From NCBI GenBank assembly GCA_963806015.1, contig CAWDWM010000008.1, positions 57,337 through 121,336 of the forward strand: a stretch of 64,000 nucleotides of DNA, written 5' to 3'. The stretch is from an uncultured Actinomycetes bacterium (lineage in GTDB: Bacteria; Actinomycetota; Thermoleophilia; Solirubrobacterales; Solirubrobacteraceae). The number at the start of each line of letters is the position of its first letter. Positions within the stretch are counted from its first letter, which is position 1. Under the pieces are notes generated by a model, which worked only from the letters and a program-made list of their open reading frames with translations, searched no databases and was not told where the DNA came from. Below are positions 1-64,000 of the stretch, piece by piece. Both the position numbers and the translations under genes were made by a program.

Positions 1-563
1 TGCGCGGGGGCGGTCTTCACGGTGGCGGTACCGACGCGCAGGCCGCGCTTGAAGGCCCTCACGCCGAAGGCGCCGTTGAGCGCGGCCGCGCCCTTGGCGC
101 TCAGCTTGACGGCCACGCCGCTGACGTTGGTGGCTAGCCCGGCGCGGCTGATCTTCGCCGCGCCGAGCGACAGCGTGAACGCGTGCAGCCGCGCCTTGCC
201 GGCCTTGACCGAGATGGTCGGCGTCCGGTCGACGCCGATGGTGAAGCTCGTCAGCCGCACCTTCGTCCTGCCAGCTCGCAGCTGCAGGCCGCCGCTGTGC
301 GTGATGGTCCCCGCCGCGGTGGCGGGGTTGATGGTGCCGCCCGTGATCGGGAAGGACACGCCCTTGGCGCCGGCCTTGGCCGGGGCGATGGGAGTGACCG
401 AGACGCCGAGGCCCTTCAGGGCCTTGGCCGTCCCGGGGTCGAGCTTCAGGGTGGTCGAGCCGCCGGAGAGCTTGACGGTGGCGGCGCCGGCCGGCGCGGC
501 GACGGCGAGCGCCACGAGGGCGCCGGCGGCCGCGACGCGGAGCGTGCGGGTGAGAGTGGACAT
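1..563 (-). CDS. secreted hypothetical protein, N-terminal part (gene runs off the left window edge)
   Basis: Absent from the ORF track because it is open at the edge. Reverse complement from ATG (cat at 561-563) reads MSTLTRTLRVAAAGALVALAVAAPAGA/ATVKLSGGSTTLKLDPGTAKALKGLGV..., a Sec signal peptide with an AxA site and GC3-rich codons. The listed + ORF 22..633 is its Arg/Pro/Ala-rich shadow. Confidence 0.6.
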   Translation of the reverse strand, partial: MSTLTRTLRVAAAGALVALAVAAPAGAATVKLSGGSTTLKLDPGTAKALKGLGVSVTPIAPAKAGAKGVSFPITGGTINPATAAGTITHSGGLQLRAGRTKVRLTSFTIGVDRTPTISVKAGKARLHAFTLSLGAAKISRAGLATNVSGVAVKLSAKGAAALNGAFGVRAFKRGLRVGTATVKTAPA

Positions 564-639
564 GCCCTGTACTCCGAGCGCCGGCCCGCTCCCGGTTGAG
601 CTGCATTGCGCCACAACCGATCGGCGTCCGTAGCCGTAG

Positions 640-1260
640 GTGATGGAGGAGATGCCAGTCGACGCACTGCCGCTGCGCACGTCCGCGGCCGCCGCTCCGG
701 CGACCGCCGAGCGCAGCGGGCGCCGCCGGCCCGATCGCTCCGAGCGCCGACTGGCCGCGCGGCTGCGCACCGGCGATCCCGACGCGCTGGCCGAAGCCTA
801 CCGGACCTATGGGGCCGCGACCTTCGGCTTCCTCCTGCGGCTGCTCGGCGATCGCGCGGCGGCCGAGGACGTCCAGCAGCAGGTCTTCACCGAGGTCTGG
901 CGTCGGGCGGGCGACTACGACCCGCGGCGCGCCGGCCTGCTCACATGGGTGCTGACCATCGCGCGCAGCCGCGCGATCGATCACCTGCGCCGGCGCGTCC
1001 CCGAGCCCCGCGACCCGCAACTGCCCGACCCCCGCACGGTGCCCGCCGACGCCGACGCGCTGCTCGAGCGCTGGCGCGTCGCGCACCTGCTCGGCCGGCT
1101 GCCTGAGAACGAGCGCGCGCTGCTGCGCCTGCGCTTCTACGACGAGCTCAGCCAGAGCGAGATCAGCGCCGCGACCGACATCCCCATCGGGACGGTCAAG
1201 GCGCGCATGGTGCGCGGGCTCACCCGCCTGCGCGAGATGATCGAGGCCGAGGGCGCATGA
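640..1260 (+). CDS. ECF-type RNA polymerase sigma-70 family factor
   Basis: Region 2 (VFTEVWRRAGDYD, LLTWVLTIARSRAIDHLRRR) and region 4 HTH (LSQSEISAATDIPIGTVKARMVRGL) signatures. The stop overlaps the start of the anti-sigma gene (ATGA). Start could be GTG 640, ATG 643 or ATG 652. Confidence 0.9.
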   Translation: MMEEMPVDALPLRTSAAAAPATAERSGRRRPDRSERRLAARLRTGDPDALAEAYRTYGAATFGFLLRLLGDRAAAEDVQQQVFTEVWRRAGDYDPRRAGLLTWVLTIARSRAIDHLRRRVPEPRDPQLPDPRTVPADADALLERWRVAHLLGRLPENERALLRLRFYDELSQSEISAATDIPIGTVKARMVRGLTRLREMIEAEGA

Positions 1261-1844
1261 GCGAGCGCGACGACATCCCCGCCGACTTGGACGACGTCGC
1301 CGCGCGCGTCCGGGCGCTCGGGCGCGAGGAGTGGGACCTCGCCGAGCCGCCTGCGCTGAGCGTCGCCGTGCCCGCGCGCGAGCATCGCCGCCGGCGCTGG
1401 GGCGCGCCGCTGATGATCCGCCCCGCGATCGCCGCCGCCATGGCCATCGCGCTCGTCGTCCTCGGCGCGGCGGGCGCCGCGCTGCTGACCGGGGGAGGCG
1501 ACGGCGCCGGCGCGGGGCGCGAGGTCGCGCTCGCGCCGGTGGGCGACGGCCCCCGCGGCGCGCACGCCGACGCCCGGCTGGCGAGCGCCACCATGCACCT
1601 GACGGTCAGCGGCCTGCCGCGCGTCGGCGGCGGCGGCTTCTACGAGGTGTGGATGCTGCGCGACCCCGCGCACCTGGTGGCACTCGGGAGCTTTCGTGTC
1701 GGCGCCGACGGGCGCGCGCGCGTCGACCTGCCGGTCACGGCGAGCGCCCGGCGCTTCCCCGTGCTCGACATCTCGCGCGAGCCGGCCGACGGCGACCCGG
1801 GGCACTCCGGGCACTCCGTGCTGCGCTCGCGGCCGATCATCTAG
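1257..1844 (+). CDS. anti-sigma factor, RskA-like
   Basis: ATGA-coupled to the sigma gene. It has a short N-terminal cytoplasmic part, one TM helix (IRPAIAAAMAIALVVLGAAGAALL) and an extracytoplasmic C-terminal domain resembling anti-sigma-K RskA (FYEVWMLRDPAHLVALGSFRV...DISREPADGD). Confidence 0.8.
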   Translation: MSERDDIPADLDDVAARVRALGREEWDLAEPPALSVAVPAREHRRRRWGAPLMIRPAIAAAMAIALVVLGAAGAALLTGGGDGAGAGREVALAPVGDGPRGAHADARLASATMHLTVSGLPRVGGGGFYEVWMLRDPAHLVALGSFRVGADGRARVDLPVTASARRFPVLDISREPADGDPGHSGHSVLRSRPII

Positions 1845-1855
1845 GGTCCGCCCCG

Positions 1856-2911
1856 ATGTCGATCCCTCCCGTTCTGCGCGCGCTGCTCACCGCCCACGGC
1901 CCGTCCGGCTACGAGACGGCTCCGGCCGCCGTCTTCCGCGACGCCGCCTCGGCCCACGCCGAGGTCACGACCGACGTGATGGGCTCGGTGTGGGCCCGCG
2001 TGCCGGGAACGGCGGACGGGCCCACGCTGGCGGTCGTCGGCCACATCGACGAGATCGGCCTGATCGTCACCCACATCGACGACGACGGCTTCCTGCGCTT
2101 CACGGGCGTGGGCGGCTGGGACCCCCAGGTCCTCGTCGGCCAGCGGATCAGCGTGGCCACGCGCGAGGGCGCGATCCTCGGGGTCGTGGGGCGCAAGCCG
2201 ATCCACCTGCTCAAGGACGACGATCGCAAGAAGGTGGCGCGGCTGGACGAGCTGCACATCGACATCGGCGCCAGGCACGGCGACGAGGCGCGCGCGATCG
2301 TGCGCATCGGCGACGTCGCGGTCATCGAGAGTGAGCCCGTGGAGCTTCCCAACGACCGCGCGGTCGCGCGCTCGATGGACAACCGCCTGGGGTGCTTCGT
2401 GGCCTACGAGGTGGCGCGGCTGGTGCACGCGGCCGGCGGCGCGCCCGGCGACGTGGTCGCCGTCGCCGCCGTCCAGGAGGAGACGAGCTTCGGCGGCTCG
2501 ACGACGACGGCCTACGGGCTGCGCCCCGACCTGGCCATCGTGGTCGACGTCACCCACGCCACCGACGCGCCCGGCGTCGAGGTCAACGAGCTGGGGGCGC
2601 ACCCGTTCGGCTCGGGCCCGGTGATCGAGCGCGGCTCGAACCTCAACCCGCGCGTGGTCGAGCTGCTCTATGACACCGCCGAGGCCGAGGCGATCCCCTT
2701 CACCGTCCAGGCCTCCGCCCGCCACACCGGCACCGACGTGGACGCCATGCACGTCTCGCGCGCGGGGATACCGTGCGGAGGCATCGGCCTGCCGCTGCGC
2801 TACATGCACTCGCCGGTGGAGATGGTGCAGCTCGACGACGTCGCCAACGCGGCCAAGCTCATCGCCGCGGCCGCGCAGCGCCTGACCGCGGAGACGAGCT
2901 TCGCGCGGTGA
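1856..2911 (+). CDS. M42 family metallopeptidase (glutamyl aminopeptidase / FrvX-like)
   Basis: Starts at the in-frame ATG 1856 of ORF 1331..2911; the upstream part is an Arg-rich shadow over the anti-sigma gene. Motifs VVGHIDEIGLIV, SMDNRLGCF, AVQEETSFGG and MHSPVEMV are typical of M42 peptidases. Confidence 0.85.
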   Translation: MSIPPVLRALLTAHGPSGYETAPAAVFRDAASAHAEVTTDVMGSVWARVPGTADGPTLAVVGHIDEIGLIVTHIDDDGFLRFTGVGGWDPQVLVGQRISVATREGAILGVVGRKPIHLLKDDDRKKVARLDELHIDIGARHGDEARAIVRIGDVAVIESEPVELPNDRAVARSMDNRLGCFVAYEVARLVHAAGGAPGDVVAVAAVQEETSFGGSTTTAYGLRPDLAIVVDVTHATDAPGVEVNELGAHPFGSGPVIERGSNLNPRVVELLYDTAEAEAIPFTVQASARHTGTDVDAMHVSRAGIPCGGIGLPLRYMHSPVEMVQLDDVANAAKLIAAAAQRLTAETSFAR

Positions 2912-4035
2912 CGGCCCGCGCCGTCGCGCTCGCCGCCGTCGCGCTGGCGCTCGCCGCCTGCGGCGCCAAGCGCGAGCCCGCCGGCCCGCGGACCAGCGGT
3001 GCGGATGCGCACTCGACGGGCAGCCCGGCGGCGCGCGCGAACGCCGCGCTGACCGATGCCCAGCTCGCGGGCCAGCACGTCGTCTTTCCCTTCGCCGGGC
3101 GCACCCCGCCGCGCGCCCTGCTCGCGCGCATCCGCCGCGGCGAGGCCGCCGGGGTCATCTTCCTGGGCGCCAACCTCGGCACCCCCGGGCAGGTGCGCGC
3201 GCTCACGCGCGCGCTGCGGCGCGTCCCGCAGCCGCCCGCCGTCCGGGCGCCGCTGCTGCTGATGGTCGACCAGGAGGGCGGCAGCGTGCAGCGCCTGCCC
3301 GGCGCGCCGTCGCGCAGCGCCCCGGCGATGGCGGCGACGGGCCGTCCCGCGGTGGCACAGGCGGAAGGCCGCGCCACCGCGGCGACGCTCCGCGCGGCGG
3401 GCATGAACGTCGATCTAGCGCCGGTCGTCGACGTCGTGCGACCCGAGAGCGCGCTGCACGCCGAGGGCCGCGGCTTCGGGTTCGCCGCGACGAGCGCCGC
3501 GCGCTTCGGCGCCGCCTTCACCCGCGGCCTGCGCGCGGGCGGCGTGGCCGCCACGGCCAAGCACTTCCCGGGCTTCGGCGCGGCGCCGCGCAACACCGAT
3601 CTGGGCGCGGTGCGCATCGGCGTCGGGCTGCGCGAGCTGCGCGCGGTCGACCGCCCGCCGTTCGCGGCCGCCGTCCGCGCCGGTGCCGGCCTGGTCATGC
3701 TCTCCAGCGCGATCTACCCGGCGCTGTCGCCGGCGCCCGCGGTGCTCTCCCCGCGCGTGGTGCAGCGCGAGCTGCGCGACGGCCTGGGCTTTCGCGGCGT
3801 GACGATCTCCGACGACCTCGAGGCGCCCGCCTTCGCCCCGCGCGGCGGCGCGGCCGGCGCCGCGCTGGGCGCCACGCGCGCGGGGGTCGACCTGCTGCTG
3901 TTCGCGCGCACCTACGAGGGTGCCGACCGCGCGGCGCGGGCGCTGACCGACGCGCTGCGCTCCGGGCGCGTGGACCGCCGCGCGCTCCAGCAGTCCATGG
4001 CGCGCGTGCTCGCCCTGCGCGGCGCGTTGCGCTAG
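2908..4035 (+). CDS. glycoside hydrolase family 3 N-terminal-domain lipoprotein (NagZ-like beta-N-acetylhexosaminidase)
   Basis: GTG 2908 overlaps the upstream stop (GTGA). Lipobox LALAAC. GH3 motifs LLLMVDQEGGSVQRL and KHFPGFG are present. Confidence 0.8.
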   Translation: MTARAVALAAVALALAACGAKREPAGPRTSGADAHSTGSPAARANAALTDAQLAGQHVVFPFAGRTPPRALLARIRRGEAAGVIFLGANLGTPGQVRALTRALRRVPQPPAVRAPLLLMVDQEGGSVQRLPGAPSRSAPAMAATGRPAVAQAEGRATAATLRAAGMNVDLAPVVDVVRPESALHAEGRGFGFAATSAARFGAAFTRGLRAGGVAATAKHFPGFGAAPRNTDLGAVRIGVGLRELRAVDRPPFAAAVRAGAGLVMLSSAIYPALSPAPAVLSPRVVQRELRDGLGFRGVTISDDLEAPAFAPRGGAAGAALGATRAGVDLLLFARTYEGADRAARALTDALRSGRVDRRALQQSMARVLALRGALR

Positions 4036-4037
4036 CG

Positions 4038-4068
4038 GTCGCAACTGCGACTGCATCGCAGTTGCATG
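4038..4068. promoter_or_regulatory. palindromic operator-like site upstream of the DUF4331 operon
   Basis: Perfect 10-nt inverted repeat GCAACTGCGA (4041-4050) / TCGCAGTTGC (4056-4065) with a 5-nt spacer, about 110 nt upstream of ATG 4178. 20 of 27 aligned positions, with identical spacing, match the site at 8444-8470. Confidence 0.5.
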
Positions 4069-4177
4069 GCGCTCGCAGAAAGCGGCGGTTTGCAGGGAGA
4101 TTTATGTGATCCGTCGTTGCCTGCGCTGCGTCAAAGGGGGTTGTGATGACCCCAACCTCCCAAGGAGGAGCAGCTTC

Positions 4178-5674
4178 ATGCGAAAGCTCGCGATCCTGAC
4201 GGTGGCGCTGCTCGCGGCGCTTTCGGCAGGCGTACTCGCGGTTACTGCCGGCTCGGGTTCGAGCCACCGCGAAGCACCACTGTCAGCCCTCGACCCCACC
4301 GGCGACGACACCGACGTCTACGCCTTCGTGGCCCCCGACGCTCCAGGGTCCGTGACGCTGATCGGCAACTGGATCCCGTTCGAGGATCCGGCCGGCGGCC
4401 CGAACTTCTACCGCTTCGACGATCGGGCGTCGTACTACCTCAACGTCGACAACACCGGCGACGGCAAGTACGACATCCGCTACCGGTTCAAGTTCAAGAC
4501 CAAGGTCCGCAACCCCAACTCGTTCCTCTACGCGTTGCCGGGCGTCAGCTCGGTCAACGACCCCAAGCTCAACCTCGTGCAGACGTATTCGGTCTGGCGC
4601 GAGCGCTACGAGCGCGGCCATCAGGTGAGCAACAAGTTGGTGGCGAAGGGCCTGCCCACGGCGCCGAACAACGTCGGGCCCAAGACGTTCCCCAACTACG
4701 ACGCGGTCGCCAACCAGGCGATCAAGGGCCTGCCGGGTGGAGGCAAGGTCTTCGCCGGCCAGGTCGACGACCCCTTCTTCGTCGACCTCGGCTCGACCTT
4801 CGATGCCATCAACATCGACATGCCGGGCCGCATGGGCATCGGCACGGGCAACCAGGGCGGCGGCAAGGACGACCTCGCCGGCTACAACGTCCACACGATC
4901 GCCCTGCAGGTGCCGAAGTCCGATGTCACGCGCGACCACAAGACGCCGGCTGATGCCAAGGCCTCCGACGCCGTCGTCGGCGTGTGGGCCTCGACATACC
5001 GCCCGGTGCTGCAGGTCACCCGCCAGAGCCCGGTGGCCAGCGGGGCCACCTCCAGCGCGTCCCAGCGTGGGCAGCGGGTCTCCGACAACCACGGCGAGGG
5101 CCAGGTCAGCCGCCTCGGCAACCCGCTGGTCAACGAGGTGGTCATCCCGCTGGGTCAGAAGGACAAGTTCAACGCGACCCAGCCGTCCGACGACCTGAAG
5201 AACTTCGGCAAGTACGTGCTCTCGCCGGAGCTCGCGAAGGTCATCAACATCCTGTTCCCGGGTCTCAACGTCCCCGAGAACAACCGCACGGACATCGTGC
5301 AGGCGCTGCTCACGGGCATCCCGGGCCTGACCCAGATCGCCCCGGGCGCGCCCCCGACCGACACGCTGAAGATCAACCTCGGCGTGGTACCGAATCCGCA
5401 CCCGAGCCGCTTCGGCGTGCTCGGGGGTGACACCCAGGGCTTCCCGAACGGGCGGCGCCTGACCGACGACGTGGTCGACATCTCAGAGCGCGTCGTGGGC
5501 GGCTTCCTCAAGGGCAACAAGCTGCCCCTGGGCGATGGCGTGGACCAGAACGACAAGGCGTTCCGGACCTCGTTCCCCTACCTCGCCGCGCCGTTCGGCG
5601 GCTTTGACTCGCAGCTCAAGCGGACCGAGCCGGCGCACGCGCCGGTCCCGGGCGATCCCACCGGGTCCCGCTAG
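4178..5674 (+). CDS. DUF4331 domain-containing secreted protein
   Basis: ATG 4178 is preceded by AAGGAGGA (4162-4169). A signal peptide is followed by the family signature SSHREAPLSALDPTGDDTDVYAFVAPD...GGPNFYRFDD...YYLNVDNTGDGKYDIRYRFKF. Confidence 0.9.
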   Translation: MRKLAILTVALLAALSAGVLAVTAGSGSSHREAPLSALDPTGDDTDVYAFVAPDAPGSVTLIGNWIPFEDPAGGPNFYRFDDRASYYLNVDNTGDGKYDIRYRFKFKTKVRNPNSFLYALPGVSSVNDPKLNLVQTYSVWRERYERGHQVSNKLVAKGLPTAPNNVGPKTFPNYDAVANQAIKGLPGGGKVFAGQVDDPFFVDLGSTFDAINIDMPGRMGIGTGNQGGGKDDLAGYNVHTIALQVPKSDVTRDHKTPADAKASDAVVGVWASTYRPVLQVTRQSPVASGATSSASQRGQRVSDNHGEGQVSRLGNPLVNEVVIPLGQKDKFNATQPSDDLKNFGKYVLSPELAKVINILFPGLNVPENNRTDIVQALLTGIPGLTQIAPGAPPTDTLKINLGVVPNPHPSRFGVLGGDTQGFPNGRRLTDDVVDISERVVGGFLKGNKLPLGDGVDQNDKAFRTSFPYLAAPFGGFDSQLKRTEPAHAPVPGDPTGSR

Positions 5675-5764
5675 CACCCAATGCGACGGGCGGGCGGGGC
5701 ATCGCTGCCTCGCCCGCTCCGCGCTCTGCCGCAGCCAGCACCACTCCACCCGAGGCCACCACCC

Positions 5765-7045
5765 ATGCGCCGCATCCTCATCAGCTTCGTCGCGACCTTC
5801 GCCGTCGCGCTTGCAGTCTTCGTCCTCGCCGCGCGCGGCGGCTCGCCGCCCGCCGCCTCCGAGGCATCCGCCGCGCTGCCGCCCGCGCCGGCGCCCGATG
5901 CGTCCACGGATCAGCGCATCGGCGTCCTGCAGGCCACCGTCCGCGCCGCGCCCAAGCGCGGCGACGGCTGGACACTGCTCGCCGCCGCGTACCTGCAGAA
6001 GGTGCGCGAGACCGGCGACGCGGGCTTCTACACGCGCGCCCAGGGCGCCGTCGACCGGGCGCTCTCGCTGCGCCCCGCCGACCCCGGCGCGCTCACCGAG
6101 CGCAGCGCGCTCGAGCTCTCGCGCCACGACTTCCGGGCCGGCCTGCGCGACGCGCTGCGCGCTCGCGCGCTGGCGCCGACCGTGAACGCGCCGTTCGGCG
6201 CCGTCGTCGACGCGCTCGTCGAGCTCGGGCGCTACCCGCAGGCCGGCAGGGCGCTGCAGGAGATGGTCGATCGCAAGCCCAACCTGGCCGCCTACGCGCG
6301 CGTGTCCTACTTCCGCGAGCTGCACGGCGACCTCGCCGGCGCGCTGGCCGCCATGCGCGCGGCGGTGTCGGCCGGCGGCGCGGCGCCCGAGCAGGACGCC
6401 TTCGTGCGCTCGCTGCTCGGCGGCCTCGAGCTCCAGCACGGCCGCATCGACGCCGCGGTGCGCGAGTACCGCGGTGCCCTGGAGGCGATGCCGCGCTACG
6501 CGGCGGCCGAGGCCGGGCTGGCCCAGGCCGATGTCGCGCGCGGGCGGCTCGTCCCGGCCATCGCGCGCCTGCGGCGCGTCGTGGAACGCCTCCCGCTCGC
6601 GAGCTACGTCATCGCGCTGGGCGAGGCGCAGGCGGCCGCCGGACAGCACACGGCCGCGGCGCGGACGTTCGCCCTCGTGCGGGTGGAGACGATGCTCCAG
6701 CAGCGCGCCGGCGTCAACGCGGACGTCGAGCTGGCCCTCTTCGAGGCCGACCACGGCAGCCCGCAGCGTGCCGTGGCGCTCGGCCGCAGAGCCTGGGCGG
6801 CGGCTCCGAGCGTTCGCTCGGCCGACGCCCTCGGGTGGGCCCTGCACAGCGCAGGGCAATCGCGCGCCGCGCTCGGGTGGGCGCGGCGCGCGCTGGCCCT
6901 CGGCTCGCGGGACCCCGCCTTCCTGACCCATGCCGGACTGATCGCGCGCAGCGCGGGCGAGCCCGCCGTGGCGGCCCGCTGGCTGGCGCGGGCACGGACG
7001 GGCCGCGCGGCGCTGGGCGCCGGCCTGCGGGAGGCGCTGCGATGA
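5765..7045 (+). CDS. membrane-anchored tetratricopeptide-repeat protein
   Basis: Starts at the in-frame ATG 5765 (MRRILISFVATFAVALAVFVLAA, signal anchor). The rest is Ala/Leu/Arg-rich helical repeats of TPR type. The stop overlaps the next start (ATGA 7042-7045). Confidence 0.7.
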   Translation: MRRILISFVATFAVALAVFVLAARGGSPPAASEASAALPPAPAPDASTDQRIGVLQATVRAAPKRGDGWTLLAAAYLQKVRETGDAGFYTRAQGAVDRALSLRPADPGALTERSALELSRHDFRAGLRDALRARALAPTVNAPFGAVVDALVELGRYPQAGRALQEMVDRKPNLAAYARVSYFRELHGDLAGALAAMRAAVSAGGAAPEQDAFVRSLLGGLELQHGRIDAAVREYRGALEAMPRYAAAEAGLAQADVARGRLVPAIARLRRVVERLPLASYVIALGEAQAAAGQHTAAARTFALVRVETMLQQRAGVNADVELALFEADHGSPQRAVALGRRAWAAAPSVRSADALGWALHSAGQSRAALGWARRALALGSRDPAFLTHAGLIARSAGEPAVAARWLARARTGRAALGAGLREALR

Positions 7046-8436
7046 GGCGCCTGCTGCTGGTCTGCGTCGTGGCCCTGCTCGCGCTGGCCGCGCCCGCCGG
7101 CGCGCATCCGCTGGGCAACTTCTCGGTCAACCATCTCGCCGTGGTGCGGGTGTCCAGCGATCACGTCGACGTGCGCTACGTGCTCGACCAGGCCGAGATC
7201 CCGACCTTCCAGGAGCGCGGGCTGACGCCCGCGCGCGTGCTCGCGCGCAAGCGCGCCGACGTGGCGCGCGGCGTGACCCTGACGGTCGGGGGCCGGCCCG
7301 TCGCCCTGACCCTGCGTCCGGGCGGGCGCATCACGTTCCCCCGGGGCGCCGGGGGGCTGCACACCACCCGCGTGGAGGTGCTGCTGCGTGCGCAGGTGGC
7401 GCCCCGGGGGGCGGTCGTGGTGCGTGACGCCACGTTCGCCGGCCGCGCCGGCTGGCGCGCCGTGCTCGCCCAGCCCGGGCGCGGCACCGCCGTGCGCAGC
7501 GACGTGACGAGCGCGGACCCGACCCGCCGCCTGCACGTCTATCCGACGGCGCTGCTCGCGAGCCCCGCCGATCGCACCGTCGCCCATCTGCGCGTGAGTC
7601 CCGGGAGCGGGACGGTCACCGCGCCGCGCGGGGACGGCACGCAGGCGACGACGACCGACCGCGGGGCGGGCGACGGCTTCGGCTCGGTCTTCGAGCGCGC
7701 GGCCCAGGGGCAGGGCGTCCTGCTGCTGCTCCTGCTCGCCGCCTTCGGTTGGGGCGCGGTGCACGCGCTGTCGCCCGGGCACGGCAAGGCGATGGTGGCC
7801 GCCTATCTGGTCGGCGCGCGCGGCACGGCGCGCCATGCCGTGGCCCTCGGGGCGACGGTGACGATCACCCACACGATCGGTGTGTTCGCGCTCGGGGCGG
7901 TGGCGCTCGCGCTCTCGGCCTACGTGCTGCCCGAGCAGCTCTATCCGTGGCTGAACCTCGTATCGGGGCTGCTCGTGCTCGGCGTCGGGGCCTCGGTGGT
8001 GCGGGGGCGCGTGCGGCGCGCGCGGACGCCGGCCCATGAGCATCATCACGACCACGACCACGACCACGAGCACGGCCATGACCATGGGCACGGCCACCAC
8101 CATCACGACCACGCCGACCTGCGTCCGCGCGCGCTGCTGGCGATGGGAGCGTCGGCGGGGCTCATCCCCTGTCCTTCGGCGCTCGTCGTGCTCCTGGGCG
8201 CGGTGGCCCAGCACCAGATCGGGCTGGGCATGGTCCTCATCGTGGCGTTCTCCGCCGGGCTCGCCGCGACGCTCACCGGACTGGGCCTGCTGGTGGTGGC
8301 GGCCGGGCGGGTGTCCACGCGCCTGAGCGGCGCGCGGACGGGCCGCGTGCTCGCCGTGCTGCCCGCCCTGAGCGCGATCGCCATCGTCGGCGTCGGCCTC
8401 GCCCTGACCGCTCAGGCGGTGCCGAAGGTGCTCTGA
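7042..8436 (+). CDS. NicO/RcnA-like nickel/cobalt transporter with N-terminal extracytoplasmic domain and His-rich loop
   Basis: Signal peptide ...LAAPAGA/HPLGNFSVNHL, then a soluble domain of roughly 200 aa. The permease part carries HALSPGHGKAMVAAYLVG, plus the loop HEHHHDHDHDHEHGHDHGHGHHHHDH between TM helices, as in RcnA-type exporters. Confidence 0.8.
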   Translation: MRRLLLVCVVALLALAAPAGAHPLGNFSVNHLAVVRVSSDHVDVRYVLDQAEIPTFQERGLTPARVLARKRADVARGVTLTVGGRPVALTLRPGGRITFPRGAGGLHTTRVEVLLRAQVAPRGAVVVRDATFAGRAGWRAVLAQPGRGTAVRSDVTSADPTRRLHVYPTALLASPADRTVAHLRVSPGSGTVTAPRGDGTQATTTDRGAGDGFGSVFERAAQGQGVLLLLLLAAFGWGAVHALSPGHGKAMVAAYLVGARGTARHAVALGATVTITHTIGVFALGAVALALSAYVLPEQLYPWLNLVSGLLVLGVGASVVRGRVRRARTPAHEHHHDHDHDHEHGHDHGHGHHHHDHADLRPRALLAMGASAGLIPCPSALVVLLGAVAQHQIGLGMVLIVAFSAGLAATLTGLGLLVVAAGRVSTRLSGARTGRVLAVLPALSAIAIVGVGLALTAQAVPKVL

Positions 8437-8441
8437 ATTAC

Positions 8442-8471
8442 GTCCAACTGCGACTCGGTTGCAGTTGCGAC
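8442..8471. promoter_or_regulatory. second copy of the operator-like palindrome, upstream of Fur-family gene 1
   Basis: GTCCAACTGC-GACTCGGTT-GCAGTTGCGAC. Arms CAACTGC/GCAGTTG are separated by 9 nt. The site lies 8 nt after the transporter stop and about 35 nt before GTG 8505. The right arm is the exact reverse complement of the left arm of the 4038 site (GTCGCAACTGC). Confidence 0.5.
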
Positions 8472-8504
8472 AGGCCCGCGCTACGGTCGCCGGCGGGCCG
8501 CATC

Positions 8505-8948
8505 GTGACCGTTTCACGCCTGACTCCCGCCGTCCAGGCCGAGACTCCCGCCGCCGCGGCAGCGGCTCTGCGGGCACGGGGCCTGAGGGTGTCGAGCGCG
8601 CGGCGCGAGCTGCTCGAGGCGCTGTACGCCGCCGAGCGGCCGCTCAGCGCGGACGAGCTCGCCGGCGGCGGCGACGTGGCCTCGGCGTATCGCAACCTCG
8701 AGGTGCTCGAGGACGTCGGCCTCGTGCGCCACGTCCATCTCGGCCACGGCCCCGGCCTCTATCACCCCGCCGGCCTCGAGCGTGAGTTCGTGGTCTGCGA
8801 GTCGTGCGGCGCCGTGCGCGCCGTCGCGCCCGCCGAGCTCGACGACGTCCGCGCGGCGGTGCACGACGCCGTCGGCTACCGCGCGCGCTTCACCCACTTC
8901 CCGCTCGCGGGCCTGTGCCCGGCGTGCGCGGCGAAGGGCGACGGATGA
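8505..8948 (+). CDS. Fur family transcriptional regulator (copy 1; Ni/Co-responsive Nur-like role inferred from context)
   Basis: Winged-helix N-terminus (SARRELLEALYAAERPLSADEL), the metal-site region HVHLGHGPGLYH, and CxxC pairs (CESCG, CPAC). GTG start. The stop overlaps the NiCoT start (ATGA). Confidence 0.8.
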   Translation: MTVSRLTPAVQAETPAAAAAALRARGLRVSSARRELLEALYAAERPLSADELAGGGDVASAYRNLEVLEDVGLVRHVHLGHGPGLYHPAGLEREFVVCESCGAVRAVAPAELDDVRAAVHDAVGYRARFTHFPLAGLCPACAAKGDG

Positions 8949-10040
8949 TCGCGCGCGCCCGCGGCGCGCTCAGCCCGGCCGAGTGGATGCGCGCGGGCTG
9001 CCTTGCCGCCGCGGTCCTCGGTCTGCACGTCGTCGGCTTCGGCCTGCTGTTCGGGTTCGTGGTCCCGCATCACTTCAGTCTCGGGGCGGGCGGTGCGTTC
9101 ACTGCCGGGGTGGGCCTGACCGCGTACACGCTGGGGATGCGCCACGCGTTCGACGCCGACCACATCGCGGCGATCGACAACACGACGCGCAAGTTCATGG
9201 GCGAGGGCCAGCGGCCGCTTGAGTGTCGGGTTCTTCTTCTCGCTGGGGCACTCGACGGTCGTCTTCGTCCTCGCGCTGCTCTTCGCGCTCGGCGTCCGCG
9301 CCCTGGCCGGCGACGTGCAGAACGATGGCTCGACGCTGCACACGGTCACCGGGCTGATCGGGACGGGCGTGTCCGGCACCTTCCTGTACCTGATCGCGGC
9401 GCTGAACCTGGTCGTGCTGGTGGGGATCGTGCGCGTCTTTCGCGACATGCGCCGCGGCGTCTACTGCGAGGATCAGCTGGAGGACCTGCTGCAGTCGCGC
9501 GGGCTGATGAACCGCTTCCTGGGCCGTTTCACCAGCGCGGTGCGCAAGCCGTGGCAGATGTATCCGCTGGGGATCCTCTTCGGGCTGGGGTTCGACACCG
9601 CGACCGAGGTGGCGCTGCTGTTCCTGGCCGCCGGCGCCGCGGGGGCGGGGCTGCCGTGGTACGCGATCCTCTGCCTACCGGTGCTGTTCGCGGCCGGCAT
9701 GTCGCTGCTGGACACGATCGACGGCTCGTTCATGAACTTCGCCTACGGCTGGGCCTTCTCGCAGCCCGTGCGCAAGGTCTTCTACAACATCACGGTGACC
9801 GGCCTGTCGGTGGCGGTCGCCCTCGTCATCGGCACGATCGAGCTGCTCTCGATCGCCGTCGAGCGCCTCGACCTGACGGGCGGCTTCTGGTCGTGGGTGG
9901 CCGGGATCGACCTCAACGCCGTGGGCTACATCGTGGTCGGCCTGTTCGTGGCGACCTGGGCGGTCGCGCTCGCCGTCTGGCGCTTCGGGCACCTCGAGGA
10001 ACGCTGGGCGCTGCCGGCGCCGTCGCGCGAGCGCGCCTAG
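8945..10040 (+). pseudogene. NiCoT (HoxN/NixA/NhlF family) nickel/cobalt permease, copy 1, interrupted by a +1 frameshift
   Basis: The N-terminal 91 codons sit in the frame of ORF 8804..10207 and carry the NiCoT signature RHAFDADHIAAIDN. The remainder is in ORF 9219..10040. Copy 2 reads ccgctgagcgtc where copy 1 reads ccgcttgagtgtc (extra t at 9219-9220). Confidence 0.85.
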
Positions 10041-10177
10041 CTCGCGTCGGGCCGAACTGCATCACCGAGGGGAGGAAGTCAGCAGCGGTCGGGGCGCCGG
10101 CGACTCCGCGGGGCGCGTGCATCGGGCACAGGTCGCGCGCCTTTCGAACGCCTCTCAAAGTGTCACGAGGGGGGTGG

Positions 10178-10212
10178 GCTGCATTAGCGAAGCATGCGTT
10201 CGCTTAAGCAGC
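10178..10212. promoter_or_regulatory. imperfect 35-nt inverted repeat in the lower-GC spacer between the two modules
   Basis: GCTGCATTAGCGAA-GCATGCG-TTCGCTTAAGCAGC. 12 of 14 outer positions pair and the centre contains the palindrome GCATGC. Whether it acts as a terminator, an operator or an RNA element is unknown. Confidence 0.3.
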
Positions 10213-10448
10213 ACACCCCTGTGGCCGGCGGCTGAATGTGTTGCGAGATGCACGCGAACTGCGCAGAAGCTGCGCGCCCGCGGAGCCCGCCCGCGCCCCG
10301 ACCGCCGGTAACTCCTCACCGTCGGTGAGCAGTTTGAGCCGCGCGTGGCGTTCTCGGAAGGTCGCAGTGATCCGCTCCTACAGGTCGTGCGCAATAGCAC
10401 CCAGAACGCGCCATGCGGGTGGGGCGCTCGACCAGGAGGAGAACTCTC

Positions 10449-10889
10449 GTGACCGTCCCTCACCTCATCCCTGCGATGGAGGCGTCGACCGCCCCTGCCG
10501 CCTTCGCCGCTGTTCGCGCCCACGGCCTGCGCCTGTCGTCCGCACGGCGCCTGCTGCTGCAGGCGCTCTTCGACGCCGACCGGCCGCTGAGCGCCGAGGA
10601 GCTCTCCGGCGATGGCGACGTGGCCTCGGCCTATCGCAACCTCGAGGTGCTCGAGGGCCTCGGGCTCGTCACCCACGTCCACCTCGGCCACGGCCCAGGG
10701 CGCTACCAGCCGGCCGGCCGGCCGCGCGAGTTCGTGGTGTGCGAGCGCTGCGGCGACGTCTCGCCGCTGTCGGCGGACGCCGTCGGCGCGGTGCGCCTGG
10801 CCGTGCTCGACGCGCTCGGCTACCGCGCGCGCTTCACCCACTTCCCCCTCGCCGGGGTGTGCCCGGTCTGCGTCTCGGAGGACGACTGA
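10449..10889 (+). CDS. Fur family transcriptional regulator (copy 2)
   Basis: Paralog of 8505..8948 (VTVPHLIP... versus VTVSRLTP...; shared DVASAYRNLEVLE, HVHLGHGPG, GYRARFTHFPLAG). GTG 10449 was chosen by alignment to copy 1. The ORF is open from 10413. Confidence 0.8.
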   Translation: MTVPHLIPAMEASTAPAAFAAVRAHGLRLSSARRLLLQALFDADRPLSAEELSGDGDVASAYRNLEVLEGLGLVTHVHLGHGPGRYQPAGRPREFVVCERCGDVSPLSADAVGAVRLAVLDALGYRARFTHFPLAGVCPVCVSEDD

Positions 10890-11983
10890 TGCTGACCCGC
10901 CTGCGCGCCTCGTTGAACCCGGCCGAGTGGGGCCGCGCCGGGGGGCTTGCCGCCGCCGTCATCGGCCTGCACGTCGTCGGCTTCGGGCTGCTGTTCGGCT
11001 TCGTCGTGCCGCATCACTTCAGTCTCGGGGCGGGCGGTGCGTTCACGGCCGGCGTCGGCCTCACGGCCTACACGCTGGGGATGCGCCACGCGTTCGACGC
11101 CGACCACATCGCGGCGATCGACAACACGACGCGCAAGTTCATGGGCGAGGGCCAGCGGCCGCTGAGCGTCGGGTTCTTCTTCTCGCTGGGGCACTCGACG
11201 GTCGTCTTCGTCCTCGCGCTGCTGTTCTCCGTCGGCGTCAAGGCGCTGGCCGGACCCGTAGGGGACGGCGGTTCCAGCCTGCACTCGGTCACCGGGCTGA
11301 TCGGGACGGGCGTGTCCGGCACCTTTCTGTACCTGATCGCGGCGCTGAACCTGGTCGTGCTGGTGGGGATCGTGCGCGTCTTTCGCGACATGCGCCGCGG
11401 CGTCTACTGCGAGGATCAGCTGGAGGACCTGCTGCAGTCGCGCGGGCTGATGAACCGCTTCCTGGGCCGTTTCACCAGCGCGGTGCGCAAGCCGTGGCAG
11501 ATGTATCCGCTGGGGATCCTCTTCGGGCTGGGCTTCGACACCGCGACCGAGGTGGCGCTGCTGTTCCTGGCCGCGGGCGCCGCGGGGGCGGGGCTGCCGT
11601 GGTACGCGATCCTCTGCCTACCGGTGCTGTTCGCGGCCGGCATGTCGCTGCTGGACACGATCGACGGCTCGTTCATGAACTTCGCCTACGGCTGGGCGTT
11701 CTCGCAGCCCGTGCGCAAGGTCTATTACAACATCACCATCACGGCGCTCTCGGTGGCCGTGGCGCTGCTCATCGGCACCATCGAGCTGCTCTCGATCGCG
11801 GCCGACAGGCTCAGCCTCGACGGAGGCTTCTGGTCGTGGGTGGCCGGGATCGACCTCAACGCCGTGGGCTACATCGTGGTCGGCCTGTTCGTGGCGACGT
11901 GGGCGGTGGCGCTCGCGGTCTGGCGCTTCGGGCGCCTGGAGGAGCGCTGGGCGTTGCCCGGCTCGGCTCCGGAGAGCGCGTAG
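10889..11983 (+). CDS. NiCoT (HoxN/NixA/NhlF family) nickel/cobalt permease, copy 2, intact
   Basis: ATG 10889 overlaps the Fur stop (TGATG). The 364-aa product carries RHAFDADHIAAIDN, FFFSLGHSTVV and LGFDTATE motifs and about 8 TM helices. Confidence 0.9.
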   Translation: MLTRLRASLNPAEWGRAGGLAAAVIGLHVVGFGLLFGFVVPHHFSLGAGGAFTAGVGLTAYTLGMRHAFDADHIAAIDNTTRKFMGEGQRPLSVGFFFSLGHSTVVFVLALLFSVGVKALAGPVGDGGSSLHSVTGLIGTGVSGTFLYLIAALNLVVLVGIVRVFRDMRRGVYCEDQLEDLLQSRGLMNRFLGRFTSAVRKPWQMYPLGILFGLGFDTATEVALLFLAAGAAGAGLPWYAILCLPVLFAAGMSLLDTIDGSFMNFAYGWAFSQPVRKVYYNITITALSVAVALLIGTIELLSIAADRLSLDGGFWSWVAGIDLNAVGYIVVGLFVATWAVALAVWRFGRLEERWALPGSAPESA

Positions 11984-12018
11984 CGACGGCGCGGGAGCAC
12001 GCCCGGCAGAATCCGCGC

Positions 12019-12681
12019 GTGCTCCTGCTCTTCGACATCGACGGCACGCTGTTGCTGAAGGCCACCCGAGCGCATGCGCAGGCGGTGGTGGAGGCGGTGC
12101 GCGTCGTCTACGGCGTGGTGGAACCGCCGCCGCAGGTGCGGATCGAGGCGGCGGGACGCACAGACCTCGAGATCGCCCGGCAGCTCGCGCTGCTGGGCGG
12201 CGTCGGCGCGGAGCGCTTCGACGACGGCCGCGACGACTTCCGCGCGGCGGCGGTGGAGGCCTACGCGCGGATGGCCGAGGACGATCTGAGCGCTCACGTC
12301 GCGCCCGGCGTGACCGAGGTGCTCGAGACGCTGGCCGAGCGCGACGACGTGCGCCTGGCGGTGCTCACCGGCAACCTCGAGCCGATCGCGCACCTCAAGC
12401 TCGCCCGCGCGGGGCTCGGCCGCTTCTTCGCGCACGGGCAGGGCGGCTTCGGCTCCGACCACGAGGACCGCCTCGAGCTGCCGGCCATCGCCCGTGCCCG
12501 CGCGGGCGGCTATCCGCGCAAGCGGACCGTGATCATCGGCGACACACCGCGCGACATCGCCTGCGCGCGCGCCGACCGGGTGCGCTGCATCGCGGTGGCC
12601 ACGGGCCCGTTCACCGCCGCGCAGCTGGTGGACGCCGACGTCGTCCTCGCGAGCGCGCACGAATTGCTCGGGGCGCTCTGA
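12019..12681 (+). CDS. HAD superfamily hydrolase (phosphoglycolate-phosphatase-like)
   Basis: GTG 12019 gives VLLLFDIDGTLL (motif I DxDGT at the N-terminus). Later motifs are LAVLTGN and IGDTPRDI. It is the only start codon between the upstream stop and motif I. Confidence 0.8.
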   Translation: MLLLFDIDGTLLLKATRAHAQAVVEAVRVVYGVVEPPPQVRIEAAGRTDLEIARQLALLGGVGAERFDDGRDDFRAAAVEAYARMAEDDLSAHVAPGVTEVLETLAERDDVRLAVLTGNLEPIAHLKLARAGLGRFFAHGQGGFGSDHEDRLELPAIARARAGGYPRKRTVIIGDTPRDIACARADRVRCIAVATGPFTAAQLVDADVVLASAHELLGAL

Positions 12682-13423
12682 CCTCGGTCACGTCGCGCAG
12701 GGTGAGGGCCACGAAGGCGGAGTTGGTGACCAGATAGCGACGGAACAGCCGCCGCGGCTCCTGCGCCAGCCGGAAGGCCCATTCGAGCCCGAAGCGCTGC
12801 AGCAGCCGCGGCGCCCGCTTGGTCACCCCCGCGACGACGTCGACGGCGCCGCCCACGCCCATCGAGAACGGAACGTCGAGCTCGGCATTCCAGCGCCCCA
12901 GGAAGTACTCCTTGCGCGGGGTGGACATCGCGACGAACAGCAGATCCGGGCTCGCGGCACGGATCTCGGCCGCGACCGCCGGCTCCTCGGCCTCTGAGAA
13001 GTAGCCGTCGCGGTAGCCGGCGAAGACAAGGCTTGGGTGAAGCTCACGCAGCCGCGCGATCGCACGGTCGAGGACGTCCGTCTGGGCGCCGAGGAAGTAC
13101 ACGCGATAGCCGCGGCGCTCCGCGAGTGCCAGAAGCTCCAGCATCAGGTCGATGCCTGCGACCCTGGTGGGCAGCGGATCGCCCAGCAGCCGGGAGGCCC
13201 ACACCACGGCCTGGCCGTCGGCGGTGACGAGGTCGCAGCCGTCGACCAGCCGCCGTAGGGCCTCGTCACGGCGCATGGCCACGAGCTTCGCGGCGTTGAC
13301 GGCCATGTGCTGCGCGCCCGCCCGTGTGCTCACGTAGTCGTCACAGCGCCGCGCGGCCTCGCCCATGTCGACGCGGTCGATGGCGCAGCCGAGGACCTCC
13401 ACGCGATCGGCGAGCACGGTCAT
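12611..13423 (-). CDS. WecG/TagA/CpsF family glycosyltransferase
   Basis: Starts at the internal ATG 13423 of ORF 12611..14254 (MTVLADRVEVLGCAIDRV...). Family motifs DLVTADGQAVVWASRLLG, YRVYFLGA, LLFVAMSTPRKEY and GVGGAVDV are present. ATGA-coupled to wecB. The 3' end overlaps the convergent HAD gene by 71 nt. Confidence 0.85.
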   Translation of the reverse strand: MTVLADRVEVLGCAIDRVDMGEAARRCDDYVSTRAGAQHMAVNAAKLVAMRRDEALRRLVDGCDLVTADGQAVVWASRLLGDPLPTRVAGIDLMLELLALAERRGYRVYFLGAQTDVLDRAIARLRELHPSLVFAGYRDGYFSEAEEPAVAAEIRAASPDLLFVAMSTPRKEYFLGRWNAELDVPFSMGVGGAVDVVAGVTKRAPRLLQRFGLEWAFRLAQEPRRLFRRYLVTNSAFVALTLRDVTEVRAPRAIRARSRGRRRRPPAARR

Positions 13424-14535
13424 GCGGCGGCCTCCATGGGTTCGCCGCGGAGGGCCGCGGCAATGACGTCGGCCACCCGCCGGCCGGCGCGGCCGTCCCA
13501 TCCCTCGATGGTCGCCGGGCGGCGCTCCAGGGCATCGGGACGGATGCGCGCGATGGCCGCGGGATCGTCGCCGAGCAGGACGTTGGTCCCGTGGGTGATC
13601 GTGACCGGGCGCTCGGTGTTGCGGCGCAGCGTGAAGCAGGGAACGCCCAGCACGGCGGCCTCCTCCTGCACCCCGCCGGAGTCGGTCACGATCGCCGCGG
13701 CGCCGATCTCGAGGCCCAGGAAGTCGAGGTAGCCCAGCGGATCCAGGCAGCGGACGCCTGCGCCCTCGAGGCGGGACATGAGCCCATCGGCGCGCAGGCG
13801 CTCGACCGTGCGCGGATGGACGGGGAAGACGACGGGCACGGTTGCGGCCAGCGCCGCGAGTGCCGTCACGACGCGTCGCAGCTGGCCGGGCTCGTCGACG
13901 TTGGAGGGACGGTGCAGGGTGACGAGCACGTACTCGCCGCGCTGCAGGTCGAGCTGCCGCCATGGGCTGCGCTCGGCGGCACGTCCCTCGAAGCGCCGTA
14001 GCGAGTCGATCATCGTGTTGCCCACGAACCGGACCCGCTCCGCGTCGATCCCCTCTGCGGTCAGGTTCGTCACGGCCTCGGGGCTGTGCGTGAACAGCAG
14101 GTCGGCCATCCGATCGGTGAGGACCCGGTTGATCTCCTCGGGCATCGTCCAGTCGAACGAGCGCAGGCCGGCCTCGACATGGGCCACCGGGATGCCGAGC
14201 TTGGATGCGGCCAGCGTGGCGGCGAGCGTTGAGTTGACGTCGCCACCGACGCACACGAGATCGGGGCGCTCGTCGAGCAGGAGGCGCTCGAATGCCTCCA
14301 GCACGCGCGCCGTCTGCGCCCCGTGAGGTCCCGAACCGACGCCCAGGAAGACGTCGGGCTCAGGGAACCCGAGGTCCGCCAGCATCTCGGCCGACAGGCG
14401 CTCGTCGTAGTGCTGCCCGGTGTGGACCACCCGTTGGGTGACCTCAGGCCGGTCCGCCAGCGCCTCGATGACAGGGGCCATCTTGACGAAGTTCGGGCGC
14501 GCACCGACGACTTGGACCACGCATCCAGACGTCAT
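13420..14535 (-). CDS. wecB: UDP-N-acetylglucosamine 2-epimerase (non-hydrolysing)
   Basis: Starts at ATG 14535 (MTSGCVVQVVGARPNFVKMAPV...). Motifs HTGQHYD, GDVNSTLA, HVEAGLRSFD and TDSGGVQEEA are present. Confidence 0.9.
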   Translation of the reverse strand: MTSGCVVQVVGARPNFVKMAPVIEALADRPEVTQRVVHTGQHYDERLSAEMLADLGFPEPDVFLGVGSGPHGAQTARVLEAFERLLLDERPDLVCVGGDVNSTLAATLAASKLGIPVAHVEAGLRSFDWTMPEEINRVLTDRMADLLFTHSPEAVTNLTAEGIDAERVRFVGNTMIDSLRRFEGRAAERSPWRQLDLQRGEYVLVTLHRPSNVDEPGQLRRVVTALAALAATVPVVFPVHPRTVERLRADGLMSRLEGAGVRCLDPLGYLDFLGLEIGAAAIVTDSGGVQEEAAVLGVPCFTLRRNTERPVTITHGTNVLLGDDPAAIARIRPDALERRPATIEGWDGRAGRRVADVIAAALRGEPMEAAA

Positions 14536-14709
14536 CGGCCCATGACCCAAGCAGATCGTTTTGCCATCCGGAAGTCCGGGATGTGAACACTTTCGATCAT
14601 CACGAACTCCCGGAACATGGGGCATCGCGTGGCGTCGCGGCTATTCGCCCGCGCCTGTCAGCCGTCGAACCCACCGGGCTCGCGAGGCGGCGCGAAGCCC
14701 CGACCTATC

Positions 14710-15915
14710 ATGGCCGCGTCCATGGCCCTTCCGGCTGCCGAACAGCGCGACGACGCCCTGGCGGATCGCTGCCTCGACGCCGCGCTCGCCCTGAGCGAGT
14801 CGGCCGCGCGTGCCGACTTCCACGGGCCCGACCCCTTCGACGGGCTCTGGTGGCACTGGCCGCGCCCGCTCGTCGGCGGCCGGCGCCGCCGGCAGGCGAT
14901 CGCGCAGCTGCACGCGCGCTCGCCGTTCGACCTGCGCCGCCTCTATCGCCGCCGCCATCCGCGTACCGCGAAGGCACTCGGGGTCTTCGCCTCGGTCGAG
15001 GCGCGCGCGCAGCGCCTCACGCGCGCCGCTGCGCCTCGGGCCGGCGGACTGCGCGCCCTGCAGATCCTCGACGCCGACCGCGGCGCCGGACCGGACGGCT
15101 GGGGCTACCCGTGGGACGTGCAGACGCGGTGGAGCTTCTATCCGGCGGGCAGCCCGAACGTCGTCGTCACCGCCTTCGCGGCGAGCGGGCTGCTGGAGGG
15201 CGCCGCCGCTCTGGATCGGCGCGACCTCGCCGACCGTGCGCACGCGGCCGCGCGCTGGGTCCGCGACGAGCTCTGGATCGAGCCCGAGGGCTACTTCGCG
15301 TATCACGGGGGCCGGCCCGTGAACATCCACAACGCCAGCCTCCTGGGCGCGTGGTTGGTCGACGTCGCGGGTGGGGCGGATCCCCTCGCCCGGGAGCGGG
15401 TCTTTCGGGCCGTGCAGCGAACGCTCGACGCGCAGCGCCCCGATGGGTCGTGGCCGTACGGCGAGGGGCGCAACCTCGCCTGGGCGGACTCCTTTCACTC
15501 GGGCTACGTGCTGCTGTGCCTGGACCGCCTGCGCGCCGTGGACGGCCGCGTCAGCGAAGCGGTGCAGCGCGGCGCGGCGCACTACCGCGGGTTCTTCGAC
15601 GCATCAGGGCGCGCGCGACTCTGGGCGGACAAGGCATTCCCCGAGGATGCGCACTCGGCCGGCACGGGCCTGAGCACGCTGGGCGCCCTCGTACGGCGCG
15701 GGCTGGTCGAGCGCGAGCTGCTCGAGCGCGTGGCGCGACGCGTCCTCGATCACGGCCTGCGCGATGCGCGCGCCGTGCACCGGCGCTACCGCTGGGGCGC
15801 GACGACGGTGCGCTACCTGCGCTGGTGCGACGCGCACGTCGCACTGGGGCTCGTCGATGCCGCTGCGGCGTTGCGTGGGGTGGACGACCTCGCGCCGCCT
15901 CCGAGCGAACGCTAG
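14710..15915 (+). CDS. hypothetical protein, probable alpha/alpha-toroid (six-hairpin / prenyltransferase-like) fold
   Basis: Good codon bias over the ORF. Repeated hairpin-type motifs include GWGYPWDVQTRWSFYPAGSPNVVVTAF and QRPDGSWPYGEG...WADSFHSGYVLL. I did not recognise a catalytic family. The start is uncertain (ATG 14710; ORF open from 14617). Confidence 0.55.
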   Translation: MAASMALPAAEQRDDALADRCLDAALALSESAARADFHGPDPFDGLWWHWPRPLVGGRRRRQAIAQLHARSPFDLRRLYRRRHPRTAKALGVFASVEARAQRLTRAAAPRAGGLRALQILDADRGAGPDGWGYPWDVQTRWSFYPAGSPNVVVTAFAASGLLEGAAALDRRDLADRAHAAARWVRDELWIEPEGYFAYHGGRPVNIHNASLLGAWLVDVAGGADPLARERVFRAVQRTLDAQRPDGSWPYGEGRNLAWADSFHSGYVLLCLDRLRAVDGRVSEAVQRGAAHYRGFFDASGRARLWADKAFPEDAHSAGTGLSTLGALVRRGLVERELLERVARRVLDHGLRDARAVHRRYRWGATTVRYLRWCDAHVALGLVDAAAALRGVDDLAPPPSER

Positions 15916-16085
15916 GAGAAGCAGGAGGGCGCGTTCTGCGCCCCGCAACCCGAACCGATCGGGCTACCCTGGGGAACGTCGCTGAAGCCGCCGCCAACGA
16001 CGGCGGTCATCTCGACAAGATCGCCGTAGTCGCGAACTGTCGGCGGAACGTACGTCTTGCGCCCGGCTTGGTGCACATCGGCCAT
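15912..16085 (-). CDS. lasso peptide precursor (A peptide), 57 aa
   Basis: Hand-translated; it falls below the ORF-track size cut-off. Sequence: MADVHQAGRKTYVPPTVRDYGDLVEMTAVVGGGFSDVPQGSPIGSGCGAQNAPSCFS. GGGAG lies 9 nt upstream of the ATG. The leader fits YxxPxLxxxGxxxxxTx with Thr at -2. The core has a single Asp at position 8 and a C-terminal Ser. It lies 84 nt downstream of the cyclase gene on the same strand. Confidence 0.8.
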   Translation of the reverse strand: MADVHQAGRKTYVPPTVRDYGDLVEMTAVVGGGFSDVPQGSPIGSGCGAQNAPSCFS

Positions 16086-16169
16086 GCTTGATCACTCCCG
16101 TCGGAGTTCGACGCTCAGGACCCTAGAGCGGCGCCGCCTGTCCCGCAAGGGCACCGTTCGACGGACGCC

Positions 16170-17984
16170 TCACCCATGCTCCAGCCACTGCTCGGCGGTG
16201 ACGACGTTCCAGACGTGCACCGCCCACGGGCGCCATCCGGGCTCCCCGACCGCCGGCGGACGGTCGAGATGATCGCGGTGCAGCCGCCGCAGGTCGACAT
16301 ACGCGCCGACCGCAGCCCGGCGCTCGTCGAGCAGCCGCCGGACCCGCTCGAGGTTGGCCGGGCTGGAGAGCACGCGGTGGTGCAGGGCCGAGAAATCGCG
16401 CTTGTCGCGGCGCGCGAGGACGTCCGGCGTCAACGCCCCGTGTAGGGCCTCGCGCACCAGCGGCCGCGAGGTGACCGGGTCGAAGTTCGTCTCGGGCGGC
16501 AGGCGCAGCGCCAGTTCGACCAGCCCCAGCTCCAGGAGCGGCGAGCGCGCCTGGACCGCCCCCATGGCGCCGCGCCGGCGCAGGTAGTCGGCGAGGTCGG
16601 CGGTCTCGCGTCCACGCGTCAGGATGTCGGCCAGATAGGCCCACCAGCGCGGCCCGTCGAGGAGCTTCCATCGCCACGGGTCCTGGCTGTCGCGGTACAG
16701 CTCAGCCGGGCCGGGACGCAGCCACGCGGGGGCGTAGCGGGCCGCGGGCCGTCGCCGGCGGAACTGCTCGTGGAGGGTCGGCGCGAGCGCCCCGCGGACG
16801 CCGACGCTCGTGAAGACGCGCCGGACGTGGCGCAGCGGCGGGTCATCGCCCAGCCACGGGTGCCGGCGCGAAAGCCGCCAGGCCGACAGCGGTCGCAGGC
16901 GGCGCACGCGGTCGGCGATGAGGAAGTGCGCGGCGCCGAAGAGCTCGTCGCCGCCCTGGCCGTCGAGCACGACCTTGGCTCCGAGCCGGGCCGCCGCGGC
17001 GATCAGCGGTGCCTCGATCAGGATGCCCGGCGTGGGCAGCGGCAGCTCCCAGGCGCGCAGATATGTCTCGGCGGCGTCGAGTGGCTCGCGCTCGTCGATG
17101 GCGACCGTGGTGAGAGCGAGGCCCGTGTCCTCGGCCACCCTGCGCGCCCACGTCGTCTCGTCGAACTCGGATTCGGCGAAGGCGGCCGCGATCGCCTGAA
17201 GGTCGGGGGCGCGGGGTGCCGCCACCGCCGCGACGACCGATGAATCCAGTCCGCCGCTGAGCAGCAGTGCGCTGCGGCCGTGCTCCGGCAGCGCCTGCTG
17301 CACGGCCGCCTCCAGCTCCTCGTGCAGCCGGGCGGCAAGCTCGGCTCGCGGCGCCTGCAGCGGCGGCCGGTAGCGCGGCGTCCAGTACCGGCGCTCCGCG
17401 CGCCCGGCGTCGGACAGGCCGAGCAGGCAGCCGCCTCCGAGTCGGCGGATGCCCTGGTAGAGCATGCGCCCGTCGGGCACGCTGTGCTCGACGAGGTGAT
17501 GGGCGAGGGCGAGCTCGTCGGGATCGGGGCGGCGGCGCAGCAGGGCCAGCAGCACGCCGATCTCGGTGGCGAAGCACAGGCGCGGCCCGTCGTGGAAGGT
17601 GAAGAGCGAGCGCCCACCGAGCTGGTCCTGCGCGAGGAGGCCGCGGCGGCCCGCCTCGTCCCAGAGGACGAGGGCGAAGGGCCCGCGGATGTGCTCGAGC
17701 AGTCGCTGCTCCCAGCGCCGGTAGCCCGCCGCCAGCGCGCCGGCCACCGCGGTGTCCGGACCGAGGCCAAGGTGCTCGCGCAGTGCGCCGGGCCTCTGTA
17801 TGCGCCCCGCGATGCCGGCCAGGACCCCGGCTGCGCGAGCGGGCGCTGCGCACGCCATCGCCAACGCGCCGGCCTCGACGACCGTGGCGCCCGGCAGCGC
17901 TCGGCGCAGCCGCTCGCCTTCCCTGCCGATCCCTCGTGGGTCGTGGACCCCGGCGAGCTCGCCCGCGAGCAGCGCCGCCATCAC
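16170..17984 (-). CDS. lasso peptide cyclase (asparagine synthetase B-like, C protein)
   Basis: 604-aa ORF with an N-terminal amidotransferase-like domain and the PP-loop LLLSGGLDSSVVAAVAA of the Asn-synthase domain. The start (GTG 17984 / ATG 17981) overlaps the stop of the kinase gene. Confidence 0.85.
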   Translation of the reverse strand: MMAALLAGELAGVHDPRGIGREGERLRRALPGATVVEAGALAMACAAPARAAGVLAGIAGRIQRPGALREHLGLGPDTAVAGALAAGYRRWEQRLLEHIRGPFALVLWDEAGRRGLLAQDQLGGRSLFTFHDGPRLCFATEIGVLLALLRRRPDPDELALAHHLVEHSVPDGRMLYQGIRRLGGGCLLGLSDAGRAERRYWTPRYRPPLQAPRAELAARLHEELEAAVQQALPEHGRSALLLSGGLDSSVVAAVAAPRAPDLQAIAAAFAESEFDETTWARRVAEDTGLALTTVAIDEREPLDAAETYLRAWELPLPTPGILIEAPLIAAAARLGAKVVLDGQGGDELFGAAHFLIADRVRRLRPLSAWRLSRRHPWLGDDPPLRHVRRVFTSVGVRGALAPTLHEQFRRRRPAARYAPAWLRPGPAELYRDSQDPWRWKLLDGPRWWAYLADILTRGRETADLADYLRRRGAMGAVQARSPLLELGLVELALRLPPETNFDPVTSRPLVREALHGALTPDVLARRDKRDFSALHHRVLSSPANLERVRRLLDERRAAVGAYVDLRRLHRDHLDRPPAVGEPGWRPWAVHVWNVVTAEQWLEHG

Positions 17985-19030
17985 GCCGGGCGCTCATTCA
18001 AGGCGATCTCGCCATGGCCGAGGACGGCATCGGCGACGTCGGTGGATGTCGCGTCGGCGCCCGCGCGGACCTGGTAGAGCGGGACGCTGCGTGCGACGGC
18101 GGCGCAGGACTCGAGCTGGCGCCGCAGGCGGTCGGGCGCCGTGAAGTACGAGAGGAAGGCATTGCCGAGCAGCAGCGAGGGGTCATACGGGCGCACCGGC
18201 ACGATGCGAACGCCACGCTCGTCGGCGGGGCGGACCAGGTGATACGTGAGGGCGAGCGGCAGTCGCTCGGGCGCAAGCGCGGGCGTGACGTGCCACTTCT
18301 CGGCTCGCACCTGCACGGCGCCCAGGGTCCGGCGCTCGCAGGGCGTCAGGCGGCGGAGCTCGCGGGGATCGATGCGCGCCACGGTGCCCCCGCGGTGGGC
18401 CTGGACGGTGGCGCCGGCCACCTCGATCGCGAGCACGTCGTCGGTCACGAGCCGGGCACCACGGGCCACGAGGCGGCTGGCCAGCGTCGTCTTGCCTGCC
18501 CCCGAGCCGCCGAGGAAGGCGATCGCCCGGTCGCGGAGCGCGACCGCGCTGGCGTGGAAGACGTCCATGCCTCGCAGCACCGCGGCCAGCGGAAGGACCT
18601 GGGCGAGGACGAGGCGCTCCCAGCGCCAGGCCGGCCCGGCCGGCGGCGCGCCCATGACGGTGCGGCCGTCGGGGGCGACGAGATAGCACCCGTGCCGTGG
18701 CGCCCAGACACGGAAGCCCACGTCGTCATCGGCCTGCACCGAGAGCCCGACCCGCCCGTCGACGAGCCGGCGCTCGAGCAGCGGGCGCGGCCGGGCCTGG
18801 CGCCAGCGGCGATCGACGGCGGCGCGCGGGGCTCGCTCGAGCGTCGTGTCGGCCGGCGACCCGGCAGCGCCGACGGCGGCCACGCTCTCGAGCGCGAGGG
18901 TGCCGGCCAGGGCCAGCCCGAAGGCCTGCCCCGACCACGAATCGCCGAGTGGCGGGTGGGGCGGGCTCGGCGGCGAAGGTCGGGCGACGTGACCGCTGCC
19001 CACGGCCGCGACGATAGCGCCCCTCGCCAT
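17981..19030 (-). CDS. HPr kinase-like serine kinase associated with lasso peptides
   Basis: ATG 19030 (MARGAIVAAVG...) was chosen so the gene does not run into the divergent ABC gene. The P-loop FLGGSGAGKTTLASRLVARGARLVTDDVLAIE is typical of the HprK C-terminal-domain fold found in paeninodin-type clusters. Confidence 0.75.
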   Translation of the reverse strand: MARGAIVAAVGSGHVARPSPPSPPHPPLGDSWSGQAFGLALAGTLALESVAAVGAAGSPADTTLERAPRAAVDRRWRQARPRPLLERRLVDGRVGLSVQADDDVGFRVWAPRHGCYLVAPDGRTVMGAPPAGPAWRWERLVLAQVLPLAAVLRGMDVFHASAVALRDRAIAFLGGSGAGKTTLASRLVARGARLVTDDVLAIEVAGATVQAHRGGTVARIDPRELRRLTPCERRTLGAVQVRAEKWHVTPALAPERLPLALTYHLVRPADERGVRIVPVRPYDPSLLLGNAFLSYFTAPDRLRRQLESCAAVARSVPLYQVRAGADATSTDVADAVLGHGEIALNERPA

Positions 19031-19091
19031 CGCGGAGGTCGCGACGGCGCGCGTGTGTGCGACCCTACGGCGGTCCAGCGAGGGCGCCTGC

Positions 19092-19823
19092 ATGCCGTTG
19101 ACCGACGACGATCGCTTCAGCGTGACTCCCCAGGCTCGCGCTGACCCGCCGTCGGCTGCGCCCGGCGAGTCGCTGCTTGCCGTCGAAGGCCTGTGCAAGC
19201 ACTGGCGCGGACGGCCCACGCCGACGCTCGACGACCTCGACCTCGACCTGTACCCCGGCGACGTCGCCCTGGTCACCGGGCGCAACGGCGCCGGGAAGAC
19301 CACGCTGCTGCGGATCATCGGGGGACTGGTGGCGCCCGATCGAGGCGAGGTGCGGCTCGACGGCATGGCGCTGGGCACGCGCCGCCGCGCCTACCAGCGC
19401 CAGATCGGTCTGCTGACGCCGGGCGACCGTGGGCTCTACGCCCGGGTGACGGTGGCGCGTCACCTGGACCTCTGGGCGCGGCTCGCGCTGCTCGACGCGC
19501 AGGCGCGGGCGGCAGCCATCCGGTCGGTCCACGCGGGCTTCGATCTCGAGGAGATCGCCGATCTGCGCGTCGACCAGCTGTCGATGGGACAACGCCAGCG
19601 CGTGCGCCTGGCGCTGGTCTTCCTGCATGCGCCACGACTCGTGCTCCTCGACGAGCCGGCGACGTCGCTCGACCTAGAGGCCCTCGAGCTCGTGCGCCGC
19701 GCCGTGGACGATCTCGCGCGGCGCGGCGGCATGTGCCTGCTCGTCGCGCCCGAGGGCGCCGACACGGGGATCGCGGTCGGACGGGCGCTCGTCCTGCGCG
19801 ACGGACGGCTGGAGCGCGCGTGA
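19092..19823 (+). CDS. ABC transporter ATP-binding protein (lasso cluster exporter)
   Basis: Walker [12 protein letters not shown], signature LSMGQRQR and Walker B LVLLDEP. The start is uncertain (ATG 19092; ORF open from 19053). Confidence 0.85.
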   Translation: MPLTDDDRFSVTPQARADPPSAAPGESLLAVEGLCKHWRGRPTPTLDDLDLDLYPGDVALVTGRNGAGKTTLLRIIGGLVAPDRGEVRLDGMALGTRRRAYQRQIGLLTPGDRGLYARVTVARHLDLWARLALLDAQARAAAIRSVHAGFDLEEIADLRVDQLSMGQRQRVRLALVFLHAPRLVLLDEPATSLDLEALELVRRAVDDLARRGGMCLLVAPEGADTGIAVGRALVLRDGRLERA

Positions 19824-20626
19824 GCGCATTGCGCCCTCAGCTCGCGGCCGCCGCCGGCATCTTCCGGCGCGACATGACCGTCTATCTGAGCTATCGCTGG
19901 CGGCTGGGCACCCAGTACATCGGCGTCCTCTTCAGCCTCGCGGTCTTCTATTACATCTCGCGCCTGGTGCGGGTCGAGGCCTTCGCGTCGCCTGAGGACT
20001 ACTTCGCCTTCGCGGCGGTCGGGGTGATCATCCTGCAGGTCCTGCAGTCGACGCTCGACATCCCCGCCGCGGTGCGTCAGGAGCTGGTGGCCGGGACCTT
20101 CGAGCGCATGGCCGTCTCCCCGTTCGGTCCGGTGGCGAGCATCCTCTCGCTCTTCCTGTTCCCGATCGCGTCGGCGATCATCACCATGCTGGTCACGCTG
20201 GTCCTCGTGGCCGTGGTCTTCGGAGTGGACCCGAGCTGGTCGCGGGTGCCGCTCGCGATACCGGTGGCGGCGGTGGGCGCCCTCGCCCTGGGGGCGATCG
20301 CCCTGCTCTTCGTGGCCATGATCGTCCGCTTCAAGCAGGCCCCGGGCGCCGCCTACGTCCTGGCGGCGATCTCCCTGGTCGCGGGCTTCTACTTCCCGGT
20401 CGAGCTGCTGCCGTGGTGGCTCGGCTGGGCCTCGGACGTGCAGCCCTTCACCCCCGCCGTCGACCTCCTGCGCCATCTGCTCGTCGGCCTGCCGCTCCGG
20501 GCCTCGGCGTGGGGCGACGTCGCCAAGCTCGTCGGCTTCTCCGCCGTTCTCCTGCCGCTCGGGCTGGCCGGGCTGGCGTTCGCCATCGATCGCAGCCGGC
20601 GCCTGGGCACGCTGACGGAGTACTAG
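19820..20626 (+). CDS. ABC-2 type transporter permease
   Basis: GTG 19820 overlaps the ATPase stop (GTGA). The protein is a six-TM hydrophobic type (VSALRPQLAAAAGIFRRDMTVYLSYRW...) typical of the ABC-2 family. Confidence 0.8.
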   Translation: MSALRPQLAAAAGIFRRDMTVYLSYRWRLGTQYIGVLFSLAVFYYISRLVRVEAFASPEDYFAFAAVGVIILQVLQSTLDIPAAVRQELVAGTFERMAVSPFGPVASILSLFLFPIASAIITMLVTLVLVAVVFGVDPSWSRVPLAIPVAAVGALALGAIALLFVAMIVRFKQAPGAAYVLAAISLVAGFYFPVELLPWWLGWASDVQPFTPAVDLLRHLLVGLPLRASAWGDVAKLVGFSAVLLPLGLAGLAFAIDRSRRLGTLTEY

Positions 20627-20935
20627 GTGCAGCCGATCGAGCCAGGCGGTCGCGCCCATCCCGAACGGCTCGCAGTCCGGGTGCCCGAGCACGTCGTATA
20701 CCGCGACTTCGCCGAGCAGACCGTCGCCCTGAACCTGCACACCGGGCGCTACCACGGTCTGAACGAGACCTCGGCGGCGATGCTCGAGGCGCTGCGCGAG
20801 GCCCCGACCGTCGCCGCGGCCGCGCAGCGGCTCGCACCGTCGTGGGACGTGGATCCCGGTGTGCTGCTCGCTGATCTGCTGGACCTCTGCGACGGTCTCG
20901 AGAGCCGGGGCCTGATCGAGACCCATGTCGCATAG
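20627..20935 (+). CDS. PqqD-family RiPP recognition element (lasso B1 protein)
   Basis: 102-aa protein starting directly after the permease stop. VYRDFAEQTVALNLHTGRYHGLNETSAAMLEAL matches the PqqD-like fold pattern. Confidence 0.8.
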   Translation: MQPIEPGGRAHPERLAVRVPEHVVYRDFAEQTVALNLHTGRYHGLNETSAAMLEALREAPTVAAAAQRLAPSWDVDPGVLLADLLDLCDGLESRGLIETHVA

Positions 20936-21332
20936 CGACGCGACGCTGCGCGATCGCACGGCGCTGGCGGCCGAGGTGCTGGTCACCTACGGCCAGGTGC
21001 GCTGGTCGGTTCGCCGGCGCGACCTGCCCACCGTCGTCGCCGCCCTGCGCGCATCCCAGCGGCGCCACGCGCGCTGCGGGCCTCTGGACGCCGACGATCG
21101 CCGCCTCGCCGCGGCCGCCGTACGCGTCCTGGAGCGGCTCCCCGGCGACTCGCGCTGTCTCACACGATCGCTGGTCGTGCTCGCGATGCTCGCGCGACGC
21201 GGCGTCGACGTACGGCTCGTGCTCGCCGCCCGGCCCACGCCGACGTTCTCGGCCCATGCCTGGATCGAGCGCAGCGGGCGTCCTCTGCTGCCGACGCGCG
21301 AGTTCGACGACGCCCGGCTCGCGGAGCTGTGA
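20925..21332 (+). CDS. lasso peptide leader peptidase (transglutaminase-like B2 protein)
   Basis: 135-aa protein overlapping B1 by 11 nt. The catalytic Cys context is DSRCLTRSLVVLAMLARRG and the His context is FSAHAWIERSG, as in the McjB C-terminal domain family. Confidence 0.85.
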   Translation: MSHSDATLRDRTALAAEVLVTYGQVRWSVRRRDLPTVVAALRASQRRHARCGPLDADDRRLAAAAVRVLERLPGDSRCLTRSLVVLAMLARRGVDVRLVLAARPTPTFSAHAWIERSGRPLLPTREFDDARLAEL

Positions 21333-22528
21333 CCCGCGCGCTGCTTGCGCACGAAGAGCTCGTCCTGCTGGTGGCGGGCACGGCGGCCCGGCGGCGCGCG
21401 AACGCGGGACGGTTGAGCGAGCTGCTGGGACAGGTCGCATGGGATCCGCTGCTCGCCGAGCTCGAATTGCAGCGGCTCGTGCCGCTGCTCGGCGGCCGGG
21501 TCCTCGAGCTGGCCGGCACGAGCGCCCCCGCGGCGTTCGCCGATGCCGTTGCCGAGCAGACCGAGGCGGCCCGGCAGGCCGGCGGGCTGATGGAGCTGAC
21601 GACGCTGCGCGTCGCCGCCGCGCTCGAGACGGCCGGGATCGCGAACGTGCCGCTGAAGGGGCCGCTGCTCGCCCGCTCCCTGCACGGCGATCCCGGCGCG
21701 CGCTTCTCGCGTGACATCGACGTGCTGGTGGGGCGCGAGGACCTCCAGCGCGCGGCCGCCGCGCTCGAGCCGCTCGGCTGGCGCTTGGAGCGCGGCGCCG
21801 GCGAGCCGGTGCTGCACCTGGCGCTCGCCCACGAGTCGGGGCTCCCCGAGGTGGAACTGCACTGGCGCCTGCACTGGTACGAGACCGAGTTCGCGGCGCG
21901 CGCGCTGGCGCGCGCGCAGCCCGAGCCCGACGGCGTCAGGCGCCTGCAGGACGTCGACGAGCTCACTGCGCTGCTGCTCTACCACGCCCGCGACGGCTTC
22001 GCCGGCCTGCGCCACGCGATCGACGCTGCGGCGTGGTGGGACGCGCACGCCACAGCGCATGACCGCGTGCTGCTGGCGGAGGTGGCACTGGAGCACCCGG
22101 CGCTGGCGCGCGCGCTGTCGACCAGCGCGACGGTGCTCGATCAGCTCGTGGGCATCCCCGCCGACCGGCTGGTGCCCGGCGCATGCGACCTCCCCTGGGG
22201 AGCGAGGCGAGCCGCCACGCTCGCCAACCCCCTCATGCGCGGCACCCCCGAGCAGATCACCGCCGAGATCACGCTGGTCGACGCCCTCCTCGCCCCCGAG
22301 GGCCAGCGCCGCGCGTTCGTGCGACGGCGCGTCCTGGTGGGCCGTGACGACCTGCCGCCCGCCACGGGGCGCCGGTCGCTCGCCGCCGCTCGCGCCGAGC
22401 ACGTGCTGCGGGTCCTGCGCCGGCTGCCGCTCGCGCTGGTGCGTCCGCGCGCGCGGCTGCCGTCGCCGCCTGAGCCCGACGGCGTGCCCGTCATCCACCG
22501 CCCGGAGGACCTGCACCTGGCGGAGTGA
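21329..22528 (+). CDS. nucleotidyltransferase family protein (NTP_transf_5-like), lasso-cluster tailoring candidate
   Basis: GTGA-coupled to B2. NVPLKGPLLARSLHGDPGARFSRDIDVLV...LHWRLHW matches the uncharacterised nucleotidyltransferase family frequently linked to lasso clusters. Confidence 0.75.
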   Translation: MTRALLAHEELVLLVAGTAARRRANAGRLSELLGQVAWDPLLAELELQRLVPLLGGRVLELAGTSAPAAFADAVAEQTEAARQAGGLMELTTLRVAAALETAGIANVPLKGPLLARSLHGDPGARFSRDIDVLVGREDLQRAAAALEPLGWRLERGAGEPVLHLALAHESGLPEVELHWRLHWYETEFAARALARAQPEPDGVRRLQDVDELTALLLYHARDGFAGLRHAIDAAAWWDAHATAHDRVLLAEVALEHPALARALSTSATVLDQLVGIPADRLVPGACDLPWGARRAATLANPLMRGTPEQITAEITLVDALLAPEGQRRAFVRRRVLVGRDDLPPATGRRSLAAARAEHVLRVLRRLPLALVRPRARLPSPPEPDGVPVIHRPEDLHLAE

Positions 22529-22607
22529 CCGTCGCCCGGCTCAGTGAGGGCGGCCAGTGCGCATCGGCAGGCGCCGCGGCATCCGCGGAGCCTCCCGCTA
22601 GCTGGCC

Positions 22608-23915
22608 TCAGCGGTGGTCGACGATGCGCTCGACGACTCGTGCGAGCAACTCCTCCGCCCGTCGCGCTTCCGCCCTCTGGGCTTCCACCCCTGCGCGTAG
22701 AATCCCGGTGAGGCTCGGGAGATCGTCGAGGAATGCGCGCGTACGGTCGAGCAGTCGACCCTCGGCGACGCCGTCGATGGGCACTACGTAGTCGTCAAGG
22801 CCGAGTGTTCGGAAGAGCTCGGACGTCTTGAACTCATACGCGATGGGAAGCACGGGCGTTCCAACCGTGAGCGCCAGAATCGCCGCGTGCATGCGGGTGG
22901 CAATCACGATGTCGAACTCTGCGTAGGTCGCGGCCAGCGCGTCCGGCGCATGGAAGGCGTGGTCGACCACGACACGGTCGCGGACGTCATAAGGGAGTTC
23001 AGCGGTTACGGCAGCGGCGGCCGCGGAGTCATTCGTCCAGTATTCCGGCACGCCCTGGCAGGTCGACAAGAAGGTCACGCTGGCTGCGCGCTGCCGCACG
23101 AGCCAGGTCACTGTCTCGGCCACCGCTCGTCGAAAGGCGGATACGGCCGGATCTGACGCACCGGCGCCGGGGGGCCAATCGCGCACCGACACTGCGACGG
23201 ATCGAATCGGCGCGGGCGCCCGGACGTCAAACGGCCGAGCGCCCGTGCGGCCGAAGACAGCGTCGGCCACGACGTGAACTGCGCCGGCCGGCACGCCTAG
23301 CTCGAGCACATGCTGGCGTGAGCGCTCGTCGCGCAACAGCACCAGCGGCGAGTTCGAGAACAGCTTCGCGAGGTGGCGGCGGTTACGGCGGATGCGGAAC
23401 GGCCCGAGCGACTGCGTGTAGAAGACGACGGGAACTCCGAGCGCCGCGGCCATGCGCAGCTCGAAGACGCGAGGGCCGATGCCGTAGCGTTCGACGAGGT
23501 ACGTACCGCCGGTGCTGACGACGAGGTCGAGCCCGGCGAAGTCTGCGATGCGTCGGCGCTCTCCGTCGCGTAACAGCGCTCGTGCCAGCGGCCTGGTCGC
23601 GCGGTGGCGCCACAGGCGGGCGGCTCCCAGGAGCCGGACCTCGTTAGCGGCGGCGAGAATGCGAACTCCCCGGCGCGGTGTCCGCTTCAGTTGCCCGATC
23701 GGCGCCAGCGACGATCTCCAGCGGAATGTCGGGTGGTAACGGGCGGCCGCGGCAGGCTGGGAATCGTGCACCTCGATCAGCGCATCGGGGGCCGCACGGC
23801 GCACCGACTCGATGACCGCGACCGCGATTGCGGCGTCCCCGCCGTTCAGCGCGACGGTGTTGATCAGCGCTATGCGCGGCGCGTCCTGGCGAGTCGGTGT
23901 GGCGGAGGCGCTCAC
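22608..23915 (-). CDS. polysaccharide pyruvyl transferase family protein
   Basis: 435-aa protein with a GTG start. NGGDAAIAVA, VVSTGGTYL, SLGPF, LLRDERS and ATRMHAAILAL fit the CsaB/WcaK-type pyruvyl transferase pattern. Confidence 0.8.
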   Translation of the reverse strand: MSASATPTRQDAPRIALINTVALNGGDAAIAVAVIESVRRAAPDALIEVHDSQPAAAARYHPTFRWRSSLAPIGQLKRTPRRGVRILAAANEVRLLGAARLWRHRATRPLARALLRDGERRRIADFAGLDLVVSTGGTYLVERYGIGPRVFELRMAAALGVPVVFYTQSLGPFRIRRNRRHLAKLFSNSPLVLLRDERSRQHVLELGVPAGAVHVVADAVFGRTGARPFDVRAPAPIRSVAVSVRDWPPGAGASDPAVSAFRRAVAETVTWLVRQRAASVTFLSTCQGVPEYWTNDSAAAAAVTAELPYDVRDRVVVDHAFHAPDALAATYAEFDIVIATRMHAAILALTVGTPVLPIAYEFKTSELFRTLGLDDYVVPIDGVAEGRLLDRTRAFLDDLPSLTGILRAGVEAQRAEARRAEELLARVVERIVDHR

Positions 23916-23921
23916 ACGCGT

Positions 23922-25487
23922 TCAGCGGCCCTGTTCGACGCGCGCCGCCTCCGCCCGCCGTCGGCGCTGCGGGCCACCAAGACGCCTGATGACCGCCCAC
24001 GGCCCTGAGGAGGGAACCAGTCGGCCCGCAAGCATGCCCACGTCGGCCCACGTCGCCGGAAAGCGCGTGCGCATGATCGCGGCGTAGACCGTCAGACCTG
24101 CCGTACCCGACACTGCCATGGCCACGAAGACGGGAAGCGATGCGTCCAGGCACAGCCTCAACCCCAGCGTGGCGACGGCTAGCTGCGGCAGGCCGGCCGT
24201 CAGCGCTGGGATCACGTCGTCGCGGACAGTCTCGAGGATGGGAATCCCCACCCGACGCTCAACGATGAGGTGCTGCATGGTCACGAAGGCAACGAGCCGG
24301 ACGGCTACCACCGCGACGCATACGGCCGTCACGCCGAACGAGACTGACGCCAGCACCGCCAGCGTGTAGGCGACGAAGACAACCAGGTTGTAGACCAGCA
24401 AGGCGCGCGGATGGCCAGTCGCCATCAGAAGGGGTCCGGTGCCGGTGCCCACGGCGGCGATCATTCCCCCGACGGCCAGGATCTGCGTGAGGCCGCCGGC
24501 ACCCGCCCAGCGCTCGCCATACAACCAGGGCACAAAATGCGGCGCGACGGCGATCAACGCGAACAGCAGCGGAAAGAGCACGGTGGCGTGGACGCGGATC
24601 ATGCGCGCCCGCACGCGGCGCATCTCCTCGAAGGTCTTGGCGCGCGAGAGCACAGGAAACGCCACGTTAAGCAGGATCTGACTCACCTTGGACTGGTAGT
24701 CCGATCCCAACGCGAAAGCGCGCATGTACAGACCAACCTGAAACGCGGGTATGAACGCTGCCAGCAGCAGGTAGTCGACGTTACGCACGGCCGCATAGAG
24801 CATCGAGGCTCCGGTGACCGGGCTTCCGTAGTGGACCAGTTCTCGCATCTCGGCCGGATGCCAGCCCGGCCGCGGCGGCCGCGAAAGCAGCCACCCGAGG
24901 GCGGCGGTGACTCCCGACGCGGCGATCCCTCCGATGATGAGCGACTCGCCCTCCATTCCGCAGAGGGCCAGCACGACCGCCACCCCCGGTCCGATCACGC
25001 TCGCGCTGGCTTCGATCAAGCCGAGGCGACCGAAGCTGAGCTGTCGCTGAAGCTGCGCTATCGGCACCGCCGTCAGGCCGGCGAGAAGCCACACGGGCGA
25101 GGAGAGCGCCAGGAAATAGGCGGTGCGGCCCCCGAAGATCAACGGCGCCGCGGTGACGGCGAAGAGCAGCATCAGCATCGTTCCGAGCGCGCCCACGCTC
25201 AACGACACGAACGAGGCCGCCTCGTAGTGGGCCCGGCGCGGCACCTTGAGTTGAACCAGGAATGAGCCCACGCCCTGCTGCGAGATAGCCAACGCGAGCA
25301 TGCCGAAGAACACCGCCGCGGCGGTGCGCCCGAACTCGTCGGGCGCGACCAGGCGCGCGAGGGCAATACTCGCGATCAACGCGGCCGACTCGGCAATCAG
25401 CCGCGTGAGGCTCATCCATCTGACACCGGAGAGCGTCTGGTCGCGCAGGCTCCCGGCGGGACGGTCCGGCGCCGGCTGGCTGGGCAT
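23922..25487 (-). CDS. oligosaccharide flippase (Wzx / polysaccharide biosynthesis protein family)
   Basis: Multi-TM protein with about 12-14 helices. ATG 25487 overlaps the stop of the upstream GT2 gene (TGATG). Confidence 0.8.
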   Translation of the reverse strand: MPSQPAPDRPAGSLRDQTLSGVRWMSLTRLIAESAALIASIALARLVAPDEFGRTAAAVFFGMLALAISQQGVGSFLVQLKVPRRAHYEAASFVSLSVGALGTMLMLLFAVTAAPLIFGGRTAYFLALSSPVWLLAGLTAVPIAQLQRQLSFGRLGLIEASASVIGPGVAVVLALCGMEGESLIIGGIAASGVTAALGWLLSRPPRPGWHPAEMRELVHYGSPVTGASMLYAAVRNVDYLLLAAFIPAFQVGLYMRAFALGSDYQSKVSQILLNVAFPVLSRAKTFEEMRRVRARMIRVHATVLFPLLFALIAVAPHFVPWLYGERWAGAGGLTQILAVGGMIAAVGTGTGPLLMATGHPRALLVYNLVVFVAYTLAVLASVSFGVTAVCVAVVAVRLVAFVTMQHLIVERRVGIPILETVRDDVIPALTAGLPQLAVATLGLRLCLDASLPVFVAMAVSGTAGLTVYAAIMRTRFPATWADVGMLAGRLVPSSGPWAVIRRLGGPQRRRRAEAARVEQGR

Positions 25488-26185
25488 CAGGCTGGCTCTA
25501 TCGGCTCGACCGACCGCCCGCCGAACCATGTGCGGACCTTGTCGCGCTCGAGGTCCATCCCCTTCGCGCTGTCGGTTGTGGCGGGCGTCCCACTCTTGCC
25601 GCCGAAGTGGTAGAGCAGGTGGTCATGCTGTCGGACGGCACGCACCTGCTGCCCCTCCGCGAGCAGCGCCTGGAGCTTGGTCATCGACCAGTACCACTCG
25701 AACTCGTCGTCAAGCCCGTGTTCGAGCATGAGGTCGCGGTCCACCAGGAGGCAGCAGCCGTCGGCGCGCGGGATCGGCTCCGGGTCGACGGACCCTAACG
25801 ACGTCCCCCCGCGCCGGTGGAGCGCGAGCAATCGCCGCATCGAGTCGGGGTCGCGCGCCTCGACGTCGGAGTTGAGCAGCCGTACGTCGCTCGACGCACA
25901 GCTGGTTGCTGCGGCGCCGATGTTGTTGCCCGGCGCGAAGAGCGCGTTCATATCTGGGGGCGAGAGCCGCTGGATGCGCCCGAGCAGCGTGCACGCCGCC
26001 ATGATCGGGCGGTTGATCTGGCTCCACCAGTTGCGGTTCACGACGAGGTCGTACGCGACGCCGCGCATCTGGGGCAGCGAGTAAAGCATGCGCAGGAAGT
26101 AACGCAGCGCGTTGTGGGTGATGGTGACCACCACAAGGCTGACTGTCGGGCCCTGATCGCGCGCGTGTCGCGCGTCGTCTGTCAT
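25487..26185 (-). CDS. glycosyltransferase family 2-like protein
   Basis: Starts at the internal ATG 26185 of ORF 25487..27085 (MTDDARHARDQGPTVSLVVVTITHN...). The pattern LLNSDVE...DGCCLLVDRDL...DEFEWYW is characteristic of GT2. Confidence 0.7.
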   Translation of the reverse strand: MTDDARHARDQGPTVSLVVVTITHNALRYFLRMLYSLPQMRGVAYDLVVNRNWWSQINRPIMAACTLLGRIQRLSPPDMNALFAPGNNIGAAATSCASSDVRLLNSDVEARDPDSMRRLLALHRRGGTSLGSVDPEPIPRADGCCLLVDRDLMLEHGLDDEFEWYWSMTKLQALLAEGQQVRAVRQHDHLLYHFGGKSGTPATTDSAKGMDLERDKVRTWFGGRSVEPIEPA

Positions 26186-26313
26186 CGCCCCCAGCCTACT
26201 TGCGATCACGACGCGGCCCGCGGCGCCGCAGCGAGGTCCGGCGGCATCCGGGCACCTGCCTGCCACGCTGTAAGCCATCTCATCCCCGTCGTTCGCGCGC
26301 CAGGGGGCCGGCG

Positions 26314-27030
26314 CTAACCCGCCCGCGGGTTGCCCGCGGCCGGGCGGCGCGCCACGACCGCGTAATTCTTCGGGTGCCCGCTGGCCGTGTGTTTGCGACG
26401 CAACTCGGCTCGCGACAGGGCATGCGACAGCACCTTGAGGGCTGGCCGCATGATGGCCACTGCCCCGGCAGTGGCGAACGCGGCGGGGCCTTGGCCGAAT
26501 GATGACGGCCGCCGGGGTAACCAGGACGCAGCGCCATGAAGCTGGAACGACGCCGTCGCGAAGTAGCCGTCGAGCCAGTCCAGACGTTCGATGTCGAAAC
26601 CGGCCTGCTCGAGCAAATGGCGGTAGGCGAACTGCGTGTACCGATAGAAGTCGTACGGCGCCTCGTGCTCCGGGTAGAAGAGGGGCGCTGTCAGCCACAG
26701 CGCGCCGCCCGGTTTGAGCACCCGGTGCAGCTCCCTGAGTACCGCCAAGGGCTCGGGAAGGTGCTCCATCACTTGTGTCAGGAGCACCAGCTCGTAGCGC
26801 TGCGCCTCGACGGGAATCGATTCGAGGCTGCACACGTAGTCGATGTGCGCGTAAGGCTTGTCGACCCGCAGGAAGTCGGCCGATTCGTAATTCGCCAAAC
26901 TGAAGTGCACGCGATATCGACAGTCGCCCGCCCCCGCGTCCAGGACCCGCGCCCCCTCCGGCAGCGACGCGGCTGCCGAGCGTATGAAGGCGTCGAGCCG
27001 CACGCGACTCGGATTCATCGGCACGGCCAT
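26314..27030 (-). CDS. class I SAM-dependent methyltransferase
   Basis: Motif I VLDAGAGDC, then ELVLLTQVMEHLPEP and LKPGGALWL. Confidence 0.85.
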   Translation of the reverse strand: MAVPMNPSRVRLDAFIRSAAASLPEGARVLDAGAGDCRYRVHFSLANYESADFLRVDKPYAHIDYVCSLESIPVEAQRYELVLLTQVMEHLPEPLAVLRELHRVLKPGGALWLTAPLFYPEHEAPYDFYRYTQFAYRHLLEQAGFDIERLDWLDGYFATASFQLHGAASWLPRRPSSFGQGPAAFATAGAVAIMRPALKVLSHALSRAELRRKHTASGHPKNYAVVARRPAAGNPRAG

Positions 27031-27132
27031 ACGCCGCTCTGGGATGCCACACGGCGGCGACGCGGCCCACGAAGACTGGGATCATCCCGTGGACTCATGA
27101 CGAGTGGCTGAGCAGAGCATGACCTCGAGACC

Positions 27133-27369
27133 GTGACGCGGTGCGTGGTCTGCGGCTGCGAGCGCTTGGCGCCGATGTACGACTTCGAAGTACACGAGCC
27201 GTGCGGATAGCACCTCGGTCGATGCGAGGGCTGCAGCACGGGTCTCCCCAATCCGCGATCCAAGGCCGACTCGATCGGCAAAGCGTACCTAGTCGGCCTT
27301 GAGGGATCGGTGCACCGGAACGCGCCGCAGGCGGCGAATGGCGATGCATCTCGCCCGTACAGGTTGTGA
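27133..27369 (+). pseudogene. relic of a methyltransferase N-terminus (zinc-ribbon type) with an in-frame stop
   Basis: VTRCVVCGCERLAPMYDFEVHEPCG*HLGRCEGCSTGLPNPRSKADSIGKAYLV resembles the CxxCG...C..CG..F.NPRP N-terminal module of many SAM methyltransferases. There is an in-frame TAG at 27208, and the methyltransferase domain that normally follows is missing. Confidence 0.3.
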
Positions 27370-27389
27370 TGTGTCCCCCGGAGGTGTTT

Positions 27390-27700
27390 GTGAGGCCGCT
27401 GTCGCATGAGGAGGCGGTGCGTCTGAAGGCTGGCCAGGCGCGCCAAGCGTGAGTCGACCAGGCGGCGCGCCGCGATCCTGCTGGCCTCCAACGTGAGCAT
27501 GTCAGCGCCGCGGATCGCGGAGACGTGGCGCACCGATGCGTCGCACGTACGCAAGGTCATCCACGAGTCAACGAGCGCGGGGTGAACAGTCTGCGCCCTC
27601 GCTACTGGGCGGGCGTCCCGCCGGATCACGACTGATCAGCGCCAGCGGATCGTCTCTTTTCGCGTCGCGCCACTGACCGACGGCCTTCCGTGGTTCCGTC
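27390..27700 (+). mobile_element. degenerate IS630-family transposase N-terminal fragment (multiple frameshifts, 3' truncated)
   Basis: Read across three frames: RPLSHEEAVRLKAGQ / RRRAAILLASNVSMSAPRIAETWRTDASHVRKVIHE / NERGVNSLRPRY..GRPRRITTDQRQRIVSF. This matches the HTH-HTH N-terminus of IS630 transposases. No DDE domain follows and I could not identify terminal inverted repeats. Confidence 0.5.
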
Positions 27701-29093
27701 AATGCGGGCAGCGCGCCCGCAACGTCCAGCCGCGCTTCTGACGGACCACGCTCGCGTTCGGTGTCGGCGCGGCCGCCCCGCGTCGTCCCGAGATGGTTAT
27801 CAGCCCCGCCATCGCCGTCCGCGTCCCCCAGAGGTAGGAGCCGGGCGGGACCTCGCGTCTCGCATCGACGATCTCGCGCGGAGCGACTTGGAGCCAAACC
27901 GCCGCCGTGGAGCGGAAGCGCGTGTTGGGCAGCACCAAGGGTAGGCAGGGAAGGCCGTTCACCACGAGGTCATGCGCGGCTGCGCGGCTCGCCGTGAGCG
28001 CTCGCACAGTGTTGCGCGTGTCCCGCACCCGATAGCCCTCCCGCGGCGCACTCACAGCGAAGATGGCAATGCATGCGGCGCCGGCGGCTCGCCACGCCAA
28101 CGGCTCTTGACGCGCGAACACCAGCGGGAGCGCTGCAGAGGCAGCGACGCACACCAATGCGATCGAGGCGAGGAGATATCGATCGTTCAACGGTGTTCCG
28201 GCTGCCACTGGGATCGCCGTCGCAGCGAGGGTGGCGACAAGCGCGCCCAAGAGAATGGCGAGATTCCCGCGCCGATGGGCCACGGCAAGCCCGATCGCCG
28301 CGGCGGCTACGACCGCAGGGCGAGCGCTGTGTACGAAGACGCTCGTGCCGTGCTCGAGCAGGCCCGCAACGCCTGTCGGCTTTCCCGTCCCCGGTGTGGC
28401 GTCCCTCGTTGTGGTGAAGCTGAAGACTGGGTTACCAGTCACCGCCAGGTCCGCAAGCAGCCATGTGACGGGCGCGGTTGCCGCCACGGCCAGAAACCGC
28501 AGCCGCTTGGGCGTATCGCCGGGGGTGGCGTACACGGCGTACGCGATCGCCAGAAACCATGCCTCGGGACGCAAGAGGCCGGCGATCACGAGCAGAGTGA
28601 GGACGGCCGCTCCTCGCCGCCGCCGCTCCACCTCAAGGACGATCGCCGAGACGACCAGCGCCGCGAAGATGACGTCCAAGAACGCGAGCGCCCCATAGAA
28701 CATCAGGTCGTCGCGGGTGAGGATCAGTCCCGCGGCGACAACAGCGGCTAGTGGCCCAAACAGCCGATACGCGAGCAGGCCCGTCGCGTACACAAGGCTG
28801 CCGACCGCCAGATACCCGATCGCATGCAAACCGGCCTCCGCGGAGGCTCCGAGAGGGGAGAGGAGAATCCCGACGAGGTTGCTGAGGGGGTGCGGGGTCG
28901 GCCCCGGCCGGTAGGAGGGCGTTTCGAGATGAGCCAGCTGCCGCCCCCAGGCAAGGCTCCACATGGCATCGCTGTTGACGAATCCGCGGCCGTAGCCGAA
29001 GTACGCGGCGAGCGCGATGCCGGGCACCGCCCAGACAGCCGGCCTCGACCTGATCTCGCGCTGGCCCAAAGGGATCGGTCTGGGCCGAGCCAC
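27699..29093 (-). CDS. polytopic membrane protein (GT-C-like glycosyltransferase or polymerase candidate)
   Basis: About 11 hydrophobic helices are followed by a soluble C-terminal domain of roughly 100 aa. GTG 29093 was chosen because sequence further upstream in the 593-aa ORF is antisense to the FkbM-like gene. The family assignment is tentative. Confidence 0.55.
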   Translation of the reverse strand: MARPRPIPLGQREIRSRPAVWAVPGIALAAYFGYGRGFVNSDAMWSLAWGRQLAHLETPSYRPGPTPHPLSNLVGILLSPLGASAEAGLHAIGYLAVGSLVYATGLLAYRLFGPLAAVVAAGLILTRDDLMFYGALAFLDVIFAALVVSAIVLEVERRRRGAAVLTLLVIAGLLRPEAWFLAIAYAVYATPGDTPKRLRFLAVAATAPVTWLLADLAVTGNPVFSFTTTRDATPGTGKPTGVAGLLEHGTSVFVHSARPAVVAAAAIGLAVAHRRGNLAILLGALVATLAATAIPVAAGTPLNDRYLLASIALVCVAASAALPLVFARQEPLAWRAAGAACIAIFAVSAPREGYRVRDTRNTVRALTASRAAAHDLVVNGLPCLPLVLPNTRFRSTAAVWLQVAPREIVDARREVPPGSYLWGTRTAMAGLITISGRRGAAAPTPNASVVRQKRGWTLRARCPH

Positions 29094-29152
29094 AGGCCAG
29101 CAGGCTAGCGTCCGGACGAGGACGGGCCACAGTTGGTTGTTAGATTCGCGTT

Positions 29153-29967
29153 GTGCCGGTGCCCGCGCGGGATCTGATCTACGACGTCGGTATGCACAGC
29201 GGCCAAGACTCGGCCTATCTACTTGCACAAGGGGTACCGAGTCGTCGCGATCGAGGCCAACGGTGTGCTCGCCGATCAAGCCTCCGAGCGATTTTCCACC
29301 GAGGTTGCCGACGCGCGGCTGAGCATCCTCAATTGTGCCATCGGGCACGAGGAGGGCGAAGCAGAGTTCTGGGTCTGCGATGACCAGACCGAGTGGAAGC
29401 TCGTTCGACCGCAGGATCGCCAGCCGCCGCGGGGCGCGGCACCATGCAATTCGGGTGCCGGTACGGACCTTCGGGAGCATCCTCGACTCGCATGGAATAC
29501 CGCACTACTGCAAGATCGACATCGAGGGGAGCGACGCCTTCTGTCTCGACGCTCTGGCGCCGGACCGGCGCCCGACCTTCCTCTCCATCGAACTCGATCT
29601 GAGTCGGGCGTACCTGGACCGACTTGCTGCGCTGGGTTACAACCGGTTCAAGCTGATCGACCAACAGCGGATGTGCACGCCGAGCCCGGGCTTCTATCGA
29701 ACGCGGAGCGTGCTGCCTACGTTCGCTCGCCCCATGCTCGAACGAGTGCAGCGGGCAGCGCGTTGTCGCCTGTACGACGAGGAATGGCAATTTGCCTTCG
29801 GCTCGTCCGGGCCGGTGCCCGAGGCGACCCCCGGTCGCTGGGTCGGTCGCGCGCGCGCCGAGAAGCTCATGAGATTCCTCCACGATCGCGTCGGGACCGA
29901 GAACTGGGCCGAGTGGTTCGATCTTCATGCGACCACCGCCGGTGCCCTCGTGAGGGCACCGGCGTAG
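29153..29967 (+). pseudogene. FkbM-family methyltransferase with two apparent +1 frameshifts
   Basis: Three consecutive frames give LIYDVGMHSGQDSAYLL / HKGYRVVAIEANGVLADQ...AEFWVCDDQTEW / SSFDRR...VRTFGSILDSHGIPHYCKIDIEGSD. The shifts lie at tt 29223-29224 (ctg to cttg) and aa 29397-29398. Confidence 0.7.
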
Positions 29968-29997
29968 ACCGCGCGCGCCTGCTCATGTGGCCCGGCG

Positions 29998-31227
29998 TTA
30001 GGCGGGTGGCGCGCGGCGCGTGCCGTTTGCCGCGAGGCGCGAGTACATCGCGACGGTGCGCTGCCCCAGTACCGCCCAGTCGAACTGCTCCTCAACCCAG
30101 GCGCGCCCGACGTGCGCCCGTTCGGGCCACGCGTCGGGATCTTCCAGGACAGCTGATAGGCGTCCGGCCAAGGCGACGGGGTCGTCCTCCGGGACGAGTT
30201 CGTCCCGGTAGCGGGGCGGAACGACTTCCGGCAGGCCGCCGCTACGCGTGGCGACGACCGGAACGCCGACTGCTAGCGCCTCCTTGACCACGACCGGCGA
30301 GCCCTCGACCTCCCCGGACGGCATCGTCCTGCTCGGGACTACGAGCACGTGGGCGCGTCGCAACGCCGCCAGGACCTCGGGTCGGCCGGCGGCTCCGAGG
30401 AATCGCACCGTCCGATCAGGAACGACGCGCCGCGCCAGCGCTTCGTACTCACGCAACTGAGGACCGTCGCCAATGACGTCAAGCGTCACTGCTGCGTCAT
30501 CGGGACGGAGTTCGGCGAGGGCCCGCAAGAGGACGTCTAGGCCCTTGCGTGTCACCACGCGCCCCACGTAGAGGATGCGGACCGGGTCCGCGCGCGGAGC
30601 CGATGGGCGCTGCGGGAACAGATCCAGCGGCACGCCGGCGGGAAGGATGTCCGTTCGTCCACGCCATCCGATCTCCTGCAGGGCCGAGGCGACGAACTCG
30701 GAAACGGCAAAGGCATGATCGAGCCGATCGAAGACCTCGGCGTAGGTCGTGCTCACACCGCCGGGCACGGGCGGCCGCTCGGGGAAGGTCGTGACGTCGG
30801 ACGCGTGGAACGTGCACGCCAGAGGGAGATGGAGACGGTCGGCGAGCGCAAGTGCCCACGGCGCAGCCCAGCCAAAGTGTGCGTGCACGATCGAGGGGCT
30901 GCCAGCAGCGGCGCGCGGCGCGACAGTCGATGCGAGCCAGTCGAGTGTCGTGCGGCGCCTGACGCGGTTGAGCGTCCGGCGACCCGGCCCGGGCGGCGGT
31001 GGGGCGACGAGCAGGCGCGCGTCGGGAGGGTGGGGAAAGCGGGTCCGATCGTGGACGCGCAAGGTTGCGACCCATGCCTCCCATCCCGCGTCCTCTGCAG
31101 CGCGGATGGCATCGGCCACGAACGTCTCGGAGGTGACGCCGTAGTCGCTTGTCGCGTGAAGGACGGAAGGGGCGTGGTTCGGTTCGTGCGTGTCGGACCT
31201 CGAGGCCTCAGCGCGCCGGTGTCTCAT
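29998..31227 (-). CDS. glycosyltransferase family 4
   Basis: GT-B C-terminal signature VGRVVTRKGLDVLLRA...VVPSR...EGSPVVVKEALAVGVPVVATRSGGLPEVV. Confidence 0.85.
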   Translation of the reverse strand: MRHRRAEASRSDTHEPNHAPSVLHATSDYGVTSETFVADAIRAAEDAGWEAWVATLRVHDRTRFPHPPDARLLVAPPPPGPGRRTLNRVRRRTTLDWLASTVAPRAAAGSPSIVHAHFGWAAPWALALADRLHLPLACTFHASDVTTFPERPPVPGGVSTTYAEVFDRLDHAFAVSEFVASALQEIGWRGRTDILPAGVPLDLFPQRPSAPRADPVRILYVGRVVTRKGLDVLLRALAELRPDDAAVTLDVIGDGPQLREYEALARRVVPDRTVRFLGAAGRPEVLAALRRAHVLVVPSRTMPSGEVEGSPVVVKEALAVGVPVVATRSGGLPEVVPPRYRDELVPEDDPVALAGRLSAVLEDPDAWPERAHVGRAWVEEQFDWAVLGQRTVAMYSRLAANGTRRAPPA

Positions 31228-31232
31228 GCTGT

Positions 31233-32036
31233 TTACTGGCGCCGCAGGCGCGCGCCGAGCAGTCCCGGTCCCGACAGCCAGGGGCTCGCGCGAAGCCAGC
31301 TGCCATACACGTCATGGTCATCGCCGATGGCCACATGCTTCTCGGTGACGGTTTCCCACCCGGAGAAGCGCTCGAGCAGATCCCACCCCAAGGATTGCGG
31401 CTCCGTCGGGGTCGGCGGATGGTTGACCTCGACGATCAGTAAGCCCACGCCGCCCGGTGCGGTCACGCGCGTGAACTCGGCGATCGCCGCGTTGGGGTCA
31501 TCGACGTGGTCAAGCGCATTGAAGGCCGCGACGATGTCGAAACTGCCGTCCGGAAACGGGATGCTCTCCGCCCCGCCCTCGACGTATGTCATTCGGTGGG
31601 AATCGATCCCGAGCTTGCGATACCTGGCAACCAGGGGGTCCAAGCCGACGCGCTCGCTCGCATCCGCCGCCCATTCAAGACTCCCTCTTGGGCCGCAGCC
31701 GATGTCGAGCACGCGCTTTCCGGCGTAATCGGCCGCGGTCAGTCCGAATTCCGTGGTGTAGAACCGTTCGTAGTGGCTGTTGGTCAGGACGCCCTCGGCT
31801 TGCTGCCGCACCTGCCAGTAGCTGAACTCGGCCTGCTCCTTGGAGAGCTGGCGGCGTTTAGGCAACCCCCGCATCCGCCGTCGGACCCGAGCCACGAGGT
31901 ACATGTGCTCGAGTGTGACAAGTTCGCGCGGCTCGCGCCGGTTGGTTTCGACTGGCCAATAGGGCAGCGCGTCCACACGCCCCGGGGGTGGCAGCCAGCG
32001 TCGTTCGAGTTCAGCGCACCTCGCCGCGCCTGTCAT
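31233..32036 (-). CDS. class I SAM-dependent methyltransferase
   Basis: Motif I VLDIGCGPRG, then FDIVAAFNALDHVDDP and APGGVGLL. ATG 32036 is fixed by the ATGA overlap with the stop of the upstream GT2 reading frame. Confidence 0.8.
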   Translation of the reverse strand: MTGAARCAELERRWLPPPGRVDALPYWPVETNRREPRELVTLEHMYLVARVRRRMRGLPKRRQLSKEQAEFSYWQVRQQAEGVLTNSHYERFYTTEFGLTAADYAGKRVLDIGCGPRGSLEWAADASERVGLDPLVARYRKLGIDSHRMTYVEGGAESIPFPDGSFDIVAAFNALDHVDDPNAAIAEFTRVTAPGGVGLLIVEVNHPPTPTEPQSLGWDLLERFSGWETVTEKHVAIGDDHDVYGSWLRASPWLSGPGLLGARLRRQ

Positions 32037-33047
32037 CCAGGGGCGATTCGCCCAGCACGGGCGTAGGCGCCGCGATCGAGGATCTGCACGATCCTTCCCA
32101 CCATCGGCTGTTCCCTCCACGGTCGGTTGGAGATGCGACGCCCAACCTCGAAGGCGGCGGCGCTGAACGGGTCGAGGAGACGCACTACCGCCCCGTCGAT
32201 ATCTCCTCGTGGGAGGCAGCGAAGCGCGTGAAGGGAACCGGCGGCGCAGGTCTTGACCAGCGTGGTCGCGCCGACGCGCGGCCCGGCAAACCCTGGATGA
32301 ACCTGCTCAAGCCACTCGGCGCCCGACCCGTGGCGTGCGCGTTGACCGAGCAGATCAACCAGCCTTCGGCGAGCGCTATGTACCGCTTGCGCCTGCGGCC
32401 TGGGCTCAAGCTTCCCAGCCCGCCCGGCTCAGTCGAAAGCAGATGTCGGCGTCTCCGCCGGATCGGATGTCATCGCTGAACCCGCCGACTTTGTCGAACG
32501 CGGCTCGTCGGATTGCGCAGTTTGCGGTCTTGGCGTAAGGCCTGCCCTGGAGCAGGTTGTTGTCTTCATCCATCAGACCACGCAGCCGCGCGTAGCGTGC
32601 GGCAAGCGGCTCGCGGTGGCCGGGTTGGGCTCCCTGATCCCGAATGGCGCCGACGAGCACCGCTGTGCTCGGGCTGGGCGTGTCCACAAAATACCGGTCG
32701 ATGAGGTCTGGCACCGGCTCAACGTCGGCATCGAGGAAGACAAGCCACTCGGCGCGGCCAACGGCGGCCCCTCGGTTGCGGGCATGGTAGGCAGACTGTC
32801 GTTCGGGCGCACGCACCATCTCGGCCGGCGATATATCGCCAGAGGGCTCGGACGGCCCGGCGGGCGCATTGTCAACCACAGTGATGGTGTCTCGTGGTCC
32901 CAATTGCAGCGCGCTCAGCCTTCCGTGGAGGTCGCCGAGCGCCGCCTTGGAGCCACGAAATGGGATGACTACGTCGACAGCGGGACGCACGTTCGGCAAC
33001 GTACCATCGGCCGCGCGCACGCGGCTGAGACCCCCACCGGGCGCCAC
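32033..33047 (-). pseudogene. glycosyltransferase family 2 with one apparent +1 frameshift
   Basis: ORF 32406..33047 (VDVVIPFRG...FLDADV...ICFRLSRAGWEA*) stops prematurely. The shifted frame continues LEPRPQAQAVHSARRRLVDLLGQRARHGSGAEWL... to a TGA that overlaps the next ATG. The extra base lies within 32408-32413. Confidence 0.75.
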
Positions 33048-33062
33048 CTTACGCCGGCGACG

Positions 33063-33947
33063 CTAGGGGACCTGTTCAGTGATACGGCCGATCGGCTCGC
33101 CGCGCCGAGCCCGGCGGCGCATCGTTCGACCGGCCGTGTAGCGGCCCGCGATCATGGCAAGGCGGTATGGGCTCAGCCACTGCCGGTGGCGCTTGGTCCC
33201 GGGCGGATGCTTGGACCACCACTCGACGACCGCCTCACGCGCGCTCGGCGCTTCGACGTGCCGGCACGCGGCCACACCCAACAGCTCGCGACGGTTCCGA
33301 CGGTAGAGCGCGAGCGGTCCCTGCTCTTTGAGGTGGTGCCCGGGAACGGTCAAGACTGGATCGAAGACGATGGCAAAGCCCAGGGCCAGCACGCGATCGG
33401 ACCACTCAACGTCCTCCGAAGCGATCAGTGTCTCGTCGAATGGCTCCCGCCGCCAGATATCCGCGCGCCAAGACGATGCGTGATTCGAGAAACCCCAGAG
33501 TGGGTTTGGCAGAGGCGTGTCGGCCGTCACCAAGAGCTCATCGAGCAACAGTGACCCGTCGGGTCGCGTGCGCTGGCCGTTCGTCGCCACGACGCGGGGT
33601 CGCTCGTAGTGACGTAGCGATCGTTCGATCCAGTCGCGTCGCGGCAGGACGCAATGAGACGACAGCGCGAAATGGATCGGCGCCCGGGCGATCGCCGCGC
33701 CGCGGTTGAGTGCGCGACCGTAGGAGAACGAAGCGCGGGCAATGCGGACAGTCCGATCTGCGAGGTGTTCCGCGATGGCGAGGGTGCCGTCGGTCGAACC
33801 CGAGTCGACGACCACGATCTCCGGCGCGATCGTTTGCGCGCGGAGCGATTCGAGGCAGTCCCTGAGCGTTGGCGCCGAGTCCAGCGTGCGCACTACGACG
33901 CTCGCGCGCGGCGCAGGGGCCGTCATCCCGGCGGTCATCCGCAGCAC
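33063..33947 (-). CDS. glycosyltransferase family 2
   Basis: ASVVVRTLDSAPTLRDCLESL, VVVDSGSTDGT and EDVEWSDR fit GT2. Start is GTG 33947, or ATG 33938 or 33926. Confidence 0.8.
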   Translation of the reverse strand: MLRMTAGMTAPAPRASVVVRTLDSAPTLRDCLESLRAQTIAPEIVVVDSGSTDGTLAIAEHLADRTVRIARASFSYGRALNRGAAIARAPIHFALSSHCVLPRRDWIERSLRHYERPRVVATNGQRTRPDGSLLLDELLVTADTPLPNPLWGFSNHASSWRADIWRREPFDETLIASEDVEWSDRVLALGFAIVFDPVLTVPGHHLKEQGPLALYRRNRRELLGVAACRHVEAPSAREAVVEWWSKHPPGTKRHRQWLSPYRLAMIAGRYTAGRTMRRRARRGEPIGRITEQVP

Positions 33948-34117
33948 GGTAGCTGCGCCCCTCTCGACGGATGTTGGCCGCCCCGGCGCGGGCCGCGCGC
34001 CCGGCTCCAGCCACCGCCTGAGCGCGACAGCTACCGCTCGGCATAAACGCCATTGGCCGCTTGTCCGAGGCTGGCCGTGGCGCTGCTCAGAAATGCTCTG
34101 CGCCGGTCGATTTCAGG

Positions 34118-35592
34118 GTGGTGACCTCCACCCGCTACCTGAACGCGACCGCCATCCTGACCGCCGTCGCGCTCCTCGCCCTTCCCGCCGCCGCCGGCGC
34201 TCGGACACATCGGTTCAGCGCCGCGACCGACGTGACAGTGGGGTTCAAGCTTCCGAAGCGCGACGCCTCCAGCACGCTCGTGCGCTTCACGCGCAACCAC
34301 GTGGCGCTGATCCGCAGCCGGGGCTCGCTCGTGCTGCAGGCGAACGGCAAGCGCTCCCGGTCCCTCGCGCTGCCCGCGGGCCGCGCGGCGCGCGTACTGG
34401 TGGAGCTCTCCGCCGCCAAGGGCACCGCGCGACTGACCCTGGGGCGCAAGACGGCCACCATCGTCGGGCGCTTCGTCGCCGAGGACGCCGTTGCCGTCCC
34501 GAACAACCGGCTGGTCGTGCGCCTGCGCACCCGCAGCGCGGCGTCGTCGGCCACCCCGCAGCGCACCGAGTCGACCGCGACGCTGTCGGCTGCTTCAGCG
34601 CCTGCCGCAGGCACCGACGCGACTGCCACGGACCCCGTCCCGCCGCCCCCGGCGCCGATCGCCGGTTCCGATCTTCGCGCCGACCAGCGTCTGGAACGCG
34701 CCGCTGGCGGCCGCCGCCCCGCTCGATCCCGAGGGCCCGCAACTCGTCCAGAAGCTGCAGGACACCGTGGCGCAGAACCTCGCCGCGAGGACCGGTCCTT
34801 GGATCGCGACCAACCAGAGCGGCATCCCGCTCTATCGAGTCGTGTGGGATCAGCCGCGCGTCCGGGTGCAACTGCACACCGGATGGTGGGGCGACACGCT
34901 GCAGACGACTTACGAGTCCGTGCCGATTCCTGTCGGCGCAAAGCCCGGGACGGGCGCGGACGCGCACATGGTGGTCTGGCAGCCCGGGACGCGACACCTA
35001 CTGGGAGTTCTTCCACATGCGCAAGCTCGCGGACGGCTGGCATGCCGACTACGGCGGAGCGATCAAGGACGTGTCGCACAGCGCCGGCTACTTCTCCACT
35101 GCCTCCTGGCCCGGGCTCTCGCAGTCCTACTGGGGTGCCACGGCGAGCAGCCTCCCCCTCGCCGGCGGGCTGATGCGGATCGCCGAGCTCAAGTCCGGCG
35201 TCATCCCGCACGCCCTGGCGCTGGCGATCCCGTTCGCACGGCCCAAGACCTGGTCATTCCCGGCCCAGCGCACCGACGGCAGCAGCCCTGACACGGCCGG
35301 CATCCCCGAGGGAGCCCGCTTCCGGATCGACCCGAGCCTTGATCTCAGCACGATCCAGATGCCGAAGATGACGCGCATGATGGCCGTGGCCGCACAGCGC
35401 TACGGGATCGTCGTCACCGACCAGACCGGCTGGGCGGTGGGCTTCCGCGCCGAGGACAACACGCCGACCGGCACCGACCCCTACTATGGCCCGGGCGGCC
35501 TGTTCGGCGGCCTGTACCCCAACGACCTGCTGGCCAGCTTCCCCTGGGATCACCTGCAGCTCATGAAGATGGACCTGCACACCACCCCGTAG
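34118..35592 (+). pseudogene. secreted protein of unknown family (paralog of 43750..44889) with two apparent +1 frameshifts
   Basis: Frame 1 holds the signal peptide (AILTAVALLALPAAAGA) and an N-terminal domain. Frame 2 reads PIFAPTSVWNAPL...HMVVWQPG. Frame 3 reads DTYWEFFHMRKLADGWHADYGGAIKDV...FPWDHLQLMKMDL. The shifts lie at tt 34666-34667 and around ggg 34986-34988. Colinear similarity to the intact paralog spans all three frames. Confidence 0.75.
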
Positions 35593-35593
35593 G

Positions 35594-36308
35594 TCACGCC
35601 GGCCGCTGCAGATCGGCGAGGAACAGCGTCGCCAATCGCGGGCGGCGCCCCGGCAGGACGGCGCCGGTGTAGCGCTGCAGGGGCAGGGCGAACAACGTCA
35701 CGCCTCGCAGCTCGAGGCCGGCGTTGTGCGCCATCGCCTGCACCATCGACGGGTCGTACTGGTGGCGCTGGTGGCGCGACGCCGACCGTGCGAACAGGGG
35801 CGTGCGCTTCAGCACGCGCTGCAGCGCGCCAGTACACCGAGCGGCGGTTGGGGAAGGACGCCAGCAGGTGGCCACCGGGCGCCAGCAGGCGCGCGCATTG
35901 GCGCAGCATCTCGTCGTCGTGCTCGAGGTACTCGATCACGCTCGACATGACGATCAACCGCGCCTGCCCGGCGAACTCGTCCACCACCTCGGCCGGCAAC
36001 GGCAGCGCGTGCCGGCGCAGATCTGCGTCGGCGACGCCGTGCTGCTGCAGGCGCTCGCGCGTGCGGGCCAGCATTGCCTCGCTGCCGTCGATCGCGATGG
36101 TCTGAAAGCCGCGGGCCGCGAGCTGCTGGGTCAGGTGCCCCGGGCCGCAGCCCAGGTCCATGGCCGTCGCCCCGCCGGCGCCGGCGGGCATCACCCGGTC
36201 GATGGCGGCGCTCCACAGCCGGAAGCGCTCCTCGAACTCGGGTCGCCCCTCGGCGTGGGCCTCGTAAGCGCCGGCCTCGCTCTCGAAGTGCTCCACGGCC
36301 TGACTCAA
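35594..36308 (-). pseudogene. class I SAM-dependent methyltransferase with one apparent frameshift
   Basis: ORF 35550..36308 carries motif I AMDLGCGPGHL and LLAPGGHLLASFPNRRSVYW. The C-terminus continues in ORF 35594..35875 (ALQRVLKRTPLFARS...GLELRGVTLFALP). The shift is near 35824-35830. Confidence 0.7.
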
Positions 36309-36324
36309 GGTTCGCTCTCCTGTC

Positions 36325-36894
36325 TCACCGCACGTAGAGGCGCCCGTGCCTCGCCAGCGCCTGCTTCATCGCGCTGACCTCGGACGCGCTGAGGCCGCCG
36401 GGCTCCGCCGGTCCCTTCTCGAAGCGGGGGATCTCGGCCATGGCGCTGCGATGGCGCTCGACGAACTCGTCGGTCGTGCCGATGACGCGCGCCGGATTGC
36501 CGACGGCGACGCTGCCAGCGGGGATCTCCCCGGCGACCACCGCGCCGGCGCCGACCACCGCGCCGTCGCCGATGACCGATCCCGGCAGGATCGTCGCGCC
36601 CGCGCCGATGTAGGCCATGGCCCCGATCCTCACCGGCCGCACCAGCGTGTAGCCGGTCGCGCGGAACATGGCCGAATCGTGCGCGATGACCTGGACGTTG
36701 GCGGACAGCGTGGCGTCGGCGCCGATCTCCACCGCCCAGGCGAAGCCCGGGTCGATCGAGACCTGCGCGGCGGTGTAGAACGGGTCGGGCGCCTGGAGGC
36801 CCTGCCGGCGCATCCGGCGGATGGTCTGCTCGCCGCGCACACGCGCGACCAGCTCACCGGCGATGCCTTCCGCGAGGCTGCTGAGCGCGGACAC
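36325..36894 (-). CDS. hexapeptide-repeat (left-handed beta-helix) acetyltransferase
   Basis: IGAMAYIGAGATILPGSVIGDGAVVGAGAVVAGEIPAGSVAVGNPARVIG is a classic LbH repeat of the sugar O-acetyltransferase type. Confidence 0.85.
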   Translation of the reverse strand: MSALSSLAEGIAGELVARVRGEQTIRRMRRQGLQAPDPFYTAAQVSIDPGFAWAVEIGADATLSANVQVIAHDSAMFRATGYTLVRPVRIGAMAYIGAGATILPGSVIGDGAVVGAGAVVAGEIPAGSVAVGNPARVIGTTDEFVERHRSAMAEIPRFEKGPAEPGGLSASEVSAMKQALARHGRLYVR

Positions 36895-36937
36895 GGCAGA
36901 GAACCTAGCGATCGCCGTGCGTTACGTTCCGGCGCCC

Positions 36938-38050
36938 ATGGCGGGCCCCGAGCTGCGCGTCAGCTTCATCACGGACATCATGACGCCGTACATGGCGCCG
37001 GTGTTCGAGGCGCTGGCCCAGCGCTGTGACCTCACGGTCCTCTTCGGCTCGGAGACGGGCTCGCGGGCGATGGCGTGGACGCTCGCGACCCCGAGCTTCC
37101 GCCACCGCGTCGTGGGCGGGCCGGTCATCCGCCGGAGCATCGACGCCGCCGACATCTATCCCAATCCGCGCGTGCTGGCGGAGCTGTGGAGGGCGAGGCC
37201 GGACGTCGTGATCAGCGGCGGCTTCTCCTTCCCCTCCCTCTACGCCGCGGCCTACTGCCGCATGTCCGGCGCCCGGCTGCTGGTCCAGAGCGATGGCACG
37301 AGCCAGTCGGAGGCGGGCATCGGGCGCGACCAGCGGGTCACGCGGGCGGTGCTCGCGCGCGCCGCCCACGGTGCGGTCGGCAACTCCCGACTGGCCGCGC
37401 GGCGGCTGGCCGAGCTGGGGTTCGACCCGGTCTTCGAGGCGCCGCACAGCACCGACATCGAGGGCTTCCTCGCCGTCGGCCGAGCCCGGGCGGCGCGTGC
37501 CGATGACGTGCTGCGGGTGCTGACCATCGGGCGCCTCCTACCGGCGAAGGGGATCGATCTGCTGCTGCGCGCCGTGGCGCAGGCGCGGGCCGCCGGGGTG
37601 TCGATGGCCCTCACCATCGTCGGCGAGGGCGACGATGGGCCGCGCCTGCGCGCGCTGGCGGGCGAGCTCGCCCTCACCGACGTGGAGTGGCCCGGCTTCG
37701 TCGAGCCGGGCGAGCTCCCGGCCCAGTTGGCGCGCGCCGACGTCTTCGCGTTTCCCACTCTCGGGGACACGTTCGGGATCGCTCTGCTGGAGGCCGCCGC
37801 GGCCGGGCTGCCCCTCATCTGCTCGCCCCACGCCGGGGCCGCCCCGGACCTCGTCGAGGAGGGCGAGACCGGCTTCGTGGTGCAGCCGCGCGACACCGCT
37901 GCCTTCGTGCGAGCCCTCACGACGCTCGTCGGCGACGCCGGGCTCCGCCAGCGGATGGGCCGCGCGGCACACGAGCTCGCCGGCCGGCGCACGCCGGCCG
38001 ACACGGCAGACGCCTACGTGCGGGCGGCGACGCGCGTGGCCCGCGGCTGA
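36938..38050 (+). CDS. glycosyltransferase family 4
   Basis: Starts at ATG 36938 (MAGPELRVSFITD...). GT-B signature IGRLLPAKGIDLLLRA...FPTLGDTFGIALLEAAAAGLPLICS. Confidence 0.85.
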   Translation: MAGPELRVSFITDIMTPYMAPVFEALAQRCDLTVLFGSETGSRAMAWTLATPSFRHRVVGGPVIRRSIDAADIYPNPRVLAELWRARPDVVISGGFSFPSLYAAAYCRMSGARLLVQSDGTSQSEAGIGRDQRVTRAVLARAAHGAVGNSRLAARRLAELGFDPVFEAPHSTDIEGFLAVGRARAARADDVLRVLTIGRLLPAKGIDLLLRAVAQARAAGVSMALTIVGEGDDGPRLRALAGELALTDVEWPGFVEPGELPAQLARADVFAFPTLGDTFGIALLEAAAAGLPLICSPHAGAAPDLVEEGETGFVVQPRDTAAFVRALTTLVGDAGLRQRMGRAAHELAGRRTPADTADAYVRAATRVARG

Positions 38051-39291
38051 GCGCTCGCCGGCTCCAGCTCGTCGGTGAACAGCTCGGCCAGCCGGCGCCC
38101 GACGGCGGCGGTCTCGAACTCGCTGCGGACCTTCTCGCGCCCCGCGCGGCCCATGCTCGCTCGCAGCTCGGCGTCTGCCGCGAGGCGCTGCAGCGCGTCG
38201 ACCAACAGGTCGGTGCGACCGGGACGGACGAGCAGGCCGCTCACCTCGTCCTGCACCAGCTCCGGGATGCCGGTGATGCCGTTGGCCACCACCGGCAGGC
38301 CGGTCGACATCGCCTCCATGAGCACCACCGGGATGCCCTCGGCGAAGCTGGGCAGGCAGAAGACGTCGGCGGCGTGGTAGTGATCGCGGATCGTGTCCTG
38401 GCCCACCGGGCCCGCCCACGTGATGTCCTCGCCCACGGAGTTGCGCTCGGCCAGACGCTGCAGGTGCTCGCGCTGAGGCCCGTCGCCCACCACCGTGAGC
38501 GCCACCGCCACGCCGCGACGGCGCAGCTCGCCCACCGCCTCGACGAGGATGGCGACGCCCTTCATGTTGTCCAGGCGCCCGACCGTGAGGACGCGCAGCG
38601 GGCCGTCGCCTGGCCGTCCTCCGCTGGGCGGGGCGAAGTGCTCGGGATCGATCCCGCAGTGCACGACGTGGAGCCTCGGCCAGTGCGTGTCGTCCACCAG
38701 GGCCATGAGCTGACTGCGCGTGAAGTCGCTGATGCAGACCACGAATCGGGCGGCCGCCACCTTGGGGGCGAGCCCTTGCCGAGCGACGTCGAAGAACTCC
38801 TTCGAACCGTGGACGGTCATGCTGAACGACCAGGGCCCGCGCTCGGCGGCGCCATTGCCGAGATAGGCCACGAGCAGCCCCACGGCCGGCGCCGTCCCGT
38901 CGAGATGGACGTGGACGTGGCGGATCCCTTGCCGTTCGCAGCTGCGGTGCACCACGACGGCCTCCAGGAACCACGACAGGCCCAGGAGCCGCCCGCGCAG
39001 GCCGTGGGCGGACAGGCGCAGGGCGCGGGCGAGCGTTCGCACGTACTGGCGCGGCGCCCGCAGCGCGGTGCGAAGGTGGCAGCGCAGGTAGTCGACGGGC
39101 CGTGGCGGCAGCAGCGCGTAGGTCCTTGCGTCCTCGGCGCGATCGAGGGGCGTGAGCAGATCCTGCTCGTCCGCGCGCCAGACGGAGAACGTCTCGATCT
39201 CGAATCCCTGGCGGCGCAGCTGCTGGATCTCGCGCAGGATGAAGGTGTGCGTGACGGCCGGGTAGTGCCCGATGAGGTAGGCGATGCGCAT
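38014..39291 (-). CDS. glycosyltransferase family 4 (WcaL-like)
   Basis: MRIAYLIGHYPAVTHTFILREI... with VGRLDNMKGVAILVEA...LPSFAEGIPVVLMEAMSTGLPVVAN. The 3' end overlaps the convergent GT4 gene by 37 nt. Confidence 0.85.
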   Translation of the reverse strand: MRIAYLIGHYPAVTHTFILREIQQLRRQGFEIETFSVWRADEQDLLTPLDRAEDARTYALLPPRPVDYLRCHLRTALRAPRQYVRTLARALRLSAHGLRGRLLGLSWFLEAVVVHRSCERQGIRHVHVHLDGTAPAVGLLVAYLGNGAAERGPWSFSMTVHGSKEFFDVARQGLAPKVAAARFVVCISDFTRSQLMALVDDTHWPRLHVVHCGIDPEHFAPPSGGRPGDGPLRVLTVGRLDNMKGVAILVEAVGELRRRGVAVALTVVGDGPQREHLQRLAERNSVGEDITWAGPVGQDTIRDHYHAADVFCLPSFAEGIPVVLMEAMSTGLPVVANGITGIPELVQDEVSGLLVRPGRTDLLVDALQRLAADAELRASMGRAGREKVRSEFETAAVGRRLAELFTDELEPASAQPRATRVAART

Positions 39292-39310
39292 CGGGCCAGC
39301 AGGCTAGCCG

Positions 39311-40420
39311 TCAGCCGACCGGCCGCATCCCCAGGGCGCGCACGAGGACACGCTCGGCGGGGCCGTCGACGAGCACGGCCGCCGCGGGGCGGCGGGCGAG
39401 CGCCAGGTAGCGCTCGAGCTTGCTCCGCCCCGGCGGGACCATCATCGCGAACCCCGGAGGCGGCTCGGCGGGCGCCGCTGCCGGGTCGACCACGGCCAGG
39501 GTCCGCGCGCCGGTGCGCGTGACCTGCCACGAGCGACGGCGCCCTCGGTGACGGACGCGCAACTCGCGCAGAAGCGCACGAGCGCCGTGCGGGTTGCGCG
39601 CGACGTGGGCGAGGTGGCCCAGTGCGAGCCGGCCCTCGCCCGCGCGCTGCGCCGAGCGGGCCGCGTCCCACTGCACGATGCCGTCCCATTCCTCGAGCAG
39701 CTGCGGGCGAAACCACGGACGCCCGGCGCAGGACTCGAGCACCGCTCGCCGGGCGAGCTGCAGCGCGTTGCCGGCGCCCGACATCTGCCCGCCGTGCTCG
39801 TGGTAGAGCACGGAGACGCGCTCGGTCACGTAGCCCGTGCCGCGCTCGAGCACGCGCAGCCACAGATCGACGTCCTCCACGCCGTGCATCGGCCCGTCGA
39901 ACTCGCTGAACGCCCCGGCCGCCTCGACCACGTCGCGCCGGGCGAGCACGGCGCTCACCACCACGATCGAGCTGACCGCCACGTCGGCGGGGGAGTTCAG
40001 CACGCGCCCTCCGGGCTCGGGCGGACCGACGTGGCGCTGCCCTCCGTCCGGCGTGCAGCGCAGGGCCGATCCCGCCACCAGCACGTGCTCTTCGTGATGC
40101 GGCCACAGCGAGGCCAGGTGGTGGGGCAGCCATTCGTCGTCGGAGTCCAGCAGGGCGATCCACGGCTGCGTCGCGTGGGCGAGGCCCGTGTTGCGCGCCG
40201 CGCCGAGGCGCTGGTTGACCGCGTGGCGCACCACCCGCGCGCCGGCGCGCTCGGCCACCTCGGCGGTGTCGTCGGCGGAGCCGTCGTCGACGACCAGGAC
40301 CTCGGCGGGCGGCGCCGGATGCTGCGCGAGCGCGCTGGCGACCGCCTGGGCGACGGTGTCGGCCCGGTTGTAGGCCGGGATGATCACGGTGACGGGCAAC
40401 GGGCGCGCGTCCATCGTCAT
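39311..40420 (-). CDS. glycosyltransferase family 2
   Basis: Starts at ATG 40420 (MTMDARPLPVTVIIPAYNRADTV...VVDDGSADDT...LLDSDDEW). ATGA-coupled to the upstream polymerase gene. Confidence 0.85.
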   Translation of the reverse strand: MTMDARPLPVTVIIPAYNRADTVAQAVASALAQHPAPPAEVLVVDDGSADDTAEVAERAGARVVRHAVNQRLGAARNTGLAHATQPWIALLDSDDEWLPHHLASLWPHHEEHVLVAGSALRCTPDGGQRHVGPPEPGGRVLNSPADVAVSSIVVVSAVLARRDVVEAAGAFSEFDGPMHGVEDVDLWLRVLERGTGYVTERVSVLYHEHGGQMSGAGNALQLARRAVLESCAGRPWFRPQLLEEWDGIVQWDAARSAQRAGEGRLALGHLAHVARNPHGARALLRELRVRHRGRRRSWQVTRTGARTLAVVDPAAAPAEPPPGFAMMVPPGRSKLERYLALARRPAAAVLVDGPAERVLVRALGMRPVG

Positions 40421-41820
40421 GGGTTGCGGTAGCGACCGCTGGAGGCGACGCCCGCGAGCAGCCAGATCGCTCGGTTGGGCCAGGCGCTCGGCGGGACTGC
40501 GCTGATGACGACGAGCGTCGCGACGGAGACCGTGAGCAGTCCGATCCGCCACGGCAGGAGGTCCGGCGGCCCGCGCGTGAGCAGCGCGGAGCCGACGCCG
40601 AACACGAGCCCCAGCGCCCACAACGTGACGCCGATGAGGCCGAGGTCGGCGGCATAGGCGAGTGGGGTGTTGTGGACGCCGAAGGTCGTGGCGGTCAGCG
40701 GAATGTCGTCTGCCTGCTGGAAGTAGTCGGCGCTGTCCCTCTGAAAGTGCGCCCAGCCGAAGCCCACCAGGGGCCTCGCCTCGACCATGTTGATGGCCGC
40801 CCGCGCCAGGTTCCGCCGGTCCCAGAGGGTCTCCTTCTGGTCGACGCGCGCGGTGACTCGCTCGTGCAGACCCGGCACGAAGATCAGGGCGGCCCCGACG
40901 CCGATGCTCACCGCGATGAGCAGCGGGATCAGGTAGCGGCGCGCGCCCGGGGTCGCGAGCATCCCGACGCAGGTGGCCAGCGCCGCACCGATCCACACCG
41001 AGCGCTCGAGGCACAGGAACACGCCCACCAGGCACAGCAGGCCGATCGCGCCGGCAAGGATGCGCGCGCGCTTCTCGTGCCATTGCCGGACGGCGATGGC
41101 GCACACGACGGAGCACGTGAAGAGCGCGAGGCCGTTGGTCACCGCCTCGACGAACGGGCCCCTGCCCCGGCCGGCGTGGATGCCGTAGTGGGAGTCGAGG
41201 ATGTACTTCGGGAAGACGAGCGCGTCGAGCTTGACCGTCTCGAACACGACGGTGAGGCCGAGATAGGCGCCGAGCACCACGAACGCGACCAGCAGGACCT
41301 GACGCTGCTCCTGCGTGCGGAAGGCCACCGGCGCGGTCAAGAAGATCAGGAACGGCATGATCCCGAACGTGTCGACGAGCCTGAGGAACGCGGCGTTCTG
41401 GGTCAGCGTTCCCGCGAAATAGGCCGAGCCCAGGGCATAGACGATGGCCAGGGCCAGCAGCGCGTGGGTGGCCGTGAACCGCAGCCGAGGGCCCTGTCCC
41501 GGCGCGAACGAGCGCACCAGCACCGCCAGGATGCCGCCCGCGAGCAGGAGCCGATCGGGCGAGAGCGGGCCGGGCACGCCCAGTTGGGGCCAGTTGCCGG
41601 CGAGCGGCGACAGCACGACCGCGGCGCTGATGGAGTAGGCGGGCTCGAGCCGCCAGACCATGTAGCCGACGGAGATCGCGATCACGAGGCCGACGGCCTT
41701 CGGGTACAGCGAGGCGCCGTGCTCGACCGCCCCGGCGGGCGCGAGATAGATGAGCACGGCCAGGCAGACCGCGGCGCCGGCGGCCGCGACGATCGCGGCG
41801 ACCGAAGAGCGCGCGGTCAC
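40417..41820 (-). CDS. O-antigen ligase/polymerase family membrane protein (Wzy-like)
   Basis: 467-aa protein with more than 10 TM helices and a large loop with ERSVWIGAAL...GFGWAHF, as in the O-antigen ligase (Wzy_C) family. Confidence 0.75.
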   Translation of the reverse strand: MTARSSVAAIVAAAGAAVCLAVLIYLAPAGAVEHGASLYPKAVGLVIAISVGYMVWRLEPAYSISAAVVLSPLAGNWPQLGVPGPLSPDRLLLAGGILAVLVRSFAPGQGPRLRFTATHALLALAIVYALGSAYFAGTLTQNAAFLRLVDTFGIMPFLIFLTAPVAFRTQEQRQVLLVAFVVLGAYLGLTVVFETVKLDALVFPKYILDSHYGIHAGRGRGPFVEAVTNGLALFTCSVVCAIAVRQWHEKRARILAGAIGLLCLVGVFLCLERSVWIGAALATCVGMLATPGARRYLIPLLIAVSIGVGAALIFVPGLHERVTARVDQKETLWDRRNLARAAINMVEARPLVGFGWAHFQRDSADYFQQADDIPLTATTFGVHNTPLAYAADLGLIGVTLWALGLVFGVGSALLTRGPPDLLPWRIGLLTVSVATLVVISAVPPSAWPNRAIWLLAGVASSGRYRNP

Positions 41821-42698
41821 CGCGGCCGGCTCGCGCGATAGGCGCCCAGCAGCGCCAGCGCGATGCCCGCGGCGATGCCGCCCAGCAGCCCGACGAAGAC
41901 GAGGATCTGCATCGTCTCCTTGCGGTCGCTCGTCGCGGCGCCGGCGCGAGAGAAGTTCTGGATCACCGCCGAAGCGGTCCCGCCGGCAACCGCCTGCTGA
42001 TAGCTCGACTTGAGCGTCTCGGCGGTGAGCGACGCGCTGTCGGTCACGGCCGCGGCGTTGTCGCGCGCGCTCCTGTTGGCCTTGCTGGGATTCAGCCGGT
42101 AGCGACGTTGGAGGCGGTCGCTCGTGTCCTTCTTGCGGCGATACGCGAGCGCCGCCTCCTCGTAGCGCTTGCTCAGGCTGGCGGTCACGTCCGTGGCCCG
42201 CACCTCGTGGTTGACGTAGGCCTGAAGCGCATTGGCGCCGGCGTTCGCCAGCGCCACCGCTCCGGCCGCGGACGTCGCCTCAGCGGTCACCTTGATGAGC
42301 GGGCTGCTGGGCAGCGGCGTGGCCGAGACAGAGCCCGAGACGCGAGCCGAAGCGCGCTTCAGTCGCCGTGCCACGTCCTGCTGGACGCTCGTGGCGTGGA
42401 TGGTGCGGCTGTAGACGCCTGCGAGCGTCTGGGTCGACTCGATGATGGTCGAGACGCCGGCCGGGTTGCTGATGTACACGTGGCCGACTTGGAGCGTCGC
42501 CGTCGAGGTGTACTTCGCCGGACGCCTCAGTCCCAGCGCCACGGCAGCGCCCACGAGCAGCAGGATGCACAGCGCCACGGCCGGCCAGTAGCGGCGCAGG
42601 GCACCAAGGACGTCGACCCCGAGTGGGGCGGTGGTGTCGTGAGCTTCAGCAGCCAAGACGGGGCATGCTCCGCGGAGCGCCCGAGGGTAGCGGACCAC
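41817..42698 (-). CDS. Wzz-like polysaccharide chain-length determinant (PCP) protein
   Basis: An N-terminal TM helix (YWPAVALCILLLVGAAVALGL) is followed by a long coiled periplasmic region and a C-terminal TM helix (ILVFVGLLGGIAAGIALALL). The start is uncertain (GTG 42698 or TTG 42656); ATG 42806 would overlap the divergent gene. Confidence 0.65.
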   Translation of the reverse strand: MVRYPRALRGACPVLAAEAHDTTAPLGVDVLGALRRYWPAVALCILLLVGAAVALGLRRPAKYTSTATLQVGHVYISNPAGVSTIIESTQTLAGVYSRTIHATSVQQDVARRLKRASARVSGSVSATPLPSSPLIKVTAEATSAAGAVALANAGANALQAYVNHEVRATDVTASLSKRYEEAALAYRRKKDTSDRLQRRYRLNPSKANRSARDNAAAVTDSASLTAETLKSSYQQAVAGGTASAVIQNFSRAGAATSDRKETMQILVFVGLLGGIAAGIALALLGAYRASRPR

Positions 42699-42735
42699 CG
42701 GCGGGCTCCCGCCGGTGCCTCGGCGGGCGGTGCCT

Positions 42736-43746
42736 ATGATGCGACCGATGTCGTTGCCGACGGCCGCCGTCGAGTTGTTCCGCTGCCCGGCGTGCCACGA
42801 GGACATGCCGGTCGCGCCCGCGCAGGCCGTCCGCTGCGAGGCCTGCGGGCTGCGCCTGGACGCCGCGGAGGGCGTGATCGACTTCGTCCCCGACGCGCAG
42901 CGCGGACCCGAGCGGGCCTTCTACGACGACTTCTACCGCCACGCCCCGTCCCGGGTCGCGCTGCCGAGCCCGGCGGCGCTGGCGGGGACGTGGACCGACC
43001 CGGGGGCGCCATGGGAGATGCAGGAGGTCTGGCGCCGCCTGGGCGAGCTGAACGACCGCACCGTGCTGCTCCTGGGCAATGGGGAGTCCGTCGGTGAGCT
43101 GCACATGCTGGTCAAACGGCCGCGGACGCTGATCTACTCCGATCTGTCGCCCGTGGGGCTGCGCACGCTGCGCCACAGGCTCGATCGCCACAGCCGTGAC
43201 AACGTGGTCTTCGCGGCCATGGACGCCCTTGACCTCCCGTTGCGCGACGAGTCGGTCGATCTCGTCTACGGCTTCGCCTTTGCCCACCACCTGCCCGACC
43301 TGGAGCGCTTCCTGGCGGAGGTGGCGCGCGTGCTGCGCCCCGGAGGCCGGTGCGTCTTCATGGACGATGCCCAGTCACCGGTGTGGCAGCGGCTGAAGCT
43401 CGGCTGGTTGCGCCCGCTGATGCGGTTCAGCCACCGCCGCGAGCCCCGGTCGCCCGAGGACCTCCGCGAGACCCTGAGCGGCGGCTTCCGCGAGGCACGG
43501 CTGGCGCCGGCGATCCGTGGGGTCGGAGGCGAGCCGTGGTTCGCCCGCGTGGCGCTGCTCTACTACCTCTGGATGCGCGCCGCGGGCACCCTGCTCCCGG
43601 CCCGGGTGCGCCGGCTTCGCCTGCACGCGCAGGTGGCACGGGCCTGCATGGCGATCGACCGGCTGCTGCTGCGTTCCGCGTGGGGCCGGCGGAACATGAT
43701 CCGGCTCATCTGGGGCTTCGACAAGCCGCGCACCAGCGCGCGCTGA
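42736..43746 (+). CDS. SAM-dependent methyltransferase with N-terminal Trm112-like zinc ribbon
   Basis: The ribbon reads FRCPACHEDM...VRCEACGLRLDAAEGVIDF. The methyltransferase core carries VLLLGNGES, DLVYGFAFAHHLPD and LRPGGRCVF. Confidence 0.75.
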   Translation: MMRPMSLPTAAVELFRCPACHEDMPVAPAQAVRCEACGLRLDAAEGVIDFVPDAQRGPERAFYDDFYRHAPSRVALPSPAALAGTWTDPGAPWEMQEVWRRLGELNDRTVLLLGNGESVGELHMLVKRPRTLIYSDLSPVGLRTLRHRLDRHSRDNVVFAAMDALDLPLRDESVDLVYGFAFAHHLPDLERFLAEVARVLRPGGRCVFMDDAQSPVWQRLKLGWLRPLMRFSHRREPRSPEDLRETLSGGFREARLAPAIRGVGGEPWFARVALLYYLWMRAAGTLLPARVRRLRLHAQVARACMAIDRLLLRSAWGRRNMIRLIWGFDKPRTSAR

Positions 43747-43749
43747 TCG

Positions 43750-44889
43750 TCAGCCGGCGCGGCACGGCGCCTTCGTGCACAGGTGCATCCGCAGGACCTG
43801 GAGGCGGTCCCACGGGAACTTGGCCAGGAGCTCGAGCGGGGACTGGTCGGCGAACAGGCGGTCGTATGGGTTGGGCTGCTGACCGCGCGGGTCCTCGGCG
43901 AACAGCGAGATGCCCTTGTGGGTCTGATCGCGCACGACGATCCCGTAGCGCTGCGCCGCCAGCGCGATCATCTCGGCCACGGGGGGCAGGCCGAGGCTGG
44001 CGACGTCCACCTGGGGGTCGAGGCGCAGCCGCGCCCCCTCGGGGAGGGCCGTGGCGCCTCCTGTGCCGTCGCCGCGCTGCGCCGGCCACGCGAAGGTCCC
44101 GCTGCGCGGAGCCGGCAGCGCCACTGCCAGCGCGTGGTTGATGCTCCCGCGCTGGAGCTCGTCGATCGTCATCGTGCCGGCGATGACCGGCAGGCTGGTC
44201 GCTGTCGCGCCCCAGTTGCGCTTGCTTCCCGGCCAGGCCGACGCCGTGTAGTAGCCGGGACTCTGGGAGACGTGGCGGATGGCGCCGCCCCAGCGCGCGT
44301 GCCAGCCGTCGGCGGCGCGCCGGGCCTCCCAGAACTCCCACAGCCGATCGGTGGAGGGCTGCCACACCGTCATGTGGCGGTCCTGGCCGGGCGCAGGCCT
44401 GGCGTCCCGCGGGATCGGGACCGCCGCGAAGGCCTGCTGCAGCGACGCCTCTCCTGGGGTGCCCTGGGCGTCGAGGTGCACCCGCACATGCGCCTGGTTC
44501 GGGCCCACGCGATACAACGGCGTGCTCGAGTTGGTGGTGGCGATCCAGGGCCCGATGCGCGACTGCGTCTCGCGCTGGACCTCCGCGGCCAGCGACTGGA
44601 CGAGGGCGGTCGAGTTCGGATCCAGCGGGGCCGTGGCGGGCAGCCGCGTGTTCCAGACACTCGTCGGTGCGAAGAGCGGCTTGGCCGGTGCGGCGCGATG
44701 GGCGGCGACCGAGCGCGCGGGGGCGGTCACGGAGCTGCGGGGCGTGACGATCGCCCGTGTCGGGCCGCTGGATTGGAGTCCGAGCACGAGCAGCACGGCC
44801 ACGGCGGCCAGCGCGGCGACCCCGAAGCCGGCCGCCGCGAGCAGCGTGTTGCTCCGTGCCTCCTCGGTGGCCGGCGCCGTCATGGGCAC
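43750..44889 (-). CDS. secreted/membrane-anchored protein of unknown family (intact paralog of 34118..35592)
   Basis: N-terminal anchor LLAAAGFGVAALAAVAVLLVLGL. Blocks shared with the paralog are LFAPTSVWN, GPWIAT, PLYRV, HMTVWQP, WEFWEARRAADGWHARWGGAI, WGATATSLP, INHALAVALP, FAWPAQRGDG, PEGARLRLDP, AAQRYGIVVRDQT and FPWDRLQV. Confidence 0.75.
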   Translation of the reverse strand: MPMTAPATEEARSNTLLAAAGFGVAALAAVAVLLVLGLQSSGPTRAIVTPRSSVTAPARSVAAHRAAPAKPLFAPTSVWNTRLPATAPLDPNSTALVQSLAAEVQRETQSRIGPWIATTNSSTPLYRVGPNQAHVRVHLDAQGTPGEASLQQAFAAVPIPRDARPAPGQDRHMTVWQPSTDRLWEFWEARRAADGWHARWGGAIRHVSQSPGYYTASAWPGSKRNWGATATSLPVIAGTMTIDELQRGSINHALAVALPAPRSGTFAWPAQRGDGTGGATALPEGARLRLDPQVDVASLGLPPVAEMIALAAQRYGIVVRDQTHKGISLFAEDPRGQQPNPYDRLFADQSPLELLAKFPWDRLQVLRMHLCTKAPCRAG

Positions 44890-45255
44890 CTCGCGCCTTG
44901 ATGATCGGTCCTGTGGCAGGCCAAGTCCTGCAGCTTGCCATCCTGGCGCGTTGGAGTTGCCACCCCCTGATGGCGGTGCGCCAAAACGGCGCCGGCGGTG
45001 GACGGATGTATTTGACCTAATAGCGGCATCATTCGCCGTTCAACCGACGCGACGGCCCGTCTGCTGCATTTGACAGCTGGTCCATGGCGCTCTGCAGTGG
45101 AACTCACATAGCCTACGCTCGAGGTAGGGCCGCTTGACCCTGGCGCGAGGAAGGCGCCCCGGGGTTCGACTTTATTGCCCCGTACCGGAGCCACGGAAGC
45201 GCCCTGGTCGTGTGCGCTGTTTTTCGGACAAGTTGAACGGAATTCACCGACCCTA

Positions 45256-46731
45256 GTGTTCAGCGTCAGCGTAGATCGCCGCCGTACCCAGCGAGGCGAG
45301 CGGCTGCGCCGTCGGGCGGCCGCCACGGCTGTCTCGAGGGTGCTGGTCGAGAGTCCCTCGCACGAGGTGGTTCGTGGCCGCGACCGCGTGTTCCGCCGCG
45401 CGCTCGTGGGCGCCGACCTCCTCGCCGGCCTGCTCGTGGTGGGGCTGGCCGACCGCCTCTTCGGCGTCTTCGGCCCGGGGGAGGCCGCCTTCGCGCTGCT
45501 TCCGCTGATCGTCGTCATAAACACCTCGTGTGGGCTGTACCGGCGTGATGAGCTGCTCCTGCGCAAGAGCACCCTCGACGAGGCGCCCGCGGTGTTCCAT
45601 GCCGCCACGCTCACCACGGTCGTCGCGTTTCTGCTCGAGAGCGTCCTGCTGCGCACGCCCATGAGCGCACACCTGATGGCCGTCACCTGGATCGGGCTGA
45701 CCGTCCTGGAGATCGCGTGCCGTGTGGCGGCCCGCGCGATCGCGCGAGCGGCCACCGCGCCCGAGCGCTGCCTGCTGGTCGGCGACGCGGCCATCGCCGA
45801 CCGGGTCCGCGCCAAGTTGCTGGCCAGCCCCAACGTGAAGGCCACGTTCGTGGGGTGGATCCCCCTGGACGCGCGGCCGGGGACCACCACCGCCCCGGTC
45901 CTGGGCACCCCGGACGAGCTCGACCGCGTCGTCGCCGAGCACGACGTCCATCGCGTGATCGTCGCCGGGGACGCCGCGGCGCACCAGTCCGTGCTCGACG
46001 TCATTCAGCGCGCCAAGGCGATGGGCATGCGGGTCAGCGTGCTGCCGCGGATGTTCGAGGTGGTCGGCTCGTCGGCGGCGTTCGACTACCTGGACGGCCT
46101 CACGATGCTCGGTGTGCGGCGCTTCGGCCTGTCGCCGGCGTCGCGCCGCGTCAAGCGCGCGTTCGACGTCGTCGGCTCGGCGTTCTGCCTCGTGCTGCTT
46201 GCGCCGCTCATGATCGCGATCGCGCTGCTCGTCAGGCTCACCTCGCCCGGGCCGGCGCTGTTCCGCCAGACGCGGGTCGGGCGTGACGGCCGCACCTTCG
46301 AGATGCTCAAGTACCGCTCGATGCACGATGGCGCGGATGCGCGCAAGGCCGAGCTGCTGGGGCGCAACGAGGCCGACGGGCTGTTCAAGATCGCCGACGA
46401 TCCGCGGATCACGCGGCTCGGGCGCTGGCTGCGAAAGACGTCGCTCGACGAGCTCCCGCAGCTGGTCAACGTCCTGCGCGGCCAGATGAGCCTCGTCGGC
46501 CCGCGCCCGCTGGTGGTCGAGGACGACCGGCGCGTCGAGGGCTGGTACCGCCGGCGTCTGCACCTGACGCCCGGCATCACCGGCGAGTGGCAGGTGTTCG
46601 GCGCCGCCCGCATCCCGCTGCGCGAGATGGTCACCATCGACTATCTGTACGTCTCGAACTGGTCGCTGTGGGCGGACATCAAGATCCTGCTGCGCACGAT
46701 TCCGTGCGTGGTGGGCCGGCGCGGCCAGTGA
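45256..46731 (+). CDS. polyprenyl-phosphate glycosyl-1-phosphate transferase (WbaP/EpsB-type priming enzyme)
   Basis: The C-terminal bacterial sugar-transferase domain carries KRAFDVVGSAFCLVLLAPLM, FRQTRVGRDGRTFEMLKYRSM, DELPQL, GQMSLVGPRP and DIKILLRT. The start is uncertain (GTG 45256). Confidence 0.85.
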   Translation: MFSVSVDRRRTQRGERLRRRAAATAVSRVLVESPSHEVVRGRDRVFRRALVGADLLAGLLVVGLADRLFGVFGPGEAAFALLPLIVVINTSCGLYRRDELLLRKSTLDEAPAVFHAATLTTVVAFLLESVLLRTPMSAHLMAVTWIGLTVLEIACRVAARAIARAATAPERCLLVGDAAIADRVRAKLLASPNVKATFVGWIPLDARPGTTTAPVLGTPDELDRVVAEHDVHRVIVAGDAAAHQSVLDVIQRAKAMGMRVSVLPRMFEVVGSSAAFDYLDGLTMLGVRRFGLSPASRRVKRAFDVVGSAFCLVLLAPLMIAIALLVRLTSPGPALFRQTRVGRDGRTFEMLKYRSMHDGADARKAELLGRNEADGLFKIADDPRITRLGRWLRKTSLDELPQLVNVLRGQMSLVGPRPLVVEDDRRVEGWYRRRLHLTPGITGEWQVFGAARIPLREMVTIDYLYVSNWSLWADIKILLRTIPCVVGRRGQ

Positions 46732-46747
46732 CGCGGGCGGGCCGGCG

Positions 46748-47989
46748 CTAGAGCAGGACGGTGCGGCGCGCGCCCCGCGTCACGCCGCGCAGGTCGACGA
46801 CGAACGGGGCCTGCTCGGCGATCGCATCGTGGTCGACGCCGGGGTGCGCCGTGACGATGAGGGCGAGGTCGGCGCCCTGGAGCGCGTCGTCGAAGCTCAG
46901 GCTCTGAAGGTCGTTGTGAGGCAGGATCGGCACGTGCGGGTCGTGGTAGGCCAGGTCGGCGCCGAGCGCGCCCAGGAGGGCCATGATCTTCAGGGCCGGC
47001 GATTCGCGGACGTCGCCGACGCCGGGCTTGTAGCTGACGCCGAAGACGACGATGCGACTGCCGTTGACCGGCTTGCCCGCCTCGTTGAGCACGCGCTCGA
47101 CCTTCGAGACGCAGTGGTAGGGCATCTGCTGGTTGACCTTGCCCGCCAGCTCGATGAACTCGGTCGTCAGGTCGAACTCGCGCGCGCGCCACGACAGGTA
47201 GAACGGGTCGACCGGCAGGCAGTGCCCGCCCATGCCCGGGCCTGGCTCGAAGCGCATGAACCCATAGGGCTTGGTCGCGGCCGCGTCGATGACCTCCCAG
47301 ATGTCGATGCCCATGCGGTCGGTGAGCATCGCGATCTCGTTGACCATCGCGATGTTGACCGAGCGGAAGATGTTCTCCAGCAGCTTGCTCAGCTCCGCGA
47401 CCTCGGGCGTGGAGACGCGGACGATCTCGTCGCACACCTCCCGGTAGAGGTCCTCGGCGCGGTCGCCGCACGCCTCGGTCAGGCCGCCCAGGATCTTGGG
47501 CGTATTGCGCAGCGTGTAGTCCGAGCGGCCCGGGTCGACGCGTTCGGGCGAGAACGCGAGATGGAAGTCCCGGCCGGCCACGAGGCCCGACTCCTCGAGG
47601 ATCGGCGCCACGCGCTCGCGCGTCGTGCCGGGGTAGGTCGTCGACTCCAGGACCACGAGCTGGCCGGGTTGCAGCAGGTCGGCGAGAACGCGGGTGGCCG
47701 ACACCAGCGGACCGAGGTCCGGCTCGCGGTTGGCGGTGAGCGGCGTCGGGACGCACACCAGCACGGCGTCGCAGCGCGACAGGTTGGCGGCGCGGGTGGT
47801 GGCGTCGAGGCGGTGTCCCACGGCCTGCAGTCGCGGCGAGGGGATGTCCTCGATGTAGGACTCGCCCCGCGTGAGCGCCTCGGTCTTGCGCGGGTCGACG
47901 TCGACGCCGATGACATCGTGGCCCTGCTCGGCGAAGGCCACGGCGAGCGGAAGCCCGACGTAGCCGATCCCCATGATTCCGATCCTCAT
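46748..47989 (-). CDS. nucleotide-sugar dehydrogenase (UDP-ManNAc/UDP-GlcNAc 6-dehydrogenase-like)
   Basis: ATG 47989 has GGGAG upstream. Rossmann motif IGIMGIGYVGLPLA and the catalytic Cys context GMGGHCLPVDP are present. Confidence 0.85.
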   Translation of the reverse strand: MRIGIMGIGYVGLPLAVAFAEQGHDVIGVDVDPRKTEALTRGESYIEDIPSPRLQAVGHRLDATTRAANLSRCDAVLVCVPTPLTANREPDLGPLVSATRVLADLLQPGQLVVLESTTYPGTTRERVAPILEESGLVAGRDFHLAFSPERVDPGRSDYTLRNTPKILGGLTEACGDRAEDLYREVCDEIVRVSTPEVAELSKLLENIFRSVNIAMVNEIAMLTDRMGIDIWEVIDAAATKPYGFMRFEPGPGMGGHCLPVDPFYLSWRAREFDLTTEFIELAGKVNQQMPYHCVSKVERVLNEAGKPVNGSRIVVFGVSYKPGVGDVRESPALKIMALLGALGADLAYHDPHVPILPHNDLQSLSFDDALQGADLALIVTAHPGVDHDAIAEQAPFVVDLRGVTRGARRTVLL

Positions 47990-48381
47990 GCGGTGCTCCC
48001 GGACGGTAGGTCGTTGGCCGGCGTGGCAGAAGCTGCACACATACAACGAGGGCATTTCTGGACCCGCCTATGGCTCTGCTGTCGGAGCCAGGTGGACCAC
48101 GGGTCAGGTGGAACAAGGTATGTGCTGCTTCGCTGTGTGGGTTACACGAAACTAGCATTTGCCACCAACGGTCGCGTGGTGGCGTTCAGCGGCGTAATGA
48201 GGCCAGCGAGCAGTGCACCGGGAGGGACATATTTGGAGTTTCACCGGCCATGTGTGACAAAAACTCTCGACGCGACCGTTCAGTAAGGCGCGTTGGCAAT
48301 CACACCATATTTCGGTGCGCGCCGGCGGATGCGGAGATGCGGACGTCGGCCGAGCGTCGCGGGCGCTTAGGGTAGGCAGCC

Positions 48382-49176
48382 ATGGCGAGCGACGAGTCGG
48401 CAGCATTGACCTATGCGTCCTACCTGGGCCTCGACGACGTGCTGGGGGCGCAGCGGCCGCGCTCCTCCGAGCACGACGAGATCCTCTTCATCGTCATCCA
48501 CCAGGTCTACGAGCTGTGGTTCAAGCAGTTGCTGCACGAGTTCGCCTTCCTGCAGCGCCGCCTGGAGATGGGCGACAGCTCCCGCGTGCTCGGCACGCTC
48601 AAGCGCGTGCTGACGATCCTCAAGACGATCGTCGCGCAGATCGACGTGCTGGAGACGATGACCCCGCGGCAGTTCACGACCTTCCGTGACCGCCTGGATG
48701 CCGCCAGCGGCTTTCAGTCGGCCCAGTTCCGCGAGCTCGAGGCCGTCCTCGGCCGCCGCGATCCCGGCGCCCTGGACCGCTACCCGCCGGGTTCGGCGGA
48801 GCGCCGGCGGATCGCGGACGCGATGGCGCGCCCGAGCCTGCTCGACTCCTTCCTGCGCTACCTGGCGGCCCAGGGCTTCGGCGTTCCGCGCGCGGCGCTC
48901 GAGCGCGACCTCACTCTCCCGGCGGTCCCGTCGGAGGCGGTGCAGGACGTCCTCGTCGACGTCTACCGCGTCGACGGCCCGGAGGCGCAGGTGTGCGAGC
49001 GCCTCGTCGACGTCGACGAGGGGCTGCAGGAGTGGCGCTACCGCCACGTCAAGATGGTCGAGCGGACCATCGGCGACAAGGCGGGCACGGGCGGCTCGTC
49101 GGGGGCGGCGTACCTGCGCACGACGCTCTTCGACGCCGCCTTCCCCGACCTGTGGGCCGTACGCAGCCGCCTGTGA
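48382..49176 (+). CDS. kynA: tryptophan 2,3-dioxygenase
   Basis: YASYLGLDDVLGAQRP...HDEILFIVIHQVYELWFKQ...SGFQSAQFR...WRYRHVKMVERTIG...GTGGSSG are canonical TDO motifs. Confidence 0.9.
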   Translation: MASDESAALTYASYLGLDDVLGAQRPRSSEHDEILFIVIHQVYELWFKQLLHEFAFLQRRLEMGDSSRVLGTLKRVLTILKTIVAQIDVLETMTPRQFTTFRDRLDAASGFQSAQFRELEAVLGRRDPGALDRYPPGSAERRRIADAMARPSLLDSFLRYLAAQGFGVPRAALERDLTLPAVPSEAVQDVLVDVYRVDGPEAQVCERLVDVDEGLQEWRYRHVKMVERTIGDKAGTGGSSGAAYLRTTLFDAAFPDLWAVRSRL

Positions 49177-50339
49177 ACCCGCTGGCCCAGCACTACTCGC
49201 GCTTCCGCGTCGCCGAGCGGCTGCTGCTGACCGGGCACTCCCACCAGGCGTGGCCGGACGTCGCGCTCGAGGGCCAGGTCGAGGCCTTCGACGACGCCGC
49301 CCGCGACGTGGACGAGAAGTGGGGGCGGGCGTTCGCGAAGGCCGAGGAGGTGCGCGCCGGCTTCCGGGCGCTGCTCGGCGACCCGAGCGGCGAGATCGCC
49401 CTGGGCGTCAACACCCACGAGCTCATCATCCGCCTGCTCTCAGCGCTCGACCTGGACCGGCGCCCGCGCCTCGTGAGCACCGACGGCGAGTTCCACACGC
49501 TGCGCCGCCAGCTCGCTCGCCTCGCCGAGGCCGGGCTGGAGGTCGTCCGGTTGCCCGCGCAGCCGGCGGACACGCTTGCCGCGCGCCTGGCCGACGCCGT
49601 CGACGAGCGCACCAGCGCGGTGCTCGTCTCCGCCGTGCTGTTCGAGACCGCGCACATCGTCCCCGGGCTCGGGGATGTCGCGCGCGCGTGCGCGAGCAGC
49701 GGCGCCGAGCTGGTGGTGGACGCCTACCACGCGCTGGGGAGCGTCCCGTTCGCCCTCCACGACCTCGGGCTGGGCTCGGCGTGGGTGGTCGGGGGCGGCT
49801 ACAAGTACCTGCAGCTCGGCGAGGGCAACTGCTTTCTGCGCTTGCCGGCGCACGCCGATGACCTGCGTCCCGTCGTGACCGGGTGGTACGCGGAGTTCGG
49901 CGCGCTCGCCGACGAGCACGACCCGTCGCGCGTTCCCTACGGCCGCGGGGCCGAGCGCTTCGCCGGCTCGACGTACGACCCGACGAGCCACTACCGCGCC
50001 GCGCGCGTGTTCGCGTTCTTCGCGGCGCAGGGCCTGACCCCCGAGCGCCTGCGCGCGTCCTACCGCCGGCAGGTCGACCTGCTCGCCGCGGGCTTCGACG
50101 CGCTCGGCGCGCCGGAGGAGATCATCACGCGCGAGCGCGCCATTCCGCTGGAGCGCTTCGGCGGCTTCCTCGCGCTGCGCTCGGCGCGCGCCGGCGAGCT
50201 CCAGCGGGCGCTCGCCGAGCGGGGCGTGCTCACCGACAGCCGCGGCGCGTGGCTGCGGCTCGGGCCGGCGCCCTACCTGTCGGATGCACAGCTGGAGGCC
50301 GCGATCGCGCATCTCGGCGCGGTGATCGCCAGGGTCTAG
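49173..50339 (+). CDS. kynU: kynureninase-like PLP-dependent enzyme
   Basis: GTGA-coupled to kynA. It belongs to the class V aminotransferase fold, with GGGYKYLQLGEG at the PLP-lysine region typical of kynureninases. Confidence 0.7.
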   Translation: MNPLAQHYSRFRVAERLLLTGHSHQAWPDVALEGQVEAFDDAARDVDEKWGRAFAKAEEVRAGFRALLGDPSGEIALGVNTHELIIRLLSALDLDRRPRLVSTDGEFHTLRRQLARLAEAGLEVVRLPAQPADTLAARLADAVDERTSAVLVSAVLFETAHIVPGLGDVARACASSGAELVVDAYHALGSVPFALHDLGLGSAWVVGGGYKYLQLGEGNCFLRLPAHADDLRPVVTGWYAEFGALADEHDPSRVPYGRGAERFAGSTYDPTSHYRAARVFAFFAAQGLTPERLRASYRRQVDLLAAGFDALGAPEEIITRERAIPLERFGGFLALRSARAGELQRALAERGVLTDSRGAWLRLGPAPYLSDAQLEAAIAHLGAVIARV

Positions 50340-50379
50340 TTCGTGATTGGTTCCTGGCCGCGCCGGGCAGCACGAACGC

Positions 50380-50693
50380 ATGGCCAAGAGCAACCGAAAC
50401 GACGATCTCTTCGACCAGCTGCGCGCCCGCGGTGTGCGCAAGAAGGTCGCCAAGGCGCTCGCGTCCGCCACCGACGGGGCAAAGGGGAGCAAGCGCGCCG
50501 AGGCGCTCGCGCAGACCGCGATTGCCGATCTGCGTTCGGCGAGCGACGCGATCAAGGACCGCGTCGTCGACCGCGACGCGGCCAAGAAGCGCAGCGAGGC
50601 GGCGAAGAAGGCCGCGCGCACGCGCCAGCGCAAGGCGGCCCAGCGCCGGGCCGCGGCCAAGAAGGGCGCGGCGACACGCGGTCGCGCCTCGCG

Positions 50694-50697
<4 letters not shown>
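50380..50697 (+). CDS. small basic hypothetical protein
   Basis: ATG 50380 ([23 protein letters not shown]...). The 105-aa product is Lys/Arg/Ala-rich and helical, with a plausible GC3 bias. No family recognised. Confidence 0.45.
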
Positions 50698-52349
<1,652 letters not shown>

Positions 52350-52708
52350 GGCGACTGAGGGTAGCCATGCTGGTGTCGAGCCTCCCGCCGGGTGTAGCGT
52401 CGGCTCATGGCTGAACCCAAGAAGCAAGCGAGCGGCTGGTTCGCGCGCTGGCGCGAGCGCCGCCGCCAAGCCGCGCGCCGCGCGGGCGAGATCCAGGCGC
52501 GCGCGCGTGAGGCGCGACACGCCGGTTCCGTCCGGGCTGACGGCCGCGGGTCAGGCGACGGCCCCGGGGGCGCGGGCGGGATCTGAACCGAGCACGGCGG
52601 GGTCGATCGACGACCGCACCTGAGCTCTGACCCGGGCTCCTCAGGCAGAGCCTGGACTGCAGGTAGCCGCACCTCGCCACCGGGCGATGCTCGCTACGGT
52701 CAAAGGTC

Positions 52709-53596
52709 GTGTCCCAGGGTCTTGCCATCCGCCTGCGCGGCGTCGTCAAGCGCTACGGAGAGATCACCGCGGTCGCCGGCCTCGACCTCGACGTCCCCGA
52801 GGGGACGTGCGTCGGGCTGCTCGGGCCCAACGGCGCGGGCAAGACGACGACGATGAAGATGCTCACGGCACAGGCGATCGCCGACGAGGGCGAGCTCGAG
52901 GTCCTCGGCCACGTGCTGCCCGGCGACTCGAAGGCGGCGCGCGCGCTGTGCGGCGTCGTCCCGCAGCTCGACAACCTCGACGTCACGCTGACCACCGAGC
53001 AGAACCTGCTCGTCTTCGCGCACCTCTACCGCATCCCGCGCGCGGAGCGCCGCGCCGCGATCGACTGGGCGCTGGACCTCGCCAACCTGCGCGACCGCCG
53101 CGACACGCGCGTGGACCGGCTCTCGGGCGGGATGCGCCGCAGGCTGCTCATCGCGCGCGCCCTCGTGCACCGTCCGCGGTTGCTGCTGCTCGACGAGCCG
53201 ACCGTCGGCCTGGATCCGCAGGTGCGCCAGGAGCTGTGGGCGCTGATCGACAGCCTGCGCAGCGAGGGCACCTCGATCCTCATGTCCACGCACTACATCG
53301 AGGAGGCCCAGCGCCTCGCCGACACGGTGACGATCATGTCGCACGGCAGCGCGGTCGCGGTCGGCCCGCCGGCCGTGCTCGTGGCCGAGCACGCCGGCGC
53401 TGAGGCGGTCGAGGTCTACGGTCCGCCGGCGCGGCTGACCGAGGTCGAGCTCTCGGCGCGGGAGCAGGGCCTGCGCACGCGGCGGACGGGCACCAGCATC
53501 GCGGTGCTCGGCAACGGCCACGGCCTCGACGGCGAGCGCCGGCCGGCCAACCTCGAGGACGTCTTCGTGTTGCTCACCGGAGAGGAGATCGCGTGA
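52709..53596 (+). CDS. ABC transporter ATP-binding protein (DrrA/NodI-like)
   Basis: Walker [11 protein letters not shown], signature LSGGMRRR and Walker [16 protein letters not shown] start. Confidence 0.85.
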   Translation: MSQGLAIRLRGVVKRYGEITAVAGLDLDVPEGTCVGLLGPNGAGKTTTMKMLTAQAIADEGELEVLGHVLPGDSKAARALCGVVPQLDNLDVTLTTEQNLLVFAHLYRIPRAERRAAIDWALDLANLRDRRDTRVDRLSGGMRRRLLIARALVHRPRLLLLDEPTVGLDPQVRQELWALIDSLRSEGTSILMSTHYIEEAQRLADTVTIMSHGSAVAVGPPAVLVAEHAGAEAVEVYGPPARLTEVELSAREQGLRTRRTGTSIAVLGNGHGLDGERRPANLEDVFVLLTGEEIA

Positions 53597-54363
53597 ACGG
53601 TCGTCTGGAGCGCTCCGCGCTGAGCGGCGTGCTCGTCCGTGAGGTCGTGAACTTCTCCTCGTTCTGGAAGTCCACCACCTTCTCCTCGACGGTCCAGCCG
53701 ACGATCTACCTGATCGCGTTCGGCTTCGGCTTCGGCTCGCTGGTCACGACGGTCGACGGCTACGACTACGTGGAGTTCGTGGCCACCGGCACGGTCGCCA
53801 CGGGCGTGCTCTTCGCGAGCGTCTTCCCGGCGATGTTCGGGACCTTCGTCAAATTCCAGTTCCAGCGGACCTACGACGCGATCCTCGCGGCGCCGGTCGA
53901 CACCGAGGAGCTCGTGACCGCCGAGGCGCTGTGGATCGGGGCGCGCGCGGGGGTCTACGGCAGCGTGCCGCTGCTGGTGGGCATGGTCTTCGGCCTGGAT
54001 CCTGCGTGGGGCATGCTCACCGTGCCCTTCATCGGCTTCCTGGCCGGCTTCGGCTGGGGCTCGTGCGGGATCATGATCGCCGGGATCGTGAAGTCGATCG
54101 ACGGCTTCAGCTACGTGAGCGCCGCGCTGCTGACGCCGCTCTTCCTCGTCGCCGGCACCTTCTTCCCGCTCACCTCGCTGCCGCACTGGGCACAGGTGCT
54201 GGGGAACCTCAACCCGCTGTATCACCTCGTCCAGCTGGTCCGCGACGCCTCGTTCGGCTGGCAGGGCTGGGCCGACGTCGGCCACCTCGCGGTGATCATC
54301 GGCTTCGGCCTGGTCATGTGGCGCCTGGCGATCGTCTTCCTGCAACGCCGGCTGATCGACTAG
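53593..54363 (+). CDS. ABC-2 type transporter permease (DrrB/NodJ-like)
   Basis: GTGA-coupled to the ATPase. Six-TM ABC-2 architecture. Confidence 0.8.
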   Translation: MNGRLERSALSGVLVREVVNFSSFWKSTTFSSTVQPTIYLIAFGFGFGSLVTTVDGYDYVEFVATGTVATGVLFASVFPAMFGTFVKFQFQRTYDAILAAPVDTEELVTAEALWIGARAGVYGSVPLLVGMVFGLDPAWGMLTVPFIGFLAGFGWGSCGIMIAGIVKSIDGFSYVSAALLTPLFLVAGTFFPLTSLPHWAQVLGNLNPLYHLVQLVRDASFGWQGWADVGHLAVIIGFGLVMWRLAIVFLQRRLID

Positions 54364-55186
54364 CGCAGGTCAACGGCGTCGAGCTCTGCGACGAGACGTT
54401 CGGCGCGCGGGCCGACCCGCCCGTCCTGCTCATCATGGGGGCGGCCGCTTCGATGGACTGGTGGGAGGACGACTCTTGCGAGCGCCTGGCGGCGGACCCA
54501 CGGTTCGTCATCCGCTACGACCACCGCGACACGGGCCAGTCTGTGAGCTATGCGCCGGGCGCCCCGGGATACACGGGCGATGATCTGATCGCCGACGCCA
54601 TCGGGGTGCTCGACGCGCTCGGCGTGGACAGGGCGCACGTCGTGGGCCAGTCGATGGGCGGGGCTCTCGCGCAGGTGATCGCGCTCGAGCATCCCGGGCG
54701 TGTCGCCTCGCTCACGCTCATCGCCACCAGTCCGGCGGGCCCGGGCGAGCCCGACCTCCCGGACATGACCGCCGAGGGGCGTGCCGCCTTCACGCAGGTG
54801 ATGGAGCCCGACTGGTCGGACCGCGCAGCGGTGATCGACTACGCGACGGAGCTCTCGCGCGCCTGCGCGGGCCGCTCGACGAGCGCGGAACGCGCGCGCT
54901 GTGGGAGCGCATGCTGGACCGCACGACCAACATCGAGTCGAGCATGAAGAACCACTACGCGACGGAGGGCGGCGGCCGCTGGCGCGAGCGCCTCGCAACG
55001 CTCGTCATGCCGGCGCTCGTCGTTCACGGCACCGAGGACCCGATGTTCCCCGTCGCGCACGGCGAAGCGCTGGCGCGCGAGATCCCCGGCGCCGAGCTGC
55101 TCGTCCTGGAGGGATCGGGCCACGAGCTGGCGCGACGCGATTGGGACGTCGTGGTGCCGGCGATCCTGCGCCTCACGCGGTCCTAG
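54318..55186 (+). pseudogene. alpha/beta hydrolase with one apparent -1 frameshift
   Basis: Frame 1 carries PPVLLIMGAAASMDWW...HVVGQSMGGALA (nucleophile elbow GxSxG)...DYATELSRACAG. Frame 2 continues PLDERGTRALWERMLDR...VVHGTEDPMFP...GSGHEL. A base appears to be missing near 54868-54874. The start is uncertain. Confidence 0.65.
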
Positions 55187-55452
55187 CTGTAAATCCCGAG
55201 GACGTTGTTCGGGTCGGGCCCGAGGTCGTTGCGCCGATACGCCGCGTGGCCGCGTGGTCGCGGGAGCGAGTGGCAGGCCAAGCGTCCCGACTAAGGGTCG
55301 TCTGGCGACCTTAGGCCGGGACGCTGACGCAGGATTCGCCTTCACTGCCCGCCACCGTCCTGCCCTGAGGTCACAGGACACTTCACGCCAACACCCCTGC
55401 ACCATCGCCGCGCATCCCAGCAGGAACGACGTGCCCGGGAACTACACCTAGC

Positions 55453-56283
55453 TCACGCGGGAAGGGTGAACGGCGCGGGCTGAGAGCCGTCGACGTCGGT
55501 GAACCCGTAGCTGCGCGCGAGGTCGCCGGCGGTGAGCAGCTCGCCCGTACGCGCGAGGTGGTCGGGGTCGGCGGCGAGGTGGGCGATCGCGCGGCCCAGG
55601 TACTCGGGAGACTCGGTGGCCGAGAGGTCGAAGGGATCCGCCGCGTGGGCGGCCAGGACGCGCTCGGTGCGCATGAAGCCGGGGGCGATCGCGACCGCCG
55701 TCACCCGCCGCTCGCGCAGGTCGTGGGCCATGGCGAACGCGAAGCGCGCGATGCAGGCCTTGGCCGCGTCGTAGATCGCGCTGCCGGTGTACGCGCCCTG
55801 GGCCCAGGCGATCGTGCAGGCGACGAGCGCGCCTTCGACCAGCAGCGGTGCCGCGCGGTGGCTGGTCAGCATGGTCGGCCACACGCCGGCGCCGAACATC
55901 GCGTCCCAGCGCCGCTGCAGCGGCTGCTCCCAGAACGGCGCGGCGAAGCGGGCGCCGTCGTACTGCTCGTAGCCGCCCCAGGCGTTGTTGACGAGCAGGT
56001 CCAGACCGCCGTGGTCGGCCTCGATGCGCGCCACGAGCGCCTCCACCTGCGCCGGGTCGGTGTGATCGCACACGACGCCGATGCCGGCGCCGCCGCGCGC
56101 GGTCACGGCATCGGCCGCGTCCTGGACGGTGCCGGGCATGTCCTCGGTGCGCGTCCCCGCGCGCGACGAGCGCCCGGTGACGTAGACCGTGGCGCCGCCC
56201 TCGCCCAGGACGGCGGCGATGGCGGCGCCGGCGCCCCGGCTGGCGCCGGTGACCAGGGCGACGCGGTCGGAGAGGTCGGGCAT
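55453..56283 (-). CDS. SDR family oxidoreductase
   Basis: Starts at ATG 56283 (MPDLSDRVALVTGASRGAGAAIA, TGxxxGxG). The NNAWG and YDAAK (YxxxK) motifs are present. Confidence 0.85.
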   Translation of the reverse strand: MPDLSDRVALVTGASRGAGAAIAAVLGEGGATVYVTGRSSRAGTRTEDMPGTVQDAADAVTARGGAGIGVVCDHTDPAQVEALVARIEADHGGLDLLVNNAWGGYEQYDGARFAAPFWEQPLQRRWDAMFGAGVWPTMLTSHRAAPLLVEGALVACTIAWAQGAYTGSAIYDAAKACIARFAFAMAHDLRERRVTAVAIAPGFMRTERVLAAHAADPFDLSATESPEYLGRAIAHLAADPDHLARTGELLTAGDLARSYGFTDVDGSQPAPFTLPA

Positions 56284-56311
56284 GGCTGTAATACTAAACG
56301 AAGATTCACAA
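56284..56311. promoter_or_regulatory. 28-bp AT-rich divergent intergenic region (SDR / TetR) with imperfect palindrome
   Basis: GCTGTAATACTAAACGAAGATTCACAA contains TGTAAT...ATTCACA. It is the only AT-rich stretch in this neighbourhood. The spacing is too short for 5' UTRs on both sides. Confidence 0.4.
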
Positions 56312-56890
56312 ATGGCAGGCCGCCCGCGCACCCACTCCGACGACGCGCTTCTGGACGCCACCTTCCGCGCTGTCGGCGCCGTCGGGCCCGCGCGCCTGAC
56401 GCTGGCCGACGTCGCCCGCGAGGCCGGGGTCGCGCCGGCGACGCTGGTGCAGCGCTTCGGCTCCAAGCGCGAGCTGCTGATGGCCGCAGCGGCGCGCGGC
56501 GCGGCCCGGGCGCGCACGGCGCTGCCGGTGCCCGGCGACGCGCCGCTGGCCGCGCTGACCGATGGACTGGTCGCCCTCACCGCGCCCGTGCGCGAGCCCG
56601 CCGCCTTCGCCAACCATCTGGCCCTGCTGCAGCTCGATCTCGCCGATCCGCAGCTGCGCGCGCTCGCCGTCGCCCACGCCCGCGCACTGCGGCGCGGGAT
56701 CCGCGCGCTGCTCGACGCGGCGGTCCTCGCGGGCGAGCTCGAGCCCTGCGACACCCGCGCTCTGGCCGACGCCGTCCACGCGACCTTCCACGGCGCGCAG
56801 CTCGACTGGGCCGTCGATCGGCGTGGCACGCTCGCCGGTCGCGTGCGCCGCGCGCTGGATGCAGTGCTTGCGCCAGGACTCCTCGACTGA
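56312..56890 (+). CDS. TetR/AcrR family transcriptional regulator
   Basis: ATG 56312. The N-terminal HTH reads LTLADVAREAGVAPATLVQRFGSKRELL. Confidence 0.85.
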   Translation: MAGRPRTHSDDALLDATFRAVGAVGPARLTLADVAREAGVAPATLVQRFGSKRELLMAAAARGAARARTALPVPGDAPLAALTDGLVALTAPVREPAAFANHLALLQLDLADPQLRALAVAHARALRRGIRALLDAAVLAGELEPCDTRALADAVHATFHGAQLDWAVDRRGTLAGRVRRALDAVLAPGLLD

Positions 56891-56911
56891 GCTTCGCGGC
56901 GCTATCGTCGG

Positions 56912-58165
56912 GTGTTCATGCCCGCAGTCTTCGAGATCGAGCAGGCACTCCTCCTGTTGGAGATCGAGCCGCCGTTCGACCAACGTGACGTCCAGCTCGC
57001 GCGCCGGCGGCTGGCCAAGGTCTGGCACCCCGACCTCGCGCCGCCCGGGCGCCAGTTCGAGCACGAGCGCCACCTGAAGGCGATCAACGATGCCGCCGAC
57101 CAGCTCATCTCGCTGGCCGAGGGCTCGCGCGGCGGGCGCGTGTCGCGCAACGCGGTCAGGGTCAGCGCCGCCGCATCGCGCAAGGCGCGCGCCGAGGAGG
57201 GCCGCCGCGCCTACGAGGCCGAGCAGCGCGCCCGCGCCGCGGCCGCCGATCAGGCCAAGCACGATCCCTTCGGTTCGCGGATGCCCGACCACTCGGTCGT
57301 GCATCGCTACGCGCGCTGCCTGAGCTATCCGGAGTGGGGCGTCGGCTCGGTCACCGGCATCTACTTCACGGGCTCCGGCGACGACGTCCAGCAGTGGGCG
57401 CGCGTGAAGTTCTCGCCCGGCGTGCGCACGGTCCCGGCCGGCTCGCTGCAGTTCGTCGACTTCTCCAAGCCCGACCCCGGCGCCGAGCGCGTGCAGCGCT
57501 TCATGACCGCCGCCCAGCACGCGATGGCCGAGGGCGACTACCCGCTGGCCGCCAGGCGCCTGATCTTCGCGCGCGACGCCGAGCCGACCAATGCCGCCGT
57601 CCTGCGCCTCATGACGCTCGCCTTCTGGCAGGCGGGCGAGCTCACCGCCGCGGGCCGCGCCGTGCGCGACTGGGCACGCGTCGAGGGCGATCGCCCCGCG
57701 CCGCACCGCTTCGCCGCGCGCATCTACGAGGACATGGGCGCGATCGACCTCGCGGCCGAGGCGGCCGACCGCGCCGCCGCGCGCGGCCCGCAGGACGCCG
57801 ACGCGTGGGAGCGCGTGGGCCGCCTGCGCCTGCGCCTGATGGACCGCGCGGCGGCCATCACCGCGCTCGAGATGGCGCGCCGGCTCGGCCCCAGCGTCGA
57901 GGGGCTGCTCGACCTCGCGCTCGCCCACCACCTCGCCGGCGACCTCGGCGCGGAGGTCACCGCCACCGAGCAGGCGACGCTGCTGGAGCCCTCCTCGGCT
58001 CCCGCTTGGGCGCGCTACGCGCACGCGCTCGCGCGCACCGACCGCATCTCCGACGCGATCGCGGCGGCCGAGCGCGCGGTGGAGCTCAACCGCGACGACG
58101 GCGAGGTCGCCGATCTCCTCGAACGCCTGCGCGCGGCGCTACCGCGCGTGCTGCCCGCGGCGTGA
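56912..58165 (+). CDS. J-domain protein with central DUF3553-like beta domain and C-terminal TPR repeats
   Basis: J-domain pattern LARRRLAKVWHPDLAP (HPD motif)...LKAINDAADQL. The central part reads YPEWGVGSVTGIYFTG...ARVKFSPGVRTV. The C-terminal half consists of TPR-like helices. Confidence 0.65.
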   Translation: MFMPAVFEIEQALLLLEIEPPFDQRDVQLARRRLAKVWHPDLAPPGRQFEHERHLKAINDAADQLISLAEGSRGGRVSRNAVRVSAAASRKARAEEGRRAYEAEQRARAAAADQAKHDPFGSRMPDHSVVHRYARCLSYPEWGVGSVTGIYFTGSGDDVQQWARVKFSPGVRTVPAGSLQFVDFSKPDPGAERVQRFMTAAQHAMAEGDYPLAARRLIFARDAEPTNAAVLRLMTLAFWQAGELTAAGRAVRDWARVEGDRPAPHRFAARIYEDMGAIDLAAEAADRAAARGPQDADAWERVGRLRLRLMDRAAAITALEMARRLGPSVEGLLDLALAHHLAGDLGAEVTATEQATLLEPSSAPAWARYAHALARTDRISDAIAAAERAVELNRDDGEVADLLERLRAALPRVLPAA

Positions 58166-59028
58166 TCGCCTGGACCTTCGACCGCGCGGCGCTGGGCGCG
58201 CCGCCGGACGGCGTCGAGCTGGCCGCGGAGCTCGGGCCCGACGTCGAGTTCGCCGTCGTGCATTGGGAGGACCTGCGCGCGCTCGACGGGCTGTCCGGAC
58301 TGCGCGTGCTGCAGACCGTGTCGGCGGGCGTCGACTGGATCATCGACCGCGTACCCGAAGGGGTGACGCTGTGCAGCGCCCGGGGCGCGCGCGACCGGGC
58401 GGTGGCCGAATGGGTGATGGCAGCGATCCTGGCCGACGCCAAGCGCGCTCGCGAGTGCGCCGAGCAGCAGAGCCGGCGCCACTGGGAGTTCGTCACGCTG
58501 GGCGACGCATCGGGGTTGCGCGTCCTCGTGCTCGGCTTCGGCTCCATCGCACGCACGCTGGCGGCGATGCTCGTCCCGTTCGACTGCGAGGTCGTGGGTG
58601 TGGCCCGGAGCGCGCGCGACGGCGTCCACGGCAGCGACGAGCTGCCGGTCCTGCTGCCCGAGGCCGACGTCGTCGTCAACCTGCTGCCGCTCACCGACGC
58701 CACCCAGGGCTCGATCGGCGCCCGCGAGCTGGCGGCCATGCGCGAGGGCGCGCTCTACGTCAACGCAGGGCGCGGCGCCACGACCGACACTGCGGCGCTC
58801 GTCGCCGCGCTGCAGGCCGGGCGCATCCGCGCCGTGCTCGACGTCGTCGATCCCGAGCCGCTGCCCTCCGACCATCCGCTGTGGGCGGCGCCGGGCGTGA
58901 TGATCAGCCCGCACAGCGCGGGTGACACGCCGGGGGCCGATCGCGCGGCGTGGAGCCTCGCCGGGGCGCAGCTGCGCCGCTACGCGGCCGGCGAGCCGCT
59001 GGAGAACGTGGTCGACAACGGGTACTGA
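58162..59028 (+). CDS. D-2-hydroxyacid dehydrogenase family protein (NAD-binding)
   Basis: GTG 58162 overlaps the upstream stop (GTGA). VLVLGFGSIARTLA (GxGxxG), NAGRG and ISPHSAG are conserved motifs of this family. Confidence 0.8.
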   Translation: MIAWTFDRAALGAPPDGVELAAELGPDVEFAVVHWEDLRALDGLSGLRVLQTVSAGVDWIIDRVPEGVTLCSARGARDRAVAEWVMAAILADAKRARECAEQQSRRHWEFVTLGDASGLRVLVLGFGSIARTLAAMLVPFDCEVVGVARSARDGVHGSDELPVLLPEADVVVNLLPLTDATQGSIGARELAAMREGALYVNAGRGATTDTAALVAALQAGRIRAVLDVVDPEPLPSDHPLWAAPGVMISPHSAGDTPGADRAAWSLAGAQLRRYAAGEPLENVVDNGY

Positions 59029-59056
59029 GATCGCGCCGCTGAAATAAGCTCGGGGC

Positions 59057-60412
59057 GTGGTGACCCCCTCGCTGGTCACGCTCGCCCAGGCGCTGGGCCC
59101 GGTGCAGCAGGACCACCTGCTGCAGGCGCGCCAGATGCAGGCGCTCTCGTTCGCCGTGCACATCCCGCTCGTGTGCTTCGGCATCGCCTTTCCCGTGATG
59201 GTGCTGGTCATGGAGTGGATGGGCCACCGCACCGGCAACCCGGTCTACCTCGCGATCGCTCGCCGCTGGAGCCGGATCATGGTCGCCCTCTTCGCCGTGG
59301 GCGTCATCACGGGCACAATCCTCAGCTTCGAGATGGGCCTTCTGTGGCCGAACTTCACGGCCACGTTCGGCGGCGTCTTCGGCCTCGGCTTCGCGATCGA
59401 GGGCTTCTCGTTCTTCCTCGAGGCGATCTTCATCGGGATCTACATCTACGGCTGGGACCGCCTGTCGCCGCGCGCGCACATGCTCAGCGCGCTGCCGATC
59501 GTCTTCACCGGCTTCACCGGCTCGTGGATGGTCATCGCCGTCAACGCGTGGATGAACCACCCGACCGGATTCCGCCTCGTCCGCGGCGAGGCGGTCGACA
59601 TCCACCCGGTGCACGCCCTTTTCGGCAACACCTATCTGTGGCACGAGCTCGTCCACATGTACCTGGCGGGCTACATCGTCACCGGCTTCGTCGTCGCCGG
59701 GACCTATGCGATCGCGCGCCTGCGCGGGCGCTGGGGCCGCTACGAGCGCACGGCGCTCGTGGTGCCGCTGACCATCGCCGCACTGGCCTCGCCGGTGCAG
59801 CTGCTGGTCGGCGACTGGGCCGCGCGCGACGTGGCCGAGTCCCAGCCAACGAAGCTTGCGGCGCTCGAGGGCCTCGGCCGGACCGAGAAGGGCGCGCCGA
59901 TCCACCTCCTCGGCTGGTACCACGACGGCGAGGTGAAGTTCGGCATCGGGATCCCCAAGATGCTCTCGGTGCTGTCCTTCCACGATCCCAACGCCCGCGT
60001 GGAGGGCCTCGACGCCGTCCCGCCCGCCGAGCGGCCGCCGGTCAACATCGTGCGCATCTGCTTCCAGATGATGGTCGGCATCGGGACGCTGCTGGCGGCG
60101 CTGGGCGCGCTCGTGCTCTACCGGTGCGTGCGGCGCCCAGCCCTGCCCGAGTGGCGCTGGTTCTACTTCGCCCTCGCGGCCGCGGGCCCGCTGTCGGTGG
60201 TCGCCCTGATCTGCGGGTGGATCGTGACCGAGGTCGGGCGCCAGCCGTGGGTCGTCTATCGCGTGATGCCGACCTCGCAGGCGGTCACCAACGCCGGCGG
60301 CATCCCGGTCGGCTACGCGACGCTGTGGATCGTCTACCTGGCGGTGGGCGCGGGCGTCGTGTGGATCCTGCGGCGCCTGGCGCGCGCACCGCTGCCCGTG
60401 GCGGAGGACTGA
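59057..60412 (+). CDS. cydA: cytochrome bd ubiquinol oxidase subunit I
   Basis: QMQALSFAVHIPLVCFGIAFP, GTILSFEMGLLWP, the Q-loop region and GWIVTEVGRQPWVVY are canonical CydA blocks. Confidence 0.9.
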   Translation: MVTPSLVTLAQALGPVQQDHLLQARQMQALSFAVHIPLVCFGIAFPVMVLVMEWMGHRTGNPVYLAIARRWSRIMVALFAVGVITGTILSFEMGLLWPNFTATFGGVFGLGFAIEGFSFFLEAIFIGIYIYGWDRLSPRAHMLSALPIVFTGFTGSWMVIAVNAWMNHPTGFRLVRGEAVDIHPVHALFGNTYLWHELVHMYLAGYIVTGFVVAGTYAIARLRGRWGRYERTALVVPLTIAALASPVQLLVGDWAARDVAESQPTKLAALEGLGRTEKGAPIHLLGWYHDGEVKFGIGIPKMLSVLSFHDPNARVEGLDAVPPAERPPVNIVRICFQMMVGIGTLLAALGALVLYRCVRRPALPEWRWFYFALAAAGPLSVVALICGWIVTEVGRQPWVVYRVMPTSQAVTNAGGIPVGYATLWIVYLAVGAGVVWILRRLARAPLPVAED

Positions 60413-60415
60413 CGC

Positions 60416-61648
60416 ATGTCGCTGCAGGAGCTGCCGATGGTCTTCGTCCTCCTGGGCCTCGTGTTCTACGTCGTGCTCGGCGGGGCCGACTTCGGTGCTG
60501 CCATGTGGCAGTTCGCCGTCGGCCGGGGCGAGCGCGGCGAGCGCATCCGCGAGCACGCGCACGAGGCGGTCGGACCGGTCTGGGAGGCCAACCACGTCTG
60601 GCTGATCTTCGTGCTGACCGTGACGTGGACCGCCTACCCGGCCGCCTTCGGCTCGCTGGCCTCGACGCTGTGCGTGGCCCTGTTCGTCGCCGGGCTGGGC
60701 ATCATCGTCCGCGGCGCGGCCTACGCGCTGCGCAGCGGGACCACGGATCCGCGCGAGATCGGGCGCATCGACGCCGCCTCGGCGATCTCCTCGGTCCTGA
60801 CGCCCTTCGCGCTGGGCGCCGCGATCGGCGGGCTGGCCACGGGCCGCGTGCCCTTCGGCAACGCCGAGGGCGACCTCATCACGAGCTGGCTGAACCCGAC
60901 CTCGATCTTCATCGGGGCGCTTGCCGTTGCCTTCTGCGCCTACCTGGCCGCCGTCTACCTCTCCGCCGACGCGGCTCGCCGCGGCGAGGGCGACCTCGTC
61001 GCGGCCTTCCGGGCGCGCGCGCTGGGGGCGGGGGCCGTCAGCGGGGTCCTCTCGATAGCCGGCCTCGTCGTGCTCCATCACGACGCCTACCGGCTCTACC
61101 ACGAGCTCGTCGCCGGCGACGGTCGGCCCGCCGTGATCGTCTCGGTCCTCGCTGGCCTCGCCACCTTCGGGCTCGTCGTGCGCGAGCGCTTCGAGCCCGC
61201 GCGCTACACCGCGGGTCTGGCCGTCGCGGCCATCGTCGCCGGCTGGGCGCTGGCCCAGTCGCCGATCTTCCTGCCCGGCCTCACGGTCAAGGAGGCCGCG
61301 GCGCCCCACGACGTGCTGGTGGCGATCACCGTCGCCGTCCTCGGTGGCGCGGTCATCCTCTTCCCGTCGCTCGTGCTCCTCTTCCGGCTCACCCTCGGCG
61401 GTCGGCTGGGCCACGGCCATGAGGAGCAGGCGGCGACGGCGGTGGCACGGCGCGAGCTCGTGCTCGCCGCCGCCCCCGGACTGCTGGGCCGCGTGGCCGG
61501 GGCGTGCCTGCTGGCCGGCTTCGGGCTGCTCACCGTCGCAGAGGCGGGGTGGGCGCACGCGCTCGGCATCGTCGCCCTCTTCGGCTTCATCGTGGTGGGC
61601 TTCGCCGGCGCCGTCCCGGCATTCCTCGAGGGCGAGGCGGGCGCCTAG
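60416..61648 (+). CDS. cydB: cytochrome bd ubiquinol oxidase subunit II with a C-terminal two-helix extension
   Basis: VVLGGADFGAAMW...GPVWEANHVWLIF is the CydB N-terminal signature. The last 70-75 aa or so, after LFRLTLGGRL, form two extra hydrophobic helices. Confidence 0.85.
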   Translation: MSLQELPMVFVLLGLVFYVVLGGADFGAAMWQFAVGRGERGERIREHAHEAVGPVWEANHVWLIFVLTVTWTAYPAAFGSLASTLCVALFVAGLGIIVRGAAYALRSGTTDPREIGRIDAASAISSVLTPFALGAAIGGLATGRVPFGNAEGDLITSWLNPTSIFIGALAVAFCAYLAAVYLSADAARRGEGDLVAAFRARALGAGAVSGVLSIAGLVVLHHDAYRLYHELVAGDGRPAVIVSVLAGLATFGLVVRERFEPARYTAGLAVAAIVAGWALAQSPIFLPGLTVKEAAAPHDVLVAITVAVLGGAVILFPSLVLLFRLTLGGRLGHGHEEQAATAVARRELVLAAAPGLLGRVAGACLLAGFGLLTVAEAGWAHALGIVALFGFIVVGFAGAVPAFLEGEAGA

Positions 61649-61657
61649 CTTCGGGCG

Positions 61658-63220
61658 CTAGTCGTCGAGGCGGTAGTCGAGGTCGCCCTCGAGGTCGGCG
61701 ACGTCCATCTGCGCCTTCTGCAGCTTGCCCGCGTAGTCCCAGTTGAGCGCCTGCCAGCGGGTGAACTGGTCGATGACCCATATGCCCGACTGGCGCGAGC
61801 CGTTGCCGGACTTGCCGTTGCCGCCGAACGGGAGGTGGGCCTCGGCGCCGCTGGTCGAGTTGTTGACGCTGACCATGCCGGCGCTGATGCGCTCGCGATA
61901 GCGGAAGGCGTGCTTGGGGCTCGTCGTGTAGATCGATGCGCTCAGGCCGTAGCCGTGGCCGTTGGCCAGCTCGATGGCCTCCTCCCAGTCGCCGAAGGAC
62001 GCCACGCCGACCATCGGGCCGAAGGTCTCGGTGTTGGCGAGGTCGTCGTCGGCGCGCACGCCGTCCACGAGCGTCGGGTGCACGAAGAGGCCCTTCTCGG
62101 GGTCGCCGCCCACGAAGCCCTCGCGGGGGTTCGCGGCCGTGATGCGCCCGGTGGCGCTCGAGCCGTGGACGCTGTGGTGGTCGCGGATGAGGCCGAGCCA
62201 CTCGCGCTCGAAGCGCTCCAGGAAGCGCTCGTGGATCATCGGCCCGTAGAGCACGTCCTGCGACGGGTCGCCGATCGCGGCGCCCTCGACGGCCGCCTTC
62301 AGGCGCGCGAAGAAGTCGTCGTGCACGCGCTCGTCGACGATCACGGTGCCCAGCGACGTGCAGCGCTGGCCGGCGGTCCCGAAGCCGCTGAACAGCGCCC
62401 CCTCGACGGCGAGGTCGAGGTCGGCGTCGTCCATGACGACCAGCGGGTTCTTGCCGCCGAGCTCCAGGCACGGCGACTGCAGATGGCGCCCGCACAGTTC
62501 GCCGATCCGCGCGCCCACGGCGCTGGAGCCGGTGAAGCCGACCTTGTCGACCAGGCCGCGATCGAGCGCCTGCTCGAGCCCGGCGAACGTCTGCGGGCCG
62601 TCGGCCAGCACCAGGTTCAGGACGCCGTCGGGCAGGCCCGCGTGGAGGAAGAGCTGGGCCAGCGCCTCGGCCACCGCCGGCGCGTACTCGGCCGGCTTCC
62701 ACACCGCCGCGTTGCCGCACAGCAGCGCCGGCACCAGGTACCAGGACGGCACGGCGACCGGGAAGTTGCCCGCGGTGATGATCGCCGCCACGCCGACGGG
62801 CGTGCGGAACGTGAACAGCTGCTTGTCGGACATCTCCGACGGCACCGTCTGCCCGTACAGCCGCCGGCCCTCGCCGACGAAGAAGTTGCAGGTGTCGACG
62901 ATCTCCTGCACCTCGCCCAGCGACTCGGCGTAGGGCTTGCCGATCTCGCGGGTGACCAGGCGCGAGAGGGCCTCCTTGTTCTCCTCCACCAGCCGCCCGA
63001 GCTGCTGGATGGCGCGCCCGCGCACGGGCGCCGGGACGGCAGCCCATTCGCGCTGCGCCGCGCGCGCCGCCTCGCAGGCGGCGACGAAGGTGCCGGCGTC
63101 GCCGAGCAGGACGTCGGCGACGGTCTGCGACGTGTCGGCCGGGTTGGTGGAGGTCTCACGGCCGCCGGGCGCGTCGGTGGCGGGGCGGCCGGCGATGATC
63201 GAACTGACGGTGCGGGACAT
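61658..63220 (-). CDS. aldehyde dehydrogenase family protein
   Basis: FTGSSAVG, LELGGKNP, the catalytic Cys context GQRCTS and ETFGPM. ATG 63220 is preferred over TTG 63229. Confidence 0.9.
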   Translation of the reverse strand: MSRTVSSIIAGRPATDAPGGRETSTNPADTSQTVADVLLGDAGTFVAACEAARAAQREWAAVPAPVRGRAIQQLGRLVEENKEALSRLVTREIGKPYAESLGEVQEIVDTCNFFVGEGRRLYGQTVPSEMSDKQLFTFRTPVGVAAIITAGNFPVAVPSWYLVPALLCGNAAVWKPAEYAPAVAEALAQLFLHAGLPDGVLNLVLADGPQTFAGLEQALDRGLVDKVGFTGSSAVGARIGELCGRHLQSPCLELGGKNPLVVMDDADLDLAVEGALFSGFGTAGQRCTSLGTVIVDERVHDDFFARLKAAVEGAAIGDPSQDVLYGPMIHERFLERFEREWLGLIRDHHSVHGSSATGRITAANPREGFVGGDPEKGLFVHPTLVDGVRADDDLANTETFGPMVGVASFGDWEEAIELANGHGYGLSASIYTTSPKHAFRYRERISAGMVSVNNSTSGAEAHLPFGGNGKSGNGSRQSGIWVIDQFTRWQALNWDYAGKLQKAQMDVADLEGDLDYRLDD

Positions 63221-63301
63221 GGCGCTCAACCTAGCGCGCGTGTGTCCAAGGTCCCCCGGCGCGGGCTAAAGGCGGGCCTCGCAGCGGTCGACCATCCACA
63301 G

Positions 63302-64000
63302 GTGCGCCGTCTCCTCGTCCTGCCCCTCCTGCTCGCCGGCATCGTGCTCGCGCCCGCGGCCGCCCAGGCCGCCACGCCGGGCGTGAACATCGTGGGCAGC
63401 GCCGACGTCGCCGCAGCGGCCGCCACGGGCGCCAAGACCGTCCGCGTGTTCGCCGTGCGCACCAACTTCCCGGCGGCCTACCCCGAGTTCAAGAGCATCG
63501 TCACGACCGCCGGCGCCAACGGCATGGGCGTCGTCTTCGTGCTCGTCGGCAACCGCGACGGGGCCGCGACGGACCCGACCGACTTCGCGAACTTCGCGGC
63601 CGGCTTCGCCGCCCAGATGAAGAGCGTGGGCGGCGCCACCGCCTACGAGGTGTGGAACGAGGAGGACGAGACCGACTTCTGGGGCGCGGCGGTGGACGCT
63701 GCGCACTACGCGGAGATCCTCAAGGCCGCCTACCCGCGCATCAAGGCAGCGGACCCGAGCGCGATGGTGCTGCTCGGACCGCTGACCGGCAACAACTACA
63801 ACTTCCTGGGCCAGATCTACGCCGCCGGCGCCGGCAGCTCGTTCGATGCCGCCGCGGTCCACACCGACACGGCCTGCCTCGTCGATCCGCCGAGCTCCTT
63901 CTATCGCGATGGCGGCAACGTCGCACGGTTCACCTTCCTCGGCTTCCGCACCGTCCATGACGTCATGGCCGCCAACGGCGATGGCGCCAAGCCGATCTGG
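63302..64000 (+). CDS. secreted TIM-barrel glycoside hydrolase (clan GH-A, GH5/GH39-like), N-terminal part; continues beyond the right edge
   Basis: Absent from the ORF track because it is open at the edge. GTG 63302 gives VRRLLVLPLLLAGIVLAPAAAQA/ATPGVNIVG... with YEVWNEEDE (acid/base Glu context) and strong GC3 bias. The listed antisense ORF 63266..63958 is its shadow. Confidence 0.55.
   Translation, partial: MRRLLVLPLLLAGIVLAPAAAQAATPGVNIVGSADVAAAAATGAKTVRVFAVRTNFPAAYPEFKSIVTTAGANGMGVVFVLVGNRDGAATDPTDFANFAAGFAAQMKSVGGATAYEVWNEEDETDFWGAAVDAAHYAEILKAAYPRIKAADPSAMVLLGPLTGNNYNFLGQIYAAGAGSSFDAAAVHTDTACLVDPPSSFYRDGGNVARFTFLGFRTVHDVMAANGDGAKPIW

Follow-up and report, generated by a model that had tools for sequence, protein, structure and literature searches.

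Two palindromes in the 64-kb stretch of DNA analysed here (the window) are very probably Nur-type operators bound by the Nur-like regulators encoded downstream, which would place a DUF4331-TPR-permease operon, the nur-nicT genes and, in relatives, nikMNQO in one nickel-responsive regulon, with the operon on an ECF-type promoter. Sequence comparison gives good support for nickel-responsive control of the DUF4331 operon by a Nur-type regulator; from it we also infer metal specificity, DNA binding and the direction of transport. The whole of our best explanation, which adds activation of the operon and nickel export, has about an even chance of being correct. An original prediction made from this DNA had connected the operon to a Fur-NiCoT module; its Nur-like regulators, operators and expected gene neighbourhoods were borne out, and its consensus, its view that the motif is unlike a Nur box, its single palindrome and its one repressor were not.

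The operon comprises three genes in the predicted layout, and all genes and promoter-like motifs described here lie on the forward strand. The first (4178-5674) encodes a secreted DUF4331 protein (Pfam PF14224, 7.7e-132), the predicted mature N-terminus of which is Ser-Ser-His, an ATCUN-type sequence. The SSHREAP signature expected after the signal peptide is present, and x-x-(G/S/A) directly before SSHREAP occurs in 82/83 loci of our comparison set, which consists of the window and 82 related loci; S28 and H30 show no variation between phyla. The second gene (5681-7045) encodes a membrane-anchored TPR protein (Pfam TPR_19, 1.6e-7) that probably starts at the ATG at 5765, and tblastn matches in relatives start near residue 27-31. 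An ATGA overlap at 7042-7045 couples it to the third gene (7042-8436), which encodes a NicO-type permease fusion (NicO, 5.7e-12; the RcnA model PRK10019, 3.5e-33) with a signal peptide (7042-7104), a His1 outer domain (7105 to about 7716) and an RcnA/NicO-type membrane core that contains a His/Asp loop at about 8029-8109. The mature N-terminus HPLGNF, the NicO core and the RcnA-like His loop had all been predicted and are supported; AxA directly precedes HPLGNF in 68/68 loci, and the predicted mature permease of the trio, whether NicO-type or HupE/UreJ-2-type, always begins with His.

Upstream of this operon, positions 4041-4065 form a perfect 10+10 inverted repeat (GCAACTGCGA/TCGCAGTTGC) at a distance of 113-137 nt from the DUF4331 ATG (4178), compared with about 110 nt in the original prediction. 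The anticipated second copy with identical spacing lies between the operon stop (8436), 8 nt before its start, and the Fur-family GTG (8505), 37 nt after its end, close to the predicted 35 nt. CAACTGC-N9-GCAGTTG occurs with 0 mismatches only at 4042-4064 (site 1) and 8445-8467 (site 2) in the whole window, where 0.13 copies are expected by chance even with 2 mismatches allowed, and the two sites have 20 bases in common over 31 aligned positions. The 11-N9-11 consensus originally drawn from them proved specific to the window, with relatives keeping the inner CTGCGA-N5-TCGCAG instead; the outer arms (GTCG/CAAC...GTTG/CGAC) at the DUF4331 site are unconserved even where the relatives' proteins are 95-97% identical. 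The core kept in relatives, yTGCGA-N5-TCGCAr, has the 6-5-6 geometry of the published Streptomyces coelicolor Nur box, tTGCaa-N5-ttGCAA (PMC2691836), with TGC and GCA at the same positions, and differs in its half-site, which is yTGCGA in Solirubrobacteraceae and tTGCaa in the Nur box. This common design, together with an exact TTGCAA-N5-TTGCAA found in one relative (L042) in a scan upstream of linked Fur genes, contradicts the statement that the motif is unlike the Nur box.

The single palindrome described before DUF4331 is in fact a tandem array. Box 1 (4045-4061; CTGCGA-CTGCA-TCGCAG; PWM score 18.0) is the core of site 1 and holds a conserved position 62 nt before the start of the -35 element. 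Box 2 (4062-4078; TTGCAT-GGCGC-TCGCAG; PWM score 13.0) follows box 1 at a conserved distance of 17 bp in 33 loci, and in the third unit (4079-4095; AAAG-N7-TTTGCAG; consensus gAAag-N7-TTTGCAGG in 33 loci) the right half-site, which ends at 4095, is alone conserved. A forward-strand T-rich linker (4096-4106; consensus a.tTTTatg across the 33 aligned array-bearing loci) joins the array to the -35. The box array is present in 33-41 of the 83 loci, just upstream of the ECF-type promoter, and its tandem units hold the same fixed positions in 33 loci. Before the first Fur-family gene, nur1, the box at 8448-8464 (CTGCGA-CTCGG-TTGCAG; PWM score 18.6) forms the core of site 2, is conserved at -56 to -58 in L003, L004, L005 and L014, and adjoins a weak second unit (8465-8481; PWM score 9.0). 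The second Fur gene, nur2, has no upstream site of comparable strength; its best match, a degenerate box at 10378-10394, scores 7.7 in the window versus 11.8 in L004, L005 and L014. Within 1.2 Mb, 20 of the 21 perfect copies of TGCGA-N5-TCGCA are found in the 230 nt that precede DUF4331, and the core motif is enriched about 1000-fold upstream of DUF4331 genes. A box scoring at least 10 precedes 25/49 linked Fur genes, and box presence is associated with presence of the regulator gene (counts 41/1/2/14; Fisher p = 1.7e-10, with phylogenetic kinship ignored).

The regulators themselves resemble Nur, as had been proposed. The best PDB match of nur1 (8505-8948; Pfam FUR, 4e-9) is S. coelicolor Nur (3EYY, 2e-17), and nur2 (10449-10889; Pfam FUR) is the orthologue of the regulator found after the permease gene in most relatives, with an upstream leader that matches those of L001 and L002. 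The Ni-site residues His70/His72/His126 are conserved in both, and all 49 cluster-linked Fur homologues retain them together with Tyr56/Arg57 (DNA-contact residues) and the two CxxC motifs; the three Ni-site histidines are reported to occur in Nur orthologues only (PMC2691836). In contrast, the second metal site of Nur (M-site) is missing from these regulators, in which His33, His86, His88 and His90 are all replaced. Because mutating His88 or His90 of Nur abolishes DNA binding (PMC2691836), metal sensing may differ from that of Nur. Each of the two Fur-family genes is followed by a NiCoT gene. The predicted translational coupling is present as an ATGA overlap (8945-8948) between nur1 and NiCoT copy 1 (8945-10040), but this copy is not intact: one extra T near 9219 (CTTGAG versus CTGAG in copy 2) shifts the frame and splits the tblastn match between frames +1 and +2. 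Copy 2 (10889-11983) is intact and encodes a NicT-type nickel importer (NCBIfam NicT NF052500, 8.1e-171, above cutoff). As with Nur, the putative targets include nickel importer genes (nikM type, NicT); here, a 17-bp tandem array lies upstream of an ECF-type promoter, and DUF4331-TPR-permease, which is absent from the Nur targets in PMC2691836, is a further putative target.

We assigned the putative promoter of the operon (4107-4132; TGATCC-N16-CGTC) to the ECF type by motif sharing. Within the window, the motif also occurs before nur2 (10368-10393; TGATCC-N16-CGCA), where the degenerate box sits in the spacer, and before an ECF sigma gene (614-639; ACAACC-N16-CGTA, conserved in L003, L004, L005 and L014); elsewhere it precedes nur, nikM (L060) and ECF sigma genes (L055, L078). 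When the strict motif was combined with a ribosome-binding site and an ORF, it was found almost exclusively before DUF4331, nur, nikM and ECF sigma genes. Iron-uptake genes, too, classically combine a Fur-type operator with an ECF promoter. For nur1, a possible housekeeping-type promoter (8459-8487; TTGCAG-17 nt-TACGGT), below the consensus-scan threshold, overlaps the box. The operon's ECF-type promoter (TGATCC-N16-CGnA) is probably read by a SigK/RskA-like pair at 640-1844, which consists of the ECF sigma factor gene (640-1260; Pfam Sigma70_r2 5.4e-15, Sigma70_r4 2.7e-14) and an RskA-type anti-sigma gene (1257-1844; Pfam RskA_C 3e-14). The original prediction had overlooked both this pair and the common promoter. 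Sigma/anti-sigma pairs adjoin the operon in L055, L078, Pseudoalteromonas and the window, and the window sigma is 34% identical to the ECF sigma of L055, which is transcribed divergently from DUF4331. The gene order, an ECF sigma followed by an anti-sigma with an RskA_C domain, and a promoter motif common to the sigma gene and its putative targets are as in mycobacterial SigK/RskA (PMC7509140). However, the identity of about 34% is to the L055 protein and not to mycobacterial SigK, and no link to metals is known for the SigK regulon as published (mpt70/mpt83, sigK locus; PMC7509140). A further likeness is the fasciclin (Mpt83-like) gene that adjoins the DUF4331 cluster on a Streptomyces plasmid.

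The position of the box relative to the promoter differs among targets. Measured from the start of the -35, boxes lie at -62 and -45 at DUF4331, where the half-site ends 11 nt upstream of the -35, and at +10 at nikM/nur. Relatives carry this box and promoter before nur and a nikM importer gene as well, with the box inside the promoter spacer; L060 has both before a CbiM/NikM-CbiQ importer. Because its box lies in the spacer, Ni-loaded Nur would repress nur and nikM, and because placement relative to the -35 differs, the DUF4331 operon and the nur/nikM units may be oppositely regulated; control of both units by one repressor is no more than a possibility. We tentatively propose, at somewhat less than an even chance, that Ni-Nur represses nur/nikM and activates the DUF4331 operon from the array, as Zn-Zur does at zitB, which would turn the operon on when nickel is available. 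The S. coelicolor zitB promoter likewise has the box of a Fur-family regulator a few bases upstream of its -35: the Zur box sits 8 nt ahead of this element, and additional palindromes lie farther upstream (PMC9371925, PMC5472717). There, metal-loaded Zur activates the exporter gene and represses importers, an outcome that geometry alone suggests here. The systems differ in metal and box (zinc and 7-1-7 versus nickel and 6-5-6) and in promoter, which is of the housekeeping sigma type at zitB and of the ECF type at DUF4331. An array upstream of the -35 can also repress by cooperative spreading.

Under the same tentative proposal, the RcnA-type permease would carry Ni(II) outward, its cleaved N-terminal histidine domain would take up the ion, the TPR protein would serve as a scaffold, and secreted DUF4331 would finally hold the ion at its Ser-Ser-His (ATCUN-type) N-terminus, either for metal loading of DUF4331 or for holding exported nickel outside the cell. 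With Escherichia coli RcnA, the permease shares the membrane core, the HxxxPGHxK motif, a central His-rich loop and, as in RcnA/RcnB, an extracytoplasmic partner protein encoded with it. In contrast to RcnA, it has an added signal peptide and 200-residue outer domain, its match to the family (115 bits) is below the curated cutoff of 195, its partners are DUF4331 and TPR rather than RcnB, and its linked regulator is of the Fur family rather than RcnR. Import is the function of the HupE/UreJ relatives and of the NiCoT and NikM genes nearby. In its predicted fold, the outer domain resembles the 2025 'anglerase' domains Ang-1 and Ang-2 on HupE/UreJ-2 permeases (PMC12537917, PDB 9GCE): both are beta-rich outer domains fused to a nickel/cobalt-family permease, an invariant His directly follows the signal peptide, and an acidic residue about 30 positions past His1 is conserved (Asp28/Glu31 here, Asp33 in Ang-2). 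The outer domain has no detectable sequence similarity to Ang-1, the permease here is of the RcnA/NicO type with a His-rich loop, and the fusion always occurs with DUF4331 and TPR partners, which are undiscussed in PMC12537917.

The same regulator and operators could also work in the opposite sense, with Ni-Nur repressing a nickel-scavenging uptake operon that serves under nickel limitation, a serious alternative that we consider well short of an even chance. DUF4331 would capture Ni(II), the TPR protein would dock it, and the His1 domain would 'angle' the ion into an importing permease. S. coelicolor Nur represses nickel uptake genes (PMC2691836), and the His1 beta-sandwich domains of HupE/UreJ-2 permeases, which bind both Cu2+ and Ni2+, are proposed to supply the permease, capture for uptake being the only published proposal for such domains on permeases (PMC12537917). 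The predicted fold match of the outer domain to 9GCE (E=2.1e-5) and the clustering of the operon, with a common operator, alongside the known importer types NicT and NikM/CbiM point the same way, and the neighbours of DUF4331, which include a TonB-dependent receptor (Adhaeribacter), a sortase (Streptomycetaceae plasmid) and type II secretion genes (Rhodobacterales), fit a surface or secreted scavenger. However, the boxes never overlap the -35/-10 of the DUF4331 promoter, yet do so at nikM/nur in the same genomes, and 14 loci in which the operon has the ECF promoter only, with neither Nur nor box, are hard to square with starvation sensing. The permease membrane core is RcnA-like, and we know of no characterised RcnA-type importer; furthermore, Ni release from an ATCUN site is slow.

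It is unlikely that the module instead serves copper or another metal, with the Nur-like proteins responding to it or with the nickel genes linked by position only. ATCUN and histidine-brace sites favour Cu(II), and the affinity of His1 and ATCUN sites for Cu(II) is no lower than for Ni(II). Ang-1 and Ang-2 have a higher affinity for Cu2+ (Kd 74 nM) than for Ni2+ (220 nM; PMC12537917), 9GCE is a Cu-bound structure, the regulators lack Nur's M-site, and the further fold matches of the outer domain are the zinc chaperones ZrgA and PA4063. Against copper, all 49 regulators keep the three Nur-only histidines, NicT-type and NikM/CbiM-type genes carry the same box upstream, the trio permeases belong to the nickel/cobalt families NicO and HupE/UreJ, and the examined loci showed no copper gene (CopA, CopC, CsoR) beside the cluster. 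It is highly improbable that the palindromes act as RNA hairpins terminating the upstream genes or are extragenic repeats: site 1 does begin a few bases past a GH3 stop codon and site 2 8 nt past the operon stop, but neither is followed by a T-tract and no terminator-like site was found, the half-sites are conserved while the 5-bp spacer varies freely in relatives (the pattern of a protein site and not of a stem with compensating changes), the array-promoter distance is constant whether the upstream gene is GH3, M42 peptidase or other, and the motif is nearly absent elsewhere in 1.2 Mb.

The proposed association of DUF4331 with nickel/cobalt transporters extends beyond the window. A census of gene neighbourhoods was positive, with DUF4331 followed by a TPR protein and then a NicO-type or HupE/UreJ-2 permease in 8/14 plasmid contexts (Actinomycetota, Cyanobacteriota, Pseudomonadota). 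The trio is conserved one-to-one-to-one in several phyla, which fits an arrangement of client, chaperone and metal supplier. Taken together, these results give the DUF4331 family, uncharacterised so far, a testable function: nickel handling outside the cell, together with a TPR protein and a histidine-tipped permease.

The operon at 4178-8436 has one palindrome on either side. As the original prediction held, positions 4041-4065 form a perfect 10+10 inverted repeat (GCAACTGCGA/TCGCAGTTGC). The motif CAACTGC-N9-GCAGTTG has exactly two mismatch-free copies in the 64-kb window, at 4042-4064 and 8445-8467. The chance expectation in 64 kb is 0.13 matches even with two mismatches tolerated, and a tolerance of three yielded just one extra, unrelated site. 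A terminator scan found no terminator-like sites at 3950-4200 or 8380-8560, and a hairpin or terminator reading of the palindromes is close to excluded. A consensus scan for sigma-70 promoters returned none at either palindrome.

We compared these sites across 82 related loci, all from Thermoleophilia, the class to which the host of the window, a member of the Solirubrobacteraceae, also belongs. Among the loci with the cluster are those of the cultured relatives Svornostia abyssi J379 (L020) and Solirubrobacter soli DSM 22325 (L035). The 11-N9-11 consensus proposed originally fails for the family as a whole, since the outer arms vary even among relatives whose DUF4331 proteins are 95-97% identical; the conserved core is the inner CTGCGA-N5-TCGCAG. 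Of the 21 perfect copies of the 15-mer TGCGA-N5-TCGCA in 1.2 Mb, 20 lie at most 230 nt upstream of a DUF4331 gene, with a density of 1.04 per kb upstream of DUF4331 and 0.0008 per kb elsewhere. In 33 loci the architecture could be aligned column by column as an array, which comprises a first unit (cTGCGA-N5-TCGCAs), a second unit (yTGCga-N5-tCGCAg) and a third unit (AAAG-N7-TTTGCAGG) followed by a T-rich stretch; the corresponding units in the window occupy 4045-4061, 4062-4078 and 4079-4095. A symmetrised position matrix of the box gave the consensus TTGCGA-N5-TCGCAA. The Nur box is a 6-5-6 motif, tTGCaa-N5-ttGCAA (PMC2691836), and the window motif has the same 6-5-6 geometry as the Streptomyces coelicolor box, with TGC and GCA at equal positions, which contradicts the initial description of the palindrome as unlike a Nur box. 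Among the Fur-family genes linked to the cluster, 25 of 49 have an upstream site that scores at least 10. Sites upstream of Fur genes come near the Streptomyces consensus in Thermoleophilaceae, and an exact TTGCAA-CCTAC-TTGCAA precedes the Fur gene of locus L042. In the window, the second palindrome has its core at 8448-8464 (score 18.6), and its distance to the first Fur-family gene is kept in four relatives (L003, L004, L005 and L014). Of the 58 loci that could be assessed, 41 have both a box ahead of DUF4331 and a neighboring regulator gene, 14 have neither and 3 are discordant, an association with a Fisher p of 1.7e-10 when shared ancestry is ignored. Two more matches to the box matrix lie far from the cluster, at 54982-54998 (score 12.7) and 54476-54492 (score 11.0).

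The two Fur-family genes (8505-8948 and 10449-10889; Pfam FUR, 4e-9 and 2.3e-8), here nur1 and nur2, encode regulators that resemble Nur. The best PDB match of the 8505-8948 protein was 3EYY, which is S. coelicolor Nur (2e-17). The two window copies and all 49 cluster-linked homologues retain His70, His72 and His126 of the nickel site, which are described only in Nur orthologues (PMC2691836), and the same 49 keep the DNA-contact residues Tyr56 and Arg57 together with both CxxC motifs. In contrast, the second metal site of Nur is missing from the window regulators: His33, His86, His88 and His90 of this M-site are replaced by R/G/A, E, E and F/Y, respectively, in 49 of 49 cluster-linked homologues. 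We conclude that these regulators are Nur-like proteins with a predicted nickel site, for which nickel-dependent DNA binding is putative.

Each nur gene is followed by a NiCoT gene, so that the gene content matches the original prediction: DUF4331, TPR and NicO-type genes and two Fur-family genes, each with a NiCoT gene behind it. The NiCoT copy after nur2 passed a curated NicT model at 8e-171. The copy after nur1 (nicT1) carries one extra T at 9215-9222, near 9219, where CTTGAG stands in place of the CTGAG of the second copy (11160-11166), and this insertion breaks it into two frames, which may reflect either a pseudogene or a long-read homopolymer error. The first copy is intact in L004, L005 and L014 and absent from L003. 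Comparison of the two units (8505-10040 and 10449-11983) showed that the NiCoT proteins are approximately 90% identical, as opposed to only about 70% for the nur products, and nur2 is the orthologue of the regulator found in most relatives. On this basis, nur1-nicT1 appears to have been inserted as a unit between the permease gene and nur2, and the transporter gene may then have undergone gene conversion. The 400-nt gap between nicT1 and nur2 contains an inverted repeat at 10171-10219, with 21-nt arms that are 86% complementary, and a weak box-like site, TTTCGAACGCCTCTCAA, at 10142-10158 (score 12.0). In many relatives, a 225-residue protein with a weak NicO match takes the place of NiCoT after nur, as in L001 (14933-15610) and L002 (14714-15391), where it follows nur directly.

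A second layer of apparent regulation is a promoter-like motif, TGATCC (or ACATCC/ACAACC)-N16-CG(T/A/C)A, which lies about 70 nt before the start codon of nearly all DUF4331 genes. A search of the window and the 82 loci for the strict motif, with a ribosome-binding site and an open reading frame also required, placed it almost only before DUF4331 and Nur-like genes. In locus L060 (5011-6695), TGATCC-N16-CGCA precedes a CbiM/NikM gene and a PDGLE-CbiQ gene upstream of nur-DUF4331, and the spacer of this nikM promoter holds a Nur-type box, TTGCGGGCCTCTCGCAA, with a score of 16. The motif also precedes ECF sigma genes: in L055, one that is accompanied by an RskA-type anti-sigma gene and divergent from DUF4331, and another in L078. 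The window encodes such a pair 3 kb upstream of the operon, with an ECF sigma factor at 640-1260 and an RskA_C anti-sigma factor at 1257-1844. The motif ACAACC-N16-CGTA at 614-639 stands directly before the sigma gene, resembles the motif ahead of DUF4331 and nur2, and is kept in four close relatives; the start codon is so near to it that the sigma transcript may be leaderless. On a Pseudoalteromonas plasmid, an ECF sigma/anti-sigma pair is situated directly before the DUF4331 cluster. Because the motif is common to sigma genes and their putative targets, we read it as a candidate ECF-type promoter, which may resemble the SigK promoter consensus. The original prediction had missed this second layer.

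We had also considered the conserved leader, GTGATCCG...GCGAA, as an RNA element, and dropped this interpretation in favor of a promoter because the N16 spacing is fixed and the motif occurs before ECF sigma genes. No Rfam family reached its gathering threshold anywhere in the window, which indicates that the leaders contain no known riboswitch. Past the promoter motif, some 60 nt from the start codon, DUF4331 leaders of Thermoleophilaceae carry a conserved, hairpin-capable GGCCAGTGAGTGCCCGGG...CCCTGGCCC (L039, L040, L042, L044, L048, L050, L052, L054, L056 and others), and a different candidate hairpin, GGAGGC...GCCTCC, occupies the same position in L051, L057, L059, L062 and L074.

The genes behind this candidate promoter encode a DUF4331 protein (4178-5674; PF14224, 7.7e-132, profile positions 1-421 of 421), a TPR protein (5681-7045) and a NicO-type protein (7042-8436), and the ATGA overlaps described at the outset are present. 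The trio of DUF4331, TPR and NicO fusion was found in the 82 Thermoleophilia loci wherever the contig was long enough, with a Fur-family gene directly after it in most loci and NiCoT after that only in a minority. The proposed census of DUF4331 neighborhoods was carried out on plasmids: searching the proteins of plasmid records yielded 36 matches, and 14 contexts were examined. Eight of the 14 contain DUF4331, then TPR, then a permease with an N-terminal extension of 180-250 residues, in hosts that comprise two Streptomycetaceae, two Nostoc, Marinobacter, Pseudoalteromonas, Lichenicola and one Comamonadaceae. The plasmid TPR genes are often annotated as hypothetical, and Pfam confirmed TPR in all five examined, weakly in Lichenicola. 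The trio permease is of the NicO type in Actinomycetota and Cyanobacteriota and of the HupE_UreJ_2 type in Pseudomonadota. DUF4331 and TPR occur without a permease in two of the 14 contexts. On four Rhodobacterales plasmids (L089, L090, L093 and L094), DUF4331 lies among type II secretion genes, next to an A24 prepilin peptidase and without a TPR or permease gene, and that system may secrete the protein as a substrate. Further neighbors include an Mpt83-like gene with a fasciclin domain, which follows the permease gene in Streptomyces anulatus (L083, 11241-11894), a class F sortase gene between DUF4331 and TPR on a Streptomycetaceae plasmid (L095, 6794-7537) whose DUF4331 ends in an anchor-like tail at the C-terminus, and, in Adhaeribacter, a TonB-dependent receptor gene (L091, 2128-4392) ahead of a DUF4331 of 806 residues.

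The DUF4331 family is large and widespread, and no function has been assigned to it. SSHREAP directly follows the predicted signal peptide, with a small residue at -1, in 82 of 83 loci, and Ser28 and His30 are invariant; in other phyla A-x-A precedes the same N-terminus, which reads SDH in Nostoc. Because the predicted signal peptide ends directly before SSHREAP and these two residues do not vary, mature DUF4331 is predicted to start X-X-His. This is the pattern of ATCUN (amino-terminal Cu/Ni-binding) sites, which have a free N-terminus, His at position 3 and no Pro at position 2. Sequence and profile searches of the PDB with DUF4331 were empty, and an AF2 model based on 51 sequences was of low quality (mean pLDDT 53), with a best E of 0.08 in a PDB fold search.

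The partner permease also appears to begin with histidine. In all permeases examined, the signal peptide ends in A-x-A and predicted cleavage leaves His first, and the NicO-type proteins read A-x-A|HPLGNF(S/T)(V/I)N in 68 of 68 loci, Streptomyces and Nostoc included. The core matches Pfam NicO at 46 bits (cutoff 27.7) and NCBIfam PRK10019 at 115 bits, below the cutoff of 195, and contains a central His-rich loop, HEHHHDHDHDHEHGHDHGHGHHHHDH; the orthologues from Nostoc and Streptomyces have such a loop as well. The outer domain had no Pfam or PDB match by sequence or profile, 9GCE included. An AF2 model of the permease reached a mean pLDDT of 61, with block means of about 50-92 within the outer domain and a peak in predicted strands. 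The top PDB match of the outer-domain model in Foldseek was 9GCE (E=2.1e-5, probability 1.0, TM 0.46), followed by the zinc chaperones ZrgA and PA4063. The 9GCE structure is the copper-bound Ang-1 domain of a HupE/UreJ-2 protein, one of the His1 beta-sandwich domains on HupE/UreJ-2 permeases that bind Cu2+ (Kd 74 nM) and Ni2+ (220 nM) and that, in the proposed 'anglerases', would catch metal and feed the permease (PMC12537917). Like the Ang-1/Ang-2 fusions, the window permease has His first after predicted cleavage, whereas its C-terminus is of the NicO/DsbD_2 type rather than HupE/UreJ-2 (Pfam 13795). Based on its modeled match to 9GCE, and with no detectable sequence relation to Ang-1, we regard the outer domain as a candidate anglerase-like domain that is carried by another family of permeases. 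Profile-profile comparison gave no match between this domain and the outer domains of DUF4331-linked HupE/UreJ-2 proteins, and the latter had no sequence match to 9GCE.

The outer-domain family comprises 2178 representative clusters at E<=1e-3, and NicO is present in 36 of 55 long members. Four representatives of 625-738 residues (P0278, P0280, P0283 and P0295) have a His-tipped outer domain that begins at residue 410-460, which indicates that something else is fused ahead of it; an alignment-wide Pfam summary of the set contained only NicO, DsbD_2 and SfLAP (E<=0.001), none of which explains the extra N-terminal part.

Taken together, comparison across loci demonstrates a Nur-type operator, a Nur-like regulator with a predicted nickel site, putative regulation in common with nickel importer genes, and a conserved, apparently extracytoplasmic trio. 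The direction of regulation and of transport is suggested by where the box lies relative to the promoter. At DUF4331 promoters, the boxes begin 62 and 45 nt before the -35 element, the half-site unit ends 11 nt before it, and no box lies inside the spacer. Unlike this arrangement, the box at the nikM and nur2-type promoters begins 10 nt after the start of the -35 element and covers the spacer and -10 element. The box before nur1 overlaps a weak candidate promoter, TTGCAG-17 nt-TACGGT, read by eye from the sequence. A precedent for the upstream arrangement is the activation of zitB, an exporter gene, by zinc-loaded Zur: the Zur box lies 8 nt ahead of the -35 element, with more palindromes upstream (PMC9371925, PMC5472717). 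From the array position, this precedent, and a membrane core that is RcnA-like with a His-rich loop, we infer that a nickel-loaded Nur-type regulator would activate the DUF4331 operon from the array and that the permease would carry nickel outward, for export or protein loading; we favor this model tentatively, at slightly short of an even chance. The opposite arrangement, a scavenging uptake system that is repressed by nickel, draws on the anglerase proposal of metal capture and delivery to the permease, on the importer relatives HupE/UreJ, NiCoT and NikM, on the known role of Nur and on a resemblance to iron-uptake genes under joint Fur and ECF control; set against the array upstream of the -35 element and the RcnA-like core, we regard it as possible but doubtful. 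That the genes handle another metal, such as the copper bound in 9GCE, is improbable alongside regulators that keep the nickel-site histidines.

The strict one-to-one-to-one conservation of a large secreted protein, a TPR protein and a permease adds to the case for the activation and export model, since it fits an arrangement of client, chaperone and metal supplier. An extension of this model concerns what DUF4331 itself might do. DUF4331 could be pictured as a secreted metalloprotein whose Ser-Ser-His N-terminus would receive its nickel outside the cell through a pathway of its own, although as a joint reading with the nickel-Nur switch we consider this unlikely as a whole. In such a pathway, the RcnA-type exporter would deliver the ion to the histidine domain at its own N-terminus, and the membrane-anchored TPR chaperone would present the DUF4331 client. 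The Nur-type regulator would turn the pathway on when nickel is available, from the array upstream of the ECF promoter, which would tie a SigK/RskA-type ECF system to metal handling. Such a pathway would have a parallel in cytochrome c maturation, which pairs a TPR chaperone with a membrane protein of the DsbD clan.

These associations appear undescribed. In the literature searched, DUF4331 was mentioned only once, as a source-data table entry that gives a count of 2 (PMC12537917), and we found nothing on an association of DUF4331 with TPR proteins, on a tandem array at an ECF-type promoter, or on a nickel link for DUF4331. The family now gains a concrete, testable context from four observations: a three-gene module kept across phyla, a predicted Cu/Ni-binding N-terminus on DUF4331, a histidine-tipped partner permease, and, in Thermoleophilia, a nickel-type regulator with its operator. 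The suggested combination of a Fur-family array with an ECF-sigma promoter may be a new regulatory layout, one that possibly operates in the manner of Zur at zitB. The anglerase idea, introduced in 2025 for HupE/UreJ-2 proteins, would widen to RcnA/NicO-type permeases, and Nur-type regulation would reach past Streptomyces into a deep actinobacterial class. Thermoleophilia are abundant in soil and mostly uncultured, and how they gain or dispose of nickel bears on their nickel enzymes, such as hydrogenases and urease.

Follow-up and report, generated by a model that had tools for sequence, protein, structure and literature searches.

Lasso-peptide clusters that combine a kinase with a nucleotidyltransferase have already been characterised, from Bacillota with pseudomycoidin and from Proteobacteria with bsf. 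Class IV lasso peptides like LP2006 and the felipeptins feature a disulfide within the tail, and no kinase or nucleotidyltransferase is known from their clusters. The pseudomycoidin cluster of Bacillus pseudomycoides is arranged as psmCAKB1B2ND, and the DxD motif (D134/D136) of its nucleotidyltransferase PsmN is essential (PMC6993621). The bsf cluster of Bradymonas sediminis comprises BsfA, B1, B2, C, D, K and N; residues H148, K169, D186 and D187 of the kinase BsfK are essential, and the mature product was never observed (PMC10368454). The paeninodin cluster, padeCAKB1B2D, is devoid of an N gene (PMC6993621). In paeninodin-type clusters, a family described as Bacillota-restricted (PMC13381572), the kinase modifies the linear precursor before cyclisation (PMC8498205, PMC9266682). 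LPP RiPPs of Bacillota encompass an HprK-like kinase, a recognition element, an NTP transferase and a signal-peptidase-like protease (PMC13381572), while metanodin, a lasso peptide that begins with Asn1, comes from a soil metagenome (PMC12670498).

The window analysed here, a stretch of 64,000 nucleotides taken as a whole, stems from an uncultured soil actinobacterium of the order Solirubrobacterales. We consider it highly probable that its positions 15912-22528 constitute a complete, intact split-B lasso-peptide cluster of a Solirubrobacterales-type actinobacterium and that this cluster includes two tailoring enzymes. The genes form two divergent, translationally coupled operons: the minus strand encodes K, C and A in this order, the plus strand the ABC ATPase, the ABC-2 permease, B1, B2 and NT. 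They are listed below with two neighbouring genes:

12611-13423, minus strand: WecG/TagA-family glycosyltransferase (Pfam Glyco_tran_WecG, 2e-61)
13420-14535, minus strand: WecB (Pfam Epimerase_2, 2e-100)
15912..16085, minus strand: precursor gene A, 57 aa (homologues, leader motif, ribosome-binding site)
15912-15914, minus strand: precursor stop codon
15915-16001, minus strand: precursor core, aa 29-57, VVGGGFSDVPQGSPIGSGCGAQNAPSCFS
16002-16085, minus strand: precursor leader, aa 1-28
16170..17984, minus strand: lasso cyclase C, Asn-synthetase homologue, 604 aa (Pfam)
17981..19030, minus strand: HprK-like peptide kinase K, 349 aa (BsfK alignment, catalytic residues, predicted fold)
19031..19091, no strand: divergent K/ABC ATPase intergenic region, 61 bp, presumed bidirectional promoter region
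19092..19823, plus strand: ABC transporter ATPase, 243 aa (Pfam ABC_tran, 2e-27; alternative GTG start at 19053)
19820..20626, plus strand: ABC-2 type permease, DrrB-like exporter subunit, 268 aa (Pfam ABC2_membrane, 1e-11)
20627..20935, plus strand: B1, PqqD-like RiPP recognition element, 102 aa (Pfam PqqD, 1.7e-13)
20925..21332, plus strand: B2, transglutaminase-fold leader peptidase, 135 aa (NCBIfam, Pfam)
21329..22528, plus strand: NT, NTP_transf_5 nucleotidyltransferase-fold tailoring enzyme, 399 aa, PsmN-like by position

All open reading frames of the original prediction were found at their coordinates, as were the motifs quoted for K, C and B2, and direct reading of the sequence confirmed the plus-strand junctions. 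GTGA at 19820-19823 is common to the ABC ATPase and permease genes, the permease TAG stop (20624-20626) is immediately followed by the GTG start of B1 at 20627, the end of B1 covers the first 11 nt of B2 (20925-20935), and a second GTGA at 21329-21332 is shared by B2 and NT. In the minus-strand operon, the K stop overlaps the C start within GTGA at 17981-17984. Overlap or abutment at all of these junctions inside each operon argues for a lasso cluster. The identical ABC ATPase protein on ENA contig L001 was likewise called as 243 aa. Within the 61-bp intergenic region, close relatives share the conserved block GTGTGCGAC.CT.C.GCGG. A scan of this region for E. coli-type consensus promoters found none, a point against the cluster reading.

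The lasso reading is supported by profile searches, the alignment to BsfK, catalytic residues, predicted folds and conserved synteny. The predicted complete split-B pathway was borne out, in that C, B1, B2 and NT fall into the expected families, the products of 16170-17984, 20627-20935 and 20925-21332 matching Asn_synthase, PqqD and lasso_biosyn_B2/Transglut_core3, respectively. C (Pfam Asn_synthase, 6.2e-46; GATase_7, 4e-11) carries the SGGLDSS motif, and its N-terminus, MMAALL, is devoid of Cys at position 2, so that C is no Asn synthase of the glutamine-hydrolysing type. B2 scores 63.3 bits with NCBIfam lasso_biosyn_B2, whose cut-off is 33 (Pfam Transglut_core3, 1.7e-16), and Cys78 (DSRCL) and His111 (AHAW), located in its motifs SRCLTRSL and SAHAWIE, are invariant across loci and in BsfB2. 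On the other hand, none of the NCBIfam models specific to lasso C, B1 (lasso_PqqD_Strm, 1.4e-10) or leader (16.7 bits versus 19) reached its cut-off, which counts against this reading.

The profile scores of K likewise count against it: Pfam Hpr_kinase_C reached 8e-6 and 26.6 bits, below its gathering score of 33.3, and the NCBIfam curated threshold was missed as well (31.6 versus 200 bits). In its favour, K can be aligned with BsfK, a characterised lasso kinase, at 27% identity over 224 aa (E 2e-10). H159, K180, D197 and D198 of K correspond to the BsfK residues H148, K169, D186 and D187 and are, together with G177 and G179, invariant or nearly so among 30 homologues; the motifs GGSGAGKTT and LVTDDV are present. 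The best PDB fold matches of its AlphaFold model (pLDDT 89) are PEPCK and HprK/P. NT belongs to Pfam NTP_transf_5 (PF14907; 3.5e-33), and K110, G111 and the DxD residues D129 and D131 are invariant in 33 homologues. Its model (pLDDT 92) weakly matches MenT, ANT(2'')-Ia (5cfs, 4xje) and FKRP, the ANT(2'') structures being those reported for PsmN.

That the 57-aa frame encodes the precursor, as proposed originally, is corroborated by 52 homologue clusters among 5.8 billion proteins, all unnamed, by a single leader/core register and by a GGGAG ribosome-binding site about 9 nt 5' of the ATG. Public homologues of both precursor and kinase bear either no name or that of 'hypothetical protein'. Y12, P15, D19, G21, L23, V24, E25 and T27 of the leader are invariant among the homologues, as are G32, S35, D36, P38, Q39 and G40 of the core. 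According to the register rules of PMC10368454, Y(-17), P(-14), V(-12) and T(-2) yield one register, in which the core begins at V29 and the invariant Asp occupies core position 8. The predicted ring thus spans Val1-Asp8, followed by a tail with two conserved cysteines, Cys19 and Cys27. Two features of the core count against a lasso peptide. Residue 1 is Val in the window and Gln, Thr, Asn (5 of 50 family members) or Met in relatives, while that of characterised lasso peptides is mostly Gly, Ala, Ser or Cys; moreover, bulky candidate plug residues are scarce, Phe28 being the sole aromatic residue in the tail. Half of the family (25 of 50) ends exactly in ...CFS and the others carry 1-8 additional residues, which renders a strictly C-terminal serine target insecure. 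A wider leader family, DYGDLVE[LVM]TA, carries other cores, across which [T/C]-F-[S/T] recurs at or near the C-terminus.

Thirteen precursor-anchored loci span enough sequence for the whole cluster; all of them contain K, C, B1 and B2, and 12 contain NT. The eight-gene divergent unit recurs on independent contigs of Solirubrobacterales metagenome assemblies (L003, L014-L017, L020, L024 and L025) between varying flanks, namely WecB/WecG/unk432 in some loci and Mur ligases with Wzz/Wzy in others. Since the unit is constant while its flanks vary, the cluster boundaries are 15912-22528. Precursor and recurring unit are real, far beyond chance, and all eight intact reading frames together with protein-level conservation over many lineages argue for selection on a functional product.

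The lasso peptide of this cluster is probably phosphorylated and then further decorated. In the pathway that we predict, including phosphorylation site, NT chemistry, disulfide, threaded topology and expression, the PqqD-like B1 would bind the precursor via its YxxPxV...T(-2) leader, and K would phosphorylate a serine of the still-linear peptide, the likeliest site being core Ser29 of the conserved C-terminal Cys-Phe-Ser. Subsequently, B1 and B2 would cleave after Thr-Ala, and C would connect Val1, now N-terminal, with the Asp8 side chain, yielding an 8-residue macrolactam with a threaded tail, in which a disulfide Cys19-Cys27 may form. NT, coupled to B2 like PsmN in pseudomycoidin, would put a further group, probably a sugar, on the phosphate, and the two-component ABC-2 exporter would secrete the product.

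The modification site and the extent of decoration admit other readings. K could target the ring serine, core Ser7 beside the ring-closing Asp8, instead of the C-terminal one, which we regard as unlikely. This serine (Ser35) is invariant in 28 aligned family members, BsfK, the characterised kinase to which K aligns, modifies a ring serine (Ser3), and half of the precursor family ends in a residue other than Ser. Yet the wider leader family keeps the kinase while T, L, A or E precedes the ring Asp (FTD, LTD, FLD, CLD, HAD, SED), and it is [T/C]F[S/T] near the C-terminus that recurs there instead of a conserved ring Ser/Thr; moreover, the characterised Bacillota kinases and SyanK of Sphingobium target C-terminal Ser (PMC8498205, PMC9266682). 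The neighbouring WecB and WecG (12611..14535) are possibly accessory to the cluster. In the rather doubtful scenario of a larger locus, WecB (UDP-GlcNAc 2-epimerase) and WecG/TagA would build a phospho-glycan on the phosphoserine together with NT, which would add a sugar prior to the addition of ManNAc by WecG, resembling the Und-PP-GlcNAc-ManNAc linkage unit. In L019, C and two precursors are immediately followed by a single NT-WecG fusion protein (P0344, 647 aa); NT and WecG overlap by 4 nt beside K and an Asn-synthase homologue in L041, and are tightly packed on one strand in L056 (WecG, ABC, permease, NT, K). A distance of 1.4-3.3 kb separates WecB-WecG from the precursor in the window, L001-L003, L014 and L015. 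Such fusion, coupling and adjacency hint at phospho-glycan decoration and at a partner for "N" enzymes. PsmN puts hexoses on phosphate (PMC6993621), in the LppN study, a partner encoded outside the core cluster is proposed (PMC13381572), and FKRP, a weak fold match of NT, is a phospho-alditol transferase. These hints are opposed by L016 and L017, where the identical core family and the eight genes occur with WecB/WecG absent within 9 kb, and by the low frequency of WecG near NT (3 of 80 NT-anchored metagenome loci). In the window, WecB/WecG form an operon of their own, beyond an unrelated gene in convergent orientation, and in close relatives synteny runs past WecG into NicO/FUR genes, so that the adjacency may be plain lineage synteny. 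WecB and TagA are, furthermore, a normal housekeeping pair for cell-wall glycopolymers, which likewise speaks against their involvement.

Conversely, NT, and perhaps K, might serve an adjacent cell-envelope polysaccharide locus, leaving the lasso cluster itself untailored. Glycan genes flank the cluster on both sides, and NT relatives with 40-46% identity reside mostly in polysaccharide loci (Wzy, GT1/GT2/GT4, sulfotransferase) where lasso genes are absent, hence the NT family is not lasso-specific. We deem this very improbable, however: NT relatives with at least 59% identity all adjoin B2, B1 and the permease (L020-L025, L027, L029), GTGA couples NT to B2 and K to C, both enzymes are retained in the unit as the flanks change, K has BsfK, a proven lasso kinase, as a homologue, and B2-NT fusions have been reported from Firmicutes (PMC8498205). 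Little probability is also assigned to a branched-cyclic (unthreaded) or unstable product or a silent cluster, such that no true lasso accumulates. Unmodified pseudomycoidin was isolated unthreaded (PMC6993621), none of five hosts expressed the bsf cluster (PMC10368454), and bulky residues are few in the core tail; nevertheless, eight intact frames are conserved at protein level in many lineages, and the conserved Cys19, Cys27, Phe28 and (phospho)Ser29 could hold the tail inside the ring.

With a tailored lasso cluster as the preferred reading, several known systems are partly similar. Class IV peptides are likewise actinobacterial with two cysteines, both in the tail; in the window, a disulfide is suggested by conservation of the two cysteines. 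Metanodin shares the metagenomic origin and a non-canonical ring-forming residue 1, but is gammaproteobacterial and derives from a fused-B ABC-type cluster without kinase or NT. LPP clusters resemble the window in their module of kinase, recognition element and NTP transferase and their glycosyltransferase-rich loci, but are devoid of C and B2 and thus not lasso, while the window has both.

Paeninodin and related Bacillota clusters share the HprK-like kinase, split B and C-terminal Ser (PMC8498205, PMC9266682), but their recognition elements favour Trp-containing leaders (PMC13381572), in contrast to the Tyr type of the window. The bsf cluster likewise combines K and N; K retains the catalytic residues of BsfK, and the alignment of B2 with BsfB2 covers the surroundings of the catalytic Cys and His. 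It differs, however, in its proteobacterial origin, fused D transporter, phosphorylation of ring Ser3, and a precursor with Ile at -2, Gly1 and a terminal Asp. The original prediction had named paeninodin and pseudomycoidin, both from Firmicutes, as clusters with kinase and nucleotidyltransferase; this holds for psm, but pade has no N gene (PMC6993621), and the combination extends to the proteobacterial bsf (PMC10368454). As anticipated there, neither this precursor nor any kinase-linked lasso cluster from Actinomycetota was found described in the literature. Pseudomycoidin and the window share C, A, HprK-like K, split B1/B2 and an NTP-transferase N directly after B2, with A following C, the order B1-B2-N and a precursor ending in Ser; N and NT, with PsmN/PsmK compared by description, have in common the DxD motif and the ANT(2'') resemblance. 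Their differences lie in phylum (Bacillota versus Thermoleophilia-type Actinomycetota), operon structure (one versus two divergent), export (a single fused D transporter versus ABC-2 ATPase and separate permease), ring (Ala1-Asp9 versus the predicted Val1-Asp8) and cysteines, which are absent from psm and represented by two conserved tail residues in the window.

The two divergent operons at 15912-22528 are interpreted as a split-B lasso peptide cluster, a reading of the original prediction that is supported with minor corrections. All of the open reading frames it had proposed were found, in a region of about 73-77% G+C, and its plus-strand junctions (GTGA, stop/start abutment, 11-nt overlap, GTGA) were borne out by reading the sequence. 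The stop codon of the ABC ATPase gene and the start codon of the permease gene share the GTGA at 19820-19823, as read directly from the sequence, while the permease stop codon TAG (20624-20626) abuts without a gap the GTG (20627) that starts B1, the PqqD-like recognition element. B1 overlaps B2, the leader peptidase, by 11 nt, and B2 in turn shares a GTGA at 21329-21332 with NT, the gene for an NTP_transf_5 protein. On the minus strand, a common GTGA at 17981-17984 joins K, encoding an HprK-like kinase, to C, encoding the lasso cyclase. Since the junctions within each operon overlap or abut, both operons are translationally coupled throughout. A 61-bp spacer (19031-19091) separates the two diverging operons, and a GGGAG ribosome-binding site lies about 9 nt upstream of the precursor ATG.

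The same eight genes in the same divergent arrangement recur in the related metagenomic loci L003, L014-L017, L020, L024 and L025. Furthermore, all 13 precursor-anchored loci long enough for the cluster carry K, C, B1, B2 and the ABC pair, and 12 of the 13 also NT. In close relatives the flanks consist of WecB/WecG/unk432 and NicO/FUR genes; in L016 and L017 they comprise Mur ligases on one side and Wzz, Wzy and glycosyltransferases on the other. Because the flanking genes vary around a constant eight-gene unit, the functional boundaries are set at the stop codons of the precursor and NT genes, the very limits that had been proposed.

A scan for E. coli-type promoters and terminators returned no promoter and one terminator at chance level, and neither Rfam nor tRNA searches gave matches anywhere in the window. 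On the minus strand, two TAGGGT boxes resemble the actinobacterial -10 element:

within 16086-16169, minus strand: TAGGGT box 34 nt upstream of the precursor ATG
within 19031-19075, minus strand: TAGGGT box 31 nt upstream of the K ATG

The precursor-side box is kept in L003 and L014 despite the diverged spacer around it; L014 lacks the K-side box, which L003 keeps as TAGCGT. Transcription of the precursor may start from a promoter of its own.

Scanning genomes with the precursor alignment yielded 11 loci, all from metagenome-assembled genomes labelled Solirubrobacterales, Solirubrobacteraceae, Paraconexibacteraceae, 'Actinomycetes' or Candidatus Gaiellasilicea. The ENA contig ERZ25039495:contig_31400 (L001) is 99-100% identical to the window across the cluster, with identical precursor, K, ABC and B2, and differs directly beyond NT. 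Its NT is frameshifted, and frameshifts in NT, B2, C or K were observed in several related long-read loci (L001 3602-4757; L015 668-1336; L003, L009, L012); these frameshifts probably stem from faulty assembly, not from gene decay. All cluster genes of the window are intact. The following features surround them:

4106-5674: DUF4331 gene
5681-7045: TPR gene
14617-15915, plus strand: unk432, a 432-aa open reading frame converging on the precursor, the stop codons overlapping in CTAG (401 aa in L001)
22608-23915, minus strand: pyruvyl transferase
23922-25529, minus strand: Wzx-type flippase

No Pfam, NCBIfam or PDB sequence match was obtained for unk432, which is found at 82-100% identity, adjoining WecB/WecG, in L001-L003, L014 and L015. 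Its membership in the cluster was rejected on three grounds: the missing database matches, the absence of the gene from L016, L017 and L004, loci with precursors of this very family, and the lack of homology to the unknown proteins beside precursors elsewhere. Downstream of the DUF4331 and TPR genes, NicO-type metal transporter genes are repeated beside a FUR-family regulator gene at 10413-10889 (window 6835-10889), a block that recurs beside the cluster in L001, L014 and L015. Directly after NT, the G+C content drops from about 0.76 to 0.66-0.70 (window about 22600-36000); at the same place L001 carries different genes, namely PMT_2 and a flippase sharing just 41% identity. This region looks like a strain-variable surface-polysaccharide locus that begins right where the lasso cluster ends. 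A multi-copy protein family devoid of a Pfam match is represented in the window at 43750-44889 (minus strand) and about 34674-35577 (plus strand); glycan loci in these genomes may just contain many copies of it. In several related loci, copies are found beside lasso precursors or beside NT genes, and the L019 copy has a hydrophobic, signal-peptide-like start:

L006 7989-9857: Pfam-less family
L007 8029-9906: Pfam-less family
L019 3339-4784 and 7100-8614: Pfam-less family
L016 16768-17634: Pfam-less family

The 57-aa precursor has 52 homologue clusters. In an alignment of 28 homologues, Y12, P15, D19, G21, L23, V24, E25, T27, G32, S35, D36, P38, Q39 and G40 are invariant, and C47, C55, F56 and S57 are at least 90% conserved. 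The published register rule places Tyr at -17, Pro at -14, Leu at -12 and Thr at -2 (PMC10368454). The corresponding residues Y12, P15, V17 and T27, invariant or nearly so in the 28 aligned homologues, all concur in ending the leader at Ala28 and starting the core at V29. The precursor thereby displays YxxPx[LIV] at -17 to -12, Thr at -2 and an acidic residue within core positions 7-9, and scores 16.7 bits with the NCBIfam leader model NF033521, just under its cut-off of 19. The core reads VVGGGFSDVPQGSPIGSGCGAQNAPSCFS; D36 becomes core Asp8, hence an 8-residue ring is predicted. The conserved C47 and C55 correspond to core Cys19 and Cys27, both in the tail, which is the sequence prerequisite of a class IV lasso peptide with two linked tail cysteines; judged from this pattern, a class-IV-like Cys19-Cys27 disulfide may form.

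Of 50 homologues, 25 have Gln at core position 1, 13 Val, 5 each Thr and Asn, and 2 Met. The precursor family, which exceeds 50 sequence clusters, combines a fixed leader with an unusually free ring-forming first residue, and both tail cysteines are kept along with the terminal Cys-Phe-Ser motif. Since a ring-forming Asn1 was still published as a first in 2025 (PMC12670498), Val1 or Gln1 rings would be of some interest. A wider family has the leader YE.P.h.DYGDLVE[LVM]TA in common with differing cores; most of these have Asp9 rings, and [T/C]F[S/T] occurs close to the C-terminus in many. LuxR-family (GerE) regulator genes directly adjoin the precursor in Asp9-ring relatives, and none is present in the window cluster:

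L006 10253-10969: LuxR-family (GerE) gene beside the precursor
L007 10261-10959: LuxR-family (GerE) gene beside the precursor
L009 12549-12995: LuxR-family (GerE) gene beside the precursor
L011 10216-10842: LuxR-family (GerE) gene beside the precursor

Profile searches placed C, B1 and B2 in the expected families (Asn_synthase, PqqD and Transglut_core3/lasso_biosyn_B2), and likewise upheld the assignment of NT as NTP_transf_5-like.

Profile matches of the cluster proteins
C: Pfam Asn_synthase 6e-46 (158 bits) and GATase_7
B1: Pfam PqqD 1.7e-13, 51 bits (cut-off 23.4)
B2: Pfam Transglut_core3 1.7e-16; NCBIfam NF033537 lasso_biosyn_B2 63.3 bits (cut-off 33)
ABC ATPase: Pfam ABC_tran 2e-27
Permease: Pfam ABC2_membrane 1e-11
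K: Pfam Hpr_kinase_C 8e-6, 26.6 bits, under the gathering score of 33.3
NT: Pfam NTP_transf_5 (PF14907) 3.5e-33, 115.7 bits (cut-off 31.2)

C starts with MMAALL and so has no Cys2, the nucleophile in glutamine-dependent Asn synthetases proper; it represents an Asn-synthetase homologue without the N-terminal Cys; its scores with the NCBIfam cyclase models NF033535 and NF033561 and with the true Asn synthase model TIGR01536 all lie under cut-off. B1 stays under cut-off with the NCBIfam lasso_PqqD subfamily models as well (41 bits vs 70). Cys78 and His111 of B2 are invariant, as befits a transglutaminase-fold cysteine protease.

K passes none of the curated HprK-family thresholds considered, i.e. 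Hpr_kinase_C, TIGR04355 (31.6 bits vs 200) and TIGR04352 (25.9 vs 200). Homology to a characterised lasso kinase was found by translating the bsfK gene of the Bradymonas cluster bsf as printed in PMC10368454 and comparing it with K by BLASTP, which gave 27% identity over 224 aa (E 2e-10). The BsfK residues needed for catalysis, H148, G163, K169, S170, D186 and D187 (PMC10368454), align with H159, G177, G179, K180, D197 and D198 of K. Across 30 homologues and the kinases of ten related loci, H159, G177-x-G179-K180 and D197-D198 are invariant or nearly so, and K thereby contains a P-loop together with the His-Lys-Asp-Asp motif described for such kinases (PMC9266682, PMC10368454). The AlphaFold model of K, built from the 30-homologue alignment (pLDDT 89, pTM 0.87), matches PEP carboxykinases and HprK/P best among PDB entries (Foldseek E 1e-7 to 1e-5), and this fold class is the one to be expected for an HprK-like kinase. 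PDB sequence searches with K gave P-loop-level or chance matches only, as did those with NT. The homologue search of K returned 316 protein clusters, all metagenomic and none named beyond 'hypothetical protein', and PF27840 'ScmC' is among the precomputed matches of K homologues. Tandem pairs of HprK-like kinase paralogues were observed in some related lasso clusters (L011 5255-7547; L075 6119-8004).

NT combines the PF14907 domain with a DxD motif, the latter in common with PsmN from the pseudomycoidin cluster psm. All 33 homologues keep K110, G111, D129 and D131, D129/D131 forming the DxD, which corresponds to the D134/D136 pair of PsmN; mutation of this essential pair inactivates PsmN (PMC6993621). 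Moreover, NT lies directly after B2, an order shared by L003, L014-L017 and L020-L025, and N genes directly after or fused to B2 have been described (PMC8498205, PMC6993621). The AlphaFold model of NT (pLDDT 92) gives weak but consistent nucleotidyltransferase-fold matches to MenT toxins, ANT(2'')-Ia and FKRP. The resemblance to ANT(2'') expected of PsmN-type enzymes appears with 5kqj, 4wqk, 5cfs and 4xje, at target-normalised TM-scores of 0.56-0.65 and weak E-values (4e-3 to 5e-2); 5cfs and 4xje are structural entries reported for PsmN, too (PMC6993621). Lasso specificity of NT was rejected, as most relatives at 40-46% identity lie in polysaccharide loci without lasso genes. The same distribution suggests recruitment of the NT enzyme family from glycan biosynthesis. 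Such an origin is in line with a sugar-related rather than a nucleotide-adding role of NT, and with the hexoses that PsmN adds.

A possible partner of NT emerges from P0344, an NT homologue that constitutes a Rosetta-stone fusion of NT with WecG, a WecG/TagA-family glycosyltransferase:

L019 1399-3342: NT-WecG fusion

In the related lasso cluster L019, the end of the C gene is followed by two precursors (…YEAPEVVDYGTLAELTA and GQSDGRFTD…LTFSG) and then the fusion. In addition, NT and WecG overlap by 4 nt in L041 (9962-11949), in the vicinity of K, an Asn-synthase homologue, PAP2 phosphatase, flippase, sulfotransferase and GT2 genes. In L056 (1-3792), WecG, ABC, permease, NT and K genes are tightly packed in this order on the same strand, and the gene for an Asn-synthase homologue is convergent with them. 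L019, L041 and L056 each also carry K and/or an Asn-synthase cyclase homologue. B1/B2 were not detected in the available sequence of L041 and L056, which may represent a B-less architecture. In the window, WecB (13420-14535) and WecG (12611-13423) lie 1.4-3.3 kb from the precursor. Two points speak against a functional link: L016 and L017 lack both genes, and the adjacency of WecB/WecG in close relatives may reflect synteny alone. PsmN adds hexoses to the phosphate (PMC6993621), and LppN, the N enzyme of LPP RiPPs, is inactive without its presumed partner (PMC13381572). We consider it unlikely, albeit worth stating, that the N enzyme of kinase-linked lasso clusters and a WecG/TagA-type glycosyltransferase, with WecB supplying UDP-ManNAc, build a phospho-disaccharide on a phosphoserine or pyrophosphoserine of the peptide. 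Such a structure would mimic the undecaprenyl-PP-GlcNAc-ManNAc linkage unit of wall glycopolymers; if true, this would be the first phospho-glycan-bearing lasso peptide from Actinomycetota, and the missing partner of PsmN/LppN-type enzymes would be named. The fusion and the coupling provide a concrete, testable candidate partner for N enzymes, and WecG in this role is one lead worth testing.

By analogy with paeninodin, pseudomycoidin and bsf, B1 would bind the leader, K would phosphorylate the linear precursor, B1 and B2 would take the leader off, and C would close the Val1-Asp8 ring around the tail to give the predicted threaded macrolactam. NT would then modify the phosphate and the ABC-2 exporter would secrete the product. 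The favoured kinase target is the serine of the CFS motif, core Ser29, which we infer because this motif recurs across kinase-keeping core types while the residue before the ring Asp does not. The window peptide ends in CFS. Among 50 family members, 25 likewise stop at CFS and most others extend beyond it by 1-8 residues (a single Ser, Thr, His or Lys in 18, longer tails of up to 8 residues in a few), and a [T/C]F[S/T] motif recurs near the C-terminus of other core types. The rival target is ring Ser7, in line with BsfK, which targets a ring serine. With Ser29 as the phosphorylated residue, Phe28, the bulky modified Ser29 and a Cys19-Cys27 bridge could act as a tail lock, similar to that suggested for pseudomycoidin (PMC6993621).

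No kinase-linked lasso cluster from Solirubrobacter, Thermoleophilia or other actinobacteria was found in the literature searched, outside of which lay the JBC 2016 paeninodin and the RODEO papers; this search likewise returned nothing relevant on PF14907 with lasso peptides and did not find the precursor core and leader strings in print. Exact cluster boundaries and predicted product masses are now at hand for expression work. The calculated monoisotopic masses are 2663.17 for the lasso and 2661.16 for its disulfide form, 2741.13 and 2821.09 with one and two phosphates, 2903.18, 2944.20 and 3147.28 with phosphate plus Hex, HexNAc and 2 HexNAc, respectively, and 3070.18 with phosphate plus AMP. 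Characterised kinase-tailored lasso peptides of Bacillota comprise paeninodin, the ThcoK substrates and pseudomycoidin (PMC8498205, PMC9266682, PMC6993621), and SyanK (PMC9266682) and BsfK (PMC10368454) represent Proteobacteria; clusters with both K and N are psm (PMC6993621) and bsf (PMC10368454). Paeninodins are restricted to Bacillota according to a 2026 paper (PMC13381572). In contrast to this strict family, which is defined by a Trp-type leader bound by a paeninodin-type recognition element (PMC13381572) and a Bacillota host, the window leader carries Tyr at -17 and its relatives stem from Solirubrobacterales, Paraconexibacteraceae and Gaiellales-type assemblies. The WecG lead aside, the cluster is what lasso genome-mining tools would be expected to flag. 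Its parts list and logic are those of the known tailoring scheme, of which it is another member, and it extends kinase/NTP-transferase-tailored lasso peptides, characterised so far in Bacillota and Proteobacteria, to uncultured Solirubrobacterales-type soil actinobacteria.
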